The notes under the pieces: model-generated | Told to the model about the DNA's origin: nothing | Databases searched by the model: none | What the model saw: only the letters and a program-made list of their open reading frames with translations | Shown here: positions 1 through 64,000 of the stretch, in pieces | Layout of the letters: every line of letters starts with the position of its first letter | How positions within the stretch are numbered: the first letter of the stretch is position 1 | Program-made: the position numbers and the translations under genes | Assembly (NCBI GenBank): GCA_040754455.1 | Contig: JBFMCP010000002.1 | Location: 32,001-96,000 of the forward strand | Reading direction: 5' to 3' | Length of the DNA stretch: 64,000 nucleotides | Source of the DNA: Nitrospirota bacterium | Lineage (GTDB): Bacteria; Nitrospirota; Thermodesulfovibrionia; Thermodesulfovibrionales; Dissulfurispiraceae

Positions 1-582
1 GTTCCGCTTCCCATCTGCCTTGATACGACGAATTACAAAGCGATTGAAGCGGGGCTCAAGATCCACAACAACGAGTGGGGTAAGGCGCTCATCAATTCCA
101 CCTCGAACGATCCCGAGCGGTTTCCCATTCTGGAGCTTGCCGCCAAGTACAATTGCCAGGTTATCGGCCTCACCGTAGGTAAAGGCGGGCTGCCTGCCGA
201 TGCTGAAGAACGCGCTGCCATCGCTTCAGAGATCATGGCGCGCGCCATGGAGTATGGTGTTCCCCTCGAAGATCTCTATCTCGATCCGCTGGTACTGCAA
301 ATTGCGACAACACAGGATCAGGCGATCAAAGTCATACAGGCCATCAAGATGTTCCAGGAGCTCAATGATCCTCCGATGAAGACCGTTGTCGGTCTGAGCA
401 ATGTATCCAACGGCTGCCCCAAGCCCCTGAGACCTATCCTGAACAAATATTTTCTCGCACTGCTCATCTACGAGGGACTGACAGCAGCAATTGCAGACCC
501 TCACGAAGTCGTAGAGACCGTAAAAACAATCGATGTGATAATGGGCAAGACCCTTTATGCACATTCTTATCTCGAAATGTAG
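1..582 (+). CDS. acsE: Methyltetrahydrofolate:corrinoid FeS protein methyltransferase (5' truncated by window)
   Basis: Frame 1 is open from base 1 (VPLPICLDTTN...LINSTS). Pterin-binding motifs YLDPLV and GLSNVSNG. Directly upstream of acsD. Confidence 0.9.
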   Translation, partial: VPLPICLDTTNYKAIEAGLKIHNNEWGKALINSTSNDPERFPILELAAKYNCQVIGLTVGKGGLPADAEERAAIASEIMARAMEYGVPLEDLYLDPLVLQIATTQDQAIKVIQAIKMFQELNDPPMKTVVGLSNVSNGCPKPLRPILNKYFLALLIYEGLTAAIADPHEVVETVKTIDVIMGKTLYAHSYLEM

Positions 583-591
583 GAGGATACC

Positions 592-1530
592 ATGGCATTT
601 GCAGCTCCCAAAGAGACATATTCAGGCAAAGTATACGAAGTAGCCTTCGGCACAGAGAATGCCGTAAAGTTCGGCGGTGAGAATGTGCTTCCCTTCCACT
701 CCTTCGAAGGCAATGTCCCCAACAGGCCGGTGATAGCCTATGAGATACAGGACATCGTTCCCGATGACTGGCCGGAGACCGTTAAGAAAGTGTACGAGGG
801 CGTTTCCGGTGATCCGGTAAAGTGGGCACAGTATTGCCAGAATGAACTGAAGGCAAAGGCGATCGCCCTCAGGCTCGTGGGGACACATCCTGATAGAGGG
901 AACCGCTCACCTGAGGATGCCACAAAGACCGTCAAAGATGTCCTCGCCGCCATCAATATTCCTTTGATTATTCTCGGCAGCAACCACGTCGAAAAAGATT
1001 CTGCGGTGCTTGTTGCCGTATCCGAAGCGGCAAAAGGGAAGAATTGCATCATCGGCAAGGCGCAGGAAGCAAACTATAAGACGATCGCTGCTGCAGCAAT
1101 GGCAAACAATCACAAGCTTATCGCCATGTCGGAGCTTGATATCAACCTCTCCAAACAGCTCAACATCCTCCTCACCCAGATGGGCTTTGATAAAGAGAAA
1201 CTCATTACCGACCCCATGTGTTCGGCGCTGGGCTACGGTATTGAATATACCTACTCGGTTATGGAGAGAATCCGCCTCGCAGCTCTTACCCAGAATGATG
1301 TGACCATGCAGCCGCCGATGCTCGGCGATGTCGGCATGTATGTATGGAAGGTGAAGGAGACCATGGCTCCTGAATCGGATCTTCCGCAGTGGGGCCCGGT
1401 CAAAGAGAGAGGCATTGCATGGGAAACCACGACCGCAGGCGCCCTGCTGATCGCCGGCGCAGAGCTTCTGATCATGAGGCACCCGGATGCGGTCAAGGCA
1501 GTCGAAAAATTCATTGACGAATTAATGTAA
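592..1530 (+). CDS. acsD: Corrinoid iron-sulfur protein small subunit
   Basis: GGENVLPF, DINLSKQLN and ALGYGIEYTYSVMERIRLAAL motifs; AGGAG RBS. Confidence 0.95.
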   Translation: MAFAAPKETYSGKVYEVAFGTENAVKFGGENVLPFHSFEGNVPNRPVIAYEIQDIVPDDWPETVKKVYEGVSGDPVKWAQYCQNELKAKAIALRLVGTHPDRGNRSPEDATKTVKDVLAAINIPLIILGSNHVEKDSAVLVAVSEAAKGKNCIIGKAQEANYKTIAAAAMANNHKLIAMSELDINLSKQLNILLTQMGFDKEKLITDPMCSALGYGIEYTYSVMERIRLAALTQNDVTMQPPMLGDVGMYVWKVKETMAPESDLPQWGPVKERGIAWETTTAGALLIAGAELLIMRHPDAVKAVEKFIDELM

Positions 1531-1545
1531 GGGAGGAGATACACT

Positions 1546-2889
1546 ATGGCTCTGTCAGGCGTAGAAATATTTAAGTTGCTTCCGAAAACCAATTGCAAGA
1601 AGTGCGGCCATCCGACCTGTCTTGCGTTTGCAATGAAGCTTGCCCAGCGGCAGGCGACGCTCGATTCCTGTCCCGATGTTTCCGAAGAAGCAAAGAAGAT
1701 ACTCGGTGAAGCGTCCGCTCCTCCTATACGGCCGATTACCCTCGGCACTGGCGACAAAGCAGTGAAAATGGGAGAGGAGACGGTCCTTTTCAGACATGAA
1801 AAGAAATTCGTCAATCCCTGCGCCTTTGCCGTCGAAGTGAAAGACACCATGCCGGAAGGCGATATCGCCAGGGTCGCTGATGATGTGCTCTCATCAGAGA
1901 TGGACCGCGTCGGCCAGAAGCTGAGAATCGATGCAATCTTCGTCAACAATGCATCCGGCGATGCCGGAACGTTTGAGGCTGCGGTGAAGGCGATTACAGC
2001 AAAGGCTCCTTCGGTTGCGCTTATCCTCGGCACGAGCAATCCTGCAGCAGCAGAGGCGGCGCTCAAGATCGTCGGCGACAAGAAGCCGATCCTCTACGGT
2101 GCTGACGCATCGAACGCTGATGCAATGGCGGGCCTGGCGAAGAGCTACAAAGTCACCCTTGGCGTTACCGCAAAAGGGCTCGATGCATTGACCGACCTTA
2201 CCGAGAAGGTAAAGGGCCTCGGTGTCGAGGATATGGTTATCGATTCCGGCGCGCGGGCCGCAAAAGAGATCATCGAGCACAATACCTTTATCAGAAGAGG
2301 GGCGATAAAGAAGAATATAAAGTCAGTCGGCTATCCGGTCATCACCTTCGCACAGAGAGATGACAAGATGCTCGAACTGCTTATGGGAGTGTTGGGCGTC
2401 ACCAAATACTCTTCAATTGTCGTCATGGGCAGTGTCGAGAAGTGGAAGAGCCTCGCCCTCTTTGCCCTCAGACAGAACATCTACACCGACCCGCAGGTGC
2501 CGATGCAGGTTGAGCAGAAAATATACAAACTCGGTGAGCCGAAGCCGGAATCGCCGCTCCTTATTACCACCAACTTCTCCCTCACCTATTTTATTGTTTC
2601 CGGTGAGGCGGAGAACAGCAAAGTCCCCTGCAGGCTTGCGGTGATGGATTGCGAAGGCTTGTCGGTCTTGACCGGCTGGGCAGCGGGTAAATTTACCGCT
2701 TCAAAGATTGCACAATTCATTCAGGAAAGCGGCGTTGAGAAAGAGATCAGCCACAAGGAGCTGATCATCCCCGGCTATGTAGCAATTTTGAGCGGCGCAA
2801 TTGAGGAAAAACTCCCTGGCTGGAAGGTTACGGTCGGTCCGAGGGAGGCAAACGGACTGCCGGCGTTCCTGAAGTCACGGGCGTCGTAA
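1546..2889 (+). CDS. acsC: Corrinoid iron-sulfur protein large subunit
   Basis: N-terminal LPKTNCKKCGHPTCLAFA...CP FeS motif; RQNIYTDPQ and TTNFSLTYF. Confidence 0.96.
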   Translation: MALSGVEIFKLLPKTNCKKCGHPTCLAFAMKLAQRQATLDSCPDVSEEAKKILGEASAPPIRPITLGTGDKAVKMGEETVLFRHEKKFVNPCAFAVEVKDTMPEGDIARVADDVLSSEMDRVGQKLRIDAIFVNNASGDAGTFEAAVKAITAKAPSVALILGTSNPAAAEAALKIVGDKKPILYGADASNADAMAGLAKSYKVTLGVTAKGLDALTDLTEKVKGLGVEDMVIDSGARAAKEIIEHNTFIRRGAIKKNIKSVGYPVITFAQRDDKMLELLMGVLGVTKYSSIVVMGSVEKWKSLALFALRQNIYTDPQVPMQVEQKIYKLGEPKPESPLLITTNFSLTYFIVSGEAENSKVPCRLAVMDCEGLSVLTGWAAGKFTASKIAQFIQESGVEKEISHKELIIPGYVAILSGAIEEKLPGWKVTVGPREANGLPAFLKSRAS

Positions 2890-2939
2890 TGGCGAACATT
2901 ACATATTAACCTTGAAAGGTTAAATCATAGGAGGTCAGG

Positions 2940-5144
2940 ATGTCTAAACTAATTGCCACTGCCGCCATAAGAGGCGCAAACAAGCTTGTGGCACAAGCAG
3001 AAGAGATGCTGGAAAAGGCGATTGCAGAGAAGGGCAAAGACTTTGTCTTCGAATTCCCCGACACTGCATTCCATCTTCCGATGATCTATGCCATGACGGG
3101 CTTTGCCGTAAAGACCCTCGGCGATATGAAGACCGCCCTTGGTTTTGCAAAAGAGCTCCAGCATGAAGAACCGGAAGAGCACATCTGGAAACCCTATCTC
3201 GGTGAGGCCCTTGATTCGGGAATGGCCACCCTTTTCGCTGAAGAGATCATATTGGCGATCAGGTACATTTACGGACAGGAGCCCTGCAAGGACCCTGAGA
3301 CGGGATATGTGTACAACGGCTTTATCTCCGATACCATTCAGAGGAATCTCGGTATTCAGCTCGTTGACGGTTCGATGCCGGGGTTCGCTGCCATTCTCGG
3401 TGCGGCACCTACTGATGATATTGCCGTAAATATTGTAAGGGAGCTTCAGGAAAAGAACATCCTGACCTTCCTCGCCGGTGAGAGCAACGGCGACAGCGTT
3501 ACCAAACAGCTCCTGAGAAAGGGTGTCGAACTCGGGTGGGATGCGCGAATCGTTCCGCTCGGCCCCGATACGATCCACACACTGTATGCTCTCGACTGGG
3601 CGATCAGAGCTTCCCTCATCTTTGGCGGCAAGAAGCCCGGCGACTACAAAGAGCATCTCAAATACCAGAAAGACAGAGTTTTCGCCTTCGCGATCGCTCT
3701 CGGCCCCTTGGATGATATCAAGTGGACCACCGGCGCCGGCGCGATCAACATGGGATTCCCCGCGATCGCTGACACCGATGTGCCGGTCATTCATCCTACC
3801 GGCGTATGTACGTATGAAGAAGTCGACAAGGAATTTGATCACGCCAAGATCGTCCAGAGGGGCATCGAGCTGAGAGGCCTCAAGATCATCGTCGAGAAGC
3901 CGCCGATTCCTGTTTCCTACGGTCCCGCCTTCGAGGGCGAGAGAATCAGAAAAGAGGACACCTTCATCGAGTTCGGCGGTCAGAGGACCCCGGCATTCGA
4001 GTGGGTCAGGATGGTCGAGCTCGAGGATATCCCCGAGGACAATAAAGTCATCATCATCGGCGACAACTGGCAGGAGCTCTATGAGAAAGGCGGCAAACTG
4101 CCTCTCGGTATGGTTATTGAGGTTGCCGGTCGCAAGATGCAGAAGGACTTCGAATCCGTTATCGAGAGAAAAGTACACTCCAACATCAACGAGGCCCAAG
4201 GCGTATGGCACATGGGCCAGCGCGATATCAACTGGATAAGAATTAGTAACAATGCCAAGAAGGATGGCTTTACCCTCGAGCATCTCGGCATTATCCAGGC
4301 GACCATGACCCACAACCGCTTCAGATCCATTGTCGACAAGGTCCAGGTCAAACTCTACATCAATGAGGCTGACGTGAACCAGAAACTCGAAGAGGCGCGG
4401 GCAGCATACAAAGAGCGTGACCAGAGGCTCGGAAGCCTTACGGACGAGGCGGTAGAGACCTACTACTCCTGTCTGCTGTGTCAGTCGTTTGCTCCCAGCC
4501 ATGCCTGCGTTATCACGCCCGAGCGGCTCGGCCTCTGCGGAGCCTACAACTGGCTTGACGGAAAGGCCGCATACGAAATCGATCCTACCGGTGGCAACCA
4601 GCCTATTCAGAAGGGCGAAGTGCTCGATGCGAAACTCGGACGCTTCTCCGGCGTTGATGAATATCTGAAAAAGGCGACCGGCGGTGCAGTAGAAACGCTG
4701 AACCTCTACACGATCATGGAAAACCCCATGACCTCCTGCGGATGCTTCGAGTGCATTGTTGCGATCATCCCTGAGGCAAACGGCGTTATGATCGTCAATA
4801 GAGGATTTACCGGCATGACCCCGATCGGCATGAAGTTCTCCACCCTCGCCGGAACCGTCGGCGGCGGTGCGCAGACCCCCGGATTTATGGGAATCGGCGT
4901 CAATTTCATCCCGAGCAGGAAATTCCTTTACGGTGACGGAGGCATCAAGAGAATCGTCTGGATGCCCAAGGCGCTGAAGGAGAGGATCAAGGACGATTTC
5001 CAGAAACAGTGCGATGAGATCGGAATCCCCAACTTCCTTGATATGATTGCGGATGAAACCATCTGCGAGGATTCCGAGAAGCTCCTGGAGCATCTCTCCA
5101 ATGTGGGGCATCCGGCATTGTCTATGGATCCCATCATCGCATAA
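2940..5144 (+). CDS. acsB: Acetyl-CoA synthase (ACS)
   Basis: A-cluster ligands SCLLCQSFAP, GLCG and MTSCGCFEC. Confidence 0.96.
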   Translation: MSKLIATAAIRGANKLVAQAEEMLEKAIAEKGKDFVFEFPDTAFHLPMIYAMTGFAVKTLGDMKTALGFAKELQHEEPEEHIWKPYLGEALDSGMATLFAEEIILAIRYIYGQEPCKDPETGYVYNGFISDTIQRNLGIQLVDGSMPGFAAILGAAPTDDIAVNIVRELQEKNILTFLAGESNGDSVTKQLLRKGVELGWDARIVPLGPDTIHTLYALDWAIRASLIFGGKKPGDYKEHLKYQKDRVFAFAIALGPLDDIKWTTGAGAINMGFPAIADTDVPVIHPTGVCTYEEVDKEFDHAKIVQRGIELRGLKIIVEKPPIPVSYGPAFEGERIRKEDTFIEFGGQRTPAFEWVRMVELEDIPEDNKVIIIGDNWQELYEKGGKLPLGMVIEVAGRKMQKDFESVIERKVHSNINEAQGVWHMGQRDINWIRISNNAKKDGFTLEHLGIIQATMTHNRFRSIVDKVQVKLYINEADVNQKLEEARAAYKERDQRLGSLTDEAVETYYSCLLCQSFAPSHACVITPERLGLCGAYNWLDGKAAYEIDPTGGNQPIQKGEVLDAKLGRFSGVDEYLKKATGGAVETLNLYTIMENPMTSCGCFECIVAIIPEANGVMIVNRGFTGMTPIGMKFSTLAGTVGGGAQTPGFMGIGVNFIPSRKFLYGDGGIKRIVWMPKALKERIKDDFQKQCDEIGIPNFLDMIADETICEDSEKLLEHLSNVGHPALSMDPIIA

Positions 5145-5164
5145 GGTATAAGGAGGAACATACA

Positions 5165-7165
5165 ATGGAAAAGAAAGGCGATAAAAAAATAAGACCTGCG
5201 AATCCCGCATCCAATAGGATTCTTAAATGGGCGGAGGAGCAGAATTTAGAGACCTGCTTTGACAGAGCGGAAAAGATGAAACCCTGCCCGATCGGCCACA
5301 CCGGTGCATGCTGCAAGCTTTGCAGCATGGGACCCTGCAGGCTGACCGGCAAGAACGCCGAGGAAGAGGTAGCAGGCGTCTGCGGCGCAACGCTCGGCAC
5401 GGTTGCTGCGCGTAACCTCGTGAGGATGATTGCTGCCGGTGCCGCGGCACATACCGACCACGGCCTCGATATGGCGATGACTCTTCTGGCTGTTGCCGAA
5501 GGACATACCAAGGATTATCAGATCAAGGATGTACGGAAGCTCTATAGAGTTGCCGGCTACCTCGGCATCGAGTTCGAGGGCAGACCGGTCAACGACGTTG
5601 CCAAAGATGTAGCGCACCGGTTCATCGAGGACTTCACCAGACAGAGTGGCGAGCTGAACTATATCAGCAGGGCGCCGAAGAAGACCCAAGAAAGATGGCG
5701 CAAGTGGAATATTGTGCCGAGAGGCGCTCAGCGTGAGATCGTCGAGGCGCTGCACAGAACCCACACCGGTGTCGACATCGATCCGGACGATATCCTGCTG
5801 CACGGCCTGCGGACGGCCCTTTCCGACGGATGGGGCGGCTCCATGGTCGCCACCGACATTACGGATATTCTCTTCGGAACTCCTCATCCGGTCAGAGCTG
5901 ATGCAGGCTTTGGCGTCTTCGAAGAGGACAAGGTCAATGTCGTGGTCCACGGCCACGAGCCGACCCTTGCCGAAAAGTTTGTCGATGTGGTGAACGAGCC
6001 CGAGATGATCGAGTATGCAAAATCCAAGGGCGCGAAAGGCATCAACCTCACCGGTATGTGCTGTACGGCAAACGAGATCCTGGTTCGGCACGGTATCCCC
6101 ACCATGGGCGGCTTCACCAACCAGGAACTTGCGATCTTCACCGGCCTCGTCGATGCGATGACCGTTGACGTGCAGTGCATCATGCCGGCAATCACGAAGG
6201 CGGCAAAGAACTTCCACACAAAGGTCATCACCACCTCGCCGAAGGCGGTCATGCCTGGTGCGATCCATATGCCGTATGTTGACGAGTCCAAGGCAAAAGA
6301 GCATGCCCGTGCGGTCATCAAGGTTGCGATCGACAACTTCCCGAACAGGACCAAGAAGGGTATTCGTGACGTCAAGGACAAATACCAGATGATCACCGGC
6401 TTTTCCCATGAGTACATCGAGTACATGCTCGGCGGAAAGTGGAGGGCATCGTTCAGGCCTTTGAACGATGCGATCATGGCGGGCAGAATCCGCGGTATCG
6501 CCGGCGTCGTCGGCTGCGACAACACCAGATTCCCTGCTACCGCTGTCCACAACTACCTCATCAAAGAGTTCATCAGGCAGGACGTTTTGGTCGTCACCAC
6601 CGGCTGCGGCTCCCATGCCTGCGGCCTTGCCGGCCTGGTAACGCCTGAGCAGGCTTATGAGCTTGCCGGCCCCGGACTGAGGGAGGTCTGCGAGGCGACG
6701 GGTATGCCTCCGATCCTCAATCTCGGCGCCTGCGTCGACAACTCAAGAATTCTGACCATCGCCAGCGCAATGGCTGCCGAGGGCGGACTCTCCGATGAGA
6801 TCGGCGGCATGCCAGCGGTCGGTATCGCACCTGAGTGGATGTCCGAGAAGGCGATCGCCATCGGCTGCTATGCAGCAGCATCGGGTATCCCGGTCATCTT
6901 CGGCGGTGAGAATATCGTCTCTGCGAGTAAGGAAGTCACCAGGCTCATGACAGAGGTCTGGTTCGAGCGATTCAAGGGCGCCCTGCACTTCGAGCCCGAT
7001 CCCGAGAAGATAGTAGCCCTTACCCTCAAATACATTGACAGTGCAAGAGAAGCACTGAAGCTCAAGAAGTACGAGCCCGGCAAGTTCGGCACTGAGAAGG
7101 TGCTCCTCGACATGGCTGCACGCCGTGAGATGGAGAGGGCTCCGAGAGGACATCAGGGTTTATAA
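5165..7165 (+). CDS. cooS: Ni-dependent CO dehydrogenase catalytic subunit
   Basis: CPIG...CCKLCSMGPC (D/B clusters); C-cluster ligands HGHEP, CCTANE, DVQC, GCDN, TTGC, GACVDN. Confidence 0.96.
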   Translation: MEKKGDKKIRPANPASNRILKWAEEQNLETCFDRAEKMKPCPIGHTGACCKLCSMGPCRLTGKNAEEEVAGVCGATLGTVAARNLVRMIAAGAAAHTDHGLDMAMTLLAVAEGHTKDYQIKDVRKLYRVAGYLGIEFEGRPVNDVAKDVAHRFIEDFTRQSGELNYISRAPKKTQERWRKWNIVPRGAQREIVEALHRTHTGVDIDPDDILLHGLRTALSDGWGGSMVATDITDILFGTPHPVRADAGFGVFEEDKVNVVVHGHEPTLAEKFVDVVNEPEMIEYAKSKGAKGINLTGMCCTANEILVRHGIPTMGGFTNQELAIFTGLVDAMTVDVQCIMPAITKAAKNFHTKVITTSPKAVMPGAIHMPYVDESKAKEHARAVIKVAIDNFPNRTKKGIRDVKDKYQMITGFSHEYIEYMLGGKWRASFRPLNDAIMAGRIRGIAGVVGCDNTRFPATAVHNYLIKEFIRQDVLVVTTGCGSHACGLAGLVTPEQAYELAGPGLREVCEATGMPPILNLGACVDNSRILTIASAMAAEGGLSDEIGGMPAVGIAPEWMSEKAIAIGCYAAASGIPVIFGGENIVSASKEVTRLMTEVWFERFKGALHFEPDPEKIVALTLKYIDSAREALKLKKYEPGKFGTEKVLLDMAARREMERAPRGHQGL

Positions 7166-7184
7166 TCCAAGACAACCCAAAATC

Positions 7185-7216
7185 AAGGCGTGGTGGGAAA
7201 CTGCCACGCCTTTTTT
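7185..7216 (+). terminator. Intrinsic terminator of the acs operon
   Basis: AAGGCGTGG-loop-CCACGCCTT followed by a T-tract, just after the cooS stop. Confidence 0.85.
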
Positions 7217-7419
7217 GTTGCAGAACCCTTTTTAAACAGTCCCACCTTTTTTCAGATAACCATATGTCCCGTTGAGGATATTTAGAAAGATGGCGAAGTG
7301 CTTTGCTTCATCCATTTTGTATTACTTATCCTTTTGATTTATATAAAATAGAAAAAAAGTAACTGTTTTCAATCTTGAGCGATCTCTACATTATATATAC
7401 TTCCGCTTGCCCCCTGACC

Positions 7420-7436
7420 TGTTACTATTAGTAACA
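7420..7436. promoter_or_regulatory. Palindromic operator candidate
   Basis: Perfect inverted repeat TGTTACTA-T-TAGTAACA about 35 bp upstream of a -35 box. Confidence 0.5.
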
Positions 7437-7471
7437 TACTGATTTAAAATATTAATAGCTCTATATAAACG

Positions 7472-7500
7472 TTGAACGAGCTGTTTTGCTATGGTACGAT
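7472..7500 (+). promoter_or_regulatory. Sigma70-type promoter for the NuoEFG-like operon
   Basis: TTGAAC-17 bp-TACGAT with an extended TG. Confidence 0.55.
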
Positions 7501-7553
7501 CATAGAATTACACGCGAATAACCAAAGGTAACACGCGGCTTTAGGGAGGTAAC

Positions 7554-8066
7554 ATGAGGGCTGATAAACCCAATATCGATGAGCACTACGGTGAAATAGG
7601 TAACGTGATAACCGATGAGCAGAAAAGACGGGGCATGCTCATCCACGCCTTCCAAAAAATCCAGAAGGAACATAACTATCTTCCAGAAGAGAGCCTAAAG
7701 TATCTATCCGAGAGTCTGAACATCCCCTTGTCGGAAGTGTACAGCACGGCATCCTTTTACAAGCACTTCTATTTCAAGCCAAGAGGCAAAAATATTGTAT
7801 GCGTTTGCATGGGAACGGCCTGCCATGTGCGGGGCGCATCAAATGTCCTCAATAAGCTTGAGCAGGAATTCGGGGTAAAAGAAGGAGAGACCACCCCTGA
7901 TAAATCCATGACCCTGGAGACCGTCGGCTGTGTGGGATGCTGCGGTCTGGCACCGGTGGTAACGGTAAATGAGGAAGTAGTGGGAGACCTCAATCCCCGT
8001 AAAATGGATGAAATTATCGATATGATCAAGAACGGTGGGAATGGTAACGGAGTCGATCATGGGTAG
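7554..8066 (+). CDS. NuoE/HydC-like [2Fe-2S] subunit
   Basis: CMGTACHVRG and GCVGCCGLAP thioredoxin-like 2Fe-2S motifs. Confidence 0.9.
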   Translation: MRADKPNIDEHYGEIGNVITDEQKRRGMLIHAFQKIQKEHNYLPEESLKYLSESLNIPLSEVYSTASFYKHFYFKPRGKNIVCVCMGTACHVRGASNVLNKLEQEFGVKEGETTPDKSMTLETVGCVGCCGLAPVVTVNEEVVGDLNPRKMDEIIDMIKNGGNGNGVDHG

Positions 8067-10398
8067 ATTAAGAAATGTTGATGAATTGAGGCAGCTTAGG
8101 GAGAGGCTGAAAAACGAGACATTTCTGCCTGGCAAGGCGAGAGCACGGGTATGCTGTGGGACGGCCTGTTCTGCTACCGGCGCGCACAAGGTTATCGATG
8201 CGTTGAAAAAAGAGGCGACCACTAAAGGCATCGATATCGAAATCGTAAAGACCGGATGCCAGGGTATGTGTCAGAAGGGACCGAATATCAAGGTAGAGCC
8301 GTCCAATATTTATTATCAGAGGATCAAGCCGCACCAGGCATCATCCCTGATTACCTATACCTTCCAGCATGGATTCCCCTACCGGGAGGGACTTTATCGT
8401 CAGGATATCGCCAGTGAGCCTGCGTTGGAGATGACTGACCTGCCGTTCTATAAAAAACAGGTGCGTATCGCGCTCAGGAATAACGACAAAATCGATCCGA
8501 CGAACATTAACCATTACATCGCCGTCGGCGGCTATGCTGCATTGGAAAAGGCACTCTCGACAATGACCCCTGACGATGTGCTCAACGAGATCGACCGTGC
8601 GAACCTGAGAGGAAGAGGCGGCGCTGGTTTTCCTGCGGGCAAGAAATGGAAACACACAAAAAGCGCACCAGGAAATGTGAAGTTCGTCATTGCCAACGGT
8701 GATGAGGGCGACCCTGGCGCTTTTATGGACAGGGCCATTATGGAGGGCGATCCTCACAGCCTCTTCGAAGGGATGCTCCTCTGCGCCTATGCCATCGGCG
8801 CGCAGTACGGCTATGTCTACGTGAGGCATGAATACCCCCTGGCAGTGAAGAACCTCAAACATGCCATCAAGCAGGCCGAGGAACTCGGGTTGTTGGGCAG
8901 AAATATACTCGGTACGGATTTCAGTTTTCACCTTGATGTGCGGGAAGGGGCTGGGGCATTCGTCTGCGGTGAATCGACAGCGCTCGTTGCCTCGATCGAA
9001 GGTGAGCGTGGATTCCCGAGACCGCGTCCTCCGAGGCTTTCGGAGCAGGGTGGAGGTCTCTGGGGGCATCCGAGCAATCTGAACAACATCGAAACTTACG
9101 CCTGTGTTGCGCCCATTATCGAGAAGGGTGCCGACTGGTTCAGGAGCATCGGCACCGAGACCTCGCCGGGTACCAAGGTTTTTGCCTTAACCGGCAAAGT
9201 GAAGAATACCGGTCTCGTTGAAGTCCCCATGGGCATTACGTTGCGTGAGATCGTCTACGACCTGGGCGGCGGCATTATCGGCGATAAGGAGTTAAAAGCA
9301 GTACAGACCGGTGGCCCCTCAGGCGGCTGTATTCCGGCAAGCGATCTGGACCTGCCCGTTGATTTCGACTCGCTCTGGAAGGTCGGTTCCATGATGGGAT
9401 CGGGCGGCATGGTCGTTATGGACGAGGATACCTGCATGGTCGATGTGGCAAAGTACTTCCTTTCCTTCACCCAGTCCGAGTCGTGCGGCAAGTGCCCTCC
9501 CTGCAGGATCGGCACCTCACAGATGCTCCAGATCCTCGAGAATATCACCAGCGGGAAAGGAAAGCCCGGCGATATCGAGAAGCTTATTACACTGGGCAAA
9601 TACATCCAGAAGGCCTCGCTCTGCGGACTGGGACAGAGCGCTCCCAACCCGGTGCTGAGCACCATCAAGTATTTCCGCGAAGAATACGAGGAGCATATCT
9701 ACGATAACTACTGTCGGGCCAATGTCTGTAAAGGCACCGGCGTCTTCACCATAAACCAGACCGAGTGTATCCGCTGCGGGCTCTGCAAGGAGGCCTGCGC
9801 CTACGGTGCGGTGAGGGAAACCAGGGAGCGGTACTTCATTGACCGCGAGGAGTGCCGGCAGTGCAAGGCCTGTGCGACTGCCTGCCCTGTGGAGGCAGTG
9901 AAAATACGTAGGTGGAGTGTGGTGAAACTCGAAGAGCAGTTCAAAATTCCTTCAGATAAAATCGAGGTCCTTGAGAGGAGGGCAAGAATGACATTAAAAG
10001 ACCTGTTACAGAAAAAACCTTTGATCGTTGAGACCTGCAGCACGAACTGTATTGTCGCCGATGCGGTTACGATTATGGACGGCAAAAATATCGGCTCGCT
10101 GCTGGTTATGGACGACAATAAAGAGCTGGTCGGCATTTTTACCGAACGTGACATCATGCACTGCTTTGCGAAAGGCGTCAACTTCAAGACCGAGATCATG
10201 AAGAATGTTATGACCCCGAATCCGGTTATTCTTGACGCTTCGACCGACATCAGCGTCGCCATCGGCCTTATGTCGGATCGGAAGATCAGGCATCTGCCGG
10301 TAATGGAAAACGACAAGGTGATCGGCATGGTTTCCTATCGTGACCTCGTATCGTATCTGTTGCCCGAAGTCATCTACATGGCAGAGGAAATTTATTAG
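8059..10398 (+). CDS. NuoF/HydB-like FMN/NADH-binding subunit with 2[4Fe-4S] ferredoxin and C-terminal CBS pair
   Basis: GRGGAGFP, NGDEGDPGAFMDR, ESCGKCPPCRIG, two CxxCxxCxxxC motifs, then CBS motifs (LVGIFTERD, IRHLPV, GMVSYRDL). Start placed at the ATG after GGAG. Confidence 0.9.
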   Translation: MGRLRNVDELRQLRERLKNETFLPGKARARVCCGTACSATGAHKVIDALKKEATTKGIDIEIVKTGCQGMCQKGPNIKVEPSNIYYQRIKPHQASSLITYTFQHGFPYREGLYRQDIASEPALEMTDLPFYKKQVRIALRNNDKIDPTNINHYIAVGGYAALEKALSTMTPDDVLNEIDRANLRGRGGAGFPAGKKWKHTKSAPGNVKFVIANGDEGDPGAFMDRAIMEGDPHSLFEGMLLCAYAIGAQYGYVYVRHEYPLAVKNLKHAIKQAEELGLLGRNILGTDFSFHLDVREGAGAFVCGESTALVASIEGERGFPRPRPPRLSEQGGGLWGHPSNLNNIETYACVAPIIEKGADWFRSIGTETSPGTKVFALTGKVKNTGLVEVPMGITLREIVYDLGGGIIGDKELKAVQTGGPSGGCIPASDLDLPVDFDSLWKVGSMMGSGGMVVMDEDTCMVDVAKYFLSFTQSESCGKCPPCRIGTSQMLQILENITSGKGKPGDIEKLITLGKYIQKASLCGLGQSAPNPVLSTIKYFREEYEEHIYDNYCRANVCKGTGVFTINQTECIRCGLCKEACAYGAVRETRERYFIDREECRQCKACATACPVEAVKIRRWSVVKLEEQFKIPSDKIEVLERRARMTLKDLLQKKPLIVETCSTNCIVADAVTIMDGKNIGSLLVMDDNKELVGIFTERDIMHCFAKGVNFKTEIMKNVMTPNPVILDASTDISVAIGLMSDRKIRHLPVMENDKVIGMVSYRDLVSYLLPEVIYMAEEIY

Positions 10399-10406
10399 AG
10401 GTAGCT

Positions 10407-10988
10407 ATGACCGAGATAAAAGAGCTGAAAGTAGAAGATATTAAAAAAGCAGCTGAAGAAAAGAAGTGCCGGGTACAGCAGGGATTGTACTACATCACCG
10501 AGTTCCTTGCCGGCCCCATGTGCGGAAGATGCTTTCCGTGCGCCTTTGGAAGTTATGAGGCAAAACTCAGGCTGCTCAGCATTGCGGACGGCAAAGGGAC
10601 GGAAAACGATATTGCGGCACTGAAGCTGATCGCTGAGGAAATGGCTGAGGCTTCCATGTGCAAGAAGGGCAAAGATACTGCGGCATTCATCGCAGCGCTG
10701 GTTACCGACGGTGCCTTTGCCGAGCATATAGCGGGAACCTGTGCTTCAGGGCAATGCAGCGCCTTCATGGAATACAGGATCGTAGCCGACAACTGCACCG
10801 CCTGTGGCAAATGCAAGGAGGTCTGCACTCATAATGCCGTCTTCGGCGAAAAGGGAAAGCCCTTTGTACAGGGATATCCTTTCGAGATACGGCGGAAAAA
10901 GTGCACCCAGTGCGGTGAGTGCATCGCGGTCTGTCCTGAAAAGGCGATTATCTTTATCGGCAAGACATCCGAACCGGTACACACATAA
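10407..10988 (+). CDS. FeS protein: NuoF-type 4Fe-4S domain plus 2[4Fe-4S] ferredoxin
   Basis: CGRCFPC...SMCKKG, then CTACGKCKEVC and CTQCGECIAVCP. Confidence 0.8.
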   Translation: MTEIKELKVEDIKKAAEEKKCRVQQGLYYITEFLAGPMCGRCFPCAFGSYEAKLRLLSIADGKGTENDIAALKLIAEEMAEASMCKKGKDTAAFIAALVTDGAFAEHIAGTCASGQCSAFMEYRIVADNCTACGKCKEVCTHNAVFGEKGKPFVQGYPFEIRRKKCTQCGECIAVCPEKAIIFIGKTSEPVHT

Positions 10989-11053
10989 TATAGAGCCCGT
11001 AACGCGTCATGCGTTATGCGTAACGAGCAACCCGAATAAGGAGGACGAATTAC

Positions 11054-13087
11054 ATGGCAGAGATGGTTAAATTCACAATAGATGGCAAAGAGGCGAAGGC
11101 GCCGGAGGGCGTAAATCTGATCGAGGCTGCTGCATTAAACGGCGTGCATATCCCGAACCTCTGTTTTCTAAAGGGGCAGAAGGGCATCGGAGCATGCAGG
11201 CTCTGCCTCGTTGAGGTCGAGGGCATGAAGGCCCCCATGATCGGCTGCACTTCGAAGATCAAAGACGGCATGTCGATCAAGACCAACACCGAGAAGGTAC
11301 AGGAGATCAGGAAGTTCGTTATCGACCTTATTCTCTCCATGCATCCCCTCGACTGCATGACCTGCACCAAGGCGGGCGTCTGCAACCTCCAGCAGTATGC
11401 CTATGACCTGGGCATCAAAGAGTCCTCTTTCACCCGGAAGAAGTTCGGCTTCTCCATCGATGAAGCCAATCCGTTCATCAAGCGCGACCCCGACTACTGC
11501 GTCCTCTGTGGAAGGTGCGTGCGTGCCTGTAAAAGCCAGGGGACCGGCGTGCTCGAATTTATGGGAAGGGGCGTCGGCTCAAAAGTCACCACTGCCAACG
11601 ACAAGCCGCTCCAGGATTCGGGCTGCACATTTTGCGGAAGCTGCGTCGATGTATGCCCGGTAAATGCCCTGCTCGAGGCCGACCGCTGGCGCAAGGGAAG
11701 AGAGTGGGAGTACAAGAAGACCGACTCTGTCTGTACCCTCTGCGGGAACGGCTGTGATATCACCGTGAGCACGAAAGACGGCCAAGTGATGAAAGTGAAT
11801 GCAGGCGCCTCAAACGGCTCCGAGAGATACATTTGTGCATATGGACGTTTTGGTTTTGATTGTATTGAGGCTGATACGAGAGTCACCAAACCGATGCGGC
11901 GCTTGAACGGCTCGCTGAAGGAGACCACCTGGGAAGATGCGCTCGAGACTGCGGCAAAGGCGTTGAAGAAGGCGGGGAAGAACGCAGGCATCATCGCCTC
12001 TGCAGGCATCCTGAATGAAGATGCGCTTACCCTGAAGGAGTTTGCCTCAGCAGTAGTGAAGACGAAGAATGTGGATACTACGGCAAGCCTCTATGGCAAT
12101 GCGGCGACACTGGCCGGCAGCGCAGATATCAAGAGCGCCGATCTCTTTGTGGTTGTGGATCTGAATACCGACCAGCACACGAGGGTATTGCCTGCCCTCG
12201 ACGCGACCATCAGAAGAAAGGTGAACGGCGGCGCAAAGCTGATCACCATCAACGCGAATGAGACGGGACTTGCCGCAGTTGCAACCGTGGCGCTCGGCGG
12301 CAATGAGGCAGATGCATTGAAGGCAATCGCTAAAGCGCTTGCCGACAAAGGTCTGGTAAAGGATAAGAAGATGGCGGACGCCGTCAAAGGAACAACTGTC
12401 TCAGAGGCTGCGGGGAAGGCAGCTGACCTCTTTGCAGAGGCAAAGAATCCGGTCATCATCTCCTCGCCTGCCCTTTATGCTGCTGCGGCGAATCTGAGCC
12501 TGGTCAACGGCGCTGCGATCTCCGTCGGCATCGAGAGCAATGCAAAAGGTGTGATGATGATGGGTCTTGTCTCCTCCGGTAAGTCATATAAAGAAATGGC
12601 TGACGGTGCTACCGAGGTGCTCTACGCCATCGGTGAAGTCCCGATGACCGAGCGGCCCAAGGTAGACTTCCTCATCGTGCAGACTTCCCATATGACCAAG
12701 CTGGCCCAGCAGGCTGATGTGGTATTCCCCTCGGCAGCGTTCCTCGAGGCAGAGGGGACCATAGTGGACTATACCGGAAATGTGAAATATGTGGCCGAGG
12801 CCATCGAGCCGGCCGGCGACGCAAAGACGCACCGCGATATCATCACCGCTCTCGCAAAGGCGATCATGGGGACAAGCATGAAAGCTGCGAAGGAGAGCGA
12901 CACCAAGAAACTGGCGAAGGTAAAGACGAAGGTGTCTTTCGGTCCTTTTACTCGAGTGGAAGGATTTGACGTAAAGGTGGGCGAGATGATCGAGTCCGTC
13001 AATGCATCGGTCATTAACGGCTCACGGCTCCTCTGGCTCAAGGAGTCCAGAGTCGTGGCCGATAACAAAGTTGCAAAAGTAGCGTAG
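11054..13087 (+). CDS. NuoG/FdhA-like FeS subunit with degenerate molybdopterin domain
   Basis: 2Fe-2S (CF...GACRLC), HPLDCMTC, 2x4Fe-4S, CTLCGNGC...C. The position of the Mo-ligand Cys/Sec reads VDTTASLY. Confidence 0.85.
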   Translation: MAEMVKFTIDGKEAKAPEGVNLIEAAALNGVHIPNLCFLKGQKGIGACRLCLVEVEGMKAPMIGCTSKIKDGMSIKTNTEKVQEIRKFVIDLILSMHPLDCMTCTKAGVCNLQQYAYDLGIKESSFTRKKFGFSIDEANPFIKRDPDYCVLCGRCVRACKSQGTGVLEFMGRGVGSKVTTANDKPLQDSGCTFCGSCVDVCPVNALLEADRWRKGREWEYKKTDSVCTLCGNGCDITVSTKDGQVMKVNAGASNGSERYICAYGRFGFDCIEADTRVTKPMRRLNGSLKETTWEDALETAAKALKKAGKNAGIIASAGILNEDALTLKEFASAVVKTKNVDTTASLYGNAATLAGSADIKSADLFVVVDLNTDQHTRVLPALDATIRRKVNGGAKLITINANETGLAAVATVALGGNEADALKAIAKALADKGLVKDKKMADAVKGTTVSEAAGKAADLFAEAKNPVIISSPALYAAAANLSLVNGAAISVGIESNAKGVMMMGLVSSGKSYKEMADGATEVLYAIGEVPMTERPKVDFLIVQTSHMTKLAQQADVVFPSAAFLEAEGTIVDYTGNVKYVAEAIEPAGDAKTHRDIITALAKAIMGTSMKAAKESDTKKLAKVKTKVSFGPFTRVEGFDVKVGEMIESVNASVINGSRLLWLKESRVVADNKVAKVA

Positions 13088-13127
13088 CTCATTAACCAAG
13101 GGCATCCTGACCGTTGCCATAAATTCT

Positions 13128-13162
13128 GCCCCGTTCCTGCAAAGGGACGGGGCTCTTTTTTT
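13128..13162 (+). terminator. Intrinsic terminator
   Basis: GCCCCGTTCC/GGGACGGGGC hairpin followed by a T-tract. Confidence 0.8.
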
Positions 13163-13231
13163 ATCGGTTCCGAGAGAAGATATGGAATTTCGTCGCTAGT
13201 GTTCGGAATGAGGGGACGGGATAGTCTTCAT

Positions 13232-13264
13232 AAAAAAGCCGCCACAATACAGGGCGGCTTTTTT
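13232..13264. terminator. Bidirectional-type terminator
   Basis: AAAAAAGCCGCC-loop-GGCGGCTTTTTT. Confidence 0.8.
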
Positions 13265-13289
13265 ATCATTAACGGTTGCGCGTTGATCG

Positions 13290-13607
13290 TTACTTCATCG
13301 CTCCGCCCGAGAAATAGATTTTCTCAAAGGTACGGTTGAGGGTCTTGCTCGTGAAGTTGGTCATTTCGAGTCCTGCCTGGAACGATATGTCCTGTCCTTT
13401 TTTTACCTTCATTTGGGGCACTGCAACCCAGGTCTTCTGGCCGCTTTTATCTTTGATGAGGCAATAGGTGTAGCCGCCGCTGTCCATGGTCTCGACCACC
13501 TTGCCGGATAAGGAAGGTGCACCTGCAGGGTTGGCATACGCGGTCTGTCCTAATGAGAGGATTGCAAGGACAAACATACTACTTACTGCTGCGAGAAGCT
13601 TCTTCAT
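13290..13607 (-). CDS. Exported NrfJ-like/OB-fold small protein
   Basis: Signal peptide MKKLLAAV...AYA, then GKVVETMDSGGYTY...WVAVP...RTFEKIYF; AAGGAG RBS. Confidence 0.7.
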   Translation of the reverse strand: MKKLLAAVSSMFVLAILSLGQTAYANPAGAPSLSGKVVETMDSGGYTYCLIKDKSGQKTWVAVPQMKVKKGQDISFQAGLEMTNFTSKTLNRTFEKIYFSGGAMK

Positions 13608-13702
13608 ACGACTCTCCTTTTGTGTTGACATATGCTGATTACCGGAAGCAATGAGCATAGATATCATACCATAGTGCAATAATTGTTATCTGCTCTTGAA
13701 AC

Positions 13703-13736
13703 AAAAAAGCCGCCAAGAATTTCAGGCGGCTTTTTT
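13703..13736. terminator. Terminator downstream of nfnB
   Basis: AAAAAAGCCGCC-loop-GGCGGCTTTTTT. Confidence 0.8.
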
Positions 13737-13755
13737 GTTTGTTGATTGATGTTGC

Positions 13756-15204
13756 CTACCAGGTTGTTTCACCCTTCAGAAATTTGCAGATGTCCGCCGC
13801 TGCGCGCTTGCCGGCGCCCATGGCGCTGATGACGGTGGCCGCTCCGGTGACCACATCGCCGCCTGCCCAGACGCGCTGCTTCTTTGTCCTCCCGGTCGTC
13901 ATATCGGCAACAGCGGTGCCGTGCTTGGTCCGCTCCAGGCCTTCGGCATCGACGAAGACGATCGGGTTCGGGTTGGTGCCGAGCGCCATGATCACGGTGT
14001 CTACTTCCATCTCGAATTCGGAGCCGGCGATGGGAACAGGCTTCCTCCTGCCCGATGCATCGGGCTCACCCAGCTCCATCTTGATGCAGCGCATACCGAC
14101 GACTTTACCGGTGCTGTCACCGATAATCTCGGTAGGGTTGGTGAGGAGGTCGAAGATGATGCCCTCTTCCATAGCGTGATGCACCTCCTCTGCACGGGCA
14201 GGGATTTCATCCTTTGAGCGGCGATACACGATATGGACTTCGCCGGGCTGTGTACCGTTCTGTTGTGCGTGCAGGTGCTGGATGCGGGCACTGCAGCGGG
14301 CCGCGTCCATGGCGACATTGCCGGCGCCGATGACGGCGACCTTCCTGCCGGCCTTGACCGGCGTATCATAGTCCGGGAAGAGATATCCCTTCATCAGGTT
14401 GACACGGGTGAGGAACTCGTTGGCGGACATGACGCCGTTTAAATTGATACCGGGGATCCTCATGAACGACGGCAGACCAGCACCGGTGCCGAGAAATACG
14501 GCATCATATTCAGCCAGCAATTCATCCAGAGTGATAGTCCGTCCGATGACATGGTCGCTACGGATCTCGATGCCCAGGCAGTTTGCCGCGTAATCGATCT
14601 CACCATGGACTACTTTTTTGGGGAGGCGGAATTCGGGGATACCGTAGATCAGCACGCCGCCCGGGCCATGGAGCGATTCGAACATGGTGACCTTATGCCC
14701 CTCTCTCGCCACATCGACGGCACAGGTCAGACCGGCGGGGCCGGTCCCGACGACCGCCACCTTTTTGCCGGTAGCAGGAGCGGCGTTCAACGGGCAGGTG
14801 CGATGAGCCAGCTCGTAATCGCCGACGAACCGCTCGAGGCGGCCGATAGCGACCGGCTCGCCTTTCTTGCCGAGGATGCACTTGCCTTCGCACTGGTTCT
14901 CCTGCGGACATACCCTGCCGCAGATGGCAGGGAGATTGTTCTTTACCTTCATGGCCTCCACAGCCTTCGGCATATCGCCTTCACGGAGGGCTTTTATGAA
15001 CTGGGGAATGAGGACGCCGACAGGGCACCCTTCGGAGCAGAGCGGTTTTTTGCACTGCAGACAGCGCTCCGCCTCTTTTTTTGCGGTCTCTTCCGAATAG
15101 CCCAGGGCGACTTCATCAAAGTTTGTCCTGCGTACGTGCTCATCCTGGTGCGGCATCGGCTGCCGTGGTATCTTCATTCTTTCTTTGGTATCGAGCTCAG
15201 CCAT
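13756..15204 (-). CDS. nfnB: NADH-dependent reduced ferredoxin:NADP+ oxidoreductase large subunit (GltD/SudA-like)
   Basis: EAERCLQC...CPV, CGRVCPQE.QCE, GTGPAGL, GAGNVAMDAAR; paired with nfnA. Confidence 0.88.
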   Translation of the reverse strand: MAELDTKERMKIPRQPMPHQDEHVRRTNFDEVALGYSEETAKKEAERCLQCKKPLCSEGCPVGVLIPQFIKALREGDMPKAVEAMKVKNNLPAICGRVCPQENQCEGKCILGKKGEPVAIGRLERFVGDYELAHRTCPLNAAPATGKKVAVVGTGPAGLTCAVDVAREGHKVTMFESLHGPGGVLIYGIPEFRLPKKVVHGEIDYAANCLGIEIRSDHVIGRTITLDELLAEYDAVFLGTGAGLPSFMRIPGINLNGVMSANEFLTRVNLMKGYLFPDYDTPVKAGRKVAVIGAGNVAMDAARCSARIQHLHAQQNGTQPGEVHIVYRRSKDEIPARAEEVHHAMEEGIIFDLLTNPTEIIGDSTGKVVGMRCIKMELGEPDASGRRKPVPIAGSEFEMEVDTVIMALGTNPNPIVFVDAEGLERTKHGTAVADMTTGRTKKQRVWAGGDVVTGAATVISAMGAGKRAAADICKFLKGETTW

Positions 15205-16070
15205 TATTTCCCTCCCTCAGCAACTGCTTTATCGAGATTGCAGATATGATTTTTGTAATGGTCGACAGAGATTTTTTCCTCTTCTTTATAGAAGGACAGC
15301 CGGGACAGAAGATTACCCCAGTCGACCTTGTGGCCGTCGAACTCAGGGCCGTCGACGCAGACGAACTGCGCGCCGTCTTCGAGGAGCACACGGCAACCGC
15401 CGCACATGCCCGTGCCGTCGATCATGATGGTGTTGAGGCTCACAATGGTCGGCACGCCGAACGGCTTGGTGGTCTGTGATACGAATTTCATCATGACGGC
15501 AGGACCGATAGCCCAGACCTTTACGACCTTGCGGTTTTTATCTTCCAGAATCTCCTTGAGCGGCTCGGTGACCAATGCCTTGCGGCCGTAGGAGCCGTCG
15601 TCGGTGCAGACATGGAGCTCATCGGAGACCGCCTTCATTTTATCTTCCCAGAACAACAGGCCTTTGGTACGGGCACCGATGATCGAGATGACCTCGTTGC
15701 CCGCCTCTTTGAGGGCACGTGCTATAGGGTAAATGGGGGCGATGCCGACGCCGCCGCCCATGCAGACGACAGTCCCGAAGTTTCCGACCTCGGTGGGATG
15801 GCCGAGGGGGCCGACAAAGGTAGAGACCGAGTCACCGACCTTCATGGTGCCGAGCTGCATGGTGGATTTGCCTACCTCCTGAAAGATGATGGTGATGGTG
15901 CCTGCCTTGCGGTCGAAATCCGCAATAGTCAGGGGAACCCGCTCACCGTGTTCATCAATGCGGATGATGATGAACTGCCCGGCCTTTGCCTTCTGAGCAA
16001 CATGGGGCGCCTGGATCACCATGAGCTTGGTGACATCACTGAGTACCTGTTTTTCCAGGATTTTATACAT
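15204..16070 (-). CDS. nfnA: Nfn small subunit (FAD/NAD-binding, 2Fe-2S; SudB-like)
   Basis: GERVPLTIAD, GGGVGIAP, DGTGMCGGCR...CVDGPEF. Confidence 0.9.
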   Translation of the reverse strand: MYKILEKQVLSDVTKLMVIQAPHVAQKAKAGQFIIIRIDEHGERVPLTIADFDRKAGTITIIFQEVGKSTMQLGTMKVGDSVSTFVGPLGHPTEVGNFGTVVCMGGGVGIAPIYPIARALKEAGNEVISIIGARTKGLLFWEDKMKAVSDELHVCTDDGSYGRKALVTEPLKEILEDKNRKVVKVWAIGPAVMMKFVSQTTKPFGVPTIVSLNTIMIDGTGMCGGCRVLLEDGAQFVCVDGPEFDGHKVDWGNLLSRLSFYKEEEKISVDHYKNHICNLDKAVAEGGK

Positions 16071-16325
16071 TATAAGCCTCCTTGAAGTGAGTTGTCTTGA
16101 TCGTCTGCTGTCTGAAATGAGACAAAGAAGGGGGTGCCGTTGGGTGGATGCGGTATCCTGCCGGTAGGGACTCCCTGTATGTTAAGGCAATTGAACACAT
16201 GGTGGTACCTTCTATATTTACTAATCGCTTTATAAGAAAAATTAATGCCAATTACATCATAATAACATACGCTTCGCTTTATCGTCTATTATTTTTAAGT
16301 AGAAAAGCCCATCTCGATAAGTAAG

Positions 16326-17408
16326 TTAGCTCTGGAGTAGCGGAGGGGTCTTCCCTATGAGCTGTACTTCAGGGGCGAGCAATATTCCGAACTCCCCTTT
16401 CACTCTCTCCTGAACCCGCCGTGCAAAGACGATGACTTCCTCGGCTGTTGCGGCATCATAGTTGACAATGGCGAGGGTATGTCGGGGTGATATGCCCACA
16501 TTCCCCTTACGGTATCCGCGCATGAATCCGGCGGACTGAATGAGAAAGGCGGCAGAGACTTTTACTTCACCCGAAGCCTGCGGCCACGCCCAGTTTTGTG
16601 GACTCTCTGTGTTCCGTAGCGCTGCTTTGAGATGCTCGTAGTGCTCCGAAGAGATGATGGGATTCTTGAAGAATGATCCGGCGCTCTTCAGTCGGTCATA
16701 ACCATCGAGCACGAGCAGCCCTTTCGTGTTTCTGATGGTGAGGACCGCCTCGCGTACCTGGGAGAGCGTGACACCGGTTGCGCCGGCAAAATGATTTTTC
16801 AGGTCATGGTAGGTGATATGCGGGGGCGCGTTTCTATTGAGGGTGAAGGCCACCCTAGTGATGAGATACCGTCCGGCAGCCGTCGAGTTGAAGATGCTTT
16901 TCCGGTAAGCAAACCGGCATGTCTCCTTGGTAAAGAGCGTTTTCTCGCCTGTCCGTGCATCGAAAGCATGGACTTCGTCAACAATATCATCGGCGCTCTG
17001 TCCGTAGGCGCCTATGTTCTGTACCGGCGCAGCGCCCACGGTGCCTGGAACGCCCGAGAGGCATTCTGCTCCCTGCCAATTGTTATCAACACAGAGCTTT
17101 GTGAAGGCGTCCCAGTCTTCGCCTGCACCTGCAGTCACCGTAACTTTTTCGTTATGTATACGATGCGCGAGCCCTTTTATCCTGTTGAGAATGACGAGCC
17201 CCGGGAATCCATCATCGCTTATCAGGATATTGCTTCCGCCTCCGAGGATAAAGAGATCGGCACTGTATTTGGCAGCGAAGGAAAGAGCCTCCTGCGCCTC
17301 ATCTTCCGTAGTAATGACTGCGAAATAGCGGGCCGGCCCGCCGATGTTGAAGGTGGTCAACTCCTTGAGCGGATAATGTTCCTTTATTTCTAAACGAGAG
17401 GTCTTCAT
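16326..17408 (-). CDS. murB: UDP-N-acetylenolpyruvoylglucosamine reductase
   Basis: LGGGSNIL, PGTVGAAPVQNIGAYG, SAGSFFKNP. Confidence 0.95.
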   Translation of the reverse strand: MKTSRLEIKEHYPLKELTTFNIGGPARYFAVITTEDEAQEALSFAAKYSADLFILGGGSNILISDDGFPGLVILNRIKGLAHRIHNEKVTVTAGAGEDWDAFTKLCVDNNWQGAECLSGVPGTVGAAPVQNIGAYGQSADDIVDEVHAFDARTGEKTLFTKETCRFAYRKSIFNSTAAGRYLITRVAFTLNRNAPPHITYHDLKNHFAGATGVTLSQVREAVLTIRNTKGLLVLDGYDRLKSAGSFFKNPIISSEHYEHLKAALRNTESPQNWAWPQASGEVKVSAAFLIQSAGFMRGYRKGNVGISPRHTLAIVNYDAATAEEVIVFARRVQERVKGEFGILLAPEVQLIGKTPPLLQS

Positions 17409-17541
17409 AATCAGCTTATTATACCATTACAAATCTGAACAAGACGAAAAGCGCATAGAGCATAGAGGTTACTGCCATATTCCTGAATATAAACTTTTCC
17501 CCTTTGCCCTATGCTCTTTGCCCGATAGCCGGGGACACGCA

Positions 17542-17571
17542 TTGACACGGTATTTTACAAACCTATACAAT
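17542..17571 (+). promoter_or_regulatory. Sigma70 promoter upstream of hisG
   Basis: TTGACA-18 bp-TACAAT. Confidence 0.6.
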
Positions 17572-17634
17572 AATTGATTCAAAATTATGACGAAAAAAAA
17601 CAAAAAATAGGAACCAAGTGAGGGTACACGCATC

Positions 17635-18519
17635 ATGAATGGCAAGAAGAATACGCTGAAACTCGGACTTCCCAAGGGCAGTCTCCAGGAATCGACGCTC
17701 AAGCTTTTCAGGAAGGCGGGATACCATATCAGTGTTTCTTCCCGCTCGTACTACCCTGTATTCGATGATCAGGAGATAGGCTCTATGCTCATCAGGGCCC
17801 AGGAAATGGCGCGGTATGTCGAGGACGGACATCTCGATTGCGGCCTGACCGGAAAGGACTGGATCCTCGAGCAGAATGCCGATGTGGTCGAAGTAGCCGA
17901 GCTCCGTTATGCAAAAGAAGGTTTTAGGCCGGTGCGCTGGGTGATCGCGGTGCCCAATGATTCGAAGATAAAGACCATAAAGGACCTCCAGGGCAAGCGC
18001 ATTGCCACCGAGCTTGTCGGCTATACCAAACGTTACCTTATGTCGAAGGGGATCAAGGCCGAGGTCGATTTCTCTTGGGGGGCGACAGAGGTGAAGCCTC
18101 CCCACCTTGCGGATGCTATTGTCGAGCTTACCGAGACGGGCAATTCATTGAGAGCAAATAACCTGAGGATCGTCGAGACGATGATCGAGTCCACGACGCG
18201 CTTCATCGCGAACAAGAGGGCGTGGCAGGATAAGTGGAAGCGGCAGAAGATGGAGAATCTCGCACTGCTGCTCCAAGGAGCGCTGGCTGCCGAAGAGAAG
18301 GTGGGGCTCAAGATGAATGTGCCCGAGAAGGCCTTCAAGAAGGTCTTGAGCCTGCTCTCGGCGATGCACTCCCCGACGATCTCCTCTCTTACCGATACCG
18401 GATGGTATGCTGTTGATGTTATTACTGACGAGAGGACGGTCCGGGATATAATCCCGAAACTGAAAGGCGCCGGCGCATCCGGCATCGTCGAGTATCCGTT
18501 GAACAAGGTAATCCCATAA
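17635..18519 (+). CDS. hisG: ATP phosphoribosyltransferase (long form)
   Basis: [23 protein letters not shown]-terminal SPTIS regulatory domain. Confidence 0.95.
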
Positions 18520-18572
18520 AGAGACGGTACAGCGTCGGGTGTCGTGCGCTCAGCGCTTGACGCGATAACGCA

Positions 18573-19478
18573 ATGGACACAATAAACGCATATAGCATAA
18601 AAGTCCCCGTCTTCGAGGGCCCTCTCGATCTCCTTCTGCATCTCATCAAGCAGGACAAGATCGATATCTACGATATCCCCATTTCCCATATTACCCGGCA
18701 ATATCTCGAATATATCGAGATGATGAAGGAGCTCAATCTCGAAATCGCTTCCGAATTCCTCGTGATGGCGGCAACGCTTATCTATATCAAATCACGCATG
18801 CTCCTCCCTCCTGATGAGACGATCGAGACCGAGGCGCAGGAAGACCCGCGGGCAGGTCTTGTCCAGAGGCTTCTCGAATACCAGGCGATCAAGGAGGCAT
18901 CCGCCTCCCTGAAAGAGAGGGAAGCGATCTGGACAAATATCCTCTCGAAAGAGCCGATGAAGGACGAAGACCTCATGGCCGGTGAGGGAACGGAACTGCT
19001 GCTCTTCGAGGTGAATCTCTTTGATCTCCTCGGCGCTCTGCAAAAGATCATCAAGAAGGCGCCGACCGAGGCGATAACGATTACGAAAGCGACGCTTACC
19101 GTCAAGGATAAAATTGCGCTCATCCTCGAAAAGATGGAGACGGAGCACACCATGCGTTTTGACGCCCTCTTCGAGGAGGACAGGACAAAGGTGCAGATCA
19201 TCGTCACCTTCCTCGCCCTTCTCGAACTCCTGCGGCTGAAGCTGATGCGGGCGTACCAAGACAAAGAGTTCGGCGTCATATGGATCATGCGGCAGCAGGA
19301 TGATATCTCACCAGCAGGGGACCACCACACGCAGGTTGTCGATGAGCAGGAATCCCGCGCCACGGAACCTGTCTCGGCTGATATCGCCTCGGAGGATTCT
19401 GAGAGCCGGGAATACACCGGGAGCAATAACGGCAATGGCGACGTAGCGCCTGAATCCTCCAATGGAGACGTCCTTTAG
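18573..19478 (+). CDS. scpA: Segregation and condensation protein A
   Basis: FEGPLDLLLHLI, EFLVMAATL...KSRMLLP, TFLALLEL; acidic tail. Confidence 0.93.
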   Translation: MDTINAYSIKVPVFEGPLDLLLHLIKQDKIDIYDIPISHITRQYLEYIEMMKELNLEIASEFLVMAATLIYIKSRMLLPPDETIETEAQEDPRAGLVQRLLEYQAIKEASASLKEREAIWTNILSKEPMKDEDLMAGEGTELLLFEVNLFDLLGALQKIIKKAPTEAITITKATLTVKDKIALILEKMETEHTMRFDALFEEDRTKVQIIVTFLALLELLRLKLMRAYQDKEFGVIWIMRQQDDISPAGDHHTQVVDEQESRATEPVSADIASEDSESREYTGSNNGNGDVAPESSNGDVL

Positions 19479-19575
19479 GGCCTTTTCCCCTACAAAGGTC
19501 CCTGCGAAGGCAGCGGACGTTGTCAGAAGAAGCAGCGCATTCAAATAGTATAGTAAATGGAGAGGAAGCGGGATG

Positions 19576-19601
19576 GAGGGGCGGAACATAGTCCGCCCCT
19601 C
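19576..19601. terminator. Hairpin between convergent genes
   Basis: 10-bp stem GAGGGGCGGA/TCCGCCCCTC; no clear U-tract. Confidence 0.45.
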
Positions 19602-19609
19602 GTGTGGTG

Positions 19610-21553
19610 TTATTTCTGCGGTGCTGCTTCGGCCTTTTGCGGAAGCTGATCGACATTGTGGCACGTGCCGCAGGCATTGGTGTAAGGGATCGGCATTGCT
19701 TTGCCCGGCTCGACGCCTTTGACGCCGACATTGTTCTTCCGTGGCACATCGAAGATGTGGGAAGTAATATCGTTCATCCAGTAATTTTTGCCATCGCTCG
19801 TACCACGGCCTTTGCCGAGCCCTGCGCCGGTCTGCATGGTCTTCGGATTGTGGCAATCGACGCAGTGGATCTTCATGCCGTGCTCCACCCCCACTGCTTT
19901 GGCAGTGTGCGCCTTTATATTTGCATGGTCCTTATGGCAGCTGGTACAGAGGGTATTCTTCTCATCCCGTATCGGTTTCCTCAACTGATGTTTCACTTCA
20001 GTCATGCCGTGAGGATCGTGGCAGTCGGCGCAGGTCATGATCTGATCACCGTTGAGGTATTTTATTGATCTCACGAGATCGGTGCCCTGCTGATGGTGCG
20101 ATTTCGAGTGGATGCCGTCGGGCCAGTAGTCTTTCTGCGCTGCATCTTCTCTTGTGGTGTGATAGGTCAGATAGTCGTTTCTGCTGGTGCCGGGAATCAG
20201 CATTTTGTATTTCTCGTCGAGGGGAGGATCGGACTTCAGATATCCCTGCGGCCTGCTGTGGCACTGGTTGCAGATGACCATGGAACGCTCGGCGGCGAGT
20301 TTGCCCGGGTTGACAATAGTGGCAGCTTTCTTTGTTTTCGGCGCTGACACATGCTGCGACCCCGGTCCGTGGCAGACCTCGCAGCCGATATTCAGCTCAT
20401 TTGGAATGCCGTCGCCGTTGATGTCCGCTTCGCCGTTAGGATCATTCACCGCGTGGGTAGTAAAGCCACCTTCTCCGGAAGGCGTAAGAAAATAGCCGGT
20501 GTAGTGGCATGCGGCACACTCAACCTCGAAGGATTTTTTCTTCGGGGGGTCGGTCAGCTTCTTGGTCTCTTCATTGAAGAGCCAGTCGGCATGGTAATCT
20601 CTCCAGGGCTTCCTGGTGCGGTCATTGTAGCTCCAGTCGCCGGTGGGATTGAACTGGAGGAAGGGGAAATGGACATTGCCGACCTTGAAGAGATAGCGCT
20701 GTTTGTAGAGCCCGCCGCCATAAGTCATCACAACGGGATACGTCCGGGGGGTATCAGAGGGATCTTTCATGTTTTCGGTTTTGAATTTCAACGTACCGTC
20801 TTTGTCCTTGAAGAATGTGGCAGTGAAGCTGACGGTTGTAGGATCAGAGGGGGCCTTATCAGAAACCTGATATTTATCGAAGCCTCTCCCTTTGTCGAAA
20901 CCGTAGAAATAAAATTTCATTCCGGCCGTAAGCTTGTTCAATCCTGCATTGAAATCAGGGAACCGGGAGTAATCCTGCAGTTTGCTCGGCTTCCCGATGA
21001 CACTGATGCCGAGTTTGTGGAGCGTCTTCTTTATGGCTGCGTATTCTTTATGGCATCCGATACATTTCGTGCTGCCGACATAGGTTGCATTTTCAGGGAT
21101 CTTTCCGGAGAGAAGGATCTTGACCGGTTTCCCGGTGAATTCGGAAGTTGCCATTGCTTTGTCTGCAATAGTGCCGCCGGGCAAATGTTCGTCGTCAGAC
21201 GGCTCGACGTAGATAAAGTACTTGCCATCCTCGATTTTTGCGATGGTAAAATTGCCTTTTTTATCGGTGGTCGCCTTCCGGTAGTTGTCCCTGTTTCTGG
21301 CGAGGAGGTCCTCATGGGGCTCGTCAATGGGTGAATCCCTTTTGATTTCCGGGACTCTTTTTGCCATGGCCTTCACGTCTGCAGCCGGAATAAGATACAC
21401 CGTTGCTTTCTGAATCGCCTGCCCCGATCCGTCCTGCACTGTCCCTTTCAATGTACCAGCACCTGCCTTTTTAGTCTCAGACTGCACACTGTACGCTGTA
21501 AGTCCGAGCACGCAAAACACAACAAGAACCATCAGTAAGATACGCCGGCTCAT
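19610..21553 (-). CDS. Exported octaheme c-type cytochrome with N-terminal beta-sandwich (carboxypeptidase-regulatory-like) domain
   Basis: Signal peptide; eight CxxCH motifs (CIGCH, CAACH, CEVCH, CNQCH, CADCH, CTSCH, CVDCH, CGTCH). Confidence 0.88.
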   Translation of the reverse strand: MSRRILLMVLVVFCVLGLTAYSVQSETKKAGAGTLKGTVQDGSGQAIQKATVYLIPAADVKAMAKRVPEIKRDSPIDEPHEDLLARNRDNYRKATTDKKGNFTIAKIEDGKYFIYVEPSDDEHLPGGTIADKAMATSEFTGKPVKILLSGKIPENATYVGSTKCIGCHKEYAAIKKTLHKLGISVIGKPSKLQDYSRFPDFNAGLNKLTAGMKFYFYGFDKGRGFDKYQVSDKAPSDPTTVSFTATFFKDKDGTLKFKTENMKDPSDTPRTYPVVMTYGGGLYKQRYLFKVGNVHFPFLQFNPTGDWSYNDRTRKPWRDYHADWLFNEETKKLTDPPKKKSFEVECAACHYTGYFLTPSGEGGFTTHAVNDPNGEADINGDGIPNELNIGCEVCHGPGSQHVSAPKTKKAATIVNPGKLAAERSMVICNQCHSRPQGYLKSDPPLDEKYKMLIPGTSRNDYLTYHTTREDAAQKDYWPDGIHSKSHHQQGTDLVRSIKYLNGDQIMTCADCHDPHGMTEVKHQLRKPIRDEKNTLCTSCHKDHANIKAHTAKAVGVEHGMKIHCVDCHNPKTMQTGAGLGKGRGTSDGKNYWMNDITSHIFDVPRKNNVGVKGVEPGKAMPIPYTNACGTCHNVDQLPQKAEAAPQK

Positions 21554-21795
21554 CTTTCAACCTCCTTGTGAAGTGGTGTCGGTTATTACGGCAAGCCGAT
21601 ATAACCTCTGGAGAACTTCCCTTGTAAAAGCATCTTATCACATATTTTATTGAATTTACAGAGGTGGACGGCAAGGGGGCAAAAAAGCTTTGCAGAAATG
21701 CCGGGAAGTGCGACCTTATCAAACGGAATAAACACGGCGTTGAGGTCCTCCCCATCTTGTACCGAGCAGGGAGAAGTGAACGCAGTGTGGAAAAC

Positions 21796-22899
21796 CTAGG
21801 CGATCCTCTCGTATTGCATTGCAGCAAGGACACGCTCTCGGGCCAGTATCTCTGCAGCCTGACGCGGGAGTATCCCCTCGCTTGAGGATTTTTCGAGCAT
21901 CAAACGGGTATTTTTCCTGATGCGTTCTGCTATGGCCTCGAAGGCCTCTCTCTCGGTTTTCCTCGCGTACTCCATTGCCGCCATGATGACGCCGCCGGCA
22001 TTGGCAATAAAATCAGGAACAGAAAGGACGCCTCTTCGGTGAAGGATCTCTTCGGCCTCTTCCGTCACCGGGATATTGGCGCCTTCCAATAGCAGCTTTG
22101 CTTTGATGTCATCGACGTTGTCCTTATTGATGACATCCGGCCGTGCGGCAGGGATGAGGATATCGCAGTGTTCGGCAAAGAGGTCTGCCATTTTTTTAAC
22201 GGTGCCGGGCTTGTAGTTGATGACGCTTCCGGTTGTGCTTTTGATTTCGATCAGCTTTTTTACATCAAGACCGTAGGGATCGCTGATCGTACCTTTCGTA
22301 TCGCTCACCGCGACAATGACAGCACCACGTTCCGAGAGGAACCGTGCCGCCATTTTGCCTACACTCCCGAACCCCTCAATAGCGACCTTTGCTCCGGCGA
22401 GGGGCATGCTGATATGCCGGCAGGCGACTTCCGCGCACTCCGCGACCCCGAAGCCCGTCGCCCCAAGCTTATCCAGCGGCAGCCCTCCCAGCTCCTCGGG
22501 AAGGCCGGATGCCCTGCCGATTTCATCATGTATCCATGCCATGCAGGCTTCGTTGCTTCCCATGTCGGGGCCGGGAATATATTCGTGAAGCTCCTTTATT
22601 GCCAGGGCGAATACCCTGAAGCAGTGCTCTTTCCTGGGATCAGAAGGGGGAATCAGTATTGCGGCCTTTCCGCCGCCGTGGGGCAGTCCTGCGATGGAGT
22701 TTTTCATTGTCATCGTACGGGCAAGCCGTTTCACTTCTTCGAGCGTGACGTCGGCAGCGACCCTGACCCCACCGATCGCAGGACCGAGGGCAATATTATC
22801 AATAACGACGATGGCGTGGAAATCGGTTACGGGAAAGAAGAGCTGAATGACTTTGTACGGTCCGATCTCGGTGATCTCCTTTTTTATGGTGTTGCGCAT
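21796..22899 (-). CDS. Glu/Leu/Phe/Val dehydrogenase
   Basis: GPAIGGVR, GGGKA, PGPDMG, GFGSVG, EGAN, PDFIANAGGV. Start MRNT chosen after GAGGAGG. Confidence 0.9.
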   Translation of the reverse strand: MRNTIKKEITEIGPYKVIQLFFPVTDFHAIVVIDNIALGPAIGGVRVAADVTLEEVKRLARTMTMKNSIAGLPHGGGKAAILIPPSDPRKEHCFRVFALAIKELHEYIPGPDMGSNEACMAWIHDEIGRASGLPEELGGLPLDKLGATGFGVAECAEVACRHISMPLAGAKVAIEGFGSVGKMAARFLSERGAVIVAVSDTKGTISDPYGLDVKKLIEIKSTTGSVINYKPGTVKKMADLFAEHCDILIPAARPDVINKDNVDDIKAKLLLEGANIPVTEEAEEILHRRGVLSVPDFIANAGGVIMAAMEYARKTEREAFEAIAERIRKNTRLMLEKSSSEGILPRQAAEILARERVLAAMQYERIA

Positions 22900-23034
22900 A
22901 GCCTCCTCAATGACGGACAGGTAATTTTCCCCTAACGGTGAGTTCGTTCCATTAGTATTATATCCTACTTTGCCTTGTTCATATAGTTGCATATGCTCTC
23001 TCGACAGCATAGAATGGTAAGTAAAGGACGGGCT

Positions 23035-23574
23035 ATGAATACCGGACATTTGAGGAAAGAGGAACGATCTTCCAGAGCAGCCATCGCTGTTTTCCTGCTA
23101 TTCTTGTACGGCTGTGCGCCGGTGCTTTATGAAACCACAGCGCCGGCGAAGAAAGAGTACGGCCCGGAGCGGCGCGTTATCGAGCTGATCAATGAGGCGC
23201 GGGCAAAAGGCAGGAAATGCGGAAGCAAGTACTACAAGGCAGTACAGCCTCTTGTCTGGAATGATCTGCTCGGGAAGGCGGCGCTGCACCATGCCTCGGA
23301 TATGGCGCGCAGCGGCTTTCTGGGCCATACAGGCTCTGACGGCAGCACCCCCGGCACACGGCTTTCGAAACTCGGGTATGCGTGGAGCATCTACGGGGAA
23401 AATGTAGGGCAGGGCGCCACCTCTGCTGAAAAGGCAGTACAGGGCTGGCTGGAGAGCGAGAAGCATTGCCAGAATGTCATGAATCCGGAATTCAGAGAGG
23501 CCGGCGCTGCCTCGGCAAAGAGCAGCAGTCTCAGGTCCTACTGGACCGTGGTCTTCGGAACTCGGGGCCGATAA
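23035..23574 (+). CDS. CAP/SCP domain (lipo)protein
   Basis: Lipobox-like LYGC; HASDMA...HTGSDG, GENVGQG, WLESEKHCQN. Confidence 0.85.
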   Translation: MNTGHLRKEERSSRAAIAVFLLFLYGCAPVLYETTAPAKKEYGPERRVIELINEARAKGRKCGSKYYKAVQPLVWNDLLGKAALHHASDMARSGFLGHTGSDGSTPGTRLSKLGYAWSIYGENVGQGATSAEKAVQGWLESEKHCQNVMNPEFREAGAASAKSSSLRSYWTVVFGTRGR

Positions 23575-23727
23575 GGGCTATTTGAAGAACTCTTCTATCC
23601 CAACCATTCGGGGTTATGTGAGGTGCTGTCGAAGACCGTGTTGGTTTTGTAAAGCTCATACCTCCCGTTCTTCGCCGCCTCCGCAGTTTTTGCAAGCAGT
23701 GCTGCGACCTGCGCTCCATCCATCGGC

Positions 23728-23934
23728 CTAGAGCGTTGCACCGCTGTTCATTATGAGGAGAATAACAGTATCCGTAACTCCTTCGACATTCCTGAGATCA
23801 TCCCAGCTTTTGAAGGGGCCGTTCAGCTCGCGGTAGTTGATGATATCGTCCGCCAGATCAGGCCCCAGGCCGAGTGTTACGTCCAATTCTTCCCTGCTCG
23901 CGGTGTTGATGTTTACCTGAACGCGCGTCGCCAT
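23728..23934 (-). CDS. ComEA-like helix-hairpin-helix protein
   Basis: VNINTASREEL...GLGP...IINYRE.NGPFKS.DDL..VEGV. Confidence 0.85.
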   Translation of the reverse strand: MATRVQVNINTASREELDVTLGLGPDLADDIINYRELNGPFKSWDDLRNVEGVTDTVILLIMNSGATL

Positions 23935-24101
23935 CGCAACCTCCTTGCATATTCTAAGACACATTCGGTTTGTTTTCTCGGCGCCTCTGCGTGGTACTCG
24001 AAAAGCTGCCCCGTGCCTAACCCAAGTATGACAGATACATAAACGGTGTCAAGTAGAGGATGCGCACACGTGTGATTGAAAGGGGGGATGCCCGAGCTGA
24101 G

Positions 24102-24878
24102 CTATATATGTATCCATGCACGATGTTTGCGCCATTGCACATCAACAGAGGTGTTGAAAAAAGACGAAAGGTTTGCTGCGGTAAGGACTTTGCTTATCTC
24201 GCCCGCTGAATGGACTTCTCCCTGACGTAGCAGCAGTGTATGGGTGAAGACCGGCAGTATTTCCTCAATGTGATGTGAGACATAGAGCATCGTCGGCGCA
24301 GAGGCCTGGCCGCCCAGTGTCTCAATCGCAGACAGAATGTGCTCTCTCGAAAAGATATCCAGTCCGATACATGGCTCATCCATGATCAGCAGTCGTGGAG
24401 CATTTATGAGCGCCCGTGCGATGAGGACCTTTTGCTTTTCCCCTTGCGACAATTCGATGTACGGCTGCTTTGCAGCATGACCGCACTTCAGCTGTTCCAG
24501 AAGAGACAGGGCTCTTTCAGCATCTGTCGCTTCTGGCCTGTCATAAAGTCCAATGGTGGCAAACATCCCGCTCAGCACAATCTCTTCAGCAGTCTCGGTC
24601 GTATAGAACCTTTCCTGGAGCGCAGAACTGATGAATCCGATTTCCCGGCGCAACTTCCGCCAGTCATAGGAGCCATACTGCTTGCCAAGCACGTGCATCT
24701 CACCTGCCGACAGGGTTGCATAGCCGTTAAGCAGCTGTAAAAGGGTTGTCTTGCCTGAGCCGTTCAACCCGATAATGGCCCAATGCTCACCAGGAGAAAC
24801 ACACCAGTTGATGTTGCGCAAGATATGCTTCCTGCCAGATATGCAGGAAACGTTTTTCAGATGGACGATTGTCTGCAT
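24102..24878 (-). CDS. ABC transporter ATP-binding protein (ModF/YlmA-like)
   Basis: GLNGSGKT, LSQGEKQ, LLIMDEP, YVSHH. Start placed at MQTIVHL. Confidence 0.88.
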   Translation of the reverse strand: MQTIVHLKNVSCISGRKHILRNINWCVSPGEHWAIIGLNGSGKTTLLQLLNGYATLSAGEMHVLGKQYGSYDWRKLRREIGFISSALQERFYTTETAEEIVLSGMFATIGLYDRPEATDAERALSLLEQLKCGHAAKQPYIELSQGEKQKVLIARALINAPRLLIMDEPCIGLDIFSREHILSAIETLGGQASAPTMLYVSHHIEEILPVFTHTLLLRQGEVHSAGEISKVLTAANLSSFFNTSVDVQWRKHRAWIHI

Positions 24879-25055
24879 GCTTTTAAAATAATGGCAGGTT
24901 GGCCTGCAAGTCAATGTCTCGGCAGTAAGACACAGCGTAATTACGCTTAAATAAAAAGTCTCCGAAGATAAAACGAGGCTCTTCAGTGTTGATGCAAAGT
25001 ATGGAGAAGGGTCTTCATCTGAGAGAAAAGTTCCGGGAGAAAAGTTTGGTAAATT

Positions 25056-25100
25056 TGGTGGTCCCAACGGGAGTCGAACCCGTGTTTTAGCCTTGAGAGG
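25056..25100 (-). tRNA. 3' fragment of tRNA-Glu(CTC) forming the prophage attachment core
   Basis: Minus strand reads CCTCTCAAGGCTAAAACACGGGTTCGACTCCCGTTGGGACCACCA (anticodon loop, T-arm, acceptor 3' strand, CCA). No D-arm or 5' half; adjacent to the integrase 3' end. Confidence 0.88.
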
Positions 25101-25152
25101 CGGGTTGACCTCTATAGAAAAACAACGGAAAATTATTCTATGTACCCTTATT

Positions 25153-26373
25153 CTACCCTTCGTTAGGGGTGGCACTCTCTTTTTTCTTCATGTATTTCTT
25201 ATAGTCTAAGGTATCGATCGCGCGAGAGGAGCCGGGGACCCGGTGTGTGTATTTCATTGTTGTGGTGATACTCTCGTGGCCTGCTTGTTGCTGCACTTTA
25301 TGAGGGGGGACGCCGGAATCCATCAGGTAGCTTGTCCATGTGTGACGTAGGATGTGCAGGGTGATCCATCCGGGTAATTTGAGCTTTGCGATGAATTTCT
25401 TAAACGCTCGATAGAGCGAGTTGGGATCCATGAGCGGGGTATCATGCCTTCCGAAGAAATATTTTCCTTTACGGTTGGAGTTTTTCCGGATGACGCTCTC
25501 AATGTGCGGTACAAGATTGGGGTGTATTTCGATTTCACGGAACTTGTCGCCTTTGCCGTGGACGGTGATGAGGCCGCTGCGCAGGTCGACGTTATCGGGC
25601 TGTAGGTAGAGGAGCTCATACCGTCGCATGCCGGTGTAGATATAGGTGTAAATGATCTCTGAGAAATAACCGAAGGCGGCTTCTCCATTGTAGTTATCTA
25701 GGGCATGCATGATGATCTGCAGGTCGTCGGGATGGATCGCCCTGGGCGCGCGGGCGGGGACCTCTTTAAAGCGCTTGACGCCGGTCCGTGCGGGGTTTTC
25801 GCTGAGTATCTTTTTCCGCACAAGGTAATCGAGCATGATGCGCAGTGCGGTGATCTCTTTATTGACTGTGGATTTAGTGATAGGCGCACCTGTCTTCACG
25901 GCTTTTTGTGTGCGCCGGTGGGTGATATAGTCCTGGATGATCTGGGGGCTGTTCACTTGCCATGGGGCAATGCCTTTGTTTTTAAAATACTCTATGATCG
26001 GCTTTGTCTTATAGCTGTAGGAGGCTCGGGTGCTTTTGCTGCCTACACTATAGACGTGTTTGTCATATTCGTGTTGCAGTTTTTCCCATGTGATGCCGGC
26101 AGGATCTTCAAGATGCTTGCTCTGTGCGCGGCTGGTGAGCTTTGCTACTTCTTCGGCGTCTACTAATTTTTTATGGAGGAAGTAGACGAGCTCTTCATGG
26201 GTGAGTCGATGCTCGAGTGTGAGCACTTCGAGGCGTTTGGCATCCTGGTGGATAAGGATGGCTTTTTTTTCTTTTCGGGCATAGCGGTATTTTTCTTTTT
26301 GAGTGCCGTCGATGTAATAGAGGGTGTAGGTGATTTTGTATCCGTGCTGTTTATGTTTCCAGAGTGAGGCCAT
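25153..26373 (-). CDS. int: Phage integrase (tyrosine recombinase)
   Basis: Catalytic residues TGMRRYEL, HGKGDK, HILRH, GHESITTTMKY; next to the att site. Confidence 0.93.
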   Translation of the reverse strand: MASLWKHKQHGYKITYTLYYIDGTQKEKYRYARKEKKAILIHQDAKRLEVLTLEHRLTHEELVYFLHKKLVDAEEVAKLTSRAQSKHLEDPAGITWEKLQHEYDKHVYSVGSKSTRASYSYKTKPIIEYFKNKGIAPWQVNSPQIIQDYITHRRTQKAVKTGAPITKSTVNKEITALRIMLDYLVRKKILSENPARTGVKRFKEVPARAPRAIHPDDLQIIMHALDNYNGEAAFGYFSEIIYTYIYTGMRRYELLYLQPDNVDLRSGLITVHGKGDKFREIEIHPNLVPHIESVIRKNSNRKGKYFFGRHDTPLMDPNSLYRAFKKFIAKLKLPGWITLHILRHTWTSYLMDSGVPPHKVQQQAGHESITTTMKYTHRVPGSSRAIDTLDYKKYMKKKESATPNEG

Positions 26374-27260
26374 TAGTTATTTATAGCTAGATCGAGCAGT
26401 TTCCAGTTTTTATCGTCGACATGTTGGACTTTGCAGGCATAGTGATTGCGCAGTTTAGCGCCGAAGCTGTTTTGAGCGTCGACGTAGGATATGATCATGA
26501 AGGTATTACGATCGATCGCTGTCAGTGTAGATTCGGTGGACGATGCAAAGTCAGCGGTGGAGGGAGCCTTGAGTTTTTTCTCTACGAATTGTTGGCACAT
26601 GACAAAGGCGTCGAATTTGGAGGGCTTATATTGGGGCTGGGCGGGGGGATTGTAATATGATGTCCCTTTTAAATATGCGCCGAGAAGAGAGAGGACCACG
26701 GCAAGGCAGATAAGGATGCCTATAGCCTTTCCCACTCTCTTAAAGTTAAAAGAGGTAGGACTCTCTTTAACAGGAGGAGGGGTATCTCCTAACTGATCGA
26801 GAAAGCTTTGCTCGGCAGGTGGTGCTTTTGATTCCACCTCTTGGACGGAGTGTAAAGCATCTCTTTTTATTTTTTCGAATTCGTCCATAAATCCCCCCTT
26901 AGAGACTGGTATAATAAATCCACCGCATTTAGTGCATTGTTGGGCATTCCCCGCCATCCATTCTGAACAATGAGGACATCTTTTCATAGGGAACTCACCA
27001 GACGCATATTGGGCTCTGATCCTATTTAAAGAGTCTGCTTCTTGATCATCGTCGAGAGGCAAGATAGAACAGGTACATTTTCTATGGAACGGCGGGTAAT
27101 CATCCTTTGTTGCTGTCGCTATTGCTATTTTTTTGTTTGCTTTCTTCTCACACTTAGGGCAGCAATCTACTGCAGGAGCTACCTCAAAATATTTATATTC
27201 GTCCTCGATAAATTCCTGCAGCTTCTTTTTGAAAAAAGCTTTCGTGGCATACGAGCCCAT
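26373..27260 (-). CDS. Lysogeny-operon accessory membrane protein with Cys/His motifs
   Basis: CCPKC...PPFHRKCTC, zinc ribbon CPHC...CTKC, one TM helix, C-terminal APSTADF...SYVDAQNSFGA domain; AT-rich. Confidence 0.6.
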   Translation of the reverse strand: MGSYATKAFFKKKLQEFIEDEYKYFEVAPAVDCCPKCEKKANKKIAIATATKDDYPPFHRKCTCSILPLDDDQEADSLNRIRAQYASGEFPMKRCPHCSEWMAGNAQQCTKCGGFIIPVSKGGFMDEFEKIKRDALHSVQEVESKAPPAEQSFLDQLGDTPPPVKESPTSFNFKRVGKAIGILICLAVVLSLLGAYLKGTSYYNPPAQPQYKPSKFDAFVMCQQFVEKKLKAPSTADFASSTESTLTAIDRNTFMIISYVDAQNSFGAKLRNHYACKVQHVDDKNWKLLDLAINN

Positions 27261-27274
27261 TCAACGGCCCCTGT

Positions 27275-27661
27275 TTATTTTTTTTTAGAGGGCTTTTTCT
27301 CCAACGCCCGATTAATCAGAAAATCGGTCATATCATCTAGTTCTTCGACCATGCCCAGCTCTTCGACCCGGCGGTATTTCTGGAGATGGAAATGTTCTCT
27401 TTTATCGGTGATGATAGGGGTCTTCTCGTTTATATAAAATTCATAGGGCTCCACATTAAATGCTTTGCAGAATCGCTCCATCAGCTCCTTTCCCATAGGG
27501 ATGTGCCCATTTTCTATCCCGCTCACTCTTTGTCTTTCAATTCCCATAGCCTCGCCAACTTGCTTCTGAGAGATATCTAATTTTTTCCGTAATCTTTTCA
27601 GATTTTTGCCAATAAGGATATCAATATCCTTGGGGGGCGCTGATGTTTTCTTTTTTGCCAT
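27275..27661 (-). CDS. XRE/CI-like phage repressor
   Basis: IGKNLKRLRKKLDISQKQVGEAMGIERQRVSGIENG HTH; divergent from the early operon. Confidence 0.85.
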   Translation of the reverse strand: MAKKKTSAPPKDIDILIGKNLKRLRKKLDISQKQVGEAMGIERQRVSGIENGHIPMGKELMERFCKAFNVEPYEFYINEKTPIITDKREHFHLQKYRRVEELGMVEELDDMTDFLINRALEKKPSKKK

Positions 27662-27715
27662 GTTTAATGATAGAAAAGTTTCCATTTTTTAGAAATTCCT
27701 AAAAAATAATGCTTT

Positions 27716-27756
27716 TTAGAACTATAGGAATCAACTATTAGAACCATAGGAATTAA
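27716..27756. repeat. Tandem 19-bp operator-like direct repeats
   Basis: TTAGAACTATAGGAATCAA and TTAGAACCATAGGAATTAA, 22 bp apart. Confidence 0.6.
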
Positions 27757-27771
27757 AAATTAATTCTCATA

Positions 27772-27801
27772 TTGACAAAGGAATCAATAATTGATTACAT
27801 T
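27772..27801 (+). promoter_or_regulatory. Early lytic promoter with overlapping palindrome
   Basis: TTGACA-18 bp-TACATT; palindrome AATCAA-TAA-TTGATT in the spacer. Confidence 0.6.
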
Positions 27802-28102
27802 CTCCACGTCATGGTTAACGATCGATTCATAAAAAACTTCTTCGACCTCAAAAAATCGCTAACAAAGAGTGTGGAGCCAGGGGTGCAACAACCCTCATAT
27901 GGGATCGTTCGCCATGACAACCCTGTCTCTGCACTTTGTGATGCCGGGGAGACGGCAAGAAAGTTGCCATACACTTCTTTCTCTCCCCGCCGCGCTCCCC
28001 GGCTCATAAAGTCCCTTTTCACGTTTGTATTTAGCCACATCGCCTCAAATGCCGCAATTATAAGAATTCAATTTTTTATAACGCCGAGCTTTGAGGTGAC
28101 TT

Positions 28103-28567
28103 ATGGAAAATTATGAGGCTATTAAACGTTGTTGCGGAAAGTTTATAGCTGAGATTGCGAAACGCCTCGGGCTCAAGCCTGTAACCGTCTATAAATGGAC
28201 TGAACCTTCTGAAGACTTCACCGATTCCGGAGCCCTGAATCCTGTCGACCGGCTTGAGATCATGATGGAGGCGAGCATGTCACTCGGGAACTCCTTCGAG
28301 GATGCGACGGCGCCGCTTCAACGCCTTAACTCTCGTTTTGGGATTATCGGCATCACCCTGCCGAAAAACATTTCTAGCAATGGGGAGCTCTCGCAGGAGC
28401 TCCTTTCCACCATACAGGAATTCGGCCATCTTGCAGAGGAAGCATCCAAGGCCTTTGCAGACGGCAAGCTGACACCCAAGGAGTACCGGCGCATCGAGAA
28501 AGAGGGCTGGGATCTGATCAGGCAGGTAACTGCTTTTATGCACAAGGCAAAGGAGTCTGCTCGATGA
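28103..28567 (+). CDS. Phage regulatory protein, CII (P2/186)-like
   Basis: N-terminal HTH (IAKRLGLKPVTVYKW), C-terminal EFG...AFADGKLTPKEYRRI. Confidence 0.7.
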   Translation: MENYEAIKRCCGKFIAEIAKRLGLKPVTVYKWTEPSEDFTDSGALNPVDRLEIMMEASMSLGNSFEDATAPLQRLNSRFGIIGITLPKNISSNGELSQELLSTIQEFGHLAEEASKAFADGKLTPKEYRRIEKEGWDLIRQVTAFMHKAKESAR

Positions 28568-29025
28568 ACGGAGCCGGTATAGAAGAATTGAAATTATCTG
28601 GCAGTCAGTCCCCCCTGCTGTCAGGTATTCCATCAGGAGAGGAGCCTGCCTCCTCTCCTGAGTATTTTCTTAACACCTCTATGGTGGCCGATATCCTTTT
28701 GCGGCTTGCGCAGAATGAATCCCTCCAAACGGTCTTGATTCAGCATTTTTTCTCTGATGTGATCCTCCAGGAACTGCAGCGCAGAGGGATCGTTGAACCT
28801 TTAATGGACATCGAGGACCTTGCCAAAACGCTCAATCTGACAACCGAAGGGATATACAAAAAAATTCAGAATGAGGAGCTGGGGATTCCTTTTATCAATA
28901 AGGGAAGATGGGGCGGATATAAATTTGACCCGAAAGATGTGCGCGAAGCAATTCGCAAGGCAAAGGTGCATCCGATCGTCAGGCCAGCGAGTCTGAAGCG
29001 GGTAAGAGTAGGGCGACATGGATAA
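28564..29025 (+). CDS. Excisionase-like HTH protein
   Basis: PLMDIEDLAKTLNLTTEGIYKKI...IPF...YKFDP. Confidence 0.6.
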   Translation: MNGAGIEELKLSGSQSPLLSGIPSGEEPASSPEYFLNTSMVADILLRLAQNESLQTVLIQHFFSDVILQELQRRGIVEPLMDIEDLAKTLNLTTEGIYKKIQNEELGIPFINKGRWGGYKFDPKDVREAIRKAKVHPIVRPASLKRVRVGRHG

Positions 29026-29362
29026 GGTACGAGAAATGGTGACCGGAATTCTAGCACAAAAGGGGGAAGCTATGTGGCAAGTTAGGGCTTTGGTTTTTGT
29101 GGTTCTGGTTTTGTCGATCCCTACAGCTTTTATCTGGGGCTGGACGATCGGCGTCAATGACGGGGTCGAGACGGGCAGCAGGCTCGCATATGCGGAGATG
29201 AATAATCTGCTGCGCGAGGGGGCTGCAGGGCACACGCATTTCATGATTCAGGGGCTCGATGCAAAGTTTGTCCCGAGGCCACGGAAGACGATGGATTTCC
29301 AGATTGCCGGCGCCGGCGCCGACACGCCGGTGATCACGGCGCAGGCGAGGGCGGCCCGATGA
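29018..29362 (+). CDS. Hypothetical membrane protein
   Basis: One hydrophobic segment; overlaps neighbouring genes. Confidence 0.5.
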   Translation: MDKVREMVTGILAQKGEAMWQVRALVFVVLVLSIPTAFIWGWTIGVNDGVETGSRLAYAEMNNLLREGAAGHTHFMIQGLDAKFVPRPRKTMDFQIAGAGADTPVITAQARAAR

Positions 29363-29544
29363 AGGGTTCGGTATGGCTGGCGCAAGTGATGCCGATTGTC
29401 TGCACATTGCTGCTCAGCGGTATCTATCCGGACTCGCTGTCGTTCTGGGTGATCATGGCGTTTGTCGCCTGGATATTTCTGAGCCGTGGGAAGTCTGATT
29501 GCGAGCTGATGAAATGTCCGTTCATTAAAAAGGGAAAAGGCTAA
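29359..29544 (+). CDS. Small two-TM protein
   Basis: ATGA overlap with the upstream gene; two hydrophobic segments. Confidence 0.5.
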   Translation: MKGSVWLAQVMPIVCTLLLSGIYPDSLSFWVIMAFVAWIFLSRGKSDCELMKCPFIKKGKG

Positions 29545-29563
29545 AGCGATATACACCCCCCTT

Positions 29564-29621
29564 ACCGGGGAGCTAGGGCATGCAACCCGAACGGCTGAAG
29601 GCCTCCAGCCTGCTCCCCGGT
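29564..29621 (+). ncRNA. Putative three-way-junction RNA element
   Basis: Perfect 10-bp closing stem ACCGGGGAGC/GCTCCCCGGT enclosing GGG/CCC and GGCTG/CAGCC arms. Confidence 0.4.
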
Positions 29622-29653
29622 GCACCTGAGGCGCTACATGACAGGAGGCAGTC

Positions 29654-30289
29654 ATGGAAAAAACAGAAGTCAGGAGTCAGGAGTCAGAAGCCAGAATGGA
29701 ACAGAAGAAGAGCATTTTTGATGGGCTGGTGGAAGTGAAGGAGGAAGGGAGCTTTTATCCCATTATAGAGATCCGCGGAATGAAGTGGGAACGCCGGCAC
29801 ACTTCTTATTTGAATGACATATTTTCCAAGGATAGCAATAAAGAAATCACGATTAAAGATCGTGCGGGGAAAGCAGATTGTAACATCAGCTTTGAGATCG
29901 GGCACGGGCATCGTCTATGGAGATGCAGGAACTTCGATTCCCTTATTGAGGCAGTGGAATACGCATTGGGTCAAGGAATTGAATTGCGCGAGGCTGCAGG
30001 TGTTATTTGGTATAGGTTTTTCGGAGATCGTAAATGGGAAGCGGCATTTTCTCCTGGAGACAAGGGAGACCTGTTCCAGCATGATGAAGGAGATTTTTCT
30101 ATTGAACGGCACCTGCACAGAGGTAATGAATACTTTTCGCTCAGATATTCGGGCAACAACTACAGAGAGGGCCTCGACTGTCGAGTGCTCGACTTTGAGA
30201 CCGCTGCTAAGAAATGTGCTTCGATCTTCATCGGCCTTGAATGGATGAGAGCATCAATGCCGCAGCCGAAAGAGGAGGCGAAGGCATGA
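29654..30289 (+). CDS. Hypothetical phage protein
   Basis: AGGAGG RBS; operon context. Confidence 0.6.
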   Translation: MEKTEVRSQESEARMEQKKSIFDGLVEVKEEGSFYPIIEIRGMKWERRHTSYLNDIFSKDSNKEITIKDRAGKADCNISFEIGHGHRLWRCRNFDSLIEAVEYALGQGIELREAAGVIWYRFFGDRKWEAAFSPGDKGDLFQHDEGDFSIERHLHRGNEYFSLRYSGNNYREGLDCRVLDFETAAKKCASIFIGLEWMRASMPQPKEEAKA

Positions 30290-31356
30290 AAACGATAAGC
30301 TCGTGGCAATACTTTCATCCTGGAAGTAATACCATATATCTCAATTTGAACAGCAGCTCCGGAAAGATCCTTCGACTGGCTCCCGGGCAAGAGCCTTGTT
30401 TTGTCTATAACGGACTCAACCTTCACAATGTTCTACAGGCAGGCTCCCCAAGCTGGCCTCCCACATTCGAATACCTGCAATGCACTGAAGGGGCTGAGAA
30501 CCTCAAAGAACTCATTCTGGATAACGTCCCTGCCCCGCCAGCCCAGAGGATGTTACTTGCATGCTGGATGATTTCGATCTTTACGGCAGGCTTGCTGCCT
30601 GAGCGAGGGTTGCTGCATCTCCTGGGGAATTCTTCCTGTGGGAAATCGAAAACCGCCGAGCGGCTGCATCAGCTGATCAATGGATGCAATTCTTTGCCTG
30701 CGATGTCGATGGCATTTGCGGAGAAATGGGCTATGCGCTATCCGCTGGTAGTGCTCGACAATCTCGAAAACAGGAACCTGGAGAGGAAGACGGTCAATTC
30801 TTTATTGCTCATGTCCCATGGCGCATATTGCCATAGGATGCACGGCGATAGCCCCATCTTGAAAAAGTTCGAGGCGATGACCTTAATCACCGGCATCGAA
30901 GCTTTCCCCAGCAGATTGCCGGAACTGGCGAATAGGGCGATCCCCTTGATGCTGTCTCCGTGCTATAAGCAGGAAGGATACCGGCACGATGAGAACATGC
31001 ATGATGTAGCAAGGAAGAGAAACGTTCTCCTTTCCTCGATCTTTCGCATGATCTCGCTCGAAGTGCTCCCCGGCCTGGAGGACCGCGGGTACTGGGTTCA
31101 TTACCTCGAGGAGAAATACCCCGGGCATCCGCGAGCAAGGCTCAACGGCCATCTCAGTACCATGATGATCATCCTCGAGGCACTTCTGAAGCACATCCCC
31201 TATGGCCGGACTATGGATGAAGCCCTTGGGAAATTAGAGGATAACTGGGACGCCGAAACACGCAGGAAAAGAGCTACCGAAATACTTGCCGGCTGGATGT
31301 TTGAGTGGGCAAGGTTCGATGGGCAGATATCTACGGAGGAGGCTACGACGAAGTGA
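30286..31356 (+). CDS. Stand-alone P-loop NTPase, paralog of the primase C-terminal helicase domain
   Basis: GNSSCGKS Walker A, LVVLDNLENRNL; colinear similarity to 42350-43340. Confidence 0.8.
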   Translation: MKTISSWQYFHPGSNTIYLNLNSSSGKILRLAPGQEPCFVYNGLNLHNVLQAGSPSWPPTFEYLQCTEGAENLKELILDNVPAPPAQRMLLACWMISIFTAGLLPERGLLHLLGNSSCGKSKTAERLHQLINGCNSLPAMSMAFAEKWAMRYPLVVLDNLENRNLERKTVNSLLLMSHGAYCHRMHGDSPILKKFEAMTLITGIEAFPSRLPELANRAIPLMLSPCYKQEGYRHDENMHDVARKRNVLLSSIFRMISLEVLPGLEDRGYWVHYLEEKYPGHPRARLNGHLSTMMIILEALLKHIPYGRTMDEALGKLEDNWDAETRRKRATEILAGWMFEWARFDGQISTEEATTK

Positions 31357-31538
31357 AGACCAGTGCATTCTACATGAAGTCGGAGGTCTTTCAGCAGCAC
31401 GTCGGAGTGATCACCTTGCCGCTCTACGTCCTGGACACGGCTCGTTGTATCAACACTGCGGGGCAGAAACTCGGAGAGCTGATCATTCTCCGGAAGGATC
31501 CTAAGCCGTATGTCACCGATCTGCAGGGAATGAACTGA
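31353..31538 (+). CDS. Hypothetical phage protein
   Basis: GTGA overlap with the upstream gene; GGAGG upstream. Confidence 0.5.
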   Translation: MKTSAFYMKSEVFQQHVGVITLPLYVLDTARCINTAGQKLGELIILRKDPKPYVTDLQGMN

Positions 31539-31674
31539 TGAATGCGATCGAGTTGGCGCGCAAGATGAGAGAAAAGGAGTGCCAGGAAAAGGGGATCGTC
31601 CCGGCGATCCGGATCGCTCTCAACGTGAAGACCAATATTGGTTATTACTTTACAGATATACAAGGGAGGAATTG

Positions 31675-31938
31675 ATGAGCAAAGACCCCATCTACACTGA
31701 AGAATACATGGAAGCAAGGCGAGCAAAACCAGGAGATGAAAGCAGGGCGATCGTCTTAATGATTGGTGATCGTTTCTTCTGTGGTTTCGGCAAGAAAGAC
31801 CGAGTGATTGTTGCTTGGTCTCTTGCCGGAGCCTGGCTTTTTGGTTCGTGGGATCCTGACGGTATAGCAAAGATTGAGAGCAGGATAACAAAGAGAGGAA
31901 TAACATTCGAGAGGAGAATTGTTTCCCTTGAGCAATAA
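31675..31938 (+). CDS. Hypothetical phage protein
   Basis: GGAGG RBS before MSKDPIY; a 45-aa ORF (31538-31675) lies upstream. Confidence 0.55.
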   Translation: MSKDPIYTEEYMEARRAKPGDESRAIVLMIGDRFFCGFGKKDRVIVAWSLAGAWLFGSWDPDGIAKIESRITKRGITFERRIVSLEQ

Positions 31939-32615
31939 TCCTTTCTTTGAATGTAAAAAGCTCTCTATCCAATTCATGAGGCCCTCGGAATGCGTCAGGA
32001 AACACCAGGCCAAAGATCCGGCAAGTATTGCCCTTTATCCGGTCTGTGCAGCTTGCGAGGACGGCGCCAGGCGCGCAGCTGAGACGCCGGCGTCATTGCC
32101 CCTGAGTCCCCGGAAGACTGCGAAAGCAATGATCGAGAGACCTCGCATTGTCGTTTCAGAGAAGCTCTCAGAGGTTATCAAAAAAACAAAAGATCGAGCA
32201 ATCCAAGAAATAGAGGCATCCGTATCGGCGCAGCCTGAGCCAGGCGCGCCGGAGGCAAAGGAGGAAACCCGTATGGCCACAAAGAAAGATAAGAGGTGTC
32301 GTATCCCGGGATGTAAAAGCAACAAGGTCAAAGACGACCTTTGCACAAAGCATTTCCGGAAAGAGCATGGAGCGGCTCCCTTCGGCAAAGGGGCAGCGCC
32401 GAAAGAAAAAAAGAATAAGAAACGCGATGTGAACGTCACGCCCCCCCCCGAAAATTTCCAGGACATCAATCGACAAGCCGGTCATCGAGAAGCTGCTGCA
32501 GGAGCTCCTGACAAGGGCGGAAGAGGTTCGCAGACTCTACACAACGCTGTATGTCATGAAGGAGTACGGCGCGGACATCGAGCTGCCCGACATCAAAACA
32601 TTGGTGGGGGCATAG
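31919..32615 (+). CDS. Cys-rich hypothetical protein, apparently frameshifted at a C9 tract
   Basis: The frame after 32441-32449 switches to a natural-looking KISRTSIDKPVIEKLLQELL...GA*. Confidence 0.5.
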
Positions 32616-32973
32616 CGTGAAGGAGAAAACTCTGGCGCAGCTATTCAAACCACTGATCGAGAAATACGGTTCCCGGCGGGTGGCCGAGGCAATAGATGAA
32701 TTTCTCAAGAAAGGCAGGAAGTAGGATGTTGTCCACACAGGAATTACCAAAGGAGTTTATAGGGCACACTGCTATCAACAATGCATACGTCATCTGCATA
32801 GCGTGCAGCAACCACATCATTATCATCGATGGGAGCTCTCGCACATGCCCATTCTGCAACAAGGGGCATTATGACTACCGGGCCGATGAACGTGCAGTCT
32901 TCTTCACTGATTACAGGCAGCTCCCTATAACAAAGTTTTCAGCACAGTCAAATTTTTCACTGGAGGTAACAAT

Positions 32974-33597
32974 ATGAGCAAAAAAGAATTGAAGGATCTG
33001 AATTCAGGCACACTCTGGGGCCGTATCGCCTCAGCTATTAGAAAGAAGTCGGACGGGGGCAAGCCTTATATTTTTATCACTCTTGAATGCGGCAATGAGT
33101 TCCTGGGCAATGTGCAGACATATGTCCGACTCTGGGGCGAGGAGCGCGTGGAGAAGTTCCTGGATTATTACAAGCAGCATCCTCATGACGCTTATCGTTT
33201 CTTCTGTTTCTTCAACCAGTACGAGGACGACGGGAGAATCCTCAGCAATTATACGGCTTACAAATGGGTCCCCTACCAGGGCTCGGAACTGAAAGCTACA
33301 TTTATTTTGAGGGGTAAGATCACCGGCGGGGACCTATCGGCAGATGAACCATATTTGAACCTTTACCTGAAGCGTGAAGGCGGCGAGGGATACGAACCTG
33401 CTGAGGAAAAGTTCTTGGTCTATCTCCATCCCAAGATGGTTTTTGTCAAAGGGGCGTCCCGTGAGGATCTCAAGGAGGATGCTCATGTCGAAATAGCGGG
33501 CTACCTGCGAGCCAAGGAGCCTGAGGACAGCTTTGGCCGGCAATCGAGCGATATCCGGCCGTACGTGATGGAAATGATCGTTTATCCGCCATTTTAA
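32974..33597 (+). CDS. Possible SSB-like (tandem OB-fold) protein
   Basis: NSGTLWGRI...VRLWG and second repeat FILRGKI...VEIAGYL; GGAGG RBS. Confidence 0.5.
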   Translation: MSKKELKDLNSGTLWGRIASAIRKKSDGGKPYIFITLECGNEFLGNVQTYVRLWGEERVEKFLDYYKQHPHDAYRFFCFFNQYEDDGRILSNYTAYKWVPYQGSELKATFILRGKITGGDLSADEPYLNLYLKREGGEGYEPAEEKFLVYLHPKMVFVKGASREDLKEDAHVEIAGYLRAKEPEDSFGRQSSDIRPYVMEMIVYPPF

Positions 33598-33608
33598 GGA
33601 GGGGAAGG

Positions 33609-34037
33609 ATGGCTTATTCACAGCATCAGGAACTGTTCAGCAATGCCGGTCTCGAGACCGCCACATTTGCCGGCAATGTCTGTCTCGAGACCGGCTACAG
33701 CTGCGTAGAGTGGCTCTCCTGGTTCAGGGCTCACCATTCGCAGCTTGCTGCGAAATACCAGGCGGCTGAGGAGAAGATCAACACGCTCTGGGGCAAAAGC
33801 GACAGCAAGAGCATGGGAGAGTTTCAACGGGCCATAAAGAACTGGACCGATGCTATCAAGCTTGCCGTCGAAAAATACGTTGCCTGGAGGAAGGAGCAGG
33901 GGCATCCGCTGGACTATGTTTCGGAGCTGCCGGCGGAGGAATACAAGGGGCCTAAGACGCTGGCCGAGGCGATTGTGCAGGGGTGTGTGACTATGGAAAT
34001 AACAGTTAAAGAAAAACAATTTGCGGGGTGCGTGTAA
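33609..34037 (+). CDS. Hypothetical phage protein
   Basis: AAGGAGG RBS; operon context. Confidence 0.6.
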   Translation: MAYSQHQELFSNAGLETATFAGNVCLETGYSCVEWLSWFRAHHSQLAAKYQAAEEKINTLWGKSDSKSMGEFQRAIKNWTDAIKLAVEKYVAWRKEQGHPLDYVSELPAEEYKGPKTLAEAIVQGCVTMEITVKEKQFAGCV

Positions 34038-34333
34038 TGGCAATAGTTACGCTCAATTTTAAGGTCAACACCGAGAATTTCCCTCTCACGTTCAGCAAAC
34101 AGCGGAGAGATTTTTTCAAGCGCCTGGCTGAAGAGGCTAAAGGCGATGATGCGAAGAAAGCTGCCCTGGAGAAGGCAGAGTTCTTCGGCGCTATTGTCGA
34201 AGGCCTCGAACGGGCGCAGATGGCTGGTGACAACCTCATGCTGATCATGCGCAACCTGATCCAGCCCTATATCGACAAATACGGCCGAGAGACGGTCCTC
34301 GACATGATCATGTCGAGCCTGGGCGGGAAATGA
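34037..34333 (+). CDS. Hypothetical phage protein
   Basis: TAATG coupling to the upstream gene. Confidence 0.6.
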   Translation: MAIVTLNFKVNTENFPLTFSKQRRDFFKRLAEEAKGDDAKKAALEKAEFFGAIVEGLERAQMAGDNLMLIMRNLIQPYIDKYGRETVLDMIMSSLGGK

Positions 34334-34701
34334 AGATCATCCAGGAATATCCCCTTAGGATCGAGGAAGAGCAGCGGTTGATGCTGCCTCCAGATTCGGA
34401 GGTCCTGGCGATCGTCATTAAGTTGTGCAAATCAGTTCAATATTCCCTTGAGGGGATGTCATGGACACCAGAATGGTCCCTGATCCTCTGCGCGAAGATA
34501 TACAAAGACAGCGAGCCGACTGAAGAATGGATCATCAAGATGATCAAGAGCAGGGAAGAGTTGGGGTGCCCTAACGGAGACTATAAGACAACGGTTCAAT
34601 GGGGTGATGATCTGTACCACATTTACTGTGCTCCGAAGCCGGAGCCGTATGCCTGGTATGACAAAAAGCCAAAGGACGATGGAGAGATCGTCTCGCCCTG
34701 A
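34330..34701 (+). CDS. Hypothetical phage protein
   Basis: ATGA overlap; operon context. Confidence 0.55.
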   Translation: MKIIQEYPLRIEEEQRLMLPPDSEVLAIVIKLCKSVQYSLEGMSWTPEWSLILCAKIYKDSEPTEEWIIKMIKSREELGCPNGDYKTTVQWGDDLYHIYCAPKPEPYAWYDKKPKDDGEIVSP

Positions 34702-34909
34702 GAAAGTCGATCCTAGGGCCTCTCAGGAGGTCGACCGGAGCAGGTTCGACCCCGATGTGCAGAAATGTCTCATGTTGCTGGATAGAGTTTTTAGAAAGGA
34801 AATTACAGCGGAGCAGATGGAGAGGATGCTGAAAATACATTATTACAAGCCTCATCAAACAAACTGCCGTCACAGGCGGGAGAAAAAGAACCAGCCGAGG
34901 TTAATGTGA
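34679..34909 (+). CDS. Hypothetical phage protein
   Basis: Start MERSSRP after AAGGA; operon context. Confidence 0.45.
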   Translation: MERSSRPEKVDPRASQEVDRSRFDPDVQKCLMLLDRVFRKEITAEQMERMLKIHYYKPHQTNCRHRREKKNQPRLM

Positions 34910-35070
34910 ACTGCACTATTTGCAAAGAGACTTATGAGGGTAATCCTCCTTGTGATGAATGTCTAGCTCTGCTCATAGGCCCTAAGGCTGCACCGACTCC
35001 CCTCCTGGATGAGCTTGAGACAGGGCCTTGGCCGTCTTTTGTGACAGAGGACGGGGGACCCGGAGAATGA
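34906..35070 (+). CDS. 54-aa microprotein: CxxC/CxxC knuckle plus DsrA N-terminal-like motif
   Basis: MNCTICKETYEGNPPCDECLALLIGPKAAPTPLLDELETGPWPSFVTEDGGPGE*. GAGG RBS, GTGA overlap upstream and ATGA overlap downstream. Below the ORF-track length cutoff. Confidence 0.75.
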   Translation: MNCTICKETYEGNPPCDECLALLIGPKAAPTPLLDELETGPWPSFVTEDGGPGE

Positions 35071-35306
35071 AAACCTCAAACATTATTGATGTCAGAGGAG
35101 ACTGTATGTACAAGCAACCGACGACGTTTGACTGGCTCGTTAATTCTTCATCCGAGGAAACGAGGAATACTGCTCGGCGGACCGATGATATCGCCGTCCT
35201 CGAGAGCGCCCTCGAGGCGGTGAAGAAAAAGGGAGAAAAGACAAAAGAGAAGATCATCCAGGCGCGCATTAACCGGCTCAGAAAAACAGGGAGCAATAAC
35301 CAGTGA
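35067..35306 (+). CDS. Hypothetical phage protein
   Basis: ATGA-coupled start; alternative start at 35106 after GAGGAG. Confidence 0.55.
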   Translation: MKTSNIIDVRGDCMYKQPTTFDWLVNSSSEETRNTARRTDDIAVLESALEAVKKKGEKTKEKIIQARINRLRKTGSNNQ

Positions 35307-35629
35307 GTAGCCTAGCCCATTTAAAGCCTGCTACGAAAGCTCTCTTTATCCCTCTCAAGAAAGAGCACTTCGATGCCTTCGAGCGTGGAGATAAGACGTT
35401 CGAGTTCCGGCAGTTCGGCAAAAGGTGGAATGAGAGGACCTGCAAGGTCGGAAGACCTGTAGTGCTGTCCTGTGGATACGGGAAGGCTCGGAGGCTCTCT
35501 GGGACTATTAAGTCTTTTGCGAAGAGTCCTGTCTGGAAGTCAAAGGGCTACGCTGAATATTTACTCTGCTATGGAGGTCTGGCTATCGGGCCAGTTGCTG
35601 AGATAGAAATTGAAGTTAAAAGGAGGTGA
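35303..35629 (+). CDS. ASCH/PUA-like domain protein
   Basis: LFIPLKKEHFDAFERGDKTFEFR (GxKxxExR signature). Confidence 0.7.
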   Translation: MSSLAHLKPATKALFIPLKKEHFDAFERGDKTFEFRQFGKRWNERTCKVGRPVVLSCGYGKARRLSGTIKSFAKSPVWKSKGYAEYLLCYGGLAIGPVAEIEIEVKRR

Positions 35630-35635
35630 TGAACA

Positions 35636-35851
35636 ATGTCCTATTCAGTGAATCAGAAGTGTTACGACTGCAAGAAGCAGCCTAAATGTTCCGACGGAAA
35701 CATTATCCAGGCTGCAGTATCACTCATTCATACACTTGGAACCGACAAGGGGCACTTGGGAGGCGGCAGTATTACCCATGAGTGTACCTATGGGTTCGAG
35801 GATAAGAATGCACCGGAAGCAGCACCGGCCGGCGAACAGCAGCCGACATAA
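35636..35851 (+). CDS. Small Cys-rich protein
   Basis: AGGAGG RBS; CYDC...C motif. Confidence 0.55.
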   Translation: MSYSVNQKCYDCKKQPKCSDGNIIQAAVSLIHTLGTDKGHLGGGSITHECTYGFEDKNAPEAAPAGEQQPT

Positions 35852-35861
35852 GGCTGAGACG

Positions 35862-35889
35862 AAAGGGGAGGGGCAACTCTCCCCTTTTT
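35862..35889 (+). terminator. Intrinsic terminator within the early operon
   Basis: AAAGGGGAGGG-GCAA-CTCTCCCCTTTT. Confidence 0.65.
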
Positions 35890-35921
35890 AATTAACTCTT
35901 AACTTTTATGAAAGGGAAACA

Positions 35922-36164
35922 ATGATCACACTGGGACAGAAGTATAAAGACAAGATCACCGGCTTTGAAGGAGTGGCTACAGGCTACGTGCAATACATCA
36001 GCGGCTGTAATCAGGCGCTTCTTGTTCCAAAGGTTTCAGCAGATGGAACACTGCGCGAATCACTATGGTTTGATGTTCAGCGTTTGGAGGTTGTGGGGAC
36101 AGAAGTAATCAAGCTCGATAACGGCGAGAAGCCCGGATGTGATTGTCCGGCACCTAAACGGTAA
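35922..36164 (+). CDS. Small SH3-like phage protein
   Basis: LGQKYKDKITGFEGVATG...GC...WFDVQRL pattern. Confidence 0.6.
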   Translation: MITLGQKYKDKITGFEGVATGYVQYISGCNQALLVPKVSADGTLRESLWFDVQRLEVVGTEVIKLDNGEKPGCDCPAPKR

Positions 36165-36628
36165 TGATCCTGGCATTTCTTCAAAACCTCTGGGTGAAAG
36201 AGCCTGAAAGAGCTCGAGCGATACTCGAAAGAGAGTCCGAAGAGTTCCGTGTTCAGTTTATTAGGAGACTGTTGTTTCACGGAGGGTTGACCGGCAAGCG
36301 TATTCAGCAATGTTTCGGTGATCTTACCTCGATCATCATTTTTGAGGAGGCCACGCGGGAGATATCCGGGGACTCGAAGACGATCTGTCCTCCGGATCCT
36401 CGGCATATAGCTGGATGCCTGGACCGATATCGGCCGGTGGTAGTACTGACATTCGGGAAGGTGGCATCAGATGCTGTTGCGCCTCTATGGAAAGGGCGTT
36501 TATTGGTTTGCCCTCATCCTGCAGCGAGACAGCGCGACACAGTAACAAAGCTGCAAGCTGCAGCGGAAGAACTCACGGAATGGTGGGTGGAGAACTATGG
36601 CATGCCCGCACAGAGAGCAGATCGGTAA
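36164..36628 (+). CDS. Uracil-DNA glycosylase superfamily-like protein
   Basis: PVVVLTFGKVA and CPHPAAR motifs; N-terminal FLQN. Confidence 0.55.
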   Translation: MILAFLQNLWVKEPERARAILERESEEFRVQFIRRLLFHGGLTGKRIQQCFGDLTSIIIFEEATREISGDSKTICPPDPRHIAGCLDRYRPVVVLTFGKVASDAVAPLWKGRLLVCPHPAARQRDTVTKLQAAAEELTEWWVENYGMPAQRADR

Positions 36629-36987
36629 GGGCCTCTACTTCTGCTTACAGCAGGGGGCATGCTGCACTCGCTGCAGAGCGGTGCCGGTGGAGATTCGGCT
36701 CAATGTGAAAAAGGGAGCCAGCAATAAAACTACGAGCGCACTGAAGAAAGCGCTCGTGCACGCCGCGAGGCATTTTATGGAGGGGAAGTAATGTACGGGT
36801 ATCTCTATGATCGAGCTTTGACGTTGGAAATGCGTGAATGGCTGCGGGCGAGTTGGGAGATTTTCCAATTTAACTTTAGACCGGACATCACGGTCATCCC
36901 CCGCATAAGGATGTTTCATCGGAAGATGATGATTTGTTTAAGCGGCTGGCTTGGAAGAGTCGGCAAAAAGAAAAAGAGAGGCAAATA

Positions 36988-37488
36988 GTGGATATTTACG
37001 TTCCCGATCGGCAGGAACTTAATTCCATAAAGAAGCCCGCAAAAGTGAAGGGCAACAGATGGGGCTTCTGCGGCATCGCAGCCATGAGCGCGGCGATCGG
37101 GATTGCCCCATTAAAGATATGCGACTCAATTCCGGACTGGCCCGGATATACGCCCTCGAGGATGCTTATCGAAACGCTGGCGAAGTTCGGTTATGACTGC
37201 AGGAGGATCCTGATCCCGAAACTGGAGCAGCAAATGTGGCCGTTATATCAAGCAGGGCATCCCTCCAAGATAGCGATCGGCCGTATTTACTGGAGCGAAG
37301 GGAAATACGCCGATTCTCACTGGATTTGTTTTAACTGGAGCATGGAGAGTCTGGACGATCCTTATCCGGGACTATATGACAACACCTTCTACGATGGCTG
37401 GTGGGATACCAGGCATTTGAAATTCTATATCGAGAACAGGACGGCGAAGCTCAAGAGTTTGTATTTCGTCATAAAGGGGGAGAAATAA
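36988..37488 (+). CDS. Papain/C39-like cysteine peptidase candidate
   Basis: FCGIAAMS (Cys), SHWI (His), LYDN (Asp). Confidence 0.45.
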   Translation: MDIYVPDRQELNSIKKPAKVKGNRWGFCGIAAMSAAIGIAPLKICDSIPDWPGYTPSRMLIETLAKFGYDCRRILIPKLEQQMWPLYQAGHPSKIAIGRIYWSEGKYADSHWICFNWSMESLDDPYPGLYDNTFYDGWWDTRHLKFYIENRTAKLKSLYFVIKGEK

Positions 37489-37490
37489 TT

Positions 37491-38450
37491 ATGGGAACCA
37501 AATCGGTTCAGAAAAAAGGTTTGCTGTATCTATCTAAGGATGATCTTCTCACTCATCCGAAGAACCTGCGGCGTTTCTATCCGGAGTACCAGGTGCGCGA
37601 GATGGCTGAATCGATCCGCGCGGTCGGCGGAGTGCTGCAGGCGCTGCTAATCGTCCATAGCGGCCAGGCCGGGAAATACTTTGTCGTAGACGGCAATATG
37701 CGGCTTGCCGGCGCGAGGGCATTAGGGGATGAATGTCCTCCGCTCAAATGCGAAATAGTAGACAAGGGCAAGGCCGAGCAGCTGCTGGCCATGGTGGTGA
37801 CTGCGAAGTTTCGTTACGAACCCGATCCCATAAGCGAGGCGCTCCATTATAAACGCTTGATCGAAGAGGAGGGCTATAGCGCCCCCCGAATTTCCAGAGC
37901 AACGGGCACACATACCGCCACTATCTATACAAGACTTAAATTGCTCGAGCTCGATCCGGAGATACAGGAGCTGATAGGTAATCGCAAACTGCCTTCAGCC
38001 CAAGAGGCGATTAATGCCCTTCTCTCAATCTCTGATCCACGGGTGAGAGTGAAGCTTGCTCAGCGCCTGGCAAAGGATGAGCCGACTATAAAGGCTGTTG
38101 TCGCTGCCTGCGATCGGCTTCTTTCTCAGCTTGGAAAAGTCTCGGCTTCCAAAACGAAAGGATCTCCGGCCCTTGCACATCAAGAAACATCAGGTGCTGG
38201 CATCAACCGGAATTCGACGGTGGACATGGAGCACGTGCGCGATGCGGCCAAGGCAACCTGTAAAGAATGCGACATTCGACTCGGGCAGCTTTCGTCAGCC
38301 CCGGAGCCTGCATGGGCGCTGATCACGCACGCCGCTGAACAGACATGTGATGCCTGTAACATCCGGGAAGTAATCGGTGCCTGCAAAAACTGCCCGGCCG
38401 TCGACATTATGCGCAACCTTATTAATGCAATGACGGTAGGGCGCGCATGA
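37491..38450 (+). CDS. ParB/Srx-family protein with C-terminal Cys cluster
   Basis: HPKNLR...SIRAVGGVLQALL...VVDGNMRL, HTH, then CKEC/CDAC/CKNC. Confidence 0.8.
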   Translation: MGTKSVQKKGLLYLSKDDLLTHPKNLRRFYPEYQVREMAESIRAVGGVLQALLIVHSGQAGKYFVVDGNMRLAGARALGDECPPLKCEIVDKGKAEQLLAMVVTAKFRYEPDPISEALHYKRLIEEEGYSAPRISRATGTHTATIYTRLKLLELDPEIQELIGNRKLPSAQEAINALLSISDPRVRVKLAQRLAKDEPTIKAVVAACDRLLSQLGKVSASKTKGSPALAHQETSGAGINRNSTVDMEHVRDAAKATCKECDIRLGQLSSAPEPAWALITHAAEQTCDACNIREVIGACKNCPAVDIMRNLINAMTVGRA

Positions 38451-39613
38451 TGGATAATCTGGATCTGCTCATCGAGACCTCAACGGTCCAGGGACAGCTC
38501 GATGCGGGGATATCGCCATCGGTCGTTGCTGCGCGCTCATCACTCGGTACGCGCGGGGTTGCAGTGCTTTCGGGCAAAAAGGGTGAAACCAGGAAGGCAA
38601 AGATGCCGAGCTGGACCCCGGAAGAAGATAAGTTCCTGGAGACGTATCTCGGCATCCTTTCCGAGGAGGAGATCGCCGAGGCCCTGGGGAGGACATATTA
38701 TGCTGTGCACGTCCGATGGAAACGGGATCTGGCATTAAGAGCGCCCTCAAAGCGGCCTGATGTTTTGACGGGCAACCAGGTGGCTTATGGTTTGGGAATA
38801 GACATTCATTCCGCTATGCATCTTATCGACCGGGGCATTCTACCGGGATGGGAGCTGCCTTCTGTGCGCCGGATGCGAATCGTCAGGAGGATTGTGCTCC
38901 TTCAATTCATAACCAATCCTCTGAACTGGTGTTACTTCAAGCCGGAGAGGGTTGGACGAGCTCAATTTTCACCGAAGACGATGCTTCGAAAAGGGAAGGC
39001 ATACGATGTTGAGTTTTGGGAATATGCTCGCCGCCTGGTGCTGAAGCGGAAAAGCCTCTGGAAAGATGAGTGGTGGCGAATCGGCGAGGTTGCCCGGTAT
39101 CACGGGGTAGATCACTCCCTTGTAAATAAATATATCCACGACGGCGTCCTGAAAGCAACAGACTGGGGCAACTGGTGGATTCTGAAATCGCACGCGATGG
39201 ATCCTTCATTGCATTTCGTTACCGGGAAAGGGCGTAAGGGAGTTGACGTTATCAATGTGAGCCAGCGTGCAGAGGCATTCATCGTGCTTGCTGAAGCGGT
39301 CGGGCTGATGGAATCGGAGATCGCTGCATTGATGACATGGAAAGAGAAACGTATCACATATCTGAAGCGCCGGCTGCGCGAACAGGGACGCATTCCGCAG
39401 ATCATCAAAGAGAACAATCTGAAGGTCTATTACAACAAGAAAACGGAAGAGGTTTATGCGGACTGGAAGAAACACCGTGATCGGTTCCCGCGGCTTTCAA
39501 AGCTGATGGGACGGCGCGGGCGCCCAGGGCGGCGGAGCCGCGTAGAGGCGAAATATATCAACCGTGTGAAACGAAAGGCTGAGGTATATAGAGAGTGGAA
39601 AAGCAGAAGATAA
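38447..39613 (+). CDS. Multi-HTH DNA-binding protein
   Basis: WTPEEDKFL...EIAEALGRT (Myb-like) and two excisionase-like HTH repeats. Confidence 0.6.
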   Translation: MMDNLDLLIETSTVQGQLDAGISPSVVAARSSLGTRGVAVLSGKKGETRKAKMPSWTPEEDKFLETYLGILSEEEIAEALGRTYYAVHVRWKRDLALRAPSKRPDVLTGNQVAYGLGIDIHSAMHLIDRGILPGWELPSVRRMRIVRRIVLLQFITNPLNWCYFKPERVGRAQFSPKTMLRKGKAYDVEFWEYARRLVLKRKSLWKDEWWRIGEVARYHGVDHSLVNKYIHDGVLKATDWGNWWILKSHAMDPSLHFVTGKGRKGVDVINVSQRAEAFIVLAEAVGLMESEIAALMTWKEKRITYLKRRLREQGRIPQIIKENNLKVYYNKKTEEVYADWKKHRDRFPRLSKLMGRRGRPGRRSRVEAKYINRVKRKAEVYREWKSRR

Positions 39614-40164
39614 GAGAGCATCAATTCATAACTCCTGCCGAATGTGACTGCGGCGGTACCGGGCATTGCAATATCTGCGATGGAGGATTGGCCATATGTA
39701 AGATCTGCGGAGGAGCTGAAGGATCTCTTCCGACCGAGTGCCCTGGCGAAAAGATGATCGCTCATCAGGATGAGGCTGTCTACGCCGGCAAGCTCGATTT
39801 CTTTAATGGTCAATGGACCGTGATTCTATCCTCACACCGAATTGATGCTTACAGCGATAATCACCGGCACGAGGATATCCCCCAAGCTTATCGTGTTTGT
39901 GAAAATGCCGATTCAGTTACCGGGCTTATGATCTACGGGCTCTATAACGGCGAGTGGATAGCGAATCCTAATGGACGTGCCTTGATCAGGCATCTCCTGG
40001 ATGAACTGCAGAAAGCACAGGAAGAAATTAAGATTTCTGATAAGCTCCTCGCCGAACGCAATCGAGTTTTAGAGGCAATCCCGGAATGTCCAATACATGG
40101 CAAGCAGTGTATTCCACACGCGATGGATTGGATCCAGCGGAAGAGGGGGAAGGTGTCAGCATGA
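39595..40164 (+). CDS. Cys-rich phage protein
   Basis: CDC...CNICDGGLAICKICGGAEGSLPTECPG. Confidence 0.6.
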   Translation: MEKQKIREHQFITPAECDCGGTGHCNICDGGLAICKICGGAEGSLPTECPGEKMIAHQDEAVYAGKLDFFNGQWTVILSSHRIDAYSDNHRHEDIPQAYRVCENADSVTGLMIYGLYNGEWIANPNGRALIRHLLDELQKAQEEIKISDKLLAERNRVLEAIPECPIHGKQCIPHAMDWIQRKRGKVSA

Positions 40165-40324
40165 AAGGTACTGAAGAAAATACTCAGAAAGGGAATCATG
40201 ACCCAAAGATGGTTTCCTTTGAATTAAGGGAAGTGGGAGATGTAGAAATAATCCTTCTTCCTGCAAAGGAATGGAAGCTGGTATCTAGTGATCAGGATTT
40301 AATTGTGCTGAGCAGAGGGAGGGG

Positions 40325-40555
40325 ATGATGGCTGAATATCAGGTTTTGAAGAGACCCGAAAACGATCCTATTTGTTACGACGAGGAGACGATCATCGAGG
40401 CCTGCAAGCGATCGGGCTGTGATGAGGGCCAGAGGGAAGACTGTCACCTCAGGATGAGAGAGACGAACGACCTTAGTTGCCTCGACTGCTTTTGTCGTTG
40501 TGTAGATATCGAGAGGGGAAAGGGGAAGAGTGATGGCAAAGATATTCAGAGCTGA
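40325..40555 (+). CDS. Small Cys-rich protein
   Basis: RBS and overlaps; several Cys. Confidence 0.45.
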   Translation: MMAEYQVLKRPENDPICYDEETIIEACKRSGCDEGQREDCHLRMRETNDLSCLDCFCRCVDIERGKGKSDGKDIQS

Positions 40556-40733
40556 ACTTATTATCCAGACTGAAGATGAAGTGACGGAAAGCGAATTGAA
40601 TGATGCTATCTTGGCTCAAATCGATGGAGAAGATACGATCGAGACCGGTAGCCGGATGATTTTGAATGAATCAACCGTAACGTTTTTGGAAGATGTACGG
40701 GATGAAGCAATTGAAATGGGAGGCCCTAAATAG
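40533..40733 (+). CDS. Small acidic protein
   Basis: Purine-rich RBS; immediately precedes the primase. Confidence 0.5.
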   Translation: MAKIFRAELIIQTEDEVTESELNDAILAQIDGEDTIETGSRMILNESTVTFLEDVRDEAIEMGGPK

Positions 40734-40736
40734 CCT

Positions 40737-43700
40737 GTGTCTACTAACGACTTCGAAACAGTAAAATCATACCTCAACCTACTCAACGTCATCACCGGCG
40801 AGACCGGGCTCCAGATGAAGGGCGCTCATCTCGAGGAGTGCCCGTTTTGTCATCATCATGACTGTTTCAAGATTTACGATAACACGCAGACGTTCAAGTG
40901 TTTCTCTTGTGAGGGGCAGGGAGACGTTTTTGTATTCCTGCAGAAGTATCACAACATGGATGAGTTTGAATCGCTGAAGTATGCGGCCGGACTCGCTGGC
41001 GTGGATATAAAATCTCCTGAGCGCAAGGAGAAAAAGGAGAAGCCCGAGAGCGATCAGGAGAAGATGTATCGGCTCGCCTGGGAGCACTACCGGGCATCCA
41101 TCGAGGATCCGGCCAGCCCGGTGCGCAAATGGTTCATAGAGACGCGCGGCCACTCGGTCGACACGCTCAATAAGCTGAAGGTGGGAGCCTCCACCGGCAA
41201 GCTGCTGCCCTTCCTGAAGGAGCAGGGATTTGACGAGGAGGATGTCCTTAAATACGGCCTAGCGAAGAACAAAGACCACGAGGGAAAGGCGACTAAGCCC
41301 AGGGACTACTGGAAGCCGGGACTCGCTATCTTTCCGGTCTTCGATCACTCCGGGCGGATACTCTCTTTTACGGCCAAGGACCCTGAGAAGAAGATCCGGG
41401 CCACGCAGCTGGCCGGCAGCAAGAAGAAATGGCTACTCAACTATGCTGCACTCGGTAAAGGGTTTGAGCAGCTTCTCGTTGAAGGTGAGAATGATGAAGC
41501 AAGTCTGATAGATATTGGGTATGAGAACGTCTGCGGGACGGCCGGCGCGCCCGGGCAAGAGCAGATTACTCTCCTGAAGAACTTCCTCGCCGGCAAGACG
41601 GTATTTCTCTGGTATGACCAGGACAAGCAGGTCTTCCGGAAAGATCAGATCAAAGGCTCCGGAGGAGCCCACCATATTCGCTTCCTCTACGAGGGGCTGG
41701 CCGACACCGATGTGAAGGTGAAGATCATCGTGCATCCGCCGCTGCCGTCGGGCGAGGAGGCGAAGGATCCTGATGCCTACATCCAGGGACTCCTCCGGGC
41801 AGGCAAGTCACCGGCAGAGGTCCGCTCGATCGTCAAGGAGCTCAAGAATGAGGCCCTGGAGCCGCTGGAATGGGAAATACACCAGCTATCTCTCATTAAG
41901 GACGTGAAGGACCGTCTGGAGGCCTTCAAGCTGCGGAAACTGCCGCAGGCGATCAATGCGATTACCTCGGGAGCGGATCAGGAGGTATACATCCAGGAAG
42001 CGGCAAAAGCGATCGGCATCAAGATCGATAACGTAGAGGATCTGGTTAATAATGCCGTTGACCTCTATGAAAGCCTTACGGAGAGGTTCCGCGGTGAGCT
42101 GAAGAAGGCGGACCCTTACGACCTGGCGATGTTCATATTCAAGTGGCTGGGAAACGGTTCGGGAGCGAAGTTCTACAAGACCGACGAGGGGAAGGTGTAT
42201 CTCTTCTATCAGCGCACGAGCTACGAGATCGGGAACAATCTGGAGTTCAACACGCTGATGTTCCAACTGACGCATCTGGCGGCCGTGGAGAAGCCGGGAA
42301 GCACGGTGTGGTACTACCTGCAGGTGCTCGCCAACTCTCACGGAGAGCGCGTTGAGATGATGACGTGGCTGCATACGGACCGGGAGCGCGATGTTGTCTA
42401 CCTGCATCTGAATGCCTCTCATAATAAGATCATCCGATTAGCGCCCGGAGAAGAGCCTCAGCTAATCGATAACGGGACGAATGAGCACGGCATCTTGCTC
42501 ACCAAGAGTCCCCAAATGCGCCATTTCGAATACACACCAAACTCAAGCGAAGCCGAAGGCTTCGCGGCGCTCAGGACGCTTCTCATGGATACCACTCCGG
42601 CGGAAACGCCCATGAGGTTCTTTCTCGTGGCCTGGGTGACGTCTATCTTCATGATGAACTTCCAGAGTGACCGTGGCCTGCTGCAGATCATTGCAAACAG
42701 CGCGTGCGGAAAATCGAAAGTGGCCGAGAGGATCTCGCAGCTCATCTACAATGAAAATTATGTCGGCCGGGGAACGAATGCTGCAGAGACACGAGTGGCC
42801 ACAGTGAACCCGATCGTCTTCCAGGATAACCTTGAAAACCGGAACCTGAATCAGGGGACGGTCGACCTGCTCCTTCTCATGGCGAACAATACGCATAAGC
42901 CCAAGGCGAAAGGAGGCTCAGACACCGAGGTCCTCATGCAGCGGCTGTCTTCCCTGGGAGTGATCACTTCAATTGAAGCATTCCCCGGCAGGTACCCGGA
43001 GCTCGTGAACCGGACGTTCCCGCTGCTGCTGGATCCGGCGCGGAAGCAGAACGGCTACATGCACGATGAGGTGATGCGATCGATCAGCAAGCACCGGAAC
43101 CAGATACTCTCTTGTCTGCTCCGTATGATCAGTAAAGAAGTGTTGCCGAATCTCGAGGAGCGGAAGTACTGGAGCAAGCACCTGCAGACGAAGTATCCGG
43201 GGCACGCGAAAGAGAGAAACAACGAGCACCTCTGCACGATGATGGTTATCCTCGAGGCGATGCTGAAGAGGATCCCATACGCAAAGGGCAACGTCCCGAC
43301 GAAGACCCAGGCGATGGAGCTGCTCGATCACTGGATAAGGACCATGGAGGAACAGGAGCACGCGACGGCCATCACCTCGAACACTCTATTGAATCTGATG
43401 GACGGCCTGGCCAGGGAGGTACTCATTGCTATCAAGCATAAGGGGAATACTCTTCTTTATTCAGACAGCACGGAATTCGATCCTCCGTATCCGGACTTCA
43501 TAGGAGGGAAGGGGCGAGGTACTCGAGTAAAGATCCATGAGGATCCTATTTATCTGGAAACCTTCTATTTGACGGATGTTATGCAAGAGGAGGCGGGACC
43601 TGAGGACGAGGATGTAATGGAATCCTTTCAAAGGCTGGAGTTCATCATTACGGCTGCGGATCTCTATACGCTCTTCAACCGTTACTGCAAGAACCAGGGC

Positions 43701-43877
43701 ATCCGTAACCCCTTCGAGAACCCGACGTCCCTTGGCGCCCGGATCTCGAACGACAGGGCGATCCTTGAGAAAGGCGGCTGGACCTATATCCAGCGAAAGA
43801 AGGACGTGGCCCAGTACAAGAAGATCGCCGGTAACTGGCATTGGCGGTTCTCGAAGAAGGTAAAGGTGATAAACTAA
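40737..43877 (+). CDS. DnaG-type primase (CHC2 zinc finger + Toprim) fused to a C-terminal helicase-like NTPase
   Basis: CPFCHHHDC...CFSC; VEGENDE and YDQD Toprim; KDPD; ANSACGKS and VFQDN. Confidence 0.88.
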   Translation: MSTNDFETVKSYLNLLNVITGETGLQMKGAHLEECPFCHHHDCFKIYDNTQTFKCFSCEGQGDVFVFLQKYHNMDEFESLKYAAGLAGVDIKSPERKEKKEKPESDQEKMYRLAWEHYRASIEDPASPVRKWFIETRGHSVDTLNKLKVGASTGKLLPFLKEQGFDEEDVLKYGLAKNKDHEGKATKPRDYWKPGLAIFPVFDHSGRILSFTAKDPEKKIRATQLAGSKKKWLLNYAALGKGFEQLLVEGENDEASLIDIGYENVCGTAGAPGQEQITLLKNFLAGKTVFLWYDQDKQVFRKDQIKGSGGAHHIRFLYEGLADTDVKVKIIVHPPLPSGEEAKDPDAYIQGLLRAGKSPAEVRSIVKELKNEALEPLEWEIHQLSLIKDVKDRLEAFKLRKLPQAINAITSGADQEVYIQEAAKAIGIKIDNVEDLVNNAVDLYESLTERFRGELKKADPYDLAMFIFKWLGNGSGAKFYKTDEGKVYLFYQRTSYEIGNNLEFNTLMFQLTHLAAVEKPGSTVWYYLQVLANSHGERVEMMTWLHTDRERDVVYLHLNASHNKIIRLAPGEEPQLIDNGTNEHGILLTKSPQMRHFEYTPNSSEAEGFAALRTLLMDTTPAETPMRFFLVAWVTSIFMMNFQSDRGLLQIIANSACGKSKVAERISQLIYNENYVGRGTNAAETRVATVNPIVFQDNLENRNLNQGTVDLLLLMANNTHKPKAKGGSDTEVLMQRLSSLGVITSIEAFPGRYPELVNRTFPLLLDPARKQNGYMHDEVMRSISKHRNQILSCLLRMISKEVLPNLEERKYWSKHLQTKYPGHAKERNNEHLCTMMVILEAMLKRIPYAKGNVPTKTQAMELLDHWIRTMEEQEHATAITSNTLLNLMDGLAREVLIAIKHKGNTLLYSDSTEFDPPYPDFIGGKGRGTRVKIHEDPIYLETFYLTDVMQEEAGPEDEDVMESFQRLEFIITAADLYTLFNRYCKNQGIRNPFENPTSLGARISNDRAILEKGGWTYIQRKKDVAQYKKIAGNWHWRFSKKVKVIN

Positions 43878-43977
43878 TGACCTCTCTGACTATTCCTAAT
43901 ACATTCAAAGAGATATACGCAAAAAGCTCTTTTTTTTGCCTGACGAAAAAAATTAGATCGAGCATATTTTTTAATTT

Positions 43978-44180
43978 AAACTTCCCAACTTCCCCTAAAT
44001 CTAGTAACTATATGAATTTTAATTTTAATTTAATAGTGAAGTTTGGGGAAGTTGTTGGGGAAGGGTTGGGGAAGTTGGGGGAAGTTAGGGGGAAGTTGGA
44101 CGACCCTGCTTGCAAACTTCCCCTAATCGTAAGTCTCTCAATCATAAGGGAAACTTTCAGGCTAGGGGAAGTGGGAAGTT
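43978..44180. repeat. Iteron-like GGGGAAGTT array, probable replication origin
   Basis: About ten GGGAAG(T) units in both orientations in AT-rich DNA just downstream of the primase. Confidence 0.65.
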
Positions 44181-44873
44181 GGGGGAGGCAGGTACATGCT
44201 CAGCTTGGCAGCGAGATCCTCGTTTCTTCTCTCCTTTTTCGGTCCTATTGCTATCAAAAAAATAGATTGTTTTTAGTTATTTTTATAGCTCTTGTTATTA
44301 GTTTTTCTTTTAATGTTCTCAAGGATTTAGATACTCTCTGTGCTGCCTGTCTATTGGTTGGTTTTTCCCGTGGGGGCTGGAACAGTCGGAAATCAACGAA
44401 ATCGTCAGAGATCATGACAGTCTCAATTGGTGGACATATAGGAACAATTGTTTACAATGTTGTTGAGGGTATTAAAAATATTTTATATAGTATAAACAAA
44501 TACTTACTCTGTCAGTTCTTTGTCGGTGGTAGCTGCTTTTCTTCTGTGATATTTTTTCTACTGAGTAACTTATTGAATTGTATAGGTTGGCACGAGAATA
44601 ATATTTTACATAATGGCTCTTCTAGGACATTTAAGTATTATCATCAGATCGTCAATAGTTTGAATTTTCAGTGGTCAGACCTCCCCCCCTGGCAAAATAT
44701 TTCTAAGTTTAGGTGCCAGCCCTCCCCCATTACTCTTACTAAAATGGGGCATATTCCCAAGCGCTTTATAGCGGTCACTATACATTTGTTTAGTAGTGCT
44801 CTCCTTAGTGTCGAAAGTTTGTTTTTAGCTGATGTCTGTGGTTTTCGAAAAAGGGGGGCGCGGGGGGATAGAT

Positions 44874-45206
44874 ATGACTGCTGAGCAACACAAGCAGGTC
44901 GAGGCCCTGAGCAGCTGCAGGCTCGGATATTGGAACCAGTCGGGACGTTTTATCGGGCAGCTCCTGGAGAAGCCCGAGACGGAGCTCACGGATCAGCAGG
45001 AATGGTATCTCAAGTTCCTCTGCTATAAACATCGCCGGCAGCTCAAGAGGTTCGGTATTCAGGTCCCTCGTGAATTACCGATCCGCCCGGACAAAGAAAA
45101 GCAGCCCATGACGGTAAAAGTTACTCATCCCTCCGAGCTGCCGGGACGTAAGCGGAGGCCGGTGCAATATGATGTACGAGAATTCTGGACGGCAAAGGAG
45201 TTTTAA
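44874..45206 (+). CDS. Hypothetical phage protein
   Basis: Start MTAEQHK; codon usage typical of the phage. Confidence 0.6.
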   Translation: MTAEQHKQVEALSSCRLGYWNQSGRFIGQLLEKPETELTDQQEWYLKFLCYKHRRQLKRFGIQVPRELPIRPDKEKQPMTVKVTHPSELPGRKRRPVQYDVREFWTAKEF

Positions 45207-45207
45207 G

Positions 45208-45471
45208 ATGAGGTGGACATACATCAGCGATCTGAGAATAAACATTATGAGGAATTTAATAATTGGCGGGTTAATGATGTTTGTTATGCTTCATGTTTTT
45301 ATCTGGCAGTTCCCCAATTACTTTGAAGATTATTCCACACTGAGTCTGGAGGATAGAGCATGGTTATCCATTCTTCAGTTCGGAATAATTTTTGAGGTGG
45401 CCTTCTGGGGATCAGGATTCTTAGAGGGAATGATAAAGAGGCATCGAGAGAAAAACAATGCTGGCAAATAA
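45208..45471 (+). CDS. Small two-TM membrane protein
   Basis: AAGGAG RBS; two hydrophobic segments; AT-rich. Confidence 0.5.
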   Translation: MRWTYISDLRINIMRNLIIGGLMMFVMLHVFIWQFPNYFEDYSTLSLEDRAWLSILQFGIIFEVAFWGSGFLEGMIKRHREKNNAGK

Positions 45472-45509
45472 GGAAATAGTGCAAACGCATAATAGAGCCG
45501 AGGGGAATA

Positions 45510-46523
45510 ATGTTTGAGAACTATCTAACAGGCTTCGCCGAGCAGGAGCGTGTTCTTCACGGGCTTGATGAAGCCTCAGTGTCGGCCTATCTTAAAAAAT
45601 TAAAAGAGTTCTTAGAATGGCTCGAAGGCAACGGGCATCCGGAGGAAATAGACATCCTCAAACAACGTGAGCTCATTGAGCAATATCTGCAGTGGTGCTT
45701 CCGTAGGGGGAATAAGAATACCACGCGAAACACCAAGCTCACGGCCATCACCAAATTTTATCGTTATCTCGTCTATATCAAGGCCCTTGATACTGATATC
45801 ACCGCCGACATCCCGCGACCGAAGACTCCACGTCGGTTTATGCAGGCGTACACCCGGGAGGACGTGCTCCGCCTTTTCCGGGCGATTCCGCTCCTTGACC
45901 CTAAGAAGGCAGAGAAAGCCCTCCGTGATGTCGTGATCATCATCCTGGGCGCTTTCTGCGGCTTCCGTATCGATGAGGCGCTTACCACCACGTTGAGCTC
46001 GATTGAGGACGATGGGAAATATATAAATATCCACGTTGAGGCAAAGTTCGGCAAGCATCGCTCCGTATATCTCTGGGCAGCGCCTTCTAACTTTGTGCGT
46101 TCTTATGTTGCGGTCCGCCTCGGGCATGGCGCGAAGAAAGATTCTCCGTTGCTGGTGTCATATAACAAGGGCGGAAAGCCCAAGGGTAATGCTCTCACGC
46201 ACGGAGCCATTGACCAGCTGATCAAGGGCCTGGCTGCGAATGCAGCCCTCCGGAAGCCGGAGAATCATTACCACATGTTCAGGGCAGGTCATATCAATGA
46301 CCTGCAGCGGATTAAAGGTTATACGCTCCCGGCGATCGCCAAGCGCGTCGGGCACGAGAATATAGAGACAACGTTTATTTACATCAAAGACCGGGACCGG
46401 ATTCACCATGAATACCCGAGCCTGGCCGCTTTCTGGAAAGATTTTGGTCCCCAATTGTGGGAGAAAGGAGATACTGATGCTAACGGCAGTAGTCATGTTG
46501 GAGGAGGAGAGATTGTCGAATAA
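45510..46523 (+). CDS. Second tyrosine recombinase (Xer-like)
   Basis: SAM-like N-domain; GFRIDE, KFGKHR, HMFR, GHENIETTFIY. Confidence 0.85.
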   Translation: MFENYLTGFAEQERVLHGLDEASVSAYLKKLKEFLEWLEGNGHPEEIDILKQRELIEQYLQWCFRRGNKNTTRNTKLTAITKFYRYLVYIKALDTDITADIPRPKTPRRFMQAYTREDVLRLFRAIPLLDPKKAEKALRDVVIIILGAFCGFRIDEALTTTLSSIEDDGKYINIHVEAKFGKHRSVYLWAAPSNFVRSYVAVRLGHGAKKDSPLLVSYNKGGKPKGNALTHGAIDQLIKGLAANAALRKPENHYHMFRAGHINDLQRIKGYTLPAIAKRVGHENIETTFIYIKDRDRIHHEYPSLAAFWKDFGPQLWEKGDTDANGSSHVGGGEIVE

Positions 46524-47007
46524 CAAAAGAACGGCCAACTGGGAACGTCTCATACCGCTTTTTCAGTCCTATGTCGATACGTTCGGGGCCGAGCTGGGGG
46601 GAATGGTCATTGATTACATCGCCCGAATGATCGGCGGGTACCGGATCTCTTTCCCGGAAAAGCTGACGCCGATCACCAGGCATTCGGAGAGCTGGGTTAT
46701 CCTCGCCCAGTTTTATGATGTCCTATGCTCGGACCTCAGCAAGATCGAGATGCCGAAGGCACCTGAAGAATTCCGTAACGGCTCCAGGCTGTCGGGGAAC
46801 CGGATAGGCCAGGTCGTTATGAAGGAGATGTTTCGTAGACTCAAGGGCCATCGGATTTCATTTGTCAGGCTTGAAGAGATGCATCGCATCGAGCGTGACG
46901 AGAAGATCCGCAAAGAGCGGAAGGAGCATGGCACCAGCGTCACCGTCCTCGCCGAGCGCAGCGGCCTGGATGAAGTGACGATATGGAGAATATTGAGGGA
47001 GGAATAA
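46513..47007 (+). CDS. Mor/C-like late transcription activator
   Basis: GGYRISFP, a repeat KGHRISFV, then RDEKIR...VLAERSGLDEVTIWRIL HTH; TTG start after GGAGGAG. Confidence 0.7.
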   Translation: MSNNKRTANWERLIPLFQSYVDTFGAELGGMVIDYIARMIGGYRISFPEKLTPITRHSESWVILAQFYDVLCSDLSKIEMPKAPEEFRNGSRLSGNRIGQVVMKEMFRRLKGHRISFVRLEEMHRIERDEKIRKERKEHGTSVTVLAERSGLDEVTIWRILREE

Positions 47008-47010
47008 ATA

Positions 47011-47238
47011 GTGAAGGATTTATCTCATTTGAAATCTATTTTCAAATTTCTGCCAGGCGATAAGGTCGAGACGATTGTGGGGGATCTGGGCTTTGTTGAA
47101 ACCTGCGCTATAGAGGCTGAAGGTCGTGTGAAATATTACGTTGTTTGGAAGGGCGGCAACGGTAGATGGTTTTATGAGGATACCTTAACTGCGGGATGGA
47201 ACACGTCGAAGTCCGTGAGCGGTTTTAAAACAAAATAG
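47011..47238 (+). CDS. Small SH3-like protein
   Basis: FKFLPGDKVE...YYVVW...WFYEDTL. Confidence 0.55.
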   Translation: MKDLSHLKSIFKFLPGDKVETIVGDLGFVETCAIEAEGRVKYYVVWKGGNGRWFYEDTLTAGWNTSKSVSGFKTK

Positions 47239-47248
47239 GAGACCGAAT

Positions 47249-47449
47249 ATGAAGAACGCGAACTGCATCTTCAATGATCGGGGTGCCTGGTGCAAGAACG
47301 AGAAGGTAAAGCGGCGCTTGTTTGGCCTGGGGGCGAGAGTTTGTGCTGTGTTTAATGGGATGTCAGCACCAGCAAGAATATCCTCGACCAAAATCCCTTC
47401 CCCCAGTCCCGTCGCCGAGGGTGGAGCACCTGGGGATATAAGAGCGTAG
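47249..47449 (+). CDS. Hypothetical protein
   Basis: AGGAG RBS. Confidence 0.5.
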   Translation: MKNANCIFNDRGAWCKNEKVKRRLFGLGARVCAVFNGMSAPARISSTKIPSPSPVAEGGAPGDIRA

Positions 47450-47479
47450 AATGTTGGAGTGTTGGGGTATAATAATTCC

Positions 47480-47596
47480 ATGAATTACGGCCTGGTCTAT
47501 AAGTCTAAGAGGAAGCGAAACAGTGGAGTTCTTTGGGCTCTGGCGTTGGCTGTGATAGTTATAGGGATTATTTCTCTCTGGGGTCTATGGAGATGA
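47480..47596 (+). CDS. 38-aa single-TM peptide
   Basis: MNYGLVYKSKRKRNSGVLWALALAVIVIGIISLWGLWR*; TGATG coupling to the Lar-like gene. Confidence 0.45.
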   Translation: MNYGLVYKSKRKRNSGVLWALALAVIVIGIISLWGLWR

Positions 47597-47808
47597 TGGT
47601 TAAATTGTTGCCATGCCCTTTTTGTGGCAACGAAGCGAAGCTGTACGAAGACTCGGAATATGCTAGCGAAGACCTCAGAAAATATTCTGTCTCCTGTACA
47701 GGATGCTCCTGCTCCTTGGGGGCCCTCGGCGATGACCATGACGACAATCCTGAATATTTGTTCTCTTCTAAGGAAGAGGCAATTAAGGCTTGGAATACTC
47801 GTGTATAA
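47596..47808 (+). CDS. Lar-family restriction alleviation protein
   Basis: LLPCPFCG...CTGC...KEEAIKAWNTR signature. Confidence 0.8.
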   Translation: MVKLLPCPFCGNEAKLYEDSEYASEDLRKYSVSCTGCSCSLGALGDDHDDNPEYLFSSKEEAIKAWNTRV

Positions 47809-47817
47809 ATTTAACCG

Positions 47818-47850
47818 CTGGCAAATCATGAAATAGAGAATTTGTATAAT
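47818..47850 (+). promoter_or_regulatory. Late promoter copy 1
   Basis: CTGGCAAATCATGAAATA-9 bp-TATAAT. Confidence 0.7.
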
Positions 47851-47854
47851 TTGT

Positions 47855-48052
47855 GAAGAGGTATTTGCGGAATGTCTTGACGGCGACCGCCAAAATCATC
47901 GACAAGGCTTCCGTCTTCGGTCAGTAGCAATTCACTCTTTTCCGGTGGGAACTGCTTAACCCGAAACCTGAAAGCTTGTTAGGATAGTGGTCAACTCTCT
48001 TTGGAGAGACCCTGGCCAACCCCGACTGGGCACTGGTTTCGGGTATTTTTTT
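47855..48052 (+). ncRNA. Structured late-operon leader RNA
   Basis: Several stems, including a perfect ACCCGAAACC/GGTTTCGGGT followed by a T-tract. Confidence 0.4.
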
Positions 48053-48069
48053 GCCCGGAAAGGAGAACA

Positions 48070-48270
48070 ATGCACACAGACTGGGATATCAAGGACTGGA
48101 AGCGCCGTCTCGCCAAGCTGCTCAAAGAACACCCTGACATTGACGACCAGACCACCGGGCGTATCGAAATCAATCTTAACAGGGGCTCTATAACCAAGGC
48201 TTATAAGGTCGAAACCGAATCCCGTAACGGAGGGGCGAAAAGGATTATCACCATGACGGAATTGAAGTAA
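48070..48270 (+). CDS. Small YezD/DUF2292-like protein
   Basis: AGGAG RBS; TGRIEINLNRGSI pattern. Confidence 0.5.
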   Translation: MHTDWDIKDWKRRLAKLLKEHPDIDDQTTGRIEINLNRGSITKAYKVETESRNGGAKRIITMTELK

Positions 48271-48314
48271 TCGCGGTCAGTTAGTAACTGCCGTCCTGGT
48301 GCGGCAGATCTATT

Positions 48315-48350
48315 AAACCCGGCAATGCGCTATGCGTTGGCCGGGTTTTT
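48315..48350 (+). terminator. Terminator-like hairpin before the modification genes
   Basis: AAACCCGGC...GCCGGGTTTTTT. Confidence 0.55.
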
Positions 48351-48362
48351 CATTTGGAGATC

Positions 48363-49661
48363 ATGTCATTCATCGGATCGATTAACGACAGGCTTCGACA
48401 GTTTTTCTGGACCCACGCCGGCAGGCTCGACGGCCGGCGCTGCTATATCGGCTGCTCGGGCAATTTCACCATTGAGCAGATCATATCGCGCCGCTGCAGC
48501 AACGTAGAGATCTACAGCAATGACGTGTCTCTTTATTCAAGCGCCCTCGGCCATATGCTGGCCGGCAAGTCCTTTGACATGGAAATAACGAACCCCGAGC
48601 TCTCCTGGGCGAATGAATACATCCGGAGGGGCGCTGCAGAGGGAGTCGGCACGCTCCTGCTCTTGCTCGAAATGCTGAAGTACGAGAAGCGCAAGAGCGC
48701 CTTTGCCGAGCGCATGTGGCAGTCGTATCTGATCAATTTCGAGGGGCTGCTCGACAAGACCCTGCAGCGGATCCAGAAGGCGTCTGAGCATATTCGTATC
48801 AAAGAATACACCATGGTCGACGTGTTCGATTACTACCCACGCCCTGACGGCGTGAGCATCGGCTTCCTGCCGACCTATGTGGGCGGGTACGAGAAGCTTT
48901 TCGCCCGCCTCGAGGAGTCGGTGCAGTGGCAGAGCCCACGCTACGAGCTGCTTACCACAGAGCGCCGTGAGGCCAGCGTCCAGAAAATGCTTGACGGTGA
49001 TTACATCCTCTATGATGACCGTGAGCGCGATCTCCCCTGCATCGCCCGCGTGGATCTCTTTGGCCGCAAGACGGTCTACATTTACAGCAACCTCGATGTC
49101 CGCCAGGGCGTGTTCCGGAAAAAGATAAACGAGAAGGTCCCGCGCTACGAAATCCTCATGCCGGATGAAGAGATCGCTCATGATGCCGAGGTCAAGCTCC
49201 TGCAGGTGGACCTTCCGACGATCAACCACTACCGCAATATGTTCCTGAGCAAGAAGATACAGCCCGGCTCCGGGGATCCCTGCTTCCTTGCTTTTGCCGG
49301 CGACAAGGTGTTCGGCTTCCTGATCTTTCAGACCTATTCGAAAAAGGGCGGTCCGTCCGATGAGATCTATCTGCTATCAGATTTCGTAGTGCCGAGTACT
49401 CGGTATCGCCGACTTGCGAAACTGCTGCTTCTGGCCGTCAAGTGCAGAGAGGTCAAGCAGCTCCTCGATGAAAAGCAGATACGGGAATTCGGGAGCATCC
49501 TGACTACCGCTTTTACCGATAAACCGGTGAGCATGAAATACCGCGGCGTCTTCGAGCTCGCAAAGCGCGGCGAGGGCTTTCTGAATTACCGGGCCGAATT
49601 CGACAACACATCCCTGAAGGAGGTCATACAGCTATGGATGAAAAAATACGAGAAACAGTAG
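48363..49661 (+). CDS. Putative DNA-modification protein: degenerate adenine-MTase-like N-domain plus GNAT/Mom-like C-domain
   Basis: FIGS, YIGCSGNF, YSNDVS, FLPTY; C-terminal YLLSDF...RRLAKLL...TTAFTDKPVSMKYRG. Confidence 0.65.
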   Translation: MSFIGSINDRLRQFFWTHAGRLDGRRCYIGCSGNFTIEQIISRRCSNVEIYSNDVSLYSSALGHMLAGKSFDMEITNPELSWANEYIRRGAAEGVGTLLLLLEMLKYEKRKSAFAERMWQSYLINFEGLLDKTLQRIQKASEHIRIKEYTMVDVFDYYPRPDGVSIGFLPTYVGGYEKLFARLEESVQWQSPRYELLTTERREASVQKMLDGDYILYDDRERDLPCIARVDLFGRKTVYIYSNLDVRQGVFRKKINEKVPRYEILMPDEEIAHDAEVKLLQVDLPTINHYRNMFLSKKIQPGSGDPCFLAFAGDKVFGFLIFQTYSKKGGPSDEIYLLSDFVVPSTRYRRLAKLLLLAVKCREVKQLLDEKQIREFGSILTTAFTDKPVSMKYRGVFELAKRGEGFLNYRAEFDNTSLKEVIQLWMKKYEKQ

Positions 49662-50428
49662 ACCAGCTTAATTCATTCCTGGGCGATATGCCGTACAAGG
49701 TCGATATTGTGGATCCACGTGAGCTAACACTGCTCGAAAAGAACGCCCGATACATGACGCATGAAATGTTCCAAAACCTCGTGACCAACATCAAGAGAGA
49801 TGGTGGGCTGTCCTCCCTGCCACTGGTCTATTATGAAAAGGACGGCCGGAAGATCGTCCTGAGCGGTAATCACCGTGTCCAGGCGGCCGTCGCTGCAGAG
49901 GTCCCGTGGATCCTTATCCTCAGGATCGACAGGGAGCTCTCCCGGCAAGAGCAGGTTGCCATTCAGCTGTCGCATAACGCTATCGAGGGGAAGGATGATC
50001 CTGTTGTCCTGAAGGGCCTGTGGGGGGAGATCCTCGATATCGACCTGAAGCTTTACGCAGGCCTCGACAGCGAAACACTGAAGGAGCTTGAAAAGATGCA
50101 GTTCGCTACCATCTCAGAGGCAGCGCCCGATTTTAAGCAGATGGTCATGATGTTCCTTCCCGAGGAGCTGGAGGAATTAAAGCAGTTGATCGAGGGTATT
50201 GATCACTTCTTTTCCGGTGATGTGAACTACGTTGCCGCACGGGAGCACTATGAGCATGTGTTTAAAATGCTCGTCGAGATAAAGGAAAAGTTCAATATCG
50301 TGAACAACCCGACTGCCTTTATGAAGATGGTCGAAATGGCAAAGCTGTACATGGAAGGGTTGCCGCCGGCAGAGGTCAAAAAAGATGCCAAAGCCGCAGA
50401 CGCTACTTCAACAAAATCAAAAGCTTAG
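49634..50428 (+). CDS. ParB N-terminal domain protein associated with the modification gene
   Basis: EKNARYM...NIKRDG...VLSGNHRV...LSHNAIEG. Confidence 0.8.
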   Translation: MDEKIRETVDQLNSFLGDMPYKVDIVDPRELTLLEKNARYMTHEMFQNLVTNIKRDGGLSSLPLVYYEKDGRKIVLSGNHRVQAAVAAEVPWILILRIDRELSRQEQVAIQLSHNAIEGKDDPVVLKGLWGEILDIDLKLYAGLDSETLKELEKMQFATISEAAPDFKQMVMMFLPEELEELKQLIEGIDHFFSGDVNYVAAREHYEHVFKMLVEIKEKFNIVNNPTAFMKMVEMAKLYMEGLPPAEVKKDAKAADATSTKSKA

Positions 50429-50786
50429 TTCCCCGCGTGTAAAGCCGTAAAGCAAGGAAATATTTTTTTGCATACAGATATACCTATGCTTTTCCACGCC
50501 TCACAAAATCAAAAACTTAGGATGATGTTTTCTCTTGCTTCGACACGGTATCGAGCCTCTGAATGCGCTACATTTTGGGTGCAATCACAGGCACAATATT
50601 CCCCGAGATCACGAAGCTTTTTTTTATCGGTGCGTAATTTTACGTAATCAATCGAAATCGTCTTTCTTTATCAGCGTACCTCTGCGTATCGCCCCGCTTC
50701 CCTGTGTATCCACATTGCCCCAGGTAAGGTACAAAGTTAGGATTAAATCAACATAACACATTGCACAGCGAAGGAGGGGAAAGGAT

Positions 50787-51035
50787 ATGCGATATGTGAC
50801 GGTGGGATTGACGGCAGAGCAAGCGCATTTTGTATCAGACATGCAGAGGCATTATGAGCGGATGGCGGGAGAGGCGATTCCGCTGCACCGCGCAATAGAG
50901 CGCATTATTGAATGCGCCATGCTGGAAAGAAAGGAGGTTAATGGAGAGGAAGAAAATTGGAAGGGCACGGCGGCCACCGTGCCCCACGTAAGCACCCCTA
51001 ACCCAAACACGAGAAAGGAGCTAACACTATGGTAG
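50787..51035 (+). CDS. Small ribbon-helix-helix-like regulator
   Basis: AAGGAGG RBS; N-terminal alternating beta strand MRYVTVGLT followed by two helices. Confidence 0.45.
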   Translation: MRYVTVGLTAEQAHFVSDMQRHYERMAGEAIPLHRAIERIIECAMLERKEVNGEEENWKGTAATVPHVSTPNPNTRKELTLW

Positions 51036-53383
51036 CAACGGCAGCAGTCGAAGTCAACGCAAAGAGGATCGCATCATTGAGGAAAGTAGCAGACGGAATG
51101 ACAAAGCAGATCGAGGAGAAGTTGAACTCGGCCACCAGCAAGCAGCGCCCCACCCGGCGGCGCGCAAAGATAGCCGACAGTCTGGAGCAGGAAGGCCGGA
51201 CCCTGCAAAAGGTCCAGCACGCGCTCAATGCGATCGCTGACGGCCTTGAGAGCGGCACGCTCCCCGAGAGCCTTGCGAAGCTCTCTAACCGGGTGCAAGT
51301 GGACGACCTCATCAGATTGAGCCGTCCATCTGATCGCCTGGAGGCCCTCGGCATCGATTTCGAGCGGGCCAAGGCCGATATCATGGAGATCATTAAAGAC
51401 GCTGTCCCGGTCGTCAGCCTGCAGGAAGCGAAGATCCGGAAGATGGAGCGCGACCTGATCGGCACCAAGATCCCCGGTTATTTCCCTACTCCCCGTGAGA
51501 TAGTTGAAGAGATGCTCCAGTCGGCGGATATCGCGCCCGGCATGAAGGTCCTGGAGCCGAGCGCCGGCAAGGGCAACATCGCGGATGTCATCAGAGAGCT
51601 TTATCCTGAGGTGGAGCTGTCGGTTGTCGAGCGCAATTGGACACTTTGCGAGATACTGAAAGAAAAAGAGCACAATCTTGTCGGTTATGATTTCTTGCTG
51701 CACGAGGGCAGGTATGACCGCATCATCATGAACCCGCCGTTCGAGAACGGGCAGGATATGGACCACGTGCGCCATGCCTATTCGCACCTGAATCCGGGCG
51801 GCATTGTAGTATCCATCGTATGCGAGGGCGCCTTTTGTCGGACCGATAAGAAGGCCTGCGATTTTAAAGACTGGATGACCGAAATCGGCGGTACATCCTT
51901 CAGTCTGCCGAGCGGATCCTTCAGCATGGGAGAGCGGTCCACGGGAGTCAATACAAGAATCGTCGTCCTCTACAAGGAAGAGTCGGCAGCGGAAGAAGCT
52001 GCGACCGAGACGGAAGAAGACATGGTGGCTTTTGGAGAAGGGTCTGAACAGCCGGCGGCTGAGGTCGTTCAAACTCCCGATGCGGAGCCGGAGCTAGCTA
52101 TCTGCCGGACATGCAAAGGCAGGGGAGAGATCGAGAATATCAAATGCGCGGACTGCAAAGGCACCGGATGGGCTGTCGTAGAAAAGGTCATTCACGAGGA
52201 CTGCAATGGACATGGCTGTGATGCCTGCCATGACGGTTGGATCGCAAGACAGGTGAATGCCGAGCCCAACGGCGTTCTTTCGCCGGACCAGACGCAGAAA
52301 GACCTGAACCTGAAGCATCCAGCAGGAGACCGAAAGCGCGGCACGCTGACCCTTATTCGCAATGAGTTCGAGGAATGTCTAAAGGCCGCTCTCGACATCG
52401 CCGAGCGGAGAAACACCATGCCGATTCTCTCGCATATCCACATCAAGGCTGAGGAGGGCGCCTGCCGCATCGAGGCCACCGATATTGAAAACTCATGGAG
52501 CAAGGTGATTGTCGCCAATCCGGTCTACGGCGCCGTCGATATGTGCGTCCCGCTCCATCTTCTCGCCAAAGAGGTCAGCGCGCTCCACGCAGACATCAAG
52601 ACCGTAGAGCTGTCGTTCAAGGGCAATACGGTAAAAGTCAACGGCAGGTGCGATATCTTCACTCTTCGCGGTGATGAATTCCCGGCCCTCAAAATTATCG
52701 AGGGCACCGAAGTTGCGATGAAGGGACTTCCGGCGAAGATCAAAAGAGTACTCGTAGCAGCAGGCGAGAGTGATACCCGGTATGTGCTCAACGGTGTCTA
52801 TATTGATTTGCAGAAAGGGCGCATCGTGGCGACCGACGGCCACCGGCTGCACATTGATGATATCGAGAAATCAGAGATGCCGAGTGTCATTCTTTCACGC
52901 AAGACAGCCGGGCTGATCGCCAAGCATGGCGCTGATACGCTCGTTTTCGGTGATGGGCATGTATCCTGCGCACTTGCCGGAGGTGTTCTGGTATCGAGGC
53001 TCCACGAAGGCACCTATCCGAACTACGAGAATGTAATCCCCAAAGAGCTCCCGATCAAGGCGACCTTCAGCGGGGCGGAGATGCTCAAGGTCCTTGAGGG
53101 AGCGGTCCCTATAGCGGCATCGAAGAGCAACGCGGTCAAGCTCTCGTTCAACGGGCAGATCGACGTGCATTCCACGAATCCCGATATTGGGCAATATCAC
53201 TGGTACGTGCCCTGCGAAAAAACAGGGGACGATATCTCTATAGCGATCAATGCACAGTATCTTATCGACTCCATCCGGTCATACACGACCAAGGAGAATG
53301 ATACTGTTATAATGGAGATCAACGAGCAGCTGACCCCGGTGCTCATCAACAGCAGGGCTGTCGTAATGCCCATGAGGTTATAG
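51029..53383 (+). CDS. DNA adenine methyltransferase - zinc finger - DnaN (beta sliding clamp) fusion
   Basis: YFPTP, LEPSAGKG, MNPPF; CRTCKGRG...CADCKGTG; clamp motifs NTMPILS, EATD, DEFP, DTRYVLNGV, VATDGHRL, SRLHEGTYPNY, terminal VVMPMRL. Confidence 0.88.
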   Translation: MVATAAVEVNAKRIASLRKVADGMTKQIEEKLNSATSKQRPTRRRAKIADSLEQEGRTLQKVQHALNAIADGLESGTLPESLAKLSNRVQVDDLIRLSRPSDRLEALGIDFERAKADIMEIIKDAVPVVSLQEAKIRKMERDLIGTKIPGYFPTPREIVEEMLQSADIAPGMKVLEPSAGKGNIADVIRELYPEVELSVVERNWTLCEILKEKEHNLVGYDFLLHEGRYDRIIMNPPFENGQDMDHVRHAYSHLNPGGIVVSIVCEGAFCRTDKKACDFKDWMTEIGGTSFSLPSGSFSMGERSTGVNTRIVVLYKEESAAEEAATETEEDMVAFGEGSEQPAAEVVQTPDAEPELAICRTCKGRGEIENIKCADCKGTGWAVVEKVIHEDCNGHGCDACHDGWIARQVNAEPNGVLSPDQTQKDLNLKHPAGDRKRGTLTLIRNEFEECLKAALDIAERRNTMPILSHIHIKAEEGACRIEATDIENSWSKVIVANPVYGAVDMCVPLHLLAKEVSALHADIKTVELSFKGNTVKVNGRCDIFTLRGDEFPALKIIEGTEVAMKGLPAKIKRVLVAAGESDTRYVLNGVYIDLQKGRIVATDGHRLHIDDIEKSEMPSVILSRKTAGLIAKHGADTLVFGDGHVSCALAGGVLVSRLHEGTYPNYENVIPKELPIKATFSGAEMLKVLEGAVPIAASKSNAVKLSFNGQIDVHSTNPDIGQYHWYVPCEKTGDDISIAINAQYLIDSIRSYTTKENDTVIMEINEQLTPVLINSRAVVMPMRL

Positions 53384-53384
53384 G

Positions 53385-53816
53385 ATGATCTATTCAATCG
53401 GCTATCAGAAAAGGAAGCTCTCCGAGATAGTCAGTGTGATGGAGGAAAAGGACATCGACCTGCTGGTCGATGTCCGCTCCGTCCCCTACTCGCGGAAGCC
53501 GGAGTTTAACCGCAACCGCCTGCAGGAGGCCCTCGGCTCCCGTTATGAGTGGATGGGCGAGGTCCTGGGCGGCAAAAAGGGGCCTGCAAAGGAGATCGGC
53601 ATCAAAAAACTGCTCTTCCTTCACGGCCAGGGCAGGCGCCTGCTCCTGATGTGCATGGAGCATCACCCCTGCGACTGCCACCGGCTCTATGATATCTCCC
53701 GGCGACTCGCAAAGAGGGGCGTTGAGGTAGTGCACCTTTTCGACGGCCATGAGCAGACGACCGACGAACTATCAGAGGAGGCATGCAATGAACGCAAAAA
53801 AGATAGAAATAGATAG
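53385..53816 (+). CDS. DUF488-family protein
   Basis: IYSIGY, LVDVRSVPYSR, LGG, LMCME...CHR. Confidence 0.82.
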   Translation: MIYSIGYQKRKLSEIVSVMEEKDIDLLVDVRSVPYSRKPEFNRNRLQEALGSRYEWMGEVLGGKKGPAKEIGIKKLLFLHGQGRRLLLMCMEHHPCDCHRLYDISRRLAKRGVEVVHLFDGHEQTTDELSEEACNERKKDRNR

Positions 53817-54696
53817 TGAGGGCAAAGCAGCGACACATCTGCTCTTCCCCAATCCGGACCAGCCGCGGAAGATCTTCAAGCAAGGTCCTCTCGAGGAGCT
53901 GGCCCTCTCCATCCGGGAGAAGGGGCTTATCGAACCGATTGTCATCACCCCGTACGGCAAGATCATTGCCGGCGAGCGGAGATGGCGGGCGAGCATGATG
54001 GAGGGCACCATCCAGACCGAGCGCGGTCCGATACAGATAACTCCTGTGGAACGGGTGCCGGTGATCACCAAAAACGCTAGCGAACGGGAGATCGCCGAGC
54101 TCGCACTTCTGGAGAACTGGCAGCGCGAAGACCTCACCATTATGGAAGAAGCGATGGAGTTTAAGAAGCGGCTTGCTGAGGGGTGGACCAAAGAGGACCT
54201 TGCAAGGATCCTCGGCCTTAAACAGACCTGGCGCATCGATGAGCGCTTGAGCCTCCTGAACCTCACCCCTGAATACCAGCAGATGGTAGCCGAAGGGAAG
54301 ATCGGCAACTCCGAGGCCTTCGAGATGAGTCGTGTTACCCCTGCCAAGCAGGGTGTGGTGCTGAAAAAGATCGTTTCCGGGGAGCTGAATACCTACAACA
54401 AGCTCAGGGCCTTTGTGGACGGAATGATCGCACTGGAGAGCCAGGGCAACATCTTCGATCTCAATTCCCTTTCGGAGGAAGAGCAGTCGTCGATCAGGAG
54501 CTTCGATGGCATGCTCGCCGGCATTGAGCGGTTCATCGGCAAGTTCAGAGATGAGGAGCGGATCGCGCTTCTCAAAAAAGCAGGCTTCCGCGCGGACATC
54601 AAGTCCGAGCGCCTCGACCTCATCATCAAGGAGCTGCAGGGGATACGGAAAATTATCCTTGCCGGCAAGGGGATCAAAGACGCCATGGCCGCTTAA
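53788..54696 (+). CDS. ParB/RepB/Spo0J family protein
   Basis: PNPDQPRK.F, LIEPIV, IIAGERRWRA, ENWQREDL. Confidence 0.9.
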   Translation: MNAKKIEIDSEGKAATHLLFPNPDQPRKIFKQGPLEELALSIREKGLIEPIVITPYGKIIAGERRWRASMMEGTIQTERGPIQITPVERVPVITKNASEREIAELALLENWQREDLTIMEEAMEFKKRLAEGWTKEDLARILGLKQTWRIDERLSLLNLTPEYQQMVAEGKIGNSEAFEMSRVTPAKQGVVLKKIVSGELNTYNKLRAFVDGMIALESQGNIFDLNSLSEEEQSSIRSFDGMLAGIERFIGKFRDEERIALLKKAGFRADIKSERLDLIIKELQGIRKIILAGKGIKDAMAA

Positions 54697-54730
54697 CTGT
54701 CAAATCATGAAATAGTTTTCTGCTATTAAT
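54697..54730 (+). promoter_or_regulatory. Late promoter copy 2 (terminase operon)
   Basis: CTGTCAAATCATGAAATA-9 bp-TATTAAT. Confidence 0.7.
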
Positions 54731-54763
54731 AGCCCAAAGGTTAACACCGGAGGGCTATTTAAT

Positions 54764-55669
54764 TTGGCAGACAACAAAGACGAAATTCTGGCGCAACTGA
54801 AGAAGAAACTCACGCTTATCAGGGTGAGCATCAGCAACGCCGTCAGACATCTCAACGAAGGCAGAGTCGTTCCTGCGAGCACGATCGACGATCTATATAC
54901 CCAGGAGACACAAATCCTCAAACAGATCGAAAGGCTCGAAAAGGAAGAGGATACCCCTCCACCTCCATCGGAATCCTCGGGCGAAGCCGGCGCCGAAGAG
55001 GAAGAGTACGGCATCCCGAAAGAGCTCCGCATTATGCGCCGTCCCTACACCATGACCGAAGAGGCGCGCCAGCAGCGGCAGAATGCGGCGAAGAGTCCCG
55101 CGAAAGCCGATGCCATGAAGGGGAACCGCAACGCCTGGAAGCACGGGCAGTATGCCGAGGGATTGGTGCGGAGCGTATTTCCTCCCTGCAAAACTACCTG
55201 TCGTCATTTTAAAAAATGTGAGCACGTTGCGAACGGCGAGACAGAGCCCGGCGAGATATGTCTTGACAATGCGCAGCTCATAAAGAATCTCCAGGCTGTT
55301 GAGAAAGCCATGAGAGACGGACAGCTTGGGGATTTGAAAGACCTTGCGGCTGTACAGATCGCCGGCGGGATAGAGGTTATCCAGCGATTGATTGCCGATA
55401 TCCTGACGGACGGAACGCTGGTAAAGTCGCTGATCTTCGGCAAGGATGGACAGCAGCTCGGTTACAAGGTTATGAATCACCCGTCGCTTTTGCCGCTGTG
55501 GAAAGGCATGGAGGTCCTGGGGATCACGCCCACAAACTTCATGATCACGCCGCAGATCGTGAAGAAGTTTGATACCGAAGAAAAGGTGGCTAATACTCTT
55601 GGCGCGGCAATGGGCCGCGCGGCGGCTGCTGCCCAGCGTGCGCGCGAGAAGAAGCCACAGCAGCAGTGA
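54764..55669 (+). CDS. Probable terminase small subunit
   Basis: KGNRNAWKHG motif, NHP motif, Cys cluster; GTGA-coupled to the large subunit. Confidence 0.7.
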   Translation: MADNKDEILAQLKKKLTLIRVSISNAVRHLNEGRVVPASTIDDLYTQETQILKQIERLEKEEDTPPPPSESSGEAGAEEEEYGIPKELRIMRRPYTMTEEARQQRQNAAKSPAKADAMKGNRNAWKHGQYAEGLVRSVFPPCKTTCRHFKKCEHVANGETEPGEICLDNAQLIKNLQAVEKAMRDGQLGDLKDLAAVQIAGGIEVIQRLIADILTDGTLVKSLIFGKDGQQLGYKVMNHPSLLPLWKGMEVLGITPTNFMITPQIVKKFDTEEKVANTLGAAMGRAAAAAQRAREKKPQQQ

Positions 55670-57504
55670 AGCCCTTCATTGATACGGTTGAGCCTGTAAC
55701 GATGGATGACCTCCGCAAGGCGATCCTTGTTCCCCGTGAAGATTTCGAGAAGTGGCTGGAGCTGCATAATTGGACTTACCACCAACTGGCCCGAAAAGAA
55801 TACCCCGAGCCCTACGAAGACCTGCAGCAGTTCCAGCTTGCCTGCTATTGCTCATCACCGCTCCTATGGATACCTGCTTTTTTAAGGGAGCCTGAAGACC
55901 CCGATCACCAGGACTCTTATACGCTTTGGGACTATCAGGAGGACTCTATTGCATATCCCGGCCACACGATACACAAGTGCGGCGCCGAGGTGGGCAAGAC
56001 CCGCGAGATCGTCGCGTACGCGCTTTATAAAGCCTTTACCGTGCAGAACGGCTCCGGGCTGATAGGCGCGCCGCAGCAGACGCACCTGGACGAAATCATC
56101 GAGGCGATGCTCGAACAGCTCGACTTCAACGAGGACCTGAAGCCTTCGCTTGTGGAGCACAAGAAACATCCGCATCACCGGTTCAGGTTCGATACCAGGT
56201 TCAAACTCTATTTCAGGCCGGCCGGACATGACGGCGAGGCATACAGAGGAATACACGTGCGGACATTCGCCATCAAGGATGAAGCGGCGAAACTGGATCA
56301 TAAAAAACAGTGGTCGGAGTTTTTCCGTGCGGTCAAGCCCGGTTGTGTGGTGAAGCTCTACTCGGTGCCCGACGGCCGGCGCGATACGGAATTCTACCGG
56401 TTGAGCAAACTTGCCGAGGGCGAGAAAGACACGGAGATCGAAGCGTTCAAAGAGGCATCGAACCATATTAAGGAGATCAAATTCCAGCTCTTTAAATGGC
56501 CGAAGATGTTGATGCCTTCGCCGTACTGGTCGCCTGAGAGAAAGAAGTTCTATATAGATCTTTACGGCGGAGAGGATTCGCCGGAGTATAAGCACAATGT
56601 CTTGGGTGAGGACGGGGATCCTGCCAACTCTGTTTTCCCATGGCAACAGTTCAGGTACTGCATTAAAGAGATCCCTGAGTACCGCGCGTTGAAGATCATG
56701 GTCGATTCAGCCAATGGAGAAGTGAGCGCCTATGGGTACCGATGCGAGTATGTGGCCGGAGACAGCGGGCCGGTCCCCAAGGCTGTTACCATCCTCGACA
56801 CGACTTACCGCCTGGCCGGCTTTTTCGATTATGTGGAGGGCGAGGAGTCCGAGTTCAGGAAGCTCATCAAGAGCTTTTTCGATGAGACACGCGAGGGCGC
56901 CAAGGAGGGTGGCGGCGACTTCGGCTATACCGGGGATCCCACGGAGCTGATTGTGCATAAGAGGATCGGCAAGAAGGACAGGTGGGTGGCCCGGCTCCAG
57001 CTGCGGCAAGTCACCTACGACCAGCAGTGCCAAGCGCTCGATGCGATCGACGATATCTTCGAACCGAAAGAGTCCCTTGGATGGGGGACCGACTTCGGCA
57101 ACGCCGGCTCCGCGGTTGCTCACGATCTGCAGGGGCTCCCACAGTATCGGGACAAAGACTATGACGACCGGCTTCGGGGATTCATGTTCGAGTCGACAAC
57201 GGACAATGTAGATGAAGAGGGGACCCCTATCATTGACGCCAAGACAGGGAAGCCGGCGAAGATCACGCTCAAAGAACTGGCGACCGATATCCTTGTAAAG
57301 AAGATGCAGCGCATGGAGCTGGAGTATCCGCCCGACCCTGACATCGTTGTCTCTTACACCGGGCATACCTGCACCTACGGCAGCAAGCACAGGATCTACT
57401 CGAAGAGTAACGACCATCTTATTGACGCAGATAGAGCAAGAGTGCTTGCAAAACTTTTTATGAATGAAACCGGCCGCGACGACGTGTTTGCAAGCGGAAA
57501 TTGA
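55666..57504 (+). CDS. Terminase large subunit
   Basis: GAEVGKT Walker A, IKDEAA Walker B, GGDFG and DHLIDA nuclease motifs. Confidence 0.88.
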   Translation: MKPFIDTVEPVTMDDLRKAILVPREDFEKWLELHNWTYHQLARKEYPEPYEDLQQFQLACYCSSPLLWIPAFLREPEDPDHQDSYTLWDYQEDSIAYPGHTIHKCGAEVGKTREIVAYALYKAFTVQNGSGLIGAPQQTHLDEIIEAMLEQLDFNEDLKPSLVEHKKHPHHRFRFDTRFKLYFRPAGHDGEAYRGIHVRTFAIKDEAAKLDHKKQWSEFFRAVKPGCVVKLYSVPDGRRDTEFYRLSKLAEGEKDTEIEAFKEASNHIKEIKFQLFKWPKMLMPSPYWSPERKKFYIDLYGGEDSPEYKHNVLGEDGDPANSVFPWQQFRYCIKEIPEYRALKIMVDSANGEVSAYGYRCEYVAGDSGPVPKAVTILDTTYRLAGFFDYVEGEESEFRKLIKSFFDETREGAKEGGGDFGYTGDPTELIVHKRIGKKDRWVARLQLRQVTYDQQCQALDAIDDIFEPKESLGWGTDFGNAGSAVAHDLQGLPQYRDKDYDDRLRGFMFESTTDNVDEEGTPIIDAKTGKPAKITLKELATDILVKKMQRMELEYPPDPDIVVSYTGHTCTYGSKHRIYSKSNDHLIDADRARVLAKLFMNETGRDDVFASGN

Positions 57505-57517
57505 TAAGGAGCGAGCT

Positions 57518-59578
57518 ATGAGATGGAATATTTTTTCACGTCTGTTTTCAAAAGCCCCGTCGGGCTCTTTCGACATGCAGCTCAGGCCCCGGCAGGCGCA
57601 GGGACCCTATACGCAGAAGTTCGAGGAGTTTTTCACCCGCAAGGTTGAGGGCGCGTTTTACGAGTTCCTCCGGAAGACCATGCCGGTCATCGATGGAGCG
57701 ATCAACCGGCTCACTGCACTGGACGGGTATCCGGACATCGAGGGGGACAATGAAGCGTTGGTGGAGGAGATCAAGGACTGGTGGTACAACGTGCCGGTCA
57801 ACCAGTTGCAGAAGGGAGTGCATGCCTATCAGCAGGCACTGACGAGCGAAGCATGGGAGCAGGGGTTTGGCTTCGGCGAGCCGGTCTATGATAAGAAACG
57901 CTCCGACATCATCGGGCTGAACACCGCCGACTCGCTCACCTTCACGTTCAAACAGAAAGATGACGGCACATTCGAGGTCCTGCAAAAGGGCTACGGCGAC
58001 AGCACGCCGAGACCTCTCGACCTTTCACGGCTCGATTTCTTCAGCGTCAACTGCGAGAACGGGGACCCTCGCGGCGTTCCCCTGATGAGATCCTGCGAGA
58101 TAGTGAGCAGGACCCTCGCCACTATATTCAACTCGTTGCAGAATGTATGGGAGCGGTTCGGTGACCCTTCCTTTTCTCTGGTCTACAAATCCCTCACCAA
58201 AGATCAGATCGATCTCGAAGCCAGGCGTCAGAAGCTCTCTACAGACCTGTCCAATGCGGTCAGATCCAAGCGCGAGGGGAAGTCGGTCGATTTCGTCTCC
58301 GCTATTCATAAGGACGCCGAGATCAAACTGGAGATCATCGGCGCCGTCGGCCAGGTGCTCGATGTGGAAATGCCGATGAGGGCTCTCCTGGAGCAGATCG
58401 TCGCAAAAACAGGATTGCCCCCCTGGATGTTCGGGCTCCGCTGGTCCACGACCCAGGGGCTCAGTGATTCTGAAGCGGAGATGATCCTGGCCGATGTCAA
58501 GACACGCCAGGCTGCGAAGACGCCCCTCCTTTACCGGCTGGTGCGCGAGCTGCTCCTCCTGCGCGGCAGGACCTGGAAGCCCGGTGACTGGACGATCACA
58601 TGGAAAACGGTGAACCTCCATGACCTTGTGAAGCAGGCGCAGGCCCGGTTCCTGAACGGCCAGGCAGATATGTACTACATGCAGAATGCCGAGCGCGCCG
58701 GCATCGAGATCAGCCGCGAGGACCTCGCCCTCGGAAAAGAAGTAAGAGCAAAGGGCGTTATCATCCTCACCGGCAAAAAAGAGACAGGCAGCTGCAGCTG
58801 CGGTGCACATCACGGCCTTAAAGAGCTCCAGCGCACGCAGCCGTGGCCCGAGCTGGACAAAGTAGAGAGCGATTACGAAGGCGCCCTCAAGGCGCGGTGG
58901 GCTGAGCTCCGCGACGTTGTATTTACCATCCTGAAGCTGCCGTACGAGGGCAAATCAGTAAAAGGCCCCGAGGACGTTCCCCCGATCGAAGCATTCTCAT
59001 TCTCCGATGAACAGCGTACGGCGGTGATGAGGGCCTATAAGGACTGGTACGGCTCCTTTGATATCGATGATCCGTCTTCCCCTGTCCGCTGGTACTACGG
59101 GCAGAGCTATTCCCTGGGGCTCATACAGGCGGCGAAGATGATCGGCAAAGAGCGCCCTATCCTCGACATCATCAAAAACAGAGAGATTTATGATGAGCTG
59201 TGCAGGAGCGGTTTCTCTTTGTTGAAGGACAATGCGACCAAAGCGATTGTCGAGAGGATCCTGCCTGAGATGGAAGCCCAGATGCTCGCCGGCACCAACC
59301 CACGCCATGTGGCTACGCGCCTCGAGAAACTCTTCGGCAATGCGAACAGCGACTGGGAGCGTCTGGCGCGGTCCGAGATGAGCATGGCGGCCGAGGAAGC
59401 GAAGGTCGATGAATGGAAAGAGTGGGATGTTGATGTGAAGAACGCTGTGATCCCGGTGAAGGATACGCACCCGCGCTGCAGGTGTTCGAATACCATCAAA
59501 GAGAAAGACGGCAAATTCTTCATTGCTTTTACCCCTGCTCCTGATGCATGTGCAATCTGTGTAGCCTTGGCCCAGTAA
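57518..59578 (+). CDS. Portal protein fused to MuF/gp7-like minor head domain
   Basis: Position after TerL; PRGVPL...RFGDP portal motifs; C-terminal RLARSE, HPRCRC and CAIC. Confidence 0.78.
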   Translation: MRWNIFSRLFSKAPSGSFDMQLRPRQAQGPYTQKFEEFFTRKVEGAFYEFLRKTMPVIDGAINRLTALDGYPDIEGDNEALVEEIKDWWYNVPVNQLQKGVHAYQQALTSEAWEQGFGFGEPVYDKKRSDIIGLNTADSLTFTFKQKDDGTFEVLQKGYGDSTPRPLDLSRLDFFSVNCENGDPRGVPLMRSCEIVSRTLATIFNSLQNVWERFGDPSFSLVYKSLTKDQIDLEARRQKLSTDLSNAVRSKREGKSVDFVSAIHKDAEIKLEIIGAVGQVLDVEMPMRALLEQIVAKTGLPPWMFGLRWSTTQGLSDSEAEMILADVKTRQAAKTPLLYRLVRELLLLRGRTWKPGDWTITWKTVNLHDLVKQAQARFLNGQADMYYMQNAERAGIEISREDLALGKEVRAKGVIILTGKKETGSCSCGAHHGLKELQRTQPWPELDKVESDYEGALKARWAELRDVVFTILKLPYEGKSVKGPEDVPPIEAFSFSDEQRTAVMRAYKDWYGSFDIDDPSSPVRWYYGQSYSLGLIQAAKMIGKERPILDIIKNREIYDELCRSGFSLLKDNATKAIVERILPEMEAQMLAGTNPRHVATRLEKLFGNANSDWERLARSEMSMAAEEAKVDEWKEWDVDVKNAVIPVKDTHPRCRCSNTIKEKDGKFFIAFTPAPDACAICVALAQ

Positions 59579-59598
59579 CATTTATTCTGTTCATCCAG

Positions 59599-59631
59599 AG
59601 GCCGTGAGTAAAAAAACTTACGGCCTTTTTT
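59599..59631 (+). terminator. Intrinsic terminator after the portal gene
   Basis: AGGCCGTGAG/CTTACGGCCT followed by a T-tract. Confidence 0.75.
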
Positions 59632-59635
59632 CTTG

Positions 59636-59669
59636 CTGTCAAATCATGAAATAAATTTTTGCTATCAAT
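59636..59669 (+). promoter_or_regulatory. Late promoter copy 3 (head operon)
   Basis: CTGTCAAATCATGAAATA-9 bp-TATCAAT. Confidence 0.7.
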
Positions 59670-59702
59670 AGGAGCAACAAATTTTCCAAAGAGGTGCGCA
59701 CA

Positions 59703-59990
59703 ATGGCTACAGGAAAGTCGAAGGAGATGAAGGGAGAGGAGGCCCTGGCGGAAATCAAAAACATGAAGAACCCCGATTTCATACGGGCATTCATAGAAGG
59801 TGATACGAGGAAGACCGTCACCGACGCTGCAGAGGCCGCTATAAAAAGACTGACGCAGCCCAAAGACGGCGAGGTCGACAAGATCACCGAAGAGACCGCT
59901 GATTTCAAGGACGGGATACAGGCCACCAAGAGCTATGTTACCTGCGAGGACGTGATCAAGAAAATGCGCGAAGAGGGCGTAGCGATATGA
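59703..59990 (+). CDS. Hypothetical head-module protein
   Basis: GAGG RBS; ATGA-coupled to the protease. Confidence 0.6.
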   Translation: MATGKSKEMKGEEALAEIKNMKNPDFIRAFIEGDTRKTVTDAAEAAIKRLTQPKDGEVDKITEETADFKDGIQATKSYVTCEDVIKKMREEGVAI

Positions 59991-61210
59991 GACTGACGCG
60001 CAAGCAGCTCCTTGCCAGGATCACCCAGGAGAAGGAGCAGGGCAAGTTCAAGGGCCTGGAGCATTCGAAGATCCTTGCAATCAAGGCGATCGTCGGGGTC
60101 GAGATCACTCCGGAGATCGTGGCTCAGGTCAATGCCTACACTCTTGAGCCGCATACTGCGGATCAGCTCTATGTCCGCAAGTTTTTATTTGCGCATAACT
60201 GTGTCGACAGGGACAGAGAGCGCTTTCCCGAGCCGCTTCTTGATGACTTTGCTCGCACTATGCCGGGCAAGTCATTTCTCATCGGCCACTCCCGGTCCGG
60301 CCCCGGCAAGGGGCTTTTCTTTGCTGCTACATGCGAGCAGCTGACCCCGGAGCGATTCGAGGAGCTTACCGGCGAGAAGCCTAAGCTACCTGCGGGGGTC
60401 ACTATGGTCAAAGTGTTATGGGCATGGATGTACATGCTCAACAACGACTTTAACAAAGAGACCATCCTAAACATCAATGCGGGAATTTACCGGCACGTCA
60501 GTATAGGCTTCGGAGCTGCGGATCTGATTGCGGTCAAAGGTGAGTTCAATCAGGTCCTGTATTGGGAATATGTCCCCCCTGGAGAAGCGACTGAGGGCAG
60601 CTTGGTATGGCTGGGCGCCCAACCGGGCGCTACGGCACAGAAGGGCGCTGAGAGCAATGAAAACGGCTTTGACCGTTCAGACCACGAAGAAGGAGAAGAA
60701 GAGATGAAAGAGTTTCTGAAAATGTTGTCGTTGCTCTTCGGCGGCAAGGCCTTCACCGAAGAGAACTGGCTGGAGCAGGTGAAAGCGGCGATGACCGAAT
60801 CCGTCAAGACCGCGACGTCCGTACTCGAAACCAAGGTCAAGGAGCTGACCGCCAAGGTCGACGAGCTCACCGGCAAGAACGCCGAGCTCGAGCGCGACGC
60901 CAAGGACGGCAAGGCATACCGGACGCACCTGTGCGACGAGTACGCCCGCATGAAGGCAGCGCTCGGCGACATCGAGACCACGCCCGAAGCCGCCGCAGGC
61001 GTAAAAACCGTGGCGACCGGCTGGCCCATCGAATTCCTGCAGGGCGAGATCAAGGTGCTCACCGCCCGGATGGAAAAGGCTTTCCCTGACGGGCAGCTTA
61101 AGCCCGGCGAGAAAAAGCCCACGGGCGAGGCAGGCGACGGTAACACAGGCCCCGAAGGGAAGAAGTCGGGCCAAAACCCCCTCATCCCTGAAGACGAAAA
61201 GGAGGAATAA
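59987..61210 (+). CDS. Prohead protease with C-terminal scaffold region
   Basis: VDRDRERF, LIGH, VSIGF, EGSLV...AQPGA; coiled-coil C-terminal half. Confidence 0.78.
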   Translation: MRLTRKQLLARITQEKEQGKFKGLEHSKILAIKAIVGVEITPEIVAQVNAYTLEPHTADQLYVRKFLFAHNCVDRDRERFPEPLLDDFARTMPGKSFLIGHSRSGPGKGLFFAATCEQLTPERFEELTGEKPKLPAGVTMVKVLWAWMYMLNNDFNKETILNINAGIYRHVSIGFGAADLIAVKGEFNQVLYWEYVPPGEATEGSLVWLGAQPGATAQKGAESNENGFDRSDHEEGEEEMKEFLKMLSLLFGGKAFTEENWLEQVKAAMTESVKTATSVLETKVKELTAKVDELTGKNAELERDAKDGKAYRTHLCDEYARMKAALGDIETTPEAAAGVKTVATGWPIEFLQGEIKVLTARMEKAFPDGQLKPGEKKPTGEAGDGNTGPEGKKSGQNPLIPEDEKEE

Positions 61211-61213
61211 TCG

Positions 61214-61558
61214 ATGGCAACGGCGACGATACTTTCAGGCGTCAACAAGTCAAGGACGCTGCGGTACAAGCACAACGCCGCAGTAGCGGTCAACGATGTG
61301 ATCGTGGGCAACGGGCATGTCCTCGTAGCCCTCGGTGATTATGCTGCGAATGCCGAGGGAGTCTATGCGTTCCGAAGCAGGGCGAGCTTCCCCAAAGAGG
61401 CGGCTCTCGCCGTCACCGCGGGAGACAAGATGTATTGGGTAGCGGCAGCCGGCAATGCGAACAAGACGGCTGCTGGCAACACGCTGATGGGCATAGCCGT
61501 CGAGGATGCGGCCGCAGCGGATACCACCGTGACCGTAGAGCTCATGGAGAACAAATAA
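61214..61558 (+). CDS. Capsid cement/decoration protein (DUF2190-like)
   Basis: GDKMYW...GNTLMGIAVEDAAAADTTVTV; lies between protease and capsid. Confidence 0.75.
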   Translation: MATATILSGVNKSRTLRYKHNAAVAVNDVIVGNGHVLVALGDYAANAEGVYAFRSRASFPKEAALAVTAGDKMYWVAAAGNANKTAAGNTLMGIAVEDAAAADTTVTVELMENK

Positions 61559-61572
61559 GGAGGATATGACCA

Positions 61573-62679
61573 GTGAGAAATAAACAGATAGTTATGTTCC
61601 TTGCTTTACTTTTACTCATGGTGAGCCTTGCCGGCTTTGCCTTTGCCTGTAGCGGCCATGCCGCAGAGACAGCGGCATCGTTCACCTTCTTCCCGATCAT
61701 GGGGAGCGTTGCCGGAGGCGGCATGAAGATCATCAACTGGAAGGGAATGAAAGACGTTAAAAAAGGCGATGAGAAGAAGCAGCTTCTGAATGCGTTTTCC
61801 CATTTCGCCCGGAAGCAGGCATCGATGCCCGTCAGGGGGCAGAAGATGAGGGTGTCCGACCCGAACCTGCAGGCAATGATCCCCATTATCGAGGTCGTCT
61901 CGGACCCCGGCGTGGTCACCGATGTAGATCGGGGTTACGAGCTCATCTTCAAGGAAGTGGATATGCGGCAGGCCCGCTCGAACAAATTCCCGGTCCTCGA
62001 CGTTACCGGCGGCGTCACCTTCTACCAGATGACGGCCGGCGAAGAGGCCAAGCTGAGCAGGCTGCCCTCCACTGCGAAGACCGATGTGGGCATGCTCCGT
62101 TTCATCGGAGGTCTCCCCATCCTCGACGACTGGATCAATTACAATGAGTACTATCTCATCGATCAGCTCTTCGAGGATGCCTATCTTGGTTATTACGACA
62201 AAAAGGCGCAGCTCTTCTACGGCCTCTTGATCGCGCTGGACAGCAGCATCAACGTCGCATTCGACACCGATATCTCCACCACGATCAACAAGGCCTGTGC
62301 CGGCATACTCGCCTCTCTGAAGACCAAGAAGGCGAAGAACACCGGGCAGAAGCGGTTCGTCATCACCTGCCGCGAGAGCGACCGCTTCAAGATCGCCAAG
62401 GCGCTCGCCGCCTCGTTCGCCAATGCGAATTCGAACATCAACGAGATCGTCTACAACATCCAGGCGGTGATTCCGACCACCTACATCTCCGAGAGCCACA
62501 ACTATTTTTACGTCTCGCTACCGGGCTTCAAGAATATGCGGGGCGAATGGGAGGACTTCAATGCACGGGATGCCCAGAGGAATGAGCTGATCCTCGGTGC
62601 CGACCAGGTATGGACCGGCGCCTACAACGGCATCATAGGCCTGGCAGAGCAGCACAGGAGATGCGCTCTCAGCGCGTAG
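61573..62679 (+). CDS. Major capsid protein (alternative start at 61723)
   Basis: Position after protease and cement; GEEAK...DDWI pattern compatible with the HK97 fold; hydrophobic N-terminal leader. Confidence 0.7.
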   Translation: MRNKQIVMFLALLLLMVSLAGFAFACSGHAAETAASFTFFPIMGSVAGGGMKIINWKGMKDVKKGDEKKQLLNAFSHFARKQASMPVRGQKMRVSDPNLQAMIPIIEVVSDPGVVTDVDRGYELIFKEVDMRQARSNKFPVLDVTGGVTFYQMTAGEEAKLSRLPSTAKTDVGMLRFIGGLPILDDWINYNEYYLIDQLFEDAYLGYYDKKAQLFYGLLIALDSSINVAFDTDISTTINKACAGILASLKTKKAKNTGQKRFVITCRESDRFKIAKALAASFANANSNINEIVYNIQAVIPTTYISESHNYFYVSLPGFKNMRGEWEDFNARDAQRNELILGADQVWTGAYNGIIGLAEQHRRCALSA

Positions 62680-62700
62680 AGCGGTGATTGATAACTAATG

Positions 62701-62741
62701 AACCCCTCCCCCTTGGTAGGGGGAGGGGGGAGGGATGAGGT
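62701..62741. repeat. REP-like GC-rich hairpin
   Basis: CCCCTCCCCCT-TGGT-AGGGGGAGGGG followed by AGGGATGAGG. Confidence 0.5.
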
Positions 62742-62744
62742 GTT

Positions 62745-63838
62745 ATGGAAGTAGTCCAGGCTATAAAGCAATCTTTCAGAGATGATTTTAACGGAAGTGA
62801 TATCGATACAAATATCTGGGACTTAACACTTGGTCCGGGTATGTTGTGTACTGTGAGCGGCGGCAAACTGAACATAGACACTGGGGTTACTGGGAACAGT
62901 GAAACTATTCTGCTATCTAAAAATGCTTATCATTTCCCTTCATTACTGTATGCTCTGGTTTCCTTATCGCAGAGGATTGCGAACCAGGAATTTTATATAG
63001 AGTTGATCGATAAAGACAATCAAAACCGATGCGGTTGGCTGCTTGACGGCACGACGGCCACAAATGGGAAATATTTCAACCAGAATTCGGGGCTTACTAC
63101 TACATCGGCTGCATCCACGATTGTGACTACCGCATCAAACACGATTCTTGAGATCGAGGCGTTTCGTGATGATGTTAATTTCCATTCACGCACGCTTAAT
63201 GGCAATAGATCGAATTCTTATGTTTTACAGGAGAATGTTCCGGATCCGGCTGTCCAATATTATATCCGCATCCGGGTGAAAAACACGGGGACACCTGCCT
63301 CATCGACCACTTTCGCTATTGACGCAGTTTCCATTATGGATATAACGGACTTATTTATGGAGATCACGGGGGGAAGGGGGGGACTTCAGCAACTCAATCT
63401 CTCCCAGTTGCTGTGATCTCAGGAGTAGCTACACCAGCCGGGACAAACAGAATAGGAGTGGTGGCTACTATGCAACGGCTGCTGGCAGCGGCATATGTGG
63501 ATACGTCTACACCGCTTGGGGCAAATGGCAGCTTTCAGGGGACATCGAGAGATTGTCAGCAATCTACAAGCGCTCCATATGATCACTATGGCAAGTATCG
63601 CGTGATAAGTATATCAGATCAGCCAGGCTCGTTGATTATACAGGAAAGCTCTGATAATTCCACTTTCTACGGGGTCAGACGCGAAGACGCCGTTGCAGTT
63701 ACTGATTATGACGGCACGGTACGTTATATAGCAAGTATTACACATGAGAGCACATCACGTTATGTGAAATCTGCGTACAAAAATGGAGGGACTGCACAGG
63801 GGCTCTTCAGAATACATTCCAGAGTTATTGGACAATAG
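62745..63838 (+). CDS. Beta-rich putative virion/decoration protein split by a G7 frameshift
   Basis: ORFs 62745-63416 and 63413-63838 join as ITGGRGG-TSATQSLPVAVISG if one G is added at 63376-63382; lower GC. Confidence 0.55.
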
Positions 63839-63847
63839 GAGGGATAC

Positions 63848-64000
63848 ATGCCAGAAGAAATAAATCCAGCGATCGCGCATATAGTTTGTCCCTGCGGAAG
63901 TAAATTCCAGGTCCTTAATCATGATGGTACAGATTGGGATGAGGACGCAACGGCTGCAGCATATCAAGCTCATTTGGCGCTAAATAATCCTGAATGTCAA
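63848..64000 (+). CDS. Hypothetical protein (3' truncated by window)
   Basis: AGGAGG RBS; MPEEINPAIAHIVCPCG, open to the window end. Confidence 0.5.
   Translation, partial: MPEEINPAIAHIVCPCGSKFQVLNHDGTDWDEDATAAAYQAHLALNNPECQ

Follow-up and report, generated by a model that had tools for sequence, protein, structure and literature searches.

A putative phage microprotein with a tail matching the N-terminal arm of dissimilatory sulfite reductase DsrA in a Nitrospirota prophage

The prophage and the 54-codon ORF

We analysed a 64,000-nucleotide stretch of a Nitrospirota genome (the window), where bases 1 to ≈24,000 hold host genes and a prophage lies to the right of these (Table 1). The host genes include CO dehydrogenase/acetyl-CoA synthase subunits and a NuoF-type plus molybdopterin oxidoreductase set, together with an Nfn-like pair, MurB, HisG, ScpA, a multihaem cytochrome and glutamate dehydrogenase. 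The predicted gene content fits an anaerobe with the Wood-Ljungdahl pathway, to which the cluster at 592-13087 points. As to the original prediction that the host has dsrAB, the genes for CO dehydrogenase/acetyl-CoA synthase, the Nfn-like pair and the multihaem cytochrome would be in keeping with an anaerobe of a type in which sulfate reduction is frequent, and no more than that.

The original prediction had placed the ORF in a phage element, and this is borne out by the presence of integrase, cI-like, CII-like, primase (1046 residues), terminase and portal genes; ParB-like proteins, Mor, methylases and a cement protein are also encoded. The prophage has two tyrosine recombinases, of which the XerC/D-like one lies mid-element beside a Mor-type activator. 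The gene for an ABC/AAA_21-type ATPase, which overlaps the end of the integrase gene, could encode a defence function at the edge of the prophage, and a DUF488 protein further to the right matches candidate defence families. Moreover, a protein with fused phage Dam-like and GNAT-like domains is followed by a ParB/nuclease-like protein, and this region looks like a DNA-modification module, while a 784-residue protein combines a methyltransferase with a DNA polymerase III beta clamp, a fusion that is unusual for a phage.

The ORF studied here is situated ≈6.3 kb downstream of the regulators of the prophage (left end, 25153-28567), within the same series of small rightward genes and before a ParB-like gene (37401) and the primase gene (40737). 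It is on the same strand as its phage neighbours and tightly packed with them between the regulatory and the replication modules, i.e. it has the position of an early-operon gene. The ORF and its GAGG ribosome-binding site were found as originally predicted, as were the four cysteines of a CTIC-x9-CDEC knuckle in the translation, whereas the predicted 4-base overlaps on both sides could be upheld in part. Specifically, the GTG start overlaps the TGA of the upstream frame (34907-34909) to give GTGA at 34906-34909; the upstream small ORF itself is without match in Pfam, PHROG or PDB. On the 3' side an ATGA (35067-35070) is present in the sequence, and a start at ATG 35067 would give a downstream protein of 79 aa. 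However, a start at ATG 35106, behind a GAGGAG, is more probable for this gene and yields the 66-aa form that is on record (2 contigs), and the 3' overlap is for these reasons doubtful.

Table 1 Features of the window discussed in the text
Feature	Coordinates	Strand	Remarks
Host CdhD/ACS/CODH cluster	592-13087	+	Two CdhD-family proteins, 734-residue ACS beta subunit with CODH_A_N domain, 666-residue CODH; then NuoE/NuoF-CBS/Fe-S/molybdopterin set, formate-dehydrogenase-like complex
ABC/AAA_21-type ATPase	24102-25175	-	Matches PADLOC mad3 (E 1.9e-24), AriA, PtuA
Tyrosine integrase	25153-26373	-	Prophage left end
cI-like HTH repressor	27275-27685	-	Prophage left end
CII-like protein	28103-28567	+	Prophage left end
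Early ORF with paired CxxC motifs	32696-32977	+	
Upstream small ORF	34679-34909	+	Start uncertain: GTG 34604 or ATG 34679
Shine-Dalgarno-like GAGG	34897-34900	+	5 nt before GTG start; read from the sequence
Microprotein ORF	34906-35070	+	GTG start, 54 codons, TGA stop; protein MNCTICKETYEGNPPCDECLALLIGPKAAPTPLLDELETGPWPSFVTEDGGPGE
Four-cysteine knuckle, CxxC-x9-CxxC	34912-34962	+	C3, C6, C16, C19; presumed zinc ribbon
DsrA N-terminal arm copy	34993-35049	+	Residues 30-48, PTPLLDELETGPWPSFVTE
Acidic, glycine-rich end, DGGPGE	35050-35067	+	Unlike DsrA
Downstream small gene	35106-35306	+	66 aa from ATG 35106; GAGGAG at 35095-35100
Early ORF with paired CxxC motifs	35636-35851	+	
Second tyrosine recombinase	45510-46523	+	XerC/D-like
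Mor-type activator	46408-47007		
Dam-like/GNAT-like fusion	48354-49661	+	PF22555 + PF22559
ParB/nuclease-like protein	49634-50428		
Methyltransferase/clamp fusion	51029-53383	+	784 residues; methyltransferase ≈146-272, full three-domain clamp 440-776
DUF488 protein	53385-53816	+	Matches PDC-M45B (E 2.7e-22), PDC-M19A

Using a codon log-odds table built from 30 prophage genes, the microprotein frame scored +2.73 bits and was the best of the six frames (the other five ranged between -7.2 and -34.3). Its score per codon, 0.05 bit, is at the low end of the 0.03-0.44 seen for most phage genes, and its GC3 is 0.44 compared to 0.63. The Shine-Dalgarno-like site and the start-stop overlap lend support to translation, and on balance we think that the microprotein is probably, if by no means certainly, translated after induction. 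An identical 54-aa protein has been recorded once (P0002), from a contig of 4111 bases.

The two CxxC pairs of the knuckle constitute a putative metal site. The best Pfam match of the microprotein was Zn_ribbon_11 (E 0.057; 13.5 bits, under the cutoff of 24), and RUBY_RBDX matched with an E-value of 2.4; the ESM Atlas leads were small zinc-ribbon proteins (0.85-0.89, under the 0.9 level), and neither PADLOC nor PHROGs gave a match to the ORF. An AlphaFold2 single-sequence model has helices at residues 2-9 and 16-24 (pLDDT 74-79 for residues 1-20) and no secondary structure in the tail (pLDDT 56-62). As modelled, a disordered tail beside a more confidently predicted knuckle would be typical of a docking peptide. 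In a model of a full DsrA with the same arm peptide (L018, see below), the arm forms a short helix (residues 10-15), a GPWPS turn and a helix from residue 23, with pLDDT values of 68-80. Two more early ORFs have paired CxxC motifs (Table 1), and the early region thus holds several cysteine-knuckle microproteins.

The tail and its relation to dsrA

A DsrA-like motif had been claimed for the tail, and it was found exactly at the predicted position. In a phmmer search of 177,635 distinct PDB sequences (E ≤10) there were five matches, every one a DsrA chain (3or1_A, 3.7e-5; 3or2_A, 4.8e-5; 3mm5_A, 1.9e-4; 2xsj_A, 3.2e-4; 2v4j_A, 1.7e-3), with query residues 29/30-48 aligned to residues 3-23 of the DsrA chains. 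A comparison with DsrA databases had been suggested as a check, and in the PDB it returned significant DsrA matches; moreover, the N-terminal strings that the original prediction had given for Archaeoglobus and Desulfovibrio agree with the alignments to 3mm5 and 2v4j. We also built an arm HMM from 66 DsrAs, translated from retrieved loci, and searched with it every stop-to-stop frame of 20 or more residues in the window, 1716 in total. The microprotein frame scored 49.8 bits (E 1.3e-14), compared to 6.2 bits for the runner-up among these frames and to a top score of 10.2 bits among 5000 shuffles of the microprotein.

The arm copy, PTPLLDELETGPWPSFVTE, is identical in 19/19 residues to the DsrA encoded at L018, which is from a Bryobacterales metagenome-assembled genome, as well as to the DsrAs P0003, P0010-P0016, P0019 and P0022. 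All 12 positions that are invariant across the 66 DsrAs (T-P-x-L-D-x-L-E-x-G-P-W-P-S-F arm) are kept in the tail, the invariance of T17 in this alignment being imposed by the search pattern. The likeness to DsrA stops sharply at E48; the DsrAs go on with I/L-K, where K28 is nearly invariant. Taken together, the tail is almost certainly a homologue of the DsrA N-terminus that descended from a 5' coding segment of dsrA. The original judgement that a match of this kind is unlikely by chance therefore holds, as all five PDB matches are DsrAs and the HMM score far exceeds those of the next frame and of the best shuffle. With 19 consecutive identical residues added to the E-value within the window and to the shuffles, none of which scored above 10.2 bits, we regard the probability of a chance resemblance as negligible.

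To place the DNA of the arm we used 80 comparison dsrA loci, which were chosen by the patterns APTPLLDE and ETGPWPSF from at least 295 relatives and are accordingly pattern-biased. Over the 57 bases of the arm the phage copy shares on average 38.7 bases with the 80 dsrAs, and at most 44 (77%), whereas the 80 dsrAs share 43.2 bases on average among themselves; judged by mean identity or by nearest neighbour, only one of the 80 is as isolated as the phage copy. No recent DNA donor was thus found among the 80 sampled dsrAs. A DNA-level comparison with the host dsrA had been proposed with the original prediction; run on the sampled dsrAs, it gave the identical peptide in L018, yet the same codons in only 5 of 19 positions. 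Moreover, the synonymous codons of the arm fit prophage usage better, by 3.6 bits, than the usage of the host genes in the window. These data, from 19 codons and 80 pattern-biased dsrAs, lean weakly towards a phage copy that was not acquired recently, and for an old copy the intact peptide would imply selection. A very recent neutral capture from a dsrA outside the sample would give the same perfect peptide, and a closer donor may be present beyond the 80 of at least 295 relatives. The segment may either have been captured as a short piece or be the remnant of a larger captured dsrA. As to the claim that the phage captured a segment of the host dsrA, the homology to dsrA stands; the host would be only a candidate donor, as the window is without a dsr gene and the best sampled dsrA is as distant as given above.

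Searches for relatives of the microprotein gave no homologue in protein libraries of 1.84 and 5.8 billion sequences, among GenBank phages or in 185,579 genomes. From the 1.84-billion representative library we retrieved the microprotein itself, two DsrA N-terminal fragments and two repeat proteins (P0005 and P0006), which we discarded as relatives. In the 5.8-billion library, the matches among 11 candidates of 29-95 residues were again the microprotein and two DsrA N-terminal pieces, and among 129 candidates of 96-2000 residues there were 56 matches with E ≤1, all of them DsrAs with the arm at the N-terminus. PF01077 and/or PF03460 was present in 55 of the 56, the exception (P0035) being a partial DsrA of 117 aa; the knuckle occurred in none of the 56, and no fused or longer form of the microprotein was detected among them. 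For the libraries searched, it is supported by these matches that the arm motif stands outside a full DsrA only in the predicted microprotein, two short DsrA N-terminal pieces aside.

Among GenBank phages (E ≤10), four of seven records belonged to the rdsrA gene of Lau218, which is full-length and matches residues 31-47 with 88% identity; the other three, from Microbacterium and Capybara phages (E 0.04-2), were dismissed as chance matches. The scan of the 185,579 genomes, among which the genome of the window is not included, gave among the matches listed only dsrA 5' ends of other organisms. One of these, L001, aligned to residues 12-47 (57%) and hence into the knuckle, and this extension was rejected as chance because the extra part is untranslated DNA upstream of the dsrA ATG and is seen in one locus only. 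The downstream neighbour is likewise an orphan, for which only its own two forms were found (its C-terminal half has a weak PDB match, E 8e-4, to the VASP tetramerisation coiled coil, probably reflecting coiled-coil composition only). A megablast of 28000-40200 against GenBank phages gave no relatives, and the best tblastn match of the portal among these phages had 29.9% identity (Microcystis phage MACPNOA1). An orphan neighbour and so distant a portal indicate that the phage is unsampled, and the orphan status of the microprotein therefore carries no weight in either direction.

Possible roles of the microprotein

The best explanation overall, which we put forward tentatively and at less than even confidence, is that the ORF codes for a chimeric phage early microprotein in which a captured dsrA segment acts as a decoy at the docking site of the DsrA arm. 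According to this model, the rightward early operon of the integrated tailed phage would include a small gene for a two-part chimera, with the four-cysteine knuckle (residues 3-19) as a folded handle and the arm copy (residues 30-48) as a flexible tail. The microprotein would be produced after induction along with the other early genes, and its tail would dock on the surface that receives the DsrA arm, either in DsrAB during assembly or in a factor that recognises the arm. Such docking would perturb or tap dissimilatory sulfite metabolism. The homology to dsrA, the chimeric make-up, the setting in a phage early region and the gene-like arrangement are evident from the sequence, whereas translation and docking are inferred. 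The decoy step is the likeliest single specific mechanism, although we consider it possible rather than probable; in our view it is unlikely that infected cells have their dissimilatory sulfur metabolism re-tuned, as originally suggested, by a motif-only copy of the universally conserved arm that acts as a decoy on DsrB, on DsrAB or on a factor that recognises the arm. The arm is tethered in cis to DsrA and would be hard for a free peptide to displace, and DsrAB is an abundant and long-lived enzyme, so that inhibition within one lytic cycle would bring no obvious gain, which counts against a decoy. As to the role or the contacts of the DsrA N-terminus, we found no statement in the accessible portions of 10.1101/2021.12.28.474277, PMC10229431 and PMC8794893.

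The same chimera could be made without any role in Dsr metabolism, if the ORF is translated, its function resides in the knuckle and the dsrA segment was joined to it in frame by an accident of illegitimate recombination. We see this as a possible though doubtful account. It would agree with an orphan that has one sequence on record, with the weak codon adaptation and low GC3, and with the break after E48 and before K28, which is as sharp as a random breakpoint; small Cys-knuckle ORFs are common in the early region, and a recent capture explains a perfect peptide without selection. On the other hand, the nearest sampled dsrA is far off at the DNA level and only one of the 80 stands as much apart as the copy does, the synonymous codons of the copy lean to phage usage, and frame and orientation have been kept with the invariant arm whole. 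Translation itself could be denied, such that a piece of dsrA DNA lies between two real genes and a frame of 54 codons is open by luck. That the ORF was recorded on only one of the contigs bearing the neighbouring gene, that it was reported absent from the gene track together with the original prediction, that its total coding score is just above zero and that the downstream overlap is doubtful would all agree with such a scrap. But the other five frames score far lower, the GAGG is well spaced from a start that overlaps the upstream stop, no stop interrupts the dsrA piece, which is read in the sense frame, and the 200 bases would, if non-coding, form a gap that is unusually long for a tightly packed operon; we therefore judge this reading unlikely.

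A role at the level of DNA or RNA, with the 5' copy of dsrA serving as the core of an attachment site or as an antisense or decoy RNA against dsrA mRNA, appears very improbable. Copies of a gene end are carried by phages that use the gene as their integration site, and the piece does come from the translation-start end of dsrA. However, the ORF is ≈8.6 kb from the integrase and ≈10.4 kb from the second recombinase and not at a prophage end, and the attachment-site idea was rejected on this position inside the prophage. The window has 0 Rfam matches, no promoter-like site was seen on the adjoining minus strand, and the DNA identity to all 80 sampled dsrAs is ≤77%.

If the decoy explanation is true, the microprotein, as a peptide mimic and not an enzyme, would be without precedent among the "auxiliary" elements of the sulfur cycle. 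The DsrA arm would then be a trans-acting interaction element, and the most conserved part of DsrA would gain a candidate function. An arm of 19 residues on a phage zinc knuckle would be a different viral route to a key step of the sulfur cycle. Should the segment instead be a neutral scrap, it would provide a tidy example of how new small phage genes arise from the ends of host genes.

Comparison with DsrA, phage dsr genes and other small viral proteins

Judged from its predicted sequence, the microprotein is not a DsrA. Its 19 arm residues match the N-terminal arm in the DsrA structures (3mm5, 2v4j, 3or1, 3or2 and 2xsj), with all invariant positions present in the microprotein. DsrA, however, has 390-450 aa compared to 54, the microprotein is without the sirohaem or [4Fe-4S] cysteines, and the arm, which is N-terminal in DsrA, is at its C-terminal end behind the cysteine knuckle. 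In Pfam the microprotein has neither a NIR_SIR_ferr (PF03460) nor a NIR_SIR (PF01077) domain. When 66 DsrAs and 58 DsrBs were run against the window with tblastn, the sole match to dsr genes was at 34975-35049, with no dsrB beside the microprotein; the remaining matches (E ≥0.002) were to ferredoxin-type stretches of host iron-sulfur proteins and were set aside. In some alphaproteobacterial-type DsrAs (P0004, P0025-P0027 and P0040; loci L002 and L004) a cysteine-rich extension directly precedes the arm, e.g. C-G-x-S-C-G-C; P0004, a truncated form of 68 residues, and L004 are from one 2.49-Mb contig. Real enzymes thus tolerate a module on the N-terminal side of the arm, and such a module would be compatible with a docked arm.

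The auxiliary metabolic genes dsrA and dsrC of phages (SUP05 phages, Lau218) are, like the microprotein gene, dsr-derived genes of phages. The phage dsr genes recorded so far are whole dsrA and dsrC/tusE genes, and for the SUP05 phages Kieft et al. 2021 (PMC8190135) describe whole genes of the oxidative type with the substrate- and sirohaem-binding residues, thought to add enzyme capacity; a mimic, a truncated or an N-terminal-only dsr form is not mentioned in the main text of that paper. A motif-only dsr element in a phage was also not found in open-access papers and bioRxiv, and on this literature it appears to be undescribed. In contrast to the auxiliary genes, the microprotein is not full-length, has the arm alone and could not be an enzyme.

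The microprotein shares its size, the CxxC...CxxC knuckle and the place in an early operon with small zinc-binding early proteins of temperate phages (Zn_ribbon_11 and NinF of the lambda nin region), which, with a Pfam E-value of 0.057 and ESM Atlas values of 0.86-0.87, we regard as weak leads only. The four-cysteine knuckle is a common type among small phage early proteins, but none of the Zn_ribbon_11/NinF-type proteins has a segment of a host enzyme, unlike the microprotein. Viral mimicry of short linear motifs of the host is well known for eukaryotic viruses, and there, too, a disordered viral tail bears a copy of a host peptide. The difference is in what is copied: linear-motif mimicry involves motifs of 3-10 residues from disordered regions, whereas the microprotein would carry 19 residues of an ordered enzyme arm.

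Follow-up and report, generated by a model that had tools for sequence, protein, structure and literature searches.

Why would a prophage carry a DNA methyltransferase and a β sliding clamp in one polypeptide? The question is raised by a 64,000-nt stretch of DNA from a Nitrospirota bacterium (hereafter the window), in which one prophage gene encodes a protein that begins with a helical N-domain and an amino-methyltransferase core and continues through an acidic linker, with two CxxCxGxG repeats, into a three-domain DnaN. An earlier note, made from the letters alone, had proposed a clamp-held phage methylase that protects new DNA. Our analysis supports that proposal through recurrent fusions, relatives with QLSLF tails, and a conserved clamp pocket together with a modelled ring. 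We find it probable that the fusion is a clamp-tethered orphan N6-adenine-type methylase of a temperate Nitrospirota phage, which would mark new phage DNA against restriction.

The fusion gene (51029..53383, + strand) is a single open reading frame (ORF) of 784 amino acids plus a stop, uninterrupted in the ORF listing as the earlier note had described it. Its ATG start lies 8 nt downstream of an AAGGAG ribosome-binding site and overlaps the stop of an upstream 82-aa ORF (ATGGTAG). The fusion protein is recorded on two contigs, and its closest fused relative, P0002, which lies on another contig, has an identical architecture and matches it over 100% of its length at 55% identity. This full-length relative from a separate contig, one of seven other methylase–clamp proteins retrieved, speaks against an assembly artefact.

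The N-terminal half combines two elements. The helical N-domain (aa 1–145; 51029..51463, +) is all helix to about residue 142 in the AlphaFold model, with pLDDT above 90, in agreement with its first reading. It precedes the amino-methyltransferase catalytic core (aa 146–316; 51464..51976, +), which is recognized by Pfam (MTS and Methyltransf_23), by Foldseek and by PADLOC, the last through its orphan and type II methyltransferase models. In 29 of 31 aligned relatives the two elements are conserved together as one module; P0086 and P0087 have an N-terminus of another kind in the family alignment. All three motifs named beforehand are present in the core: FPTP (51482–51493, +; YFPTP spans aa 151–155), motif I LEPSAGKG (51551–51574, +; aa 175–182) and motif IV NPPF (51731–51742, +; aa 235–238), and FxTP, motif I and NPPF are each invariant across a family alignment of 32 sequences. 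Motif I precedes motif IV, an order that we take to denote the gamma-type N6-adenine (amino) class.

Structural comparison places the core closest to the folds of HsdM and M.TaqI. Foldseek matches to HsdM, lmo1582 and M.TaqI have E values of 7e-10 to 5e-9, and M.TaqI superposes with an rmsd of 3.7 Å across about 190 aligned columns, in which 21% of residues are identical. No PDB sequence matched the N-terminal half of the fusion. The RNA methyltransferases TrmN, DIMT1 and METTL5 reach similar Foldseek scores, so the assignment of DNA as the substrate rests on context. In the model, the fusion has no target-recognition domain of its own, the core stopping near residue 316 and giving way to a disordered linker, and no HsdS-like specificity gene was found near the fusion with Pfam or NCBIfam. 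As part of the overall reading that we favour, the methylase is probably an orphan N6-adenine-type DNA methyltransferase. Its module is also coupled to other modules that ride on DNA or counter restriction: it is joined to ParB in P0039 (Pfam) and in P0072, P0075 and P0080 (precomputed Pfam), and to ArdC in P0006, and it also occurs in giant polyvalent phage proteins (E 1e-70 to 1e-88) and in the leading region of IncF plasmids.

Between the two halves lie regions modelled with low confidence. The acidic linker (aa 317–355; 51977..52093, +) contains 10 Glu in aa 317–350, as anticipated, and its pLDDT drops in the AlphaFold model from about 65 to below 50, lying below 50 from aa 338 onwards. 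The Cys-rich insert that follows (aa 356–404; 52094..52240, +; pLDDT <50) carries two CxxCxGxG repeats (52103–52126 and 52145–52168, +; starting at aa 359 and 373) and then C392, C397 and C400, and is missing from P0002. The insert had been read as a DnaJ-like zinc finger; the CxxCxGxG motif stands, twice over, but with 18.2 bits the match to the Pfam model DnaJ_CXXCXGXG (PF00684) stays below its cut-off of 32.7, so the likeness holds at the level of the motif. In place of the four repeats and above-cut-off Pfam match of a DnaJ-type finger, the insert has two repeats and three further cysteines. A match to RtpA/anti-TRAP (E 2.7e-5) also falls below its cut-off. A second linker (aa 405–435; 52241..52333, +), with pLDDT below 50, leads into the clamp.

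The C-terminal half (aa 436–784; 52334..53380, +) is a β sliding clamp ending in the free canonical C-terminus VVMPMRL. The earlier note had seen a near-full-length DnaN here, and the domain proves to be complete: the DnaN N, central and C domains (PF00712, PF02767 and PF02768; aa 440–554, 564–665 and 668–776) all score above their Pfam cut-offs, the NCBIfam dnaN model TIGR00663 reaches 160.3 bits against a cut-off of 137.65, and alignment to solved PDB clamps covers the domain over its full length (E 1.7e-28). The available part of a 2024 β-clamp review (PMC11139829) lists 18 residues for subsites I and II of the peptide-binding pocket; 16 of these are the same in the fusion as in E. coli β, the changes being R246N and V344L. 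A clamp homodimer was modelled with scores of 0.70, 0.67 and 0.71, whereas none of three controls scored above 0.00, a difference that resemblance to solved clamp dimers may explain. In the model, domain I contacts domain III both ways, with pLDDT 88–89. The fusion clamp is thus predicted to form a closed head-to-tail dimer, although the prediction may echo known structures, and from its sequence and model the clamp looks functional.

This clamp stands apart from chromosomal DnaN. Its sequence identity is 24% to E. coli β and about 33% to the chromosomal clamps of Nitrospirota, and in a quick version of the clamp phylogeny it falls in a separate mobile-element clade (SH-aLRT 95). In place of the chromosomal dnaA–dnaN–recF setting, it sits in a prophage late block, with a small ORF on one side and DUF488 and ParB on the other.

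Fusion to a methylase recurs in this clade. A methylase lies N-terminal to the clamp in 8 of 81 gathered DnaN-domain proteins (P0001, P0002, P0003, P0086, P0087, P0161, P0194, which is partial, and P0214), and seven retrieved proteins besides the window fusion join a methylase to a mobile-type clamp. The methylase of P0003 belongs to a different family, N6_Mtase. In the quick tree, fused forms occupy at least three positions within the mobile clamp clade, and two further fused forms sit on long branches, supporting the view that methylases were fused to this clade repeatedly. The fusion is nevertheless rare (3 of 52 extended clamps in one survey and 3 of 85 in another), and none of 345 phage records covers at least 80% of the fusion protein. 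The Tunturiibacter phage Tunturi_4 encodes the two functions side by side, its clamp gene lying directly upstream of a methylase gene.

Further evidence for a link between methylase and clamp comes from the unfused relatives. Standalone methylases of the family often end, after a proline-rich linker, in QLSLF, the canonical peptide for binding the β clamp; the C-terminus of P0053, for example, reads ...KAKQLSLF. In a first protein set, a clamp-binding motif was present in 3 of 36 tails, against a shuffled mean of 0.16, and none of 500 shuffles reached three. Among relatives of P0180, the motif occurred in 8 of 20 tails (six exact QLSLF, one QLSLW and one QMTLF; shuffled mean 0.21, with none of 500 shuffles reaching eight), although P0180 is itself motif-tailed and P0250, P0264 and P0285 are clearly kin, so that the eight are not independent events. 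Because unfused relatives end in a clamp-binding motif, the methylase family looks like a β-clamp client, and the window protein like its covalent version. Whether this extends to a large family, so that phages, plasmids and other mobile elements would have orphan adenine methylases acting as β-clamp clients through either QLSLF tails or a clamp of their own, seems to us evenly balanced. If it does, bacterial mobile DNA would in general be using replication-coupled methylation of the DNMT1–PCNA type to counter restriction, and the β clamp would gain a new class of partner in DNA methylases; the available part of the 2024 review contains no word beginning 'methyl' (PMC11139829).

The genes around the fusion form a prophage late operon in the order small ORF, fusion, DUF488, ParB, terminase and portal. 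The 82-aa ORF (50787..51035, +), whose stop overlaps the fusion start, has no match in Pfam, PHROG, NCBIfam or PADLOC; its single-sequence model (pLDDT 60) has an extended N-terminus and helices at residues 10–29 and 33–46, so that it is possibly a ribbon-helix-helix protein, with which the model is compatible without proving it. One base past the fusion stop begins a DUF488 gene (53385..53816, +; Pfam E 1.6e-14), for which PADLOC offers PDC-M45B and PDC-M19A as candidates; it has no informative solved relative, and no functional paper was found among the literature matches listed. Two genes downstream of the fusion lies ParB (53749..54696, +; N-terminal domain plus HTH, by Pfam and NCBIfam), followed by a 301-aa protein in the small-terminase position (54764..55669, +), the terminase large subunit (55666..57504, +; PHROGs phrog_2) and the portal (57464..59578; phrog_30703). 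A Mor/C-family late transcription activator (46408..47007, +; Pfam Mor E 2.4e-6, phrog_836) is encoded 4 kb upstream of the fusion.

The fusion gene thus belongs to a run of closely spaced + strand genes that continues into the terminase genes. A scan found no terminator-like sites on the + strand from 45550 to 57436; a promoter scan, with 5 sites against 8.6 expected, was uninformative. Of the neighbours that the earlier note had named as co-transcribed, DUF488 and ParB are confirmed; an RHH-like gene is compatible with the low-confidence model of the 82-aa ORF.

The intact domains and motifs, conserved pocket, modelled ring, recurrent fusion, clamp motifs of relatives and operon position are the observations from which we infer how the protein may work. 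The fusion gene would be expressed together with the packaging genes, and the C-terminal clamps of two molecules would close into a head-to-tail ring, to be loaded onto the phage DNA by the host clamp loader where there are primer ends or nicks. The window itself contains no host clamp or clamp loader. Two methylase heads, held by flexible linkers of about 120 residues from the N-termini of the ring, would then modify DNA while the ring moves along it or remains in the wake of the fork. As the methylase lacks a target-recognition domain, its grip on DNA would come from the clamp. Progeny DNA would as a result be well methylated and restriction-resistant. In this scheme, action of the methylase on DNA, loading by the host, timing and an anti-restriction purpose are all conjectural, and the terms 'processive' and 'replication-coupled', used in the earlier note, describe how the methylase would be expected to behave. 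If correct, the scheme would explain how methylases without a recognition domain could cover new DNA fast enough to beat restriction.

An alternative is that the clamp is primarily a phage processivity factor, drawing host Pol III to phage DNA or outnumbering host clamps, with the methylase as a passenger. Such a role would fit the partner-binding pocket, kept at 16 of 18 positions, and many phages have an unfused DnaN annotated as a processivity factor (phrog_947; Rhizobium phages). The prophage also encodes a primase-helicase, with no polymerase found in the window. The position of the gene speaks against it: the fusion belongs to the late packaging block, and the primase gene is about 7 kb further upstream, with the second integrase and the Mor gene in between. 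Nor is there a convincing clamp-binding motif among the prophage proteins, Mor included: a strict pattern found none, and a loose one gave a single match, in the primase, among 33 prophage ORFs and 9,643 residues, no more than chance. The QLSLF tails of the unfused methylases would also go unexplained, and we consider this reading unlikely.

The clamp might instead belong to a conserved mobile-element module of clamp, optional DUF488 and ParB, serving DNA maintenance, silencing or the marking of DNA for packaging, with the methylase as one among several possible additions to the clamp N-terminus. We scanned for related loci with a profile built from the seven closest sequences; its matches were mostly Nitrospirota chromosomal dnaN, the only mobile-type loci being L004, L005 and L054. 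In all three loci with enough downstream sequence (the window, L005 and L054), the first or second gene after the mobile clamp encodes ParB, and in L004 a DUF488 gene lies 3′ of a P0003-like clamp, just as one lies 3′ of the fusion in the window. The add-ons do vary: among 56 mobile clamps with extensions, 35 have Lys-rich tails and 8 a methylase. Because most extended members carry Lys-rich tails rather than enzymes, the basic role of the mobile clamp clade may differ from carrying methylases. This module is nevertheless improbable as the main explanation: it rests on three readable contexts, no ParA is present, and no mechanism linking ParB to DnaN was found in the literature searched. The two readings are not mutually exclusive, and the recurrence of ParB after the clamp is a pattern that the clamp-tethered methylase leaves unaccounted for.

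It had also been suggested that the protein could heterodimerize with the host clamp to hijack or poison the replisome, a reading that could include the soaking up of clamp-binding proteins, since with a conserved pocket host partners could be titrated. There is a precedent in phage Mu C, which is toxic through clamp binding according to the available part of one study (PMC12867686). The strictly conserved methylase motifs, however, would be needless in a pure poison. In addition, C541, P694 and W725 of the fusion clamp, at positions that we take to align with dimer-interface residues of E. coli β, are replaced by F, V and D in two Nitrospirota chromosomal clamps; these clade-specific residues fall within the modelled dimer interface and make mixed rings less likely, leaving poisoning very improbable. 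T4 gp45 is a clamp that serves late transcription. A similar service here, like that of the host clamp for Mu C, is suggested by the Mor/C-family gene and by the clamp-binding motifs reported across that family (in the available part of PMC12867686), but it is highly doubtful, as two patterns found no such motif in the window Mor homologue, the scanned ORFs of the clamp-bearing L005 and L054 include no Mor-family match, and the methylase would be unexplained.

We therefore return to the clamp-tethered methylase, of which our literature searches found no published description, consistent with the earlier note, which knew of none, while unnamed fused relatives are present in sequence databases. 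Several known systems share parts of its design. The mobile-element enzymes M.EcoGIX and M.BceJIII are likewise promiscuous adenine methylases that protect entering DNA, and they require replication, and association with a polymerase, in order to act; they are, however, single-strand methyltransferases of plasmids, which the authors place in the beta class with DPPY (available text of PMC7736820). We rejected M.EcoGIX as the methylase family here, the fusion having NPPF with motif I first and so differing in class. The IncF leading-region enzyme that resembles the fusion methylase likewise has NPPF.

Phage proteins that join a Methyltransf_23 methylase to ParB are also alike, and the accessible part of one study reports ParB-fold fusions to this methylase type as enriched in prophages (PMC12704722). 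P0039 is such a case, with the methylase family of the fusion N-terminal to ParB. Canonical ParBs are CTP-gated DNA sliding clamps, but are loaded by parS and CTP and not by a clamp loader at a primer end; in the window, Pfam finds no ParB domain within the 784-aa fusion, ParB being a separate gene. The methylases of polyvalent proteins, including the P1 DarB dyad, combine a helical N-domain, an adenine methylase without a recognition domain and a DNA-tracking module, and a protective role for incoming DNA is attributed to them (Iyer et al. 2017, PMC5512222, as far as its text is available). Their methylase partner is an SF2/SNF2 ATPase and not a clamp, and the available portion of that paper mentions neither 'clamp' nor 'DnaN'. 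P1 DarB itself was considered as a close relative and rejected (BLASTP E 0.13), and Pfam finds no helicase domain in the fusion.

With bacterial DnaN (TIGR00663; E. coli 1mmi/2pol) the fusion clamp shares the three domains, the pocket residues and the MPMRL end, and it is modelled as a head-to-tail dimer, but it differs in its 435-aa N-terminal extension, its prophage location and its own residues at interface positions. A link between methylase and clamp would add mobile-element methylases to the partners of the β clamp, and a self-clamping methylase could serve as a tool for marking replicated DNA. The closest functional counterpart is DNMT1–PCNA, in which a DNA methyltransferase is held at new DNA by a ring clamp through a short motif (available part of PMC9690074). 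DNMT1 is a cytosine-C5 enzyme, without sequence relationship to the fusion, that maintains an epigenetic mark through a non-covalent link to trimeric PCNA. The QLSLF-tailed relatives appear to use a short motif as DNMT1 does with PCNA, whereas in the window fusion the clamp is within the same polypeptide, which would make it a bacterial parallel to DNMT1–PCNA.

The methylase–clamp fusion gene (51029..53383, + strand) is a single ORF; the earlier note had read it as one uninterrupted 784-aa frame joining a helical domain, an amino-methyltransferase, an acidic linker, a zinc finger and a beta sliding clamp (DnaN), and we confirmed the frame and every listed element. The gene has a good ribosome-binding site and a start that overlaps the stop of an upstream 82-aa ORF, the DUF488 start comes one base after its stop, and a scan of the + strand from 45550 to 57436 found no terminator-like site. 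A 332-aa ORF on the opposite strand (51074..52072, −), inside the methylase-coding part, is taken as a putative shadow frame. The fusion protein (P0001) is recorded on two contigs.

Residues 436–784 make up a complete beta clamp with all three Pfam domains and a free canonical C terminus. It scores above the TIGR00663 cut-off, can be aligned with solved clamps over its whole length and shares 16 of 18 pocket residues with E. coli beta. A two-copy model gives a closed head-to-tail ring (score 0.70 versus 0.00 for the best control), although the score may reflect likeness to the clamp dimers that are well represented among solved structures. The predicted structure of the N-terminal 330 residues (pLDDT >90 for most, dipping to about 80 at residues 261–270) comprises a helical domain that leads into a Rossmann methyltransferase core. 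A PDB sequence search with this half gave no match; among solved structures its fold is closest to those of type I HsdM subunits, lmo1582 and M.TaqI, with RNA methyltransferases close behind. All 32 aligned family members share FxTP, motif I, an acidic residue in motif II and NPPF without variation; the core stops near residue 316 and a target-recognition domain is absent. Residues 338–435, which include a Cys-rich insert that is missing in the closest fused relative, P0002, are predicted to be disordered save for a few isolated residues. The proposed zinc finger in this insert has two CxxCxGxG repeats and further cysteines, but its Pfam score lies under the cut-off.

The fusion recurs. P0002 (715 aa, on another contig) is 55% identical to the fusion protein over 100% of its length. 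A search of 1.84 billion representatives gave 31,029 relatives of either half, and in eight of all the proteins retrieved a methylase lies N-terminal to a DnaN domain (P0001, P0002, P0003, P0086, P0087, P0161, P0194 and P0214). P0194 is partial, and P0214 is a 5194-aa polyvalent protein with the methylase module at about residues 1850–2056 and a DnaN-like region at about 2931–3217. A maximum-likelihood tree built by a quick method from 52 clamp domains splits clamps of mobile elements from chromosomal clamps (SH-aLRT 95); fused forms occupy at least three separate places within the mobile clade, beside unfused clamps, and P0161 and P0214 sit on long branches outside it. Given these scattered places, the different methylase family of P0003 and the different N termini of P0086 and P0087, the join arose, or was remodelled, several times. 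It is nevertheless rare (3 of 52 extended clamps; 3 of 85 matches in another search), and none of 345 phage records reaches 80% coverage of the fusion protein. In the isolated Tunturiibacter phage Tunturi_4, a clamp gene lies immediately upstream of a methylase gene.

Unfused methylases may reach the clamp by another route. Among 36 proteins in which the methylase is the last domain and is followed by a tail of 8–120 residues, three tails carry a clamp-binding pentapeptide (shuffled mean 0.16; three reached in 0 of 500 shuffles). P0053, for example, ends in a Pro/Glu/Lys-rich linker and then ...KAKQLSLF, QLSLF being given as the consensus beta-clamp-binding motif in two articles (PMC12867686; PMC11139829). 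A search with the standalone methylase P0180 listed 120 relatives, 119 of them new; the core end could be placed in 80, of which 20 have tails of 8–120 residues. Eight of these 20 carry the motif (QLSLF in six, QLSLW in one, QMTLF in one) at most four residues from the C terminus (shuffled mean 0.21; eight reached in 0 of 500), a count that overstates independence because the tails are partly kin, three sharing a second upstream Q..TLF motif, and because P0180 was chosen for having such a tail. The motif occurs in at least five different tail contexts. In these proteins a flexible linker and a clamp-binding peptide occupy the same position as the flexible linker and clamp of the fusion protein. 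In P0250, P0264, P0285 and P0310, a second conserved motif, Q(V/I)(Q/E)TLFG or PTLF, lies upstream of the terminal QLSLF and may be a second clamp contact.

The fusion gene belongs to a prophage that begins at about 25.1 kb, after host chromosome (window start to about 24 kb) with CO dehydrogenase/acetyl-CoA synthase genes, a multihaem cytochrome, hisG and scpA; one host protein falls in a 90%-identity cluster together with a protein labelled as from a Nitrospirota MAG. The prophage order is integrase, CI-like repressor, CII, ParB-like gene, 1046-aa primase-helicase, second integrase, Mor-family activator, Lar, DAM-like/GNAT-like fusion, ParB-nuclease-like gene and the fusion block, after which come the large terminase, the portal and a weak match to a major head protein. 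Of the two tyrosine recombinase genes (25153..26373, −; 45510..46523, +), the second lies mid-prophage, between the replication genes and Mor, so the prophage may be a composite element. The Lar restriction-alleviation homologue (47533..47808, +; Pfam E 4.3e-13) means that several anti-restriction candidates are stacked in one prophage. A 435-aa protein encoded shortly after Mor and Lar (48354..49661, +) matches Pfam 'Phage DNA Adenine Methylase-like domain 1' (E 2.8e-56) and 'Phage GNAT-like domain' (E 3.5e-41) and is, from these matches, a candidate second DNA-modification enzyme.

We consider a clamp-tethered methylase the probable mechanism: with both domains intact, the protein would methylate sliding DNA and restriction would be defeated, the intervening steps being ones that we infer. 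The clamp-held phage methylase put forward in the earlier note is supported, and is strengthened by the recurrent fusion and the QLSLF tails. That the clamp is instead the phage's replication clamp, with the methylase as a passenger, seems unlikely. A primase-helicase in the prophage, with no DNA polymerase found among its scanned ORFs, would fit that reading.

Less likely again is that the functional unit is a clamp–ParB module. Some features of the mobile clade do not fit neatly with the methylase reading. In each of the three loci whose context could be read, the clamp gene is followed by a ParB gene, either immediately or after one intervening gene. The prophage holds three ParB-superfamily genes (37401..38450, 49634..50428 and 53749..54696, all +), two encoding ParB_N plus HTH and one a ParB/nuclease-like protein (phrog_7405); ParA was not seen in it. 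The gene immediately after the clamp encodes a DUF488 protein in two loci (window 53385..53816, +; L004 1427..2041); DUF488 has matches to two PADLOC candidate defence families, PDC-M45B (E 2.7e-22) and PDC-M19A. Lys/Ala/Pro-rich N-terminal tails of 40–120 residues are common in the clade (P0004, P0005, P0028/P0223, P0030, P0135 and others; L005 5578..7032), and Lys makes up at least 15% of the N-tail in 35 of 56 extended clamps, which have such tails in place of enzymes. Many clamps also have an insertion of 85–155 residues (most 100–120) between the matched clamp halves (P0016, P0017, P0021, P0030, P0031, P0033, P0157, P0220, P0225 and others; L054 5818..7386). Together, tails, insertions and ParB/DUF488 adjacency suggest that the mobile clade may have a ParB-linked role. 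At L054 the HU gene neighbouring the clamp likewise has an N-terminal extension. Both mobile loci also encode, close to the clamp–ParB pair, a small protein that weakly resembles MgsA_C (L005 9015..9647; L054 4681..5247).

The alternative of the earlier note, a heterodimer with the host clamp that poisons the replisome, is very improbable, because C541, P694 and W725 are clade-specific at positions aligned with E. coli residues that we take to form the dimer interface. We give equally little credence to a late-transcription cofactor, as a scan of the Mor homologue with two patterns found no clamp-binding motif.

The earlier note knew of no described example, and our search of full-text literature, covering few subscription journals, likewise found no bacterial or phage methylase–clamp fusion or clamp-binding methylase. 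A 2024 beta-clamp review contains no word starting with 'methyl' (PMC11139829), and in a 2022 clamp review the row that gives DNMT1 under PCNA has an empty bacterial column (PMC9690074). The methylase module itself also occurs as part of giant polyvalent proteins in Vibrio and Pseudomonas phage isolates, in fusions with ArdC and with ParB, and as a 187-aa protein in the leading region of an IncF plasmid, where its gene has a DUF3560 gene on one side and ssb/parB/psiB on the other. In most of these settings, newly arrived or newly made DNA needs protection. Polyvalent-protein methylases have been proposed to ride on an SF2 ATPase, in an article that never mentions a clamp (PMC5512222), and ParB–methylase fusions are reported to be enriched in prophages (PMC12704722). 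What recurs across these cases is a minimal methylase coupled to something moving along DNA. The fusion belongs with such methylases tethered to DNA-tracking modules, and DNMT1–PCNA is its functional analogue.
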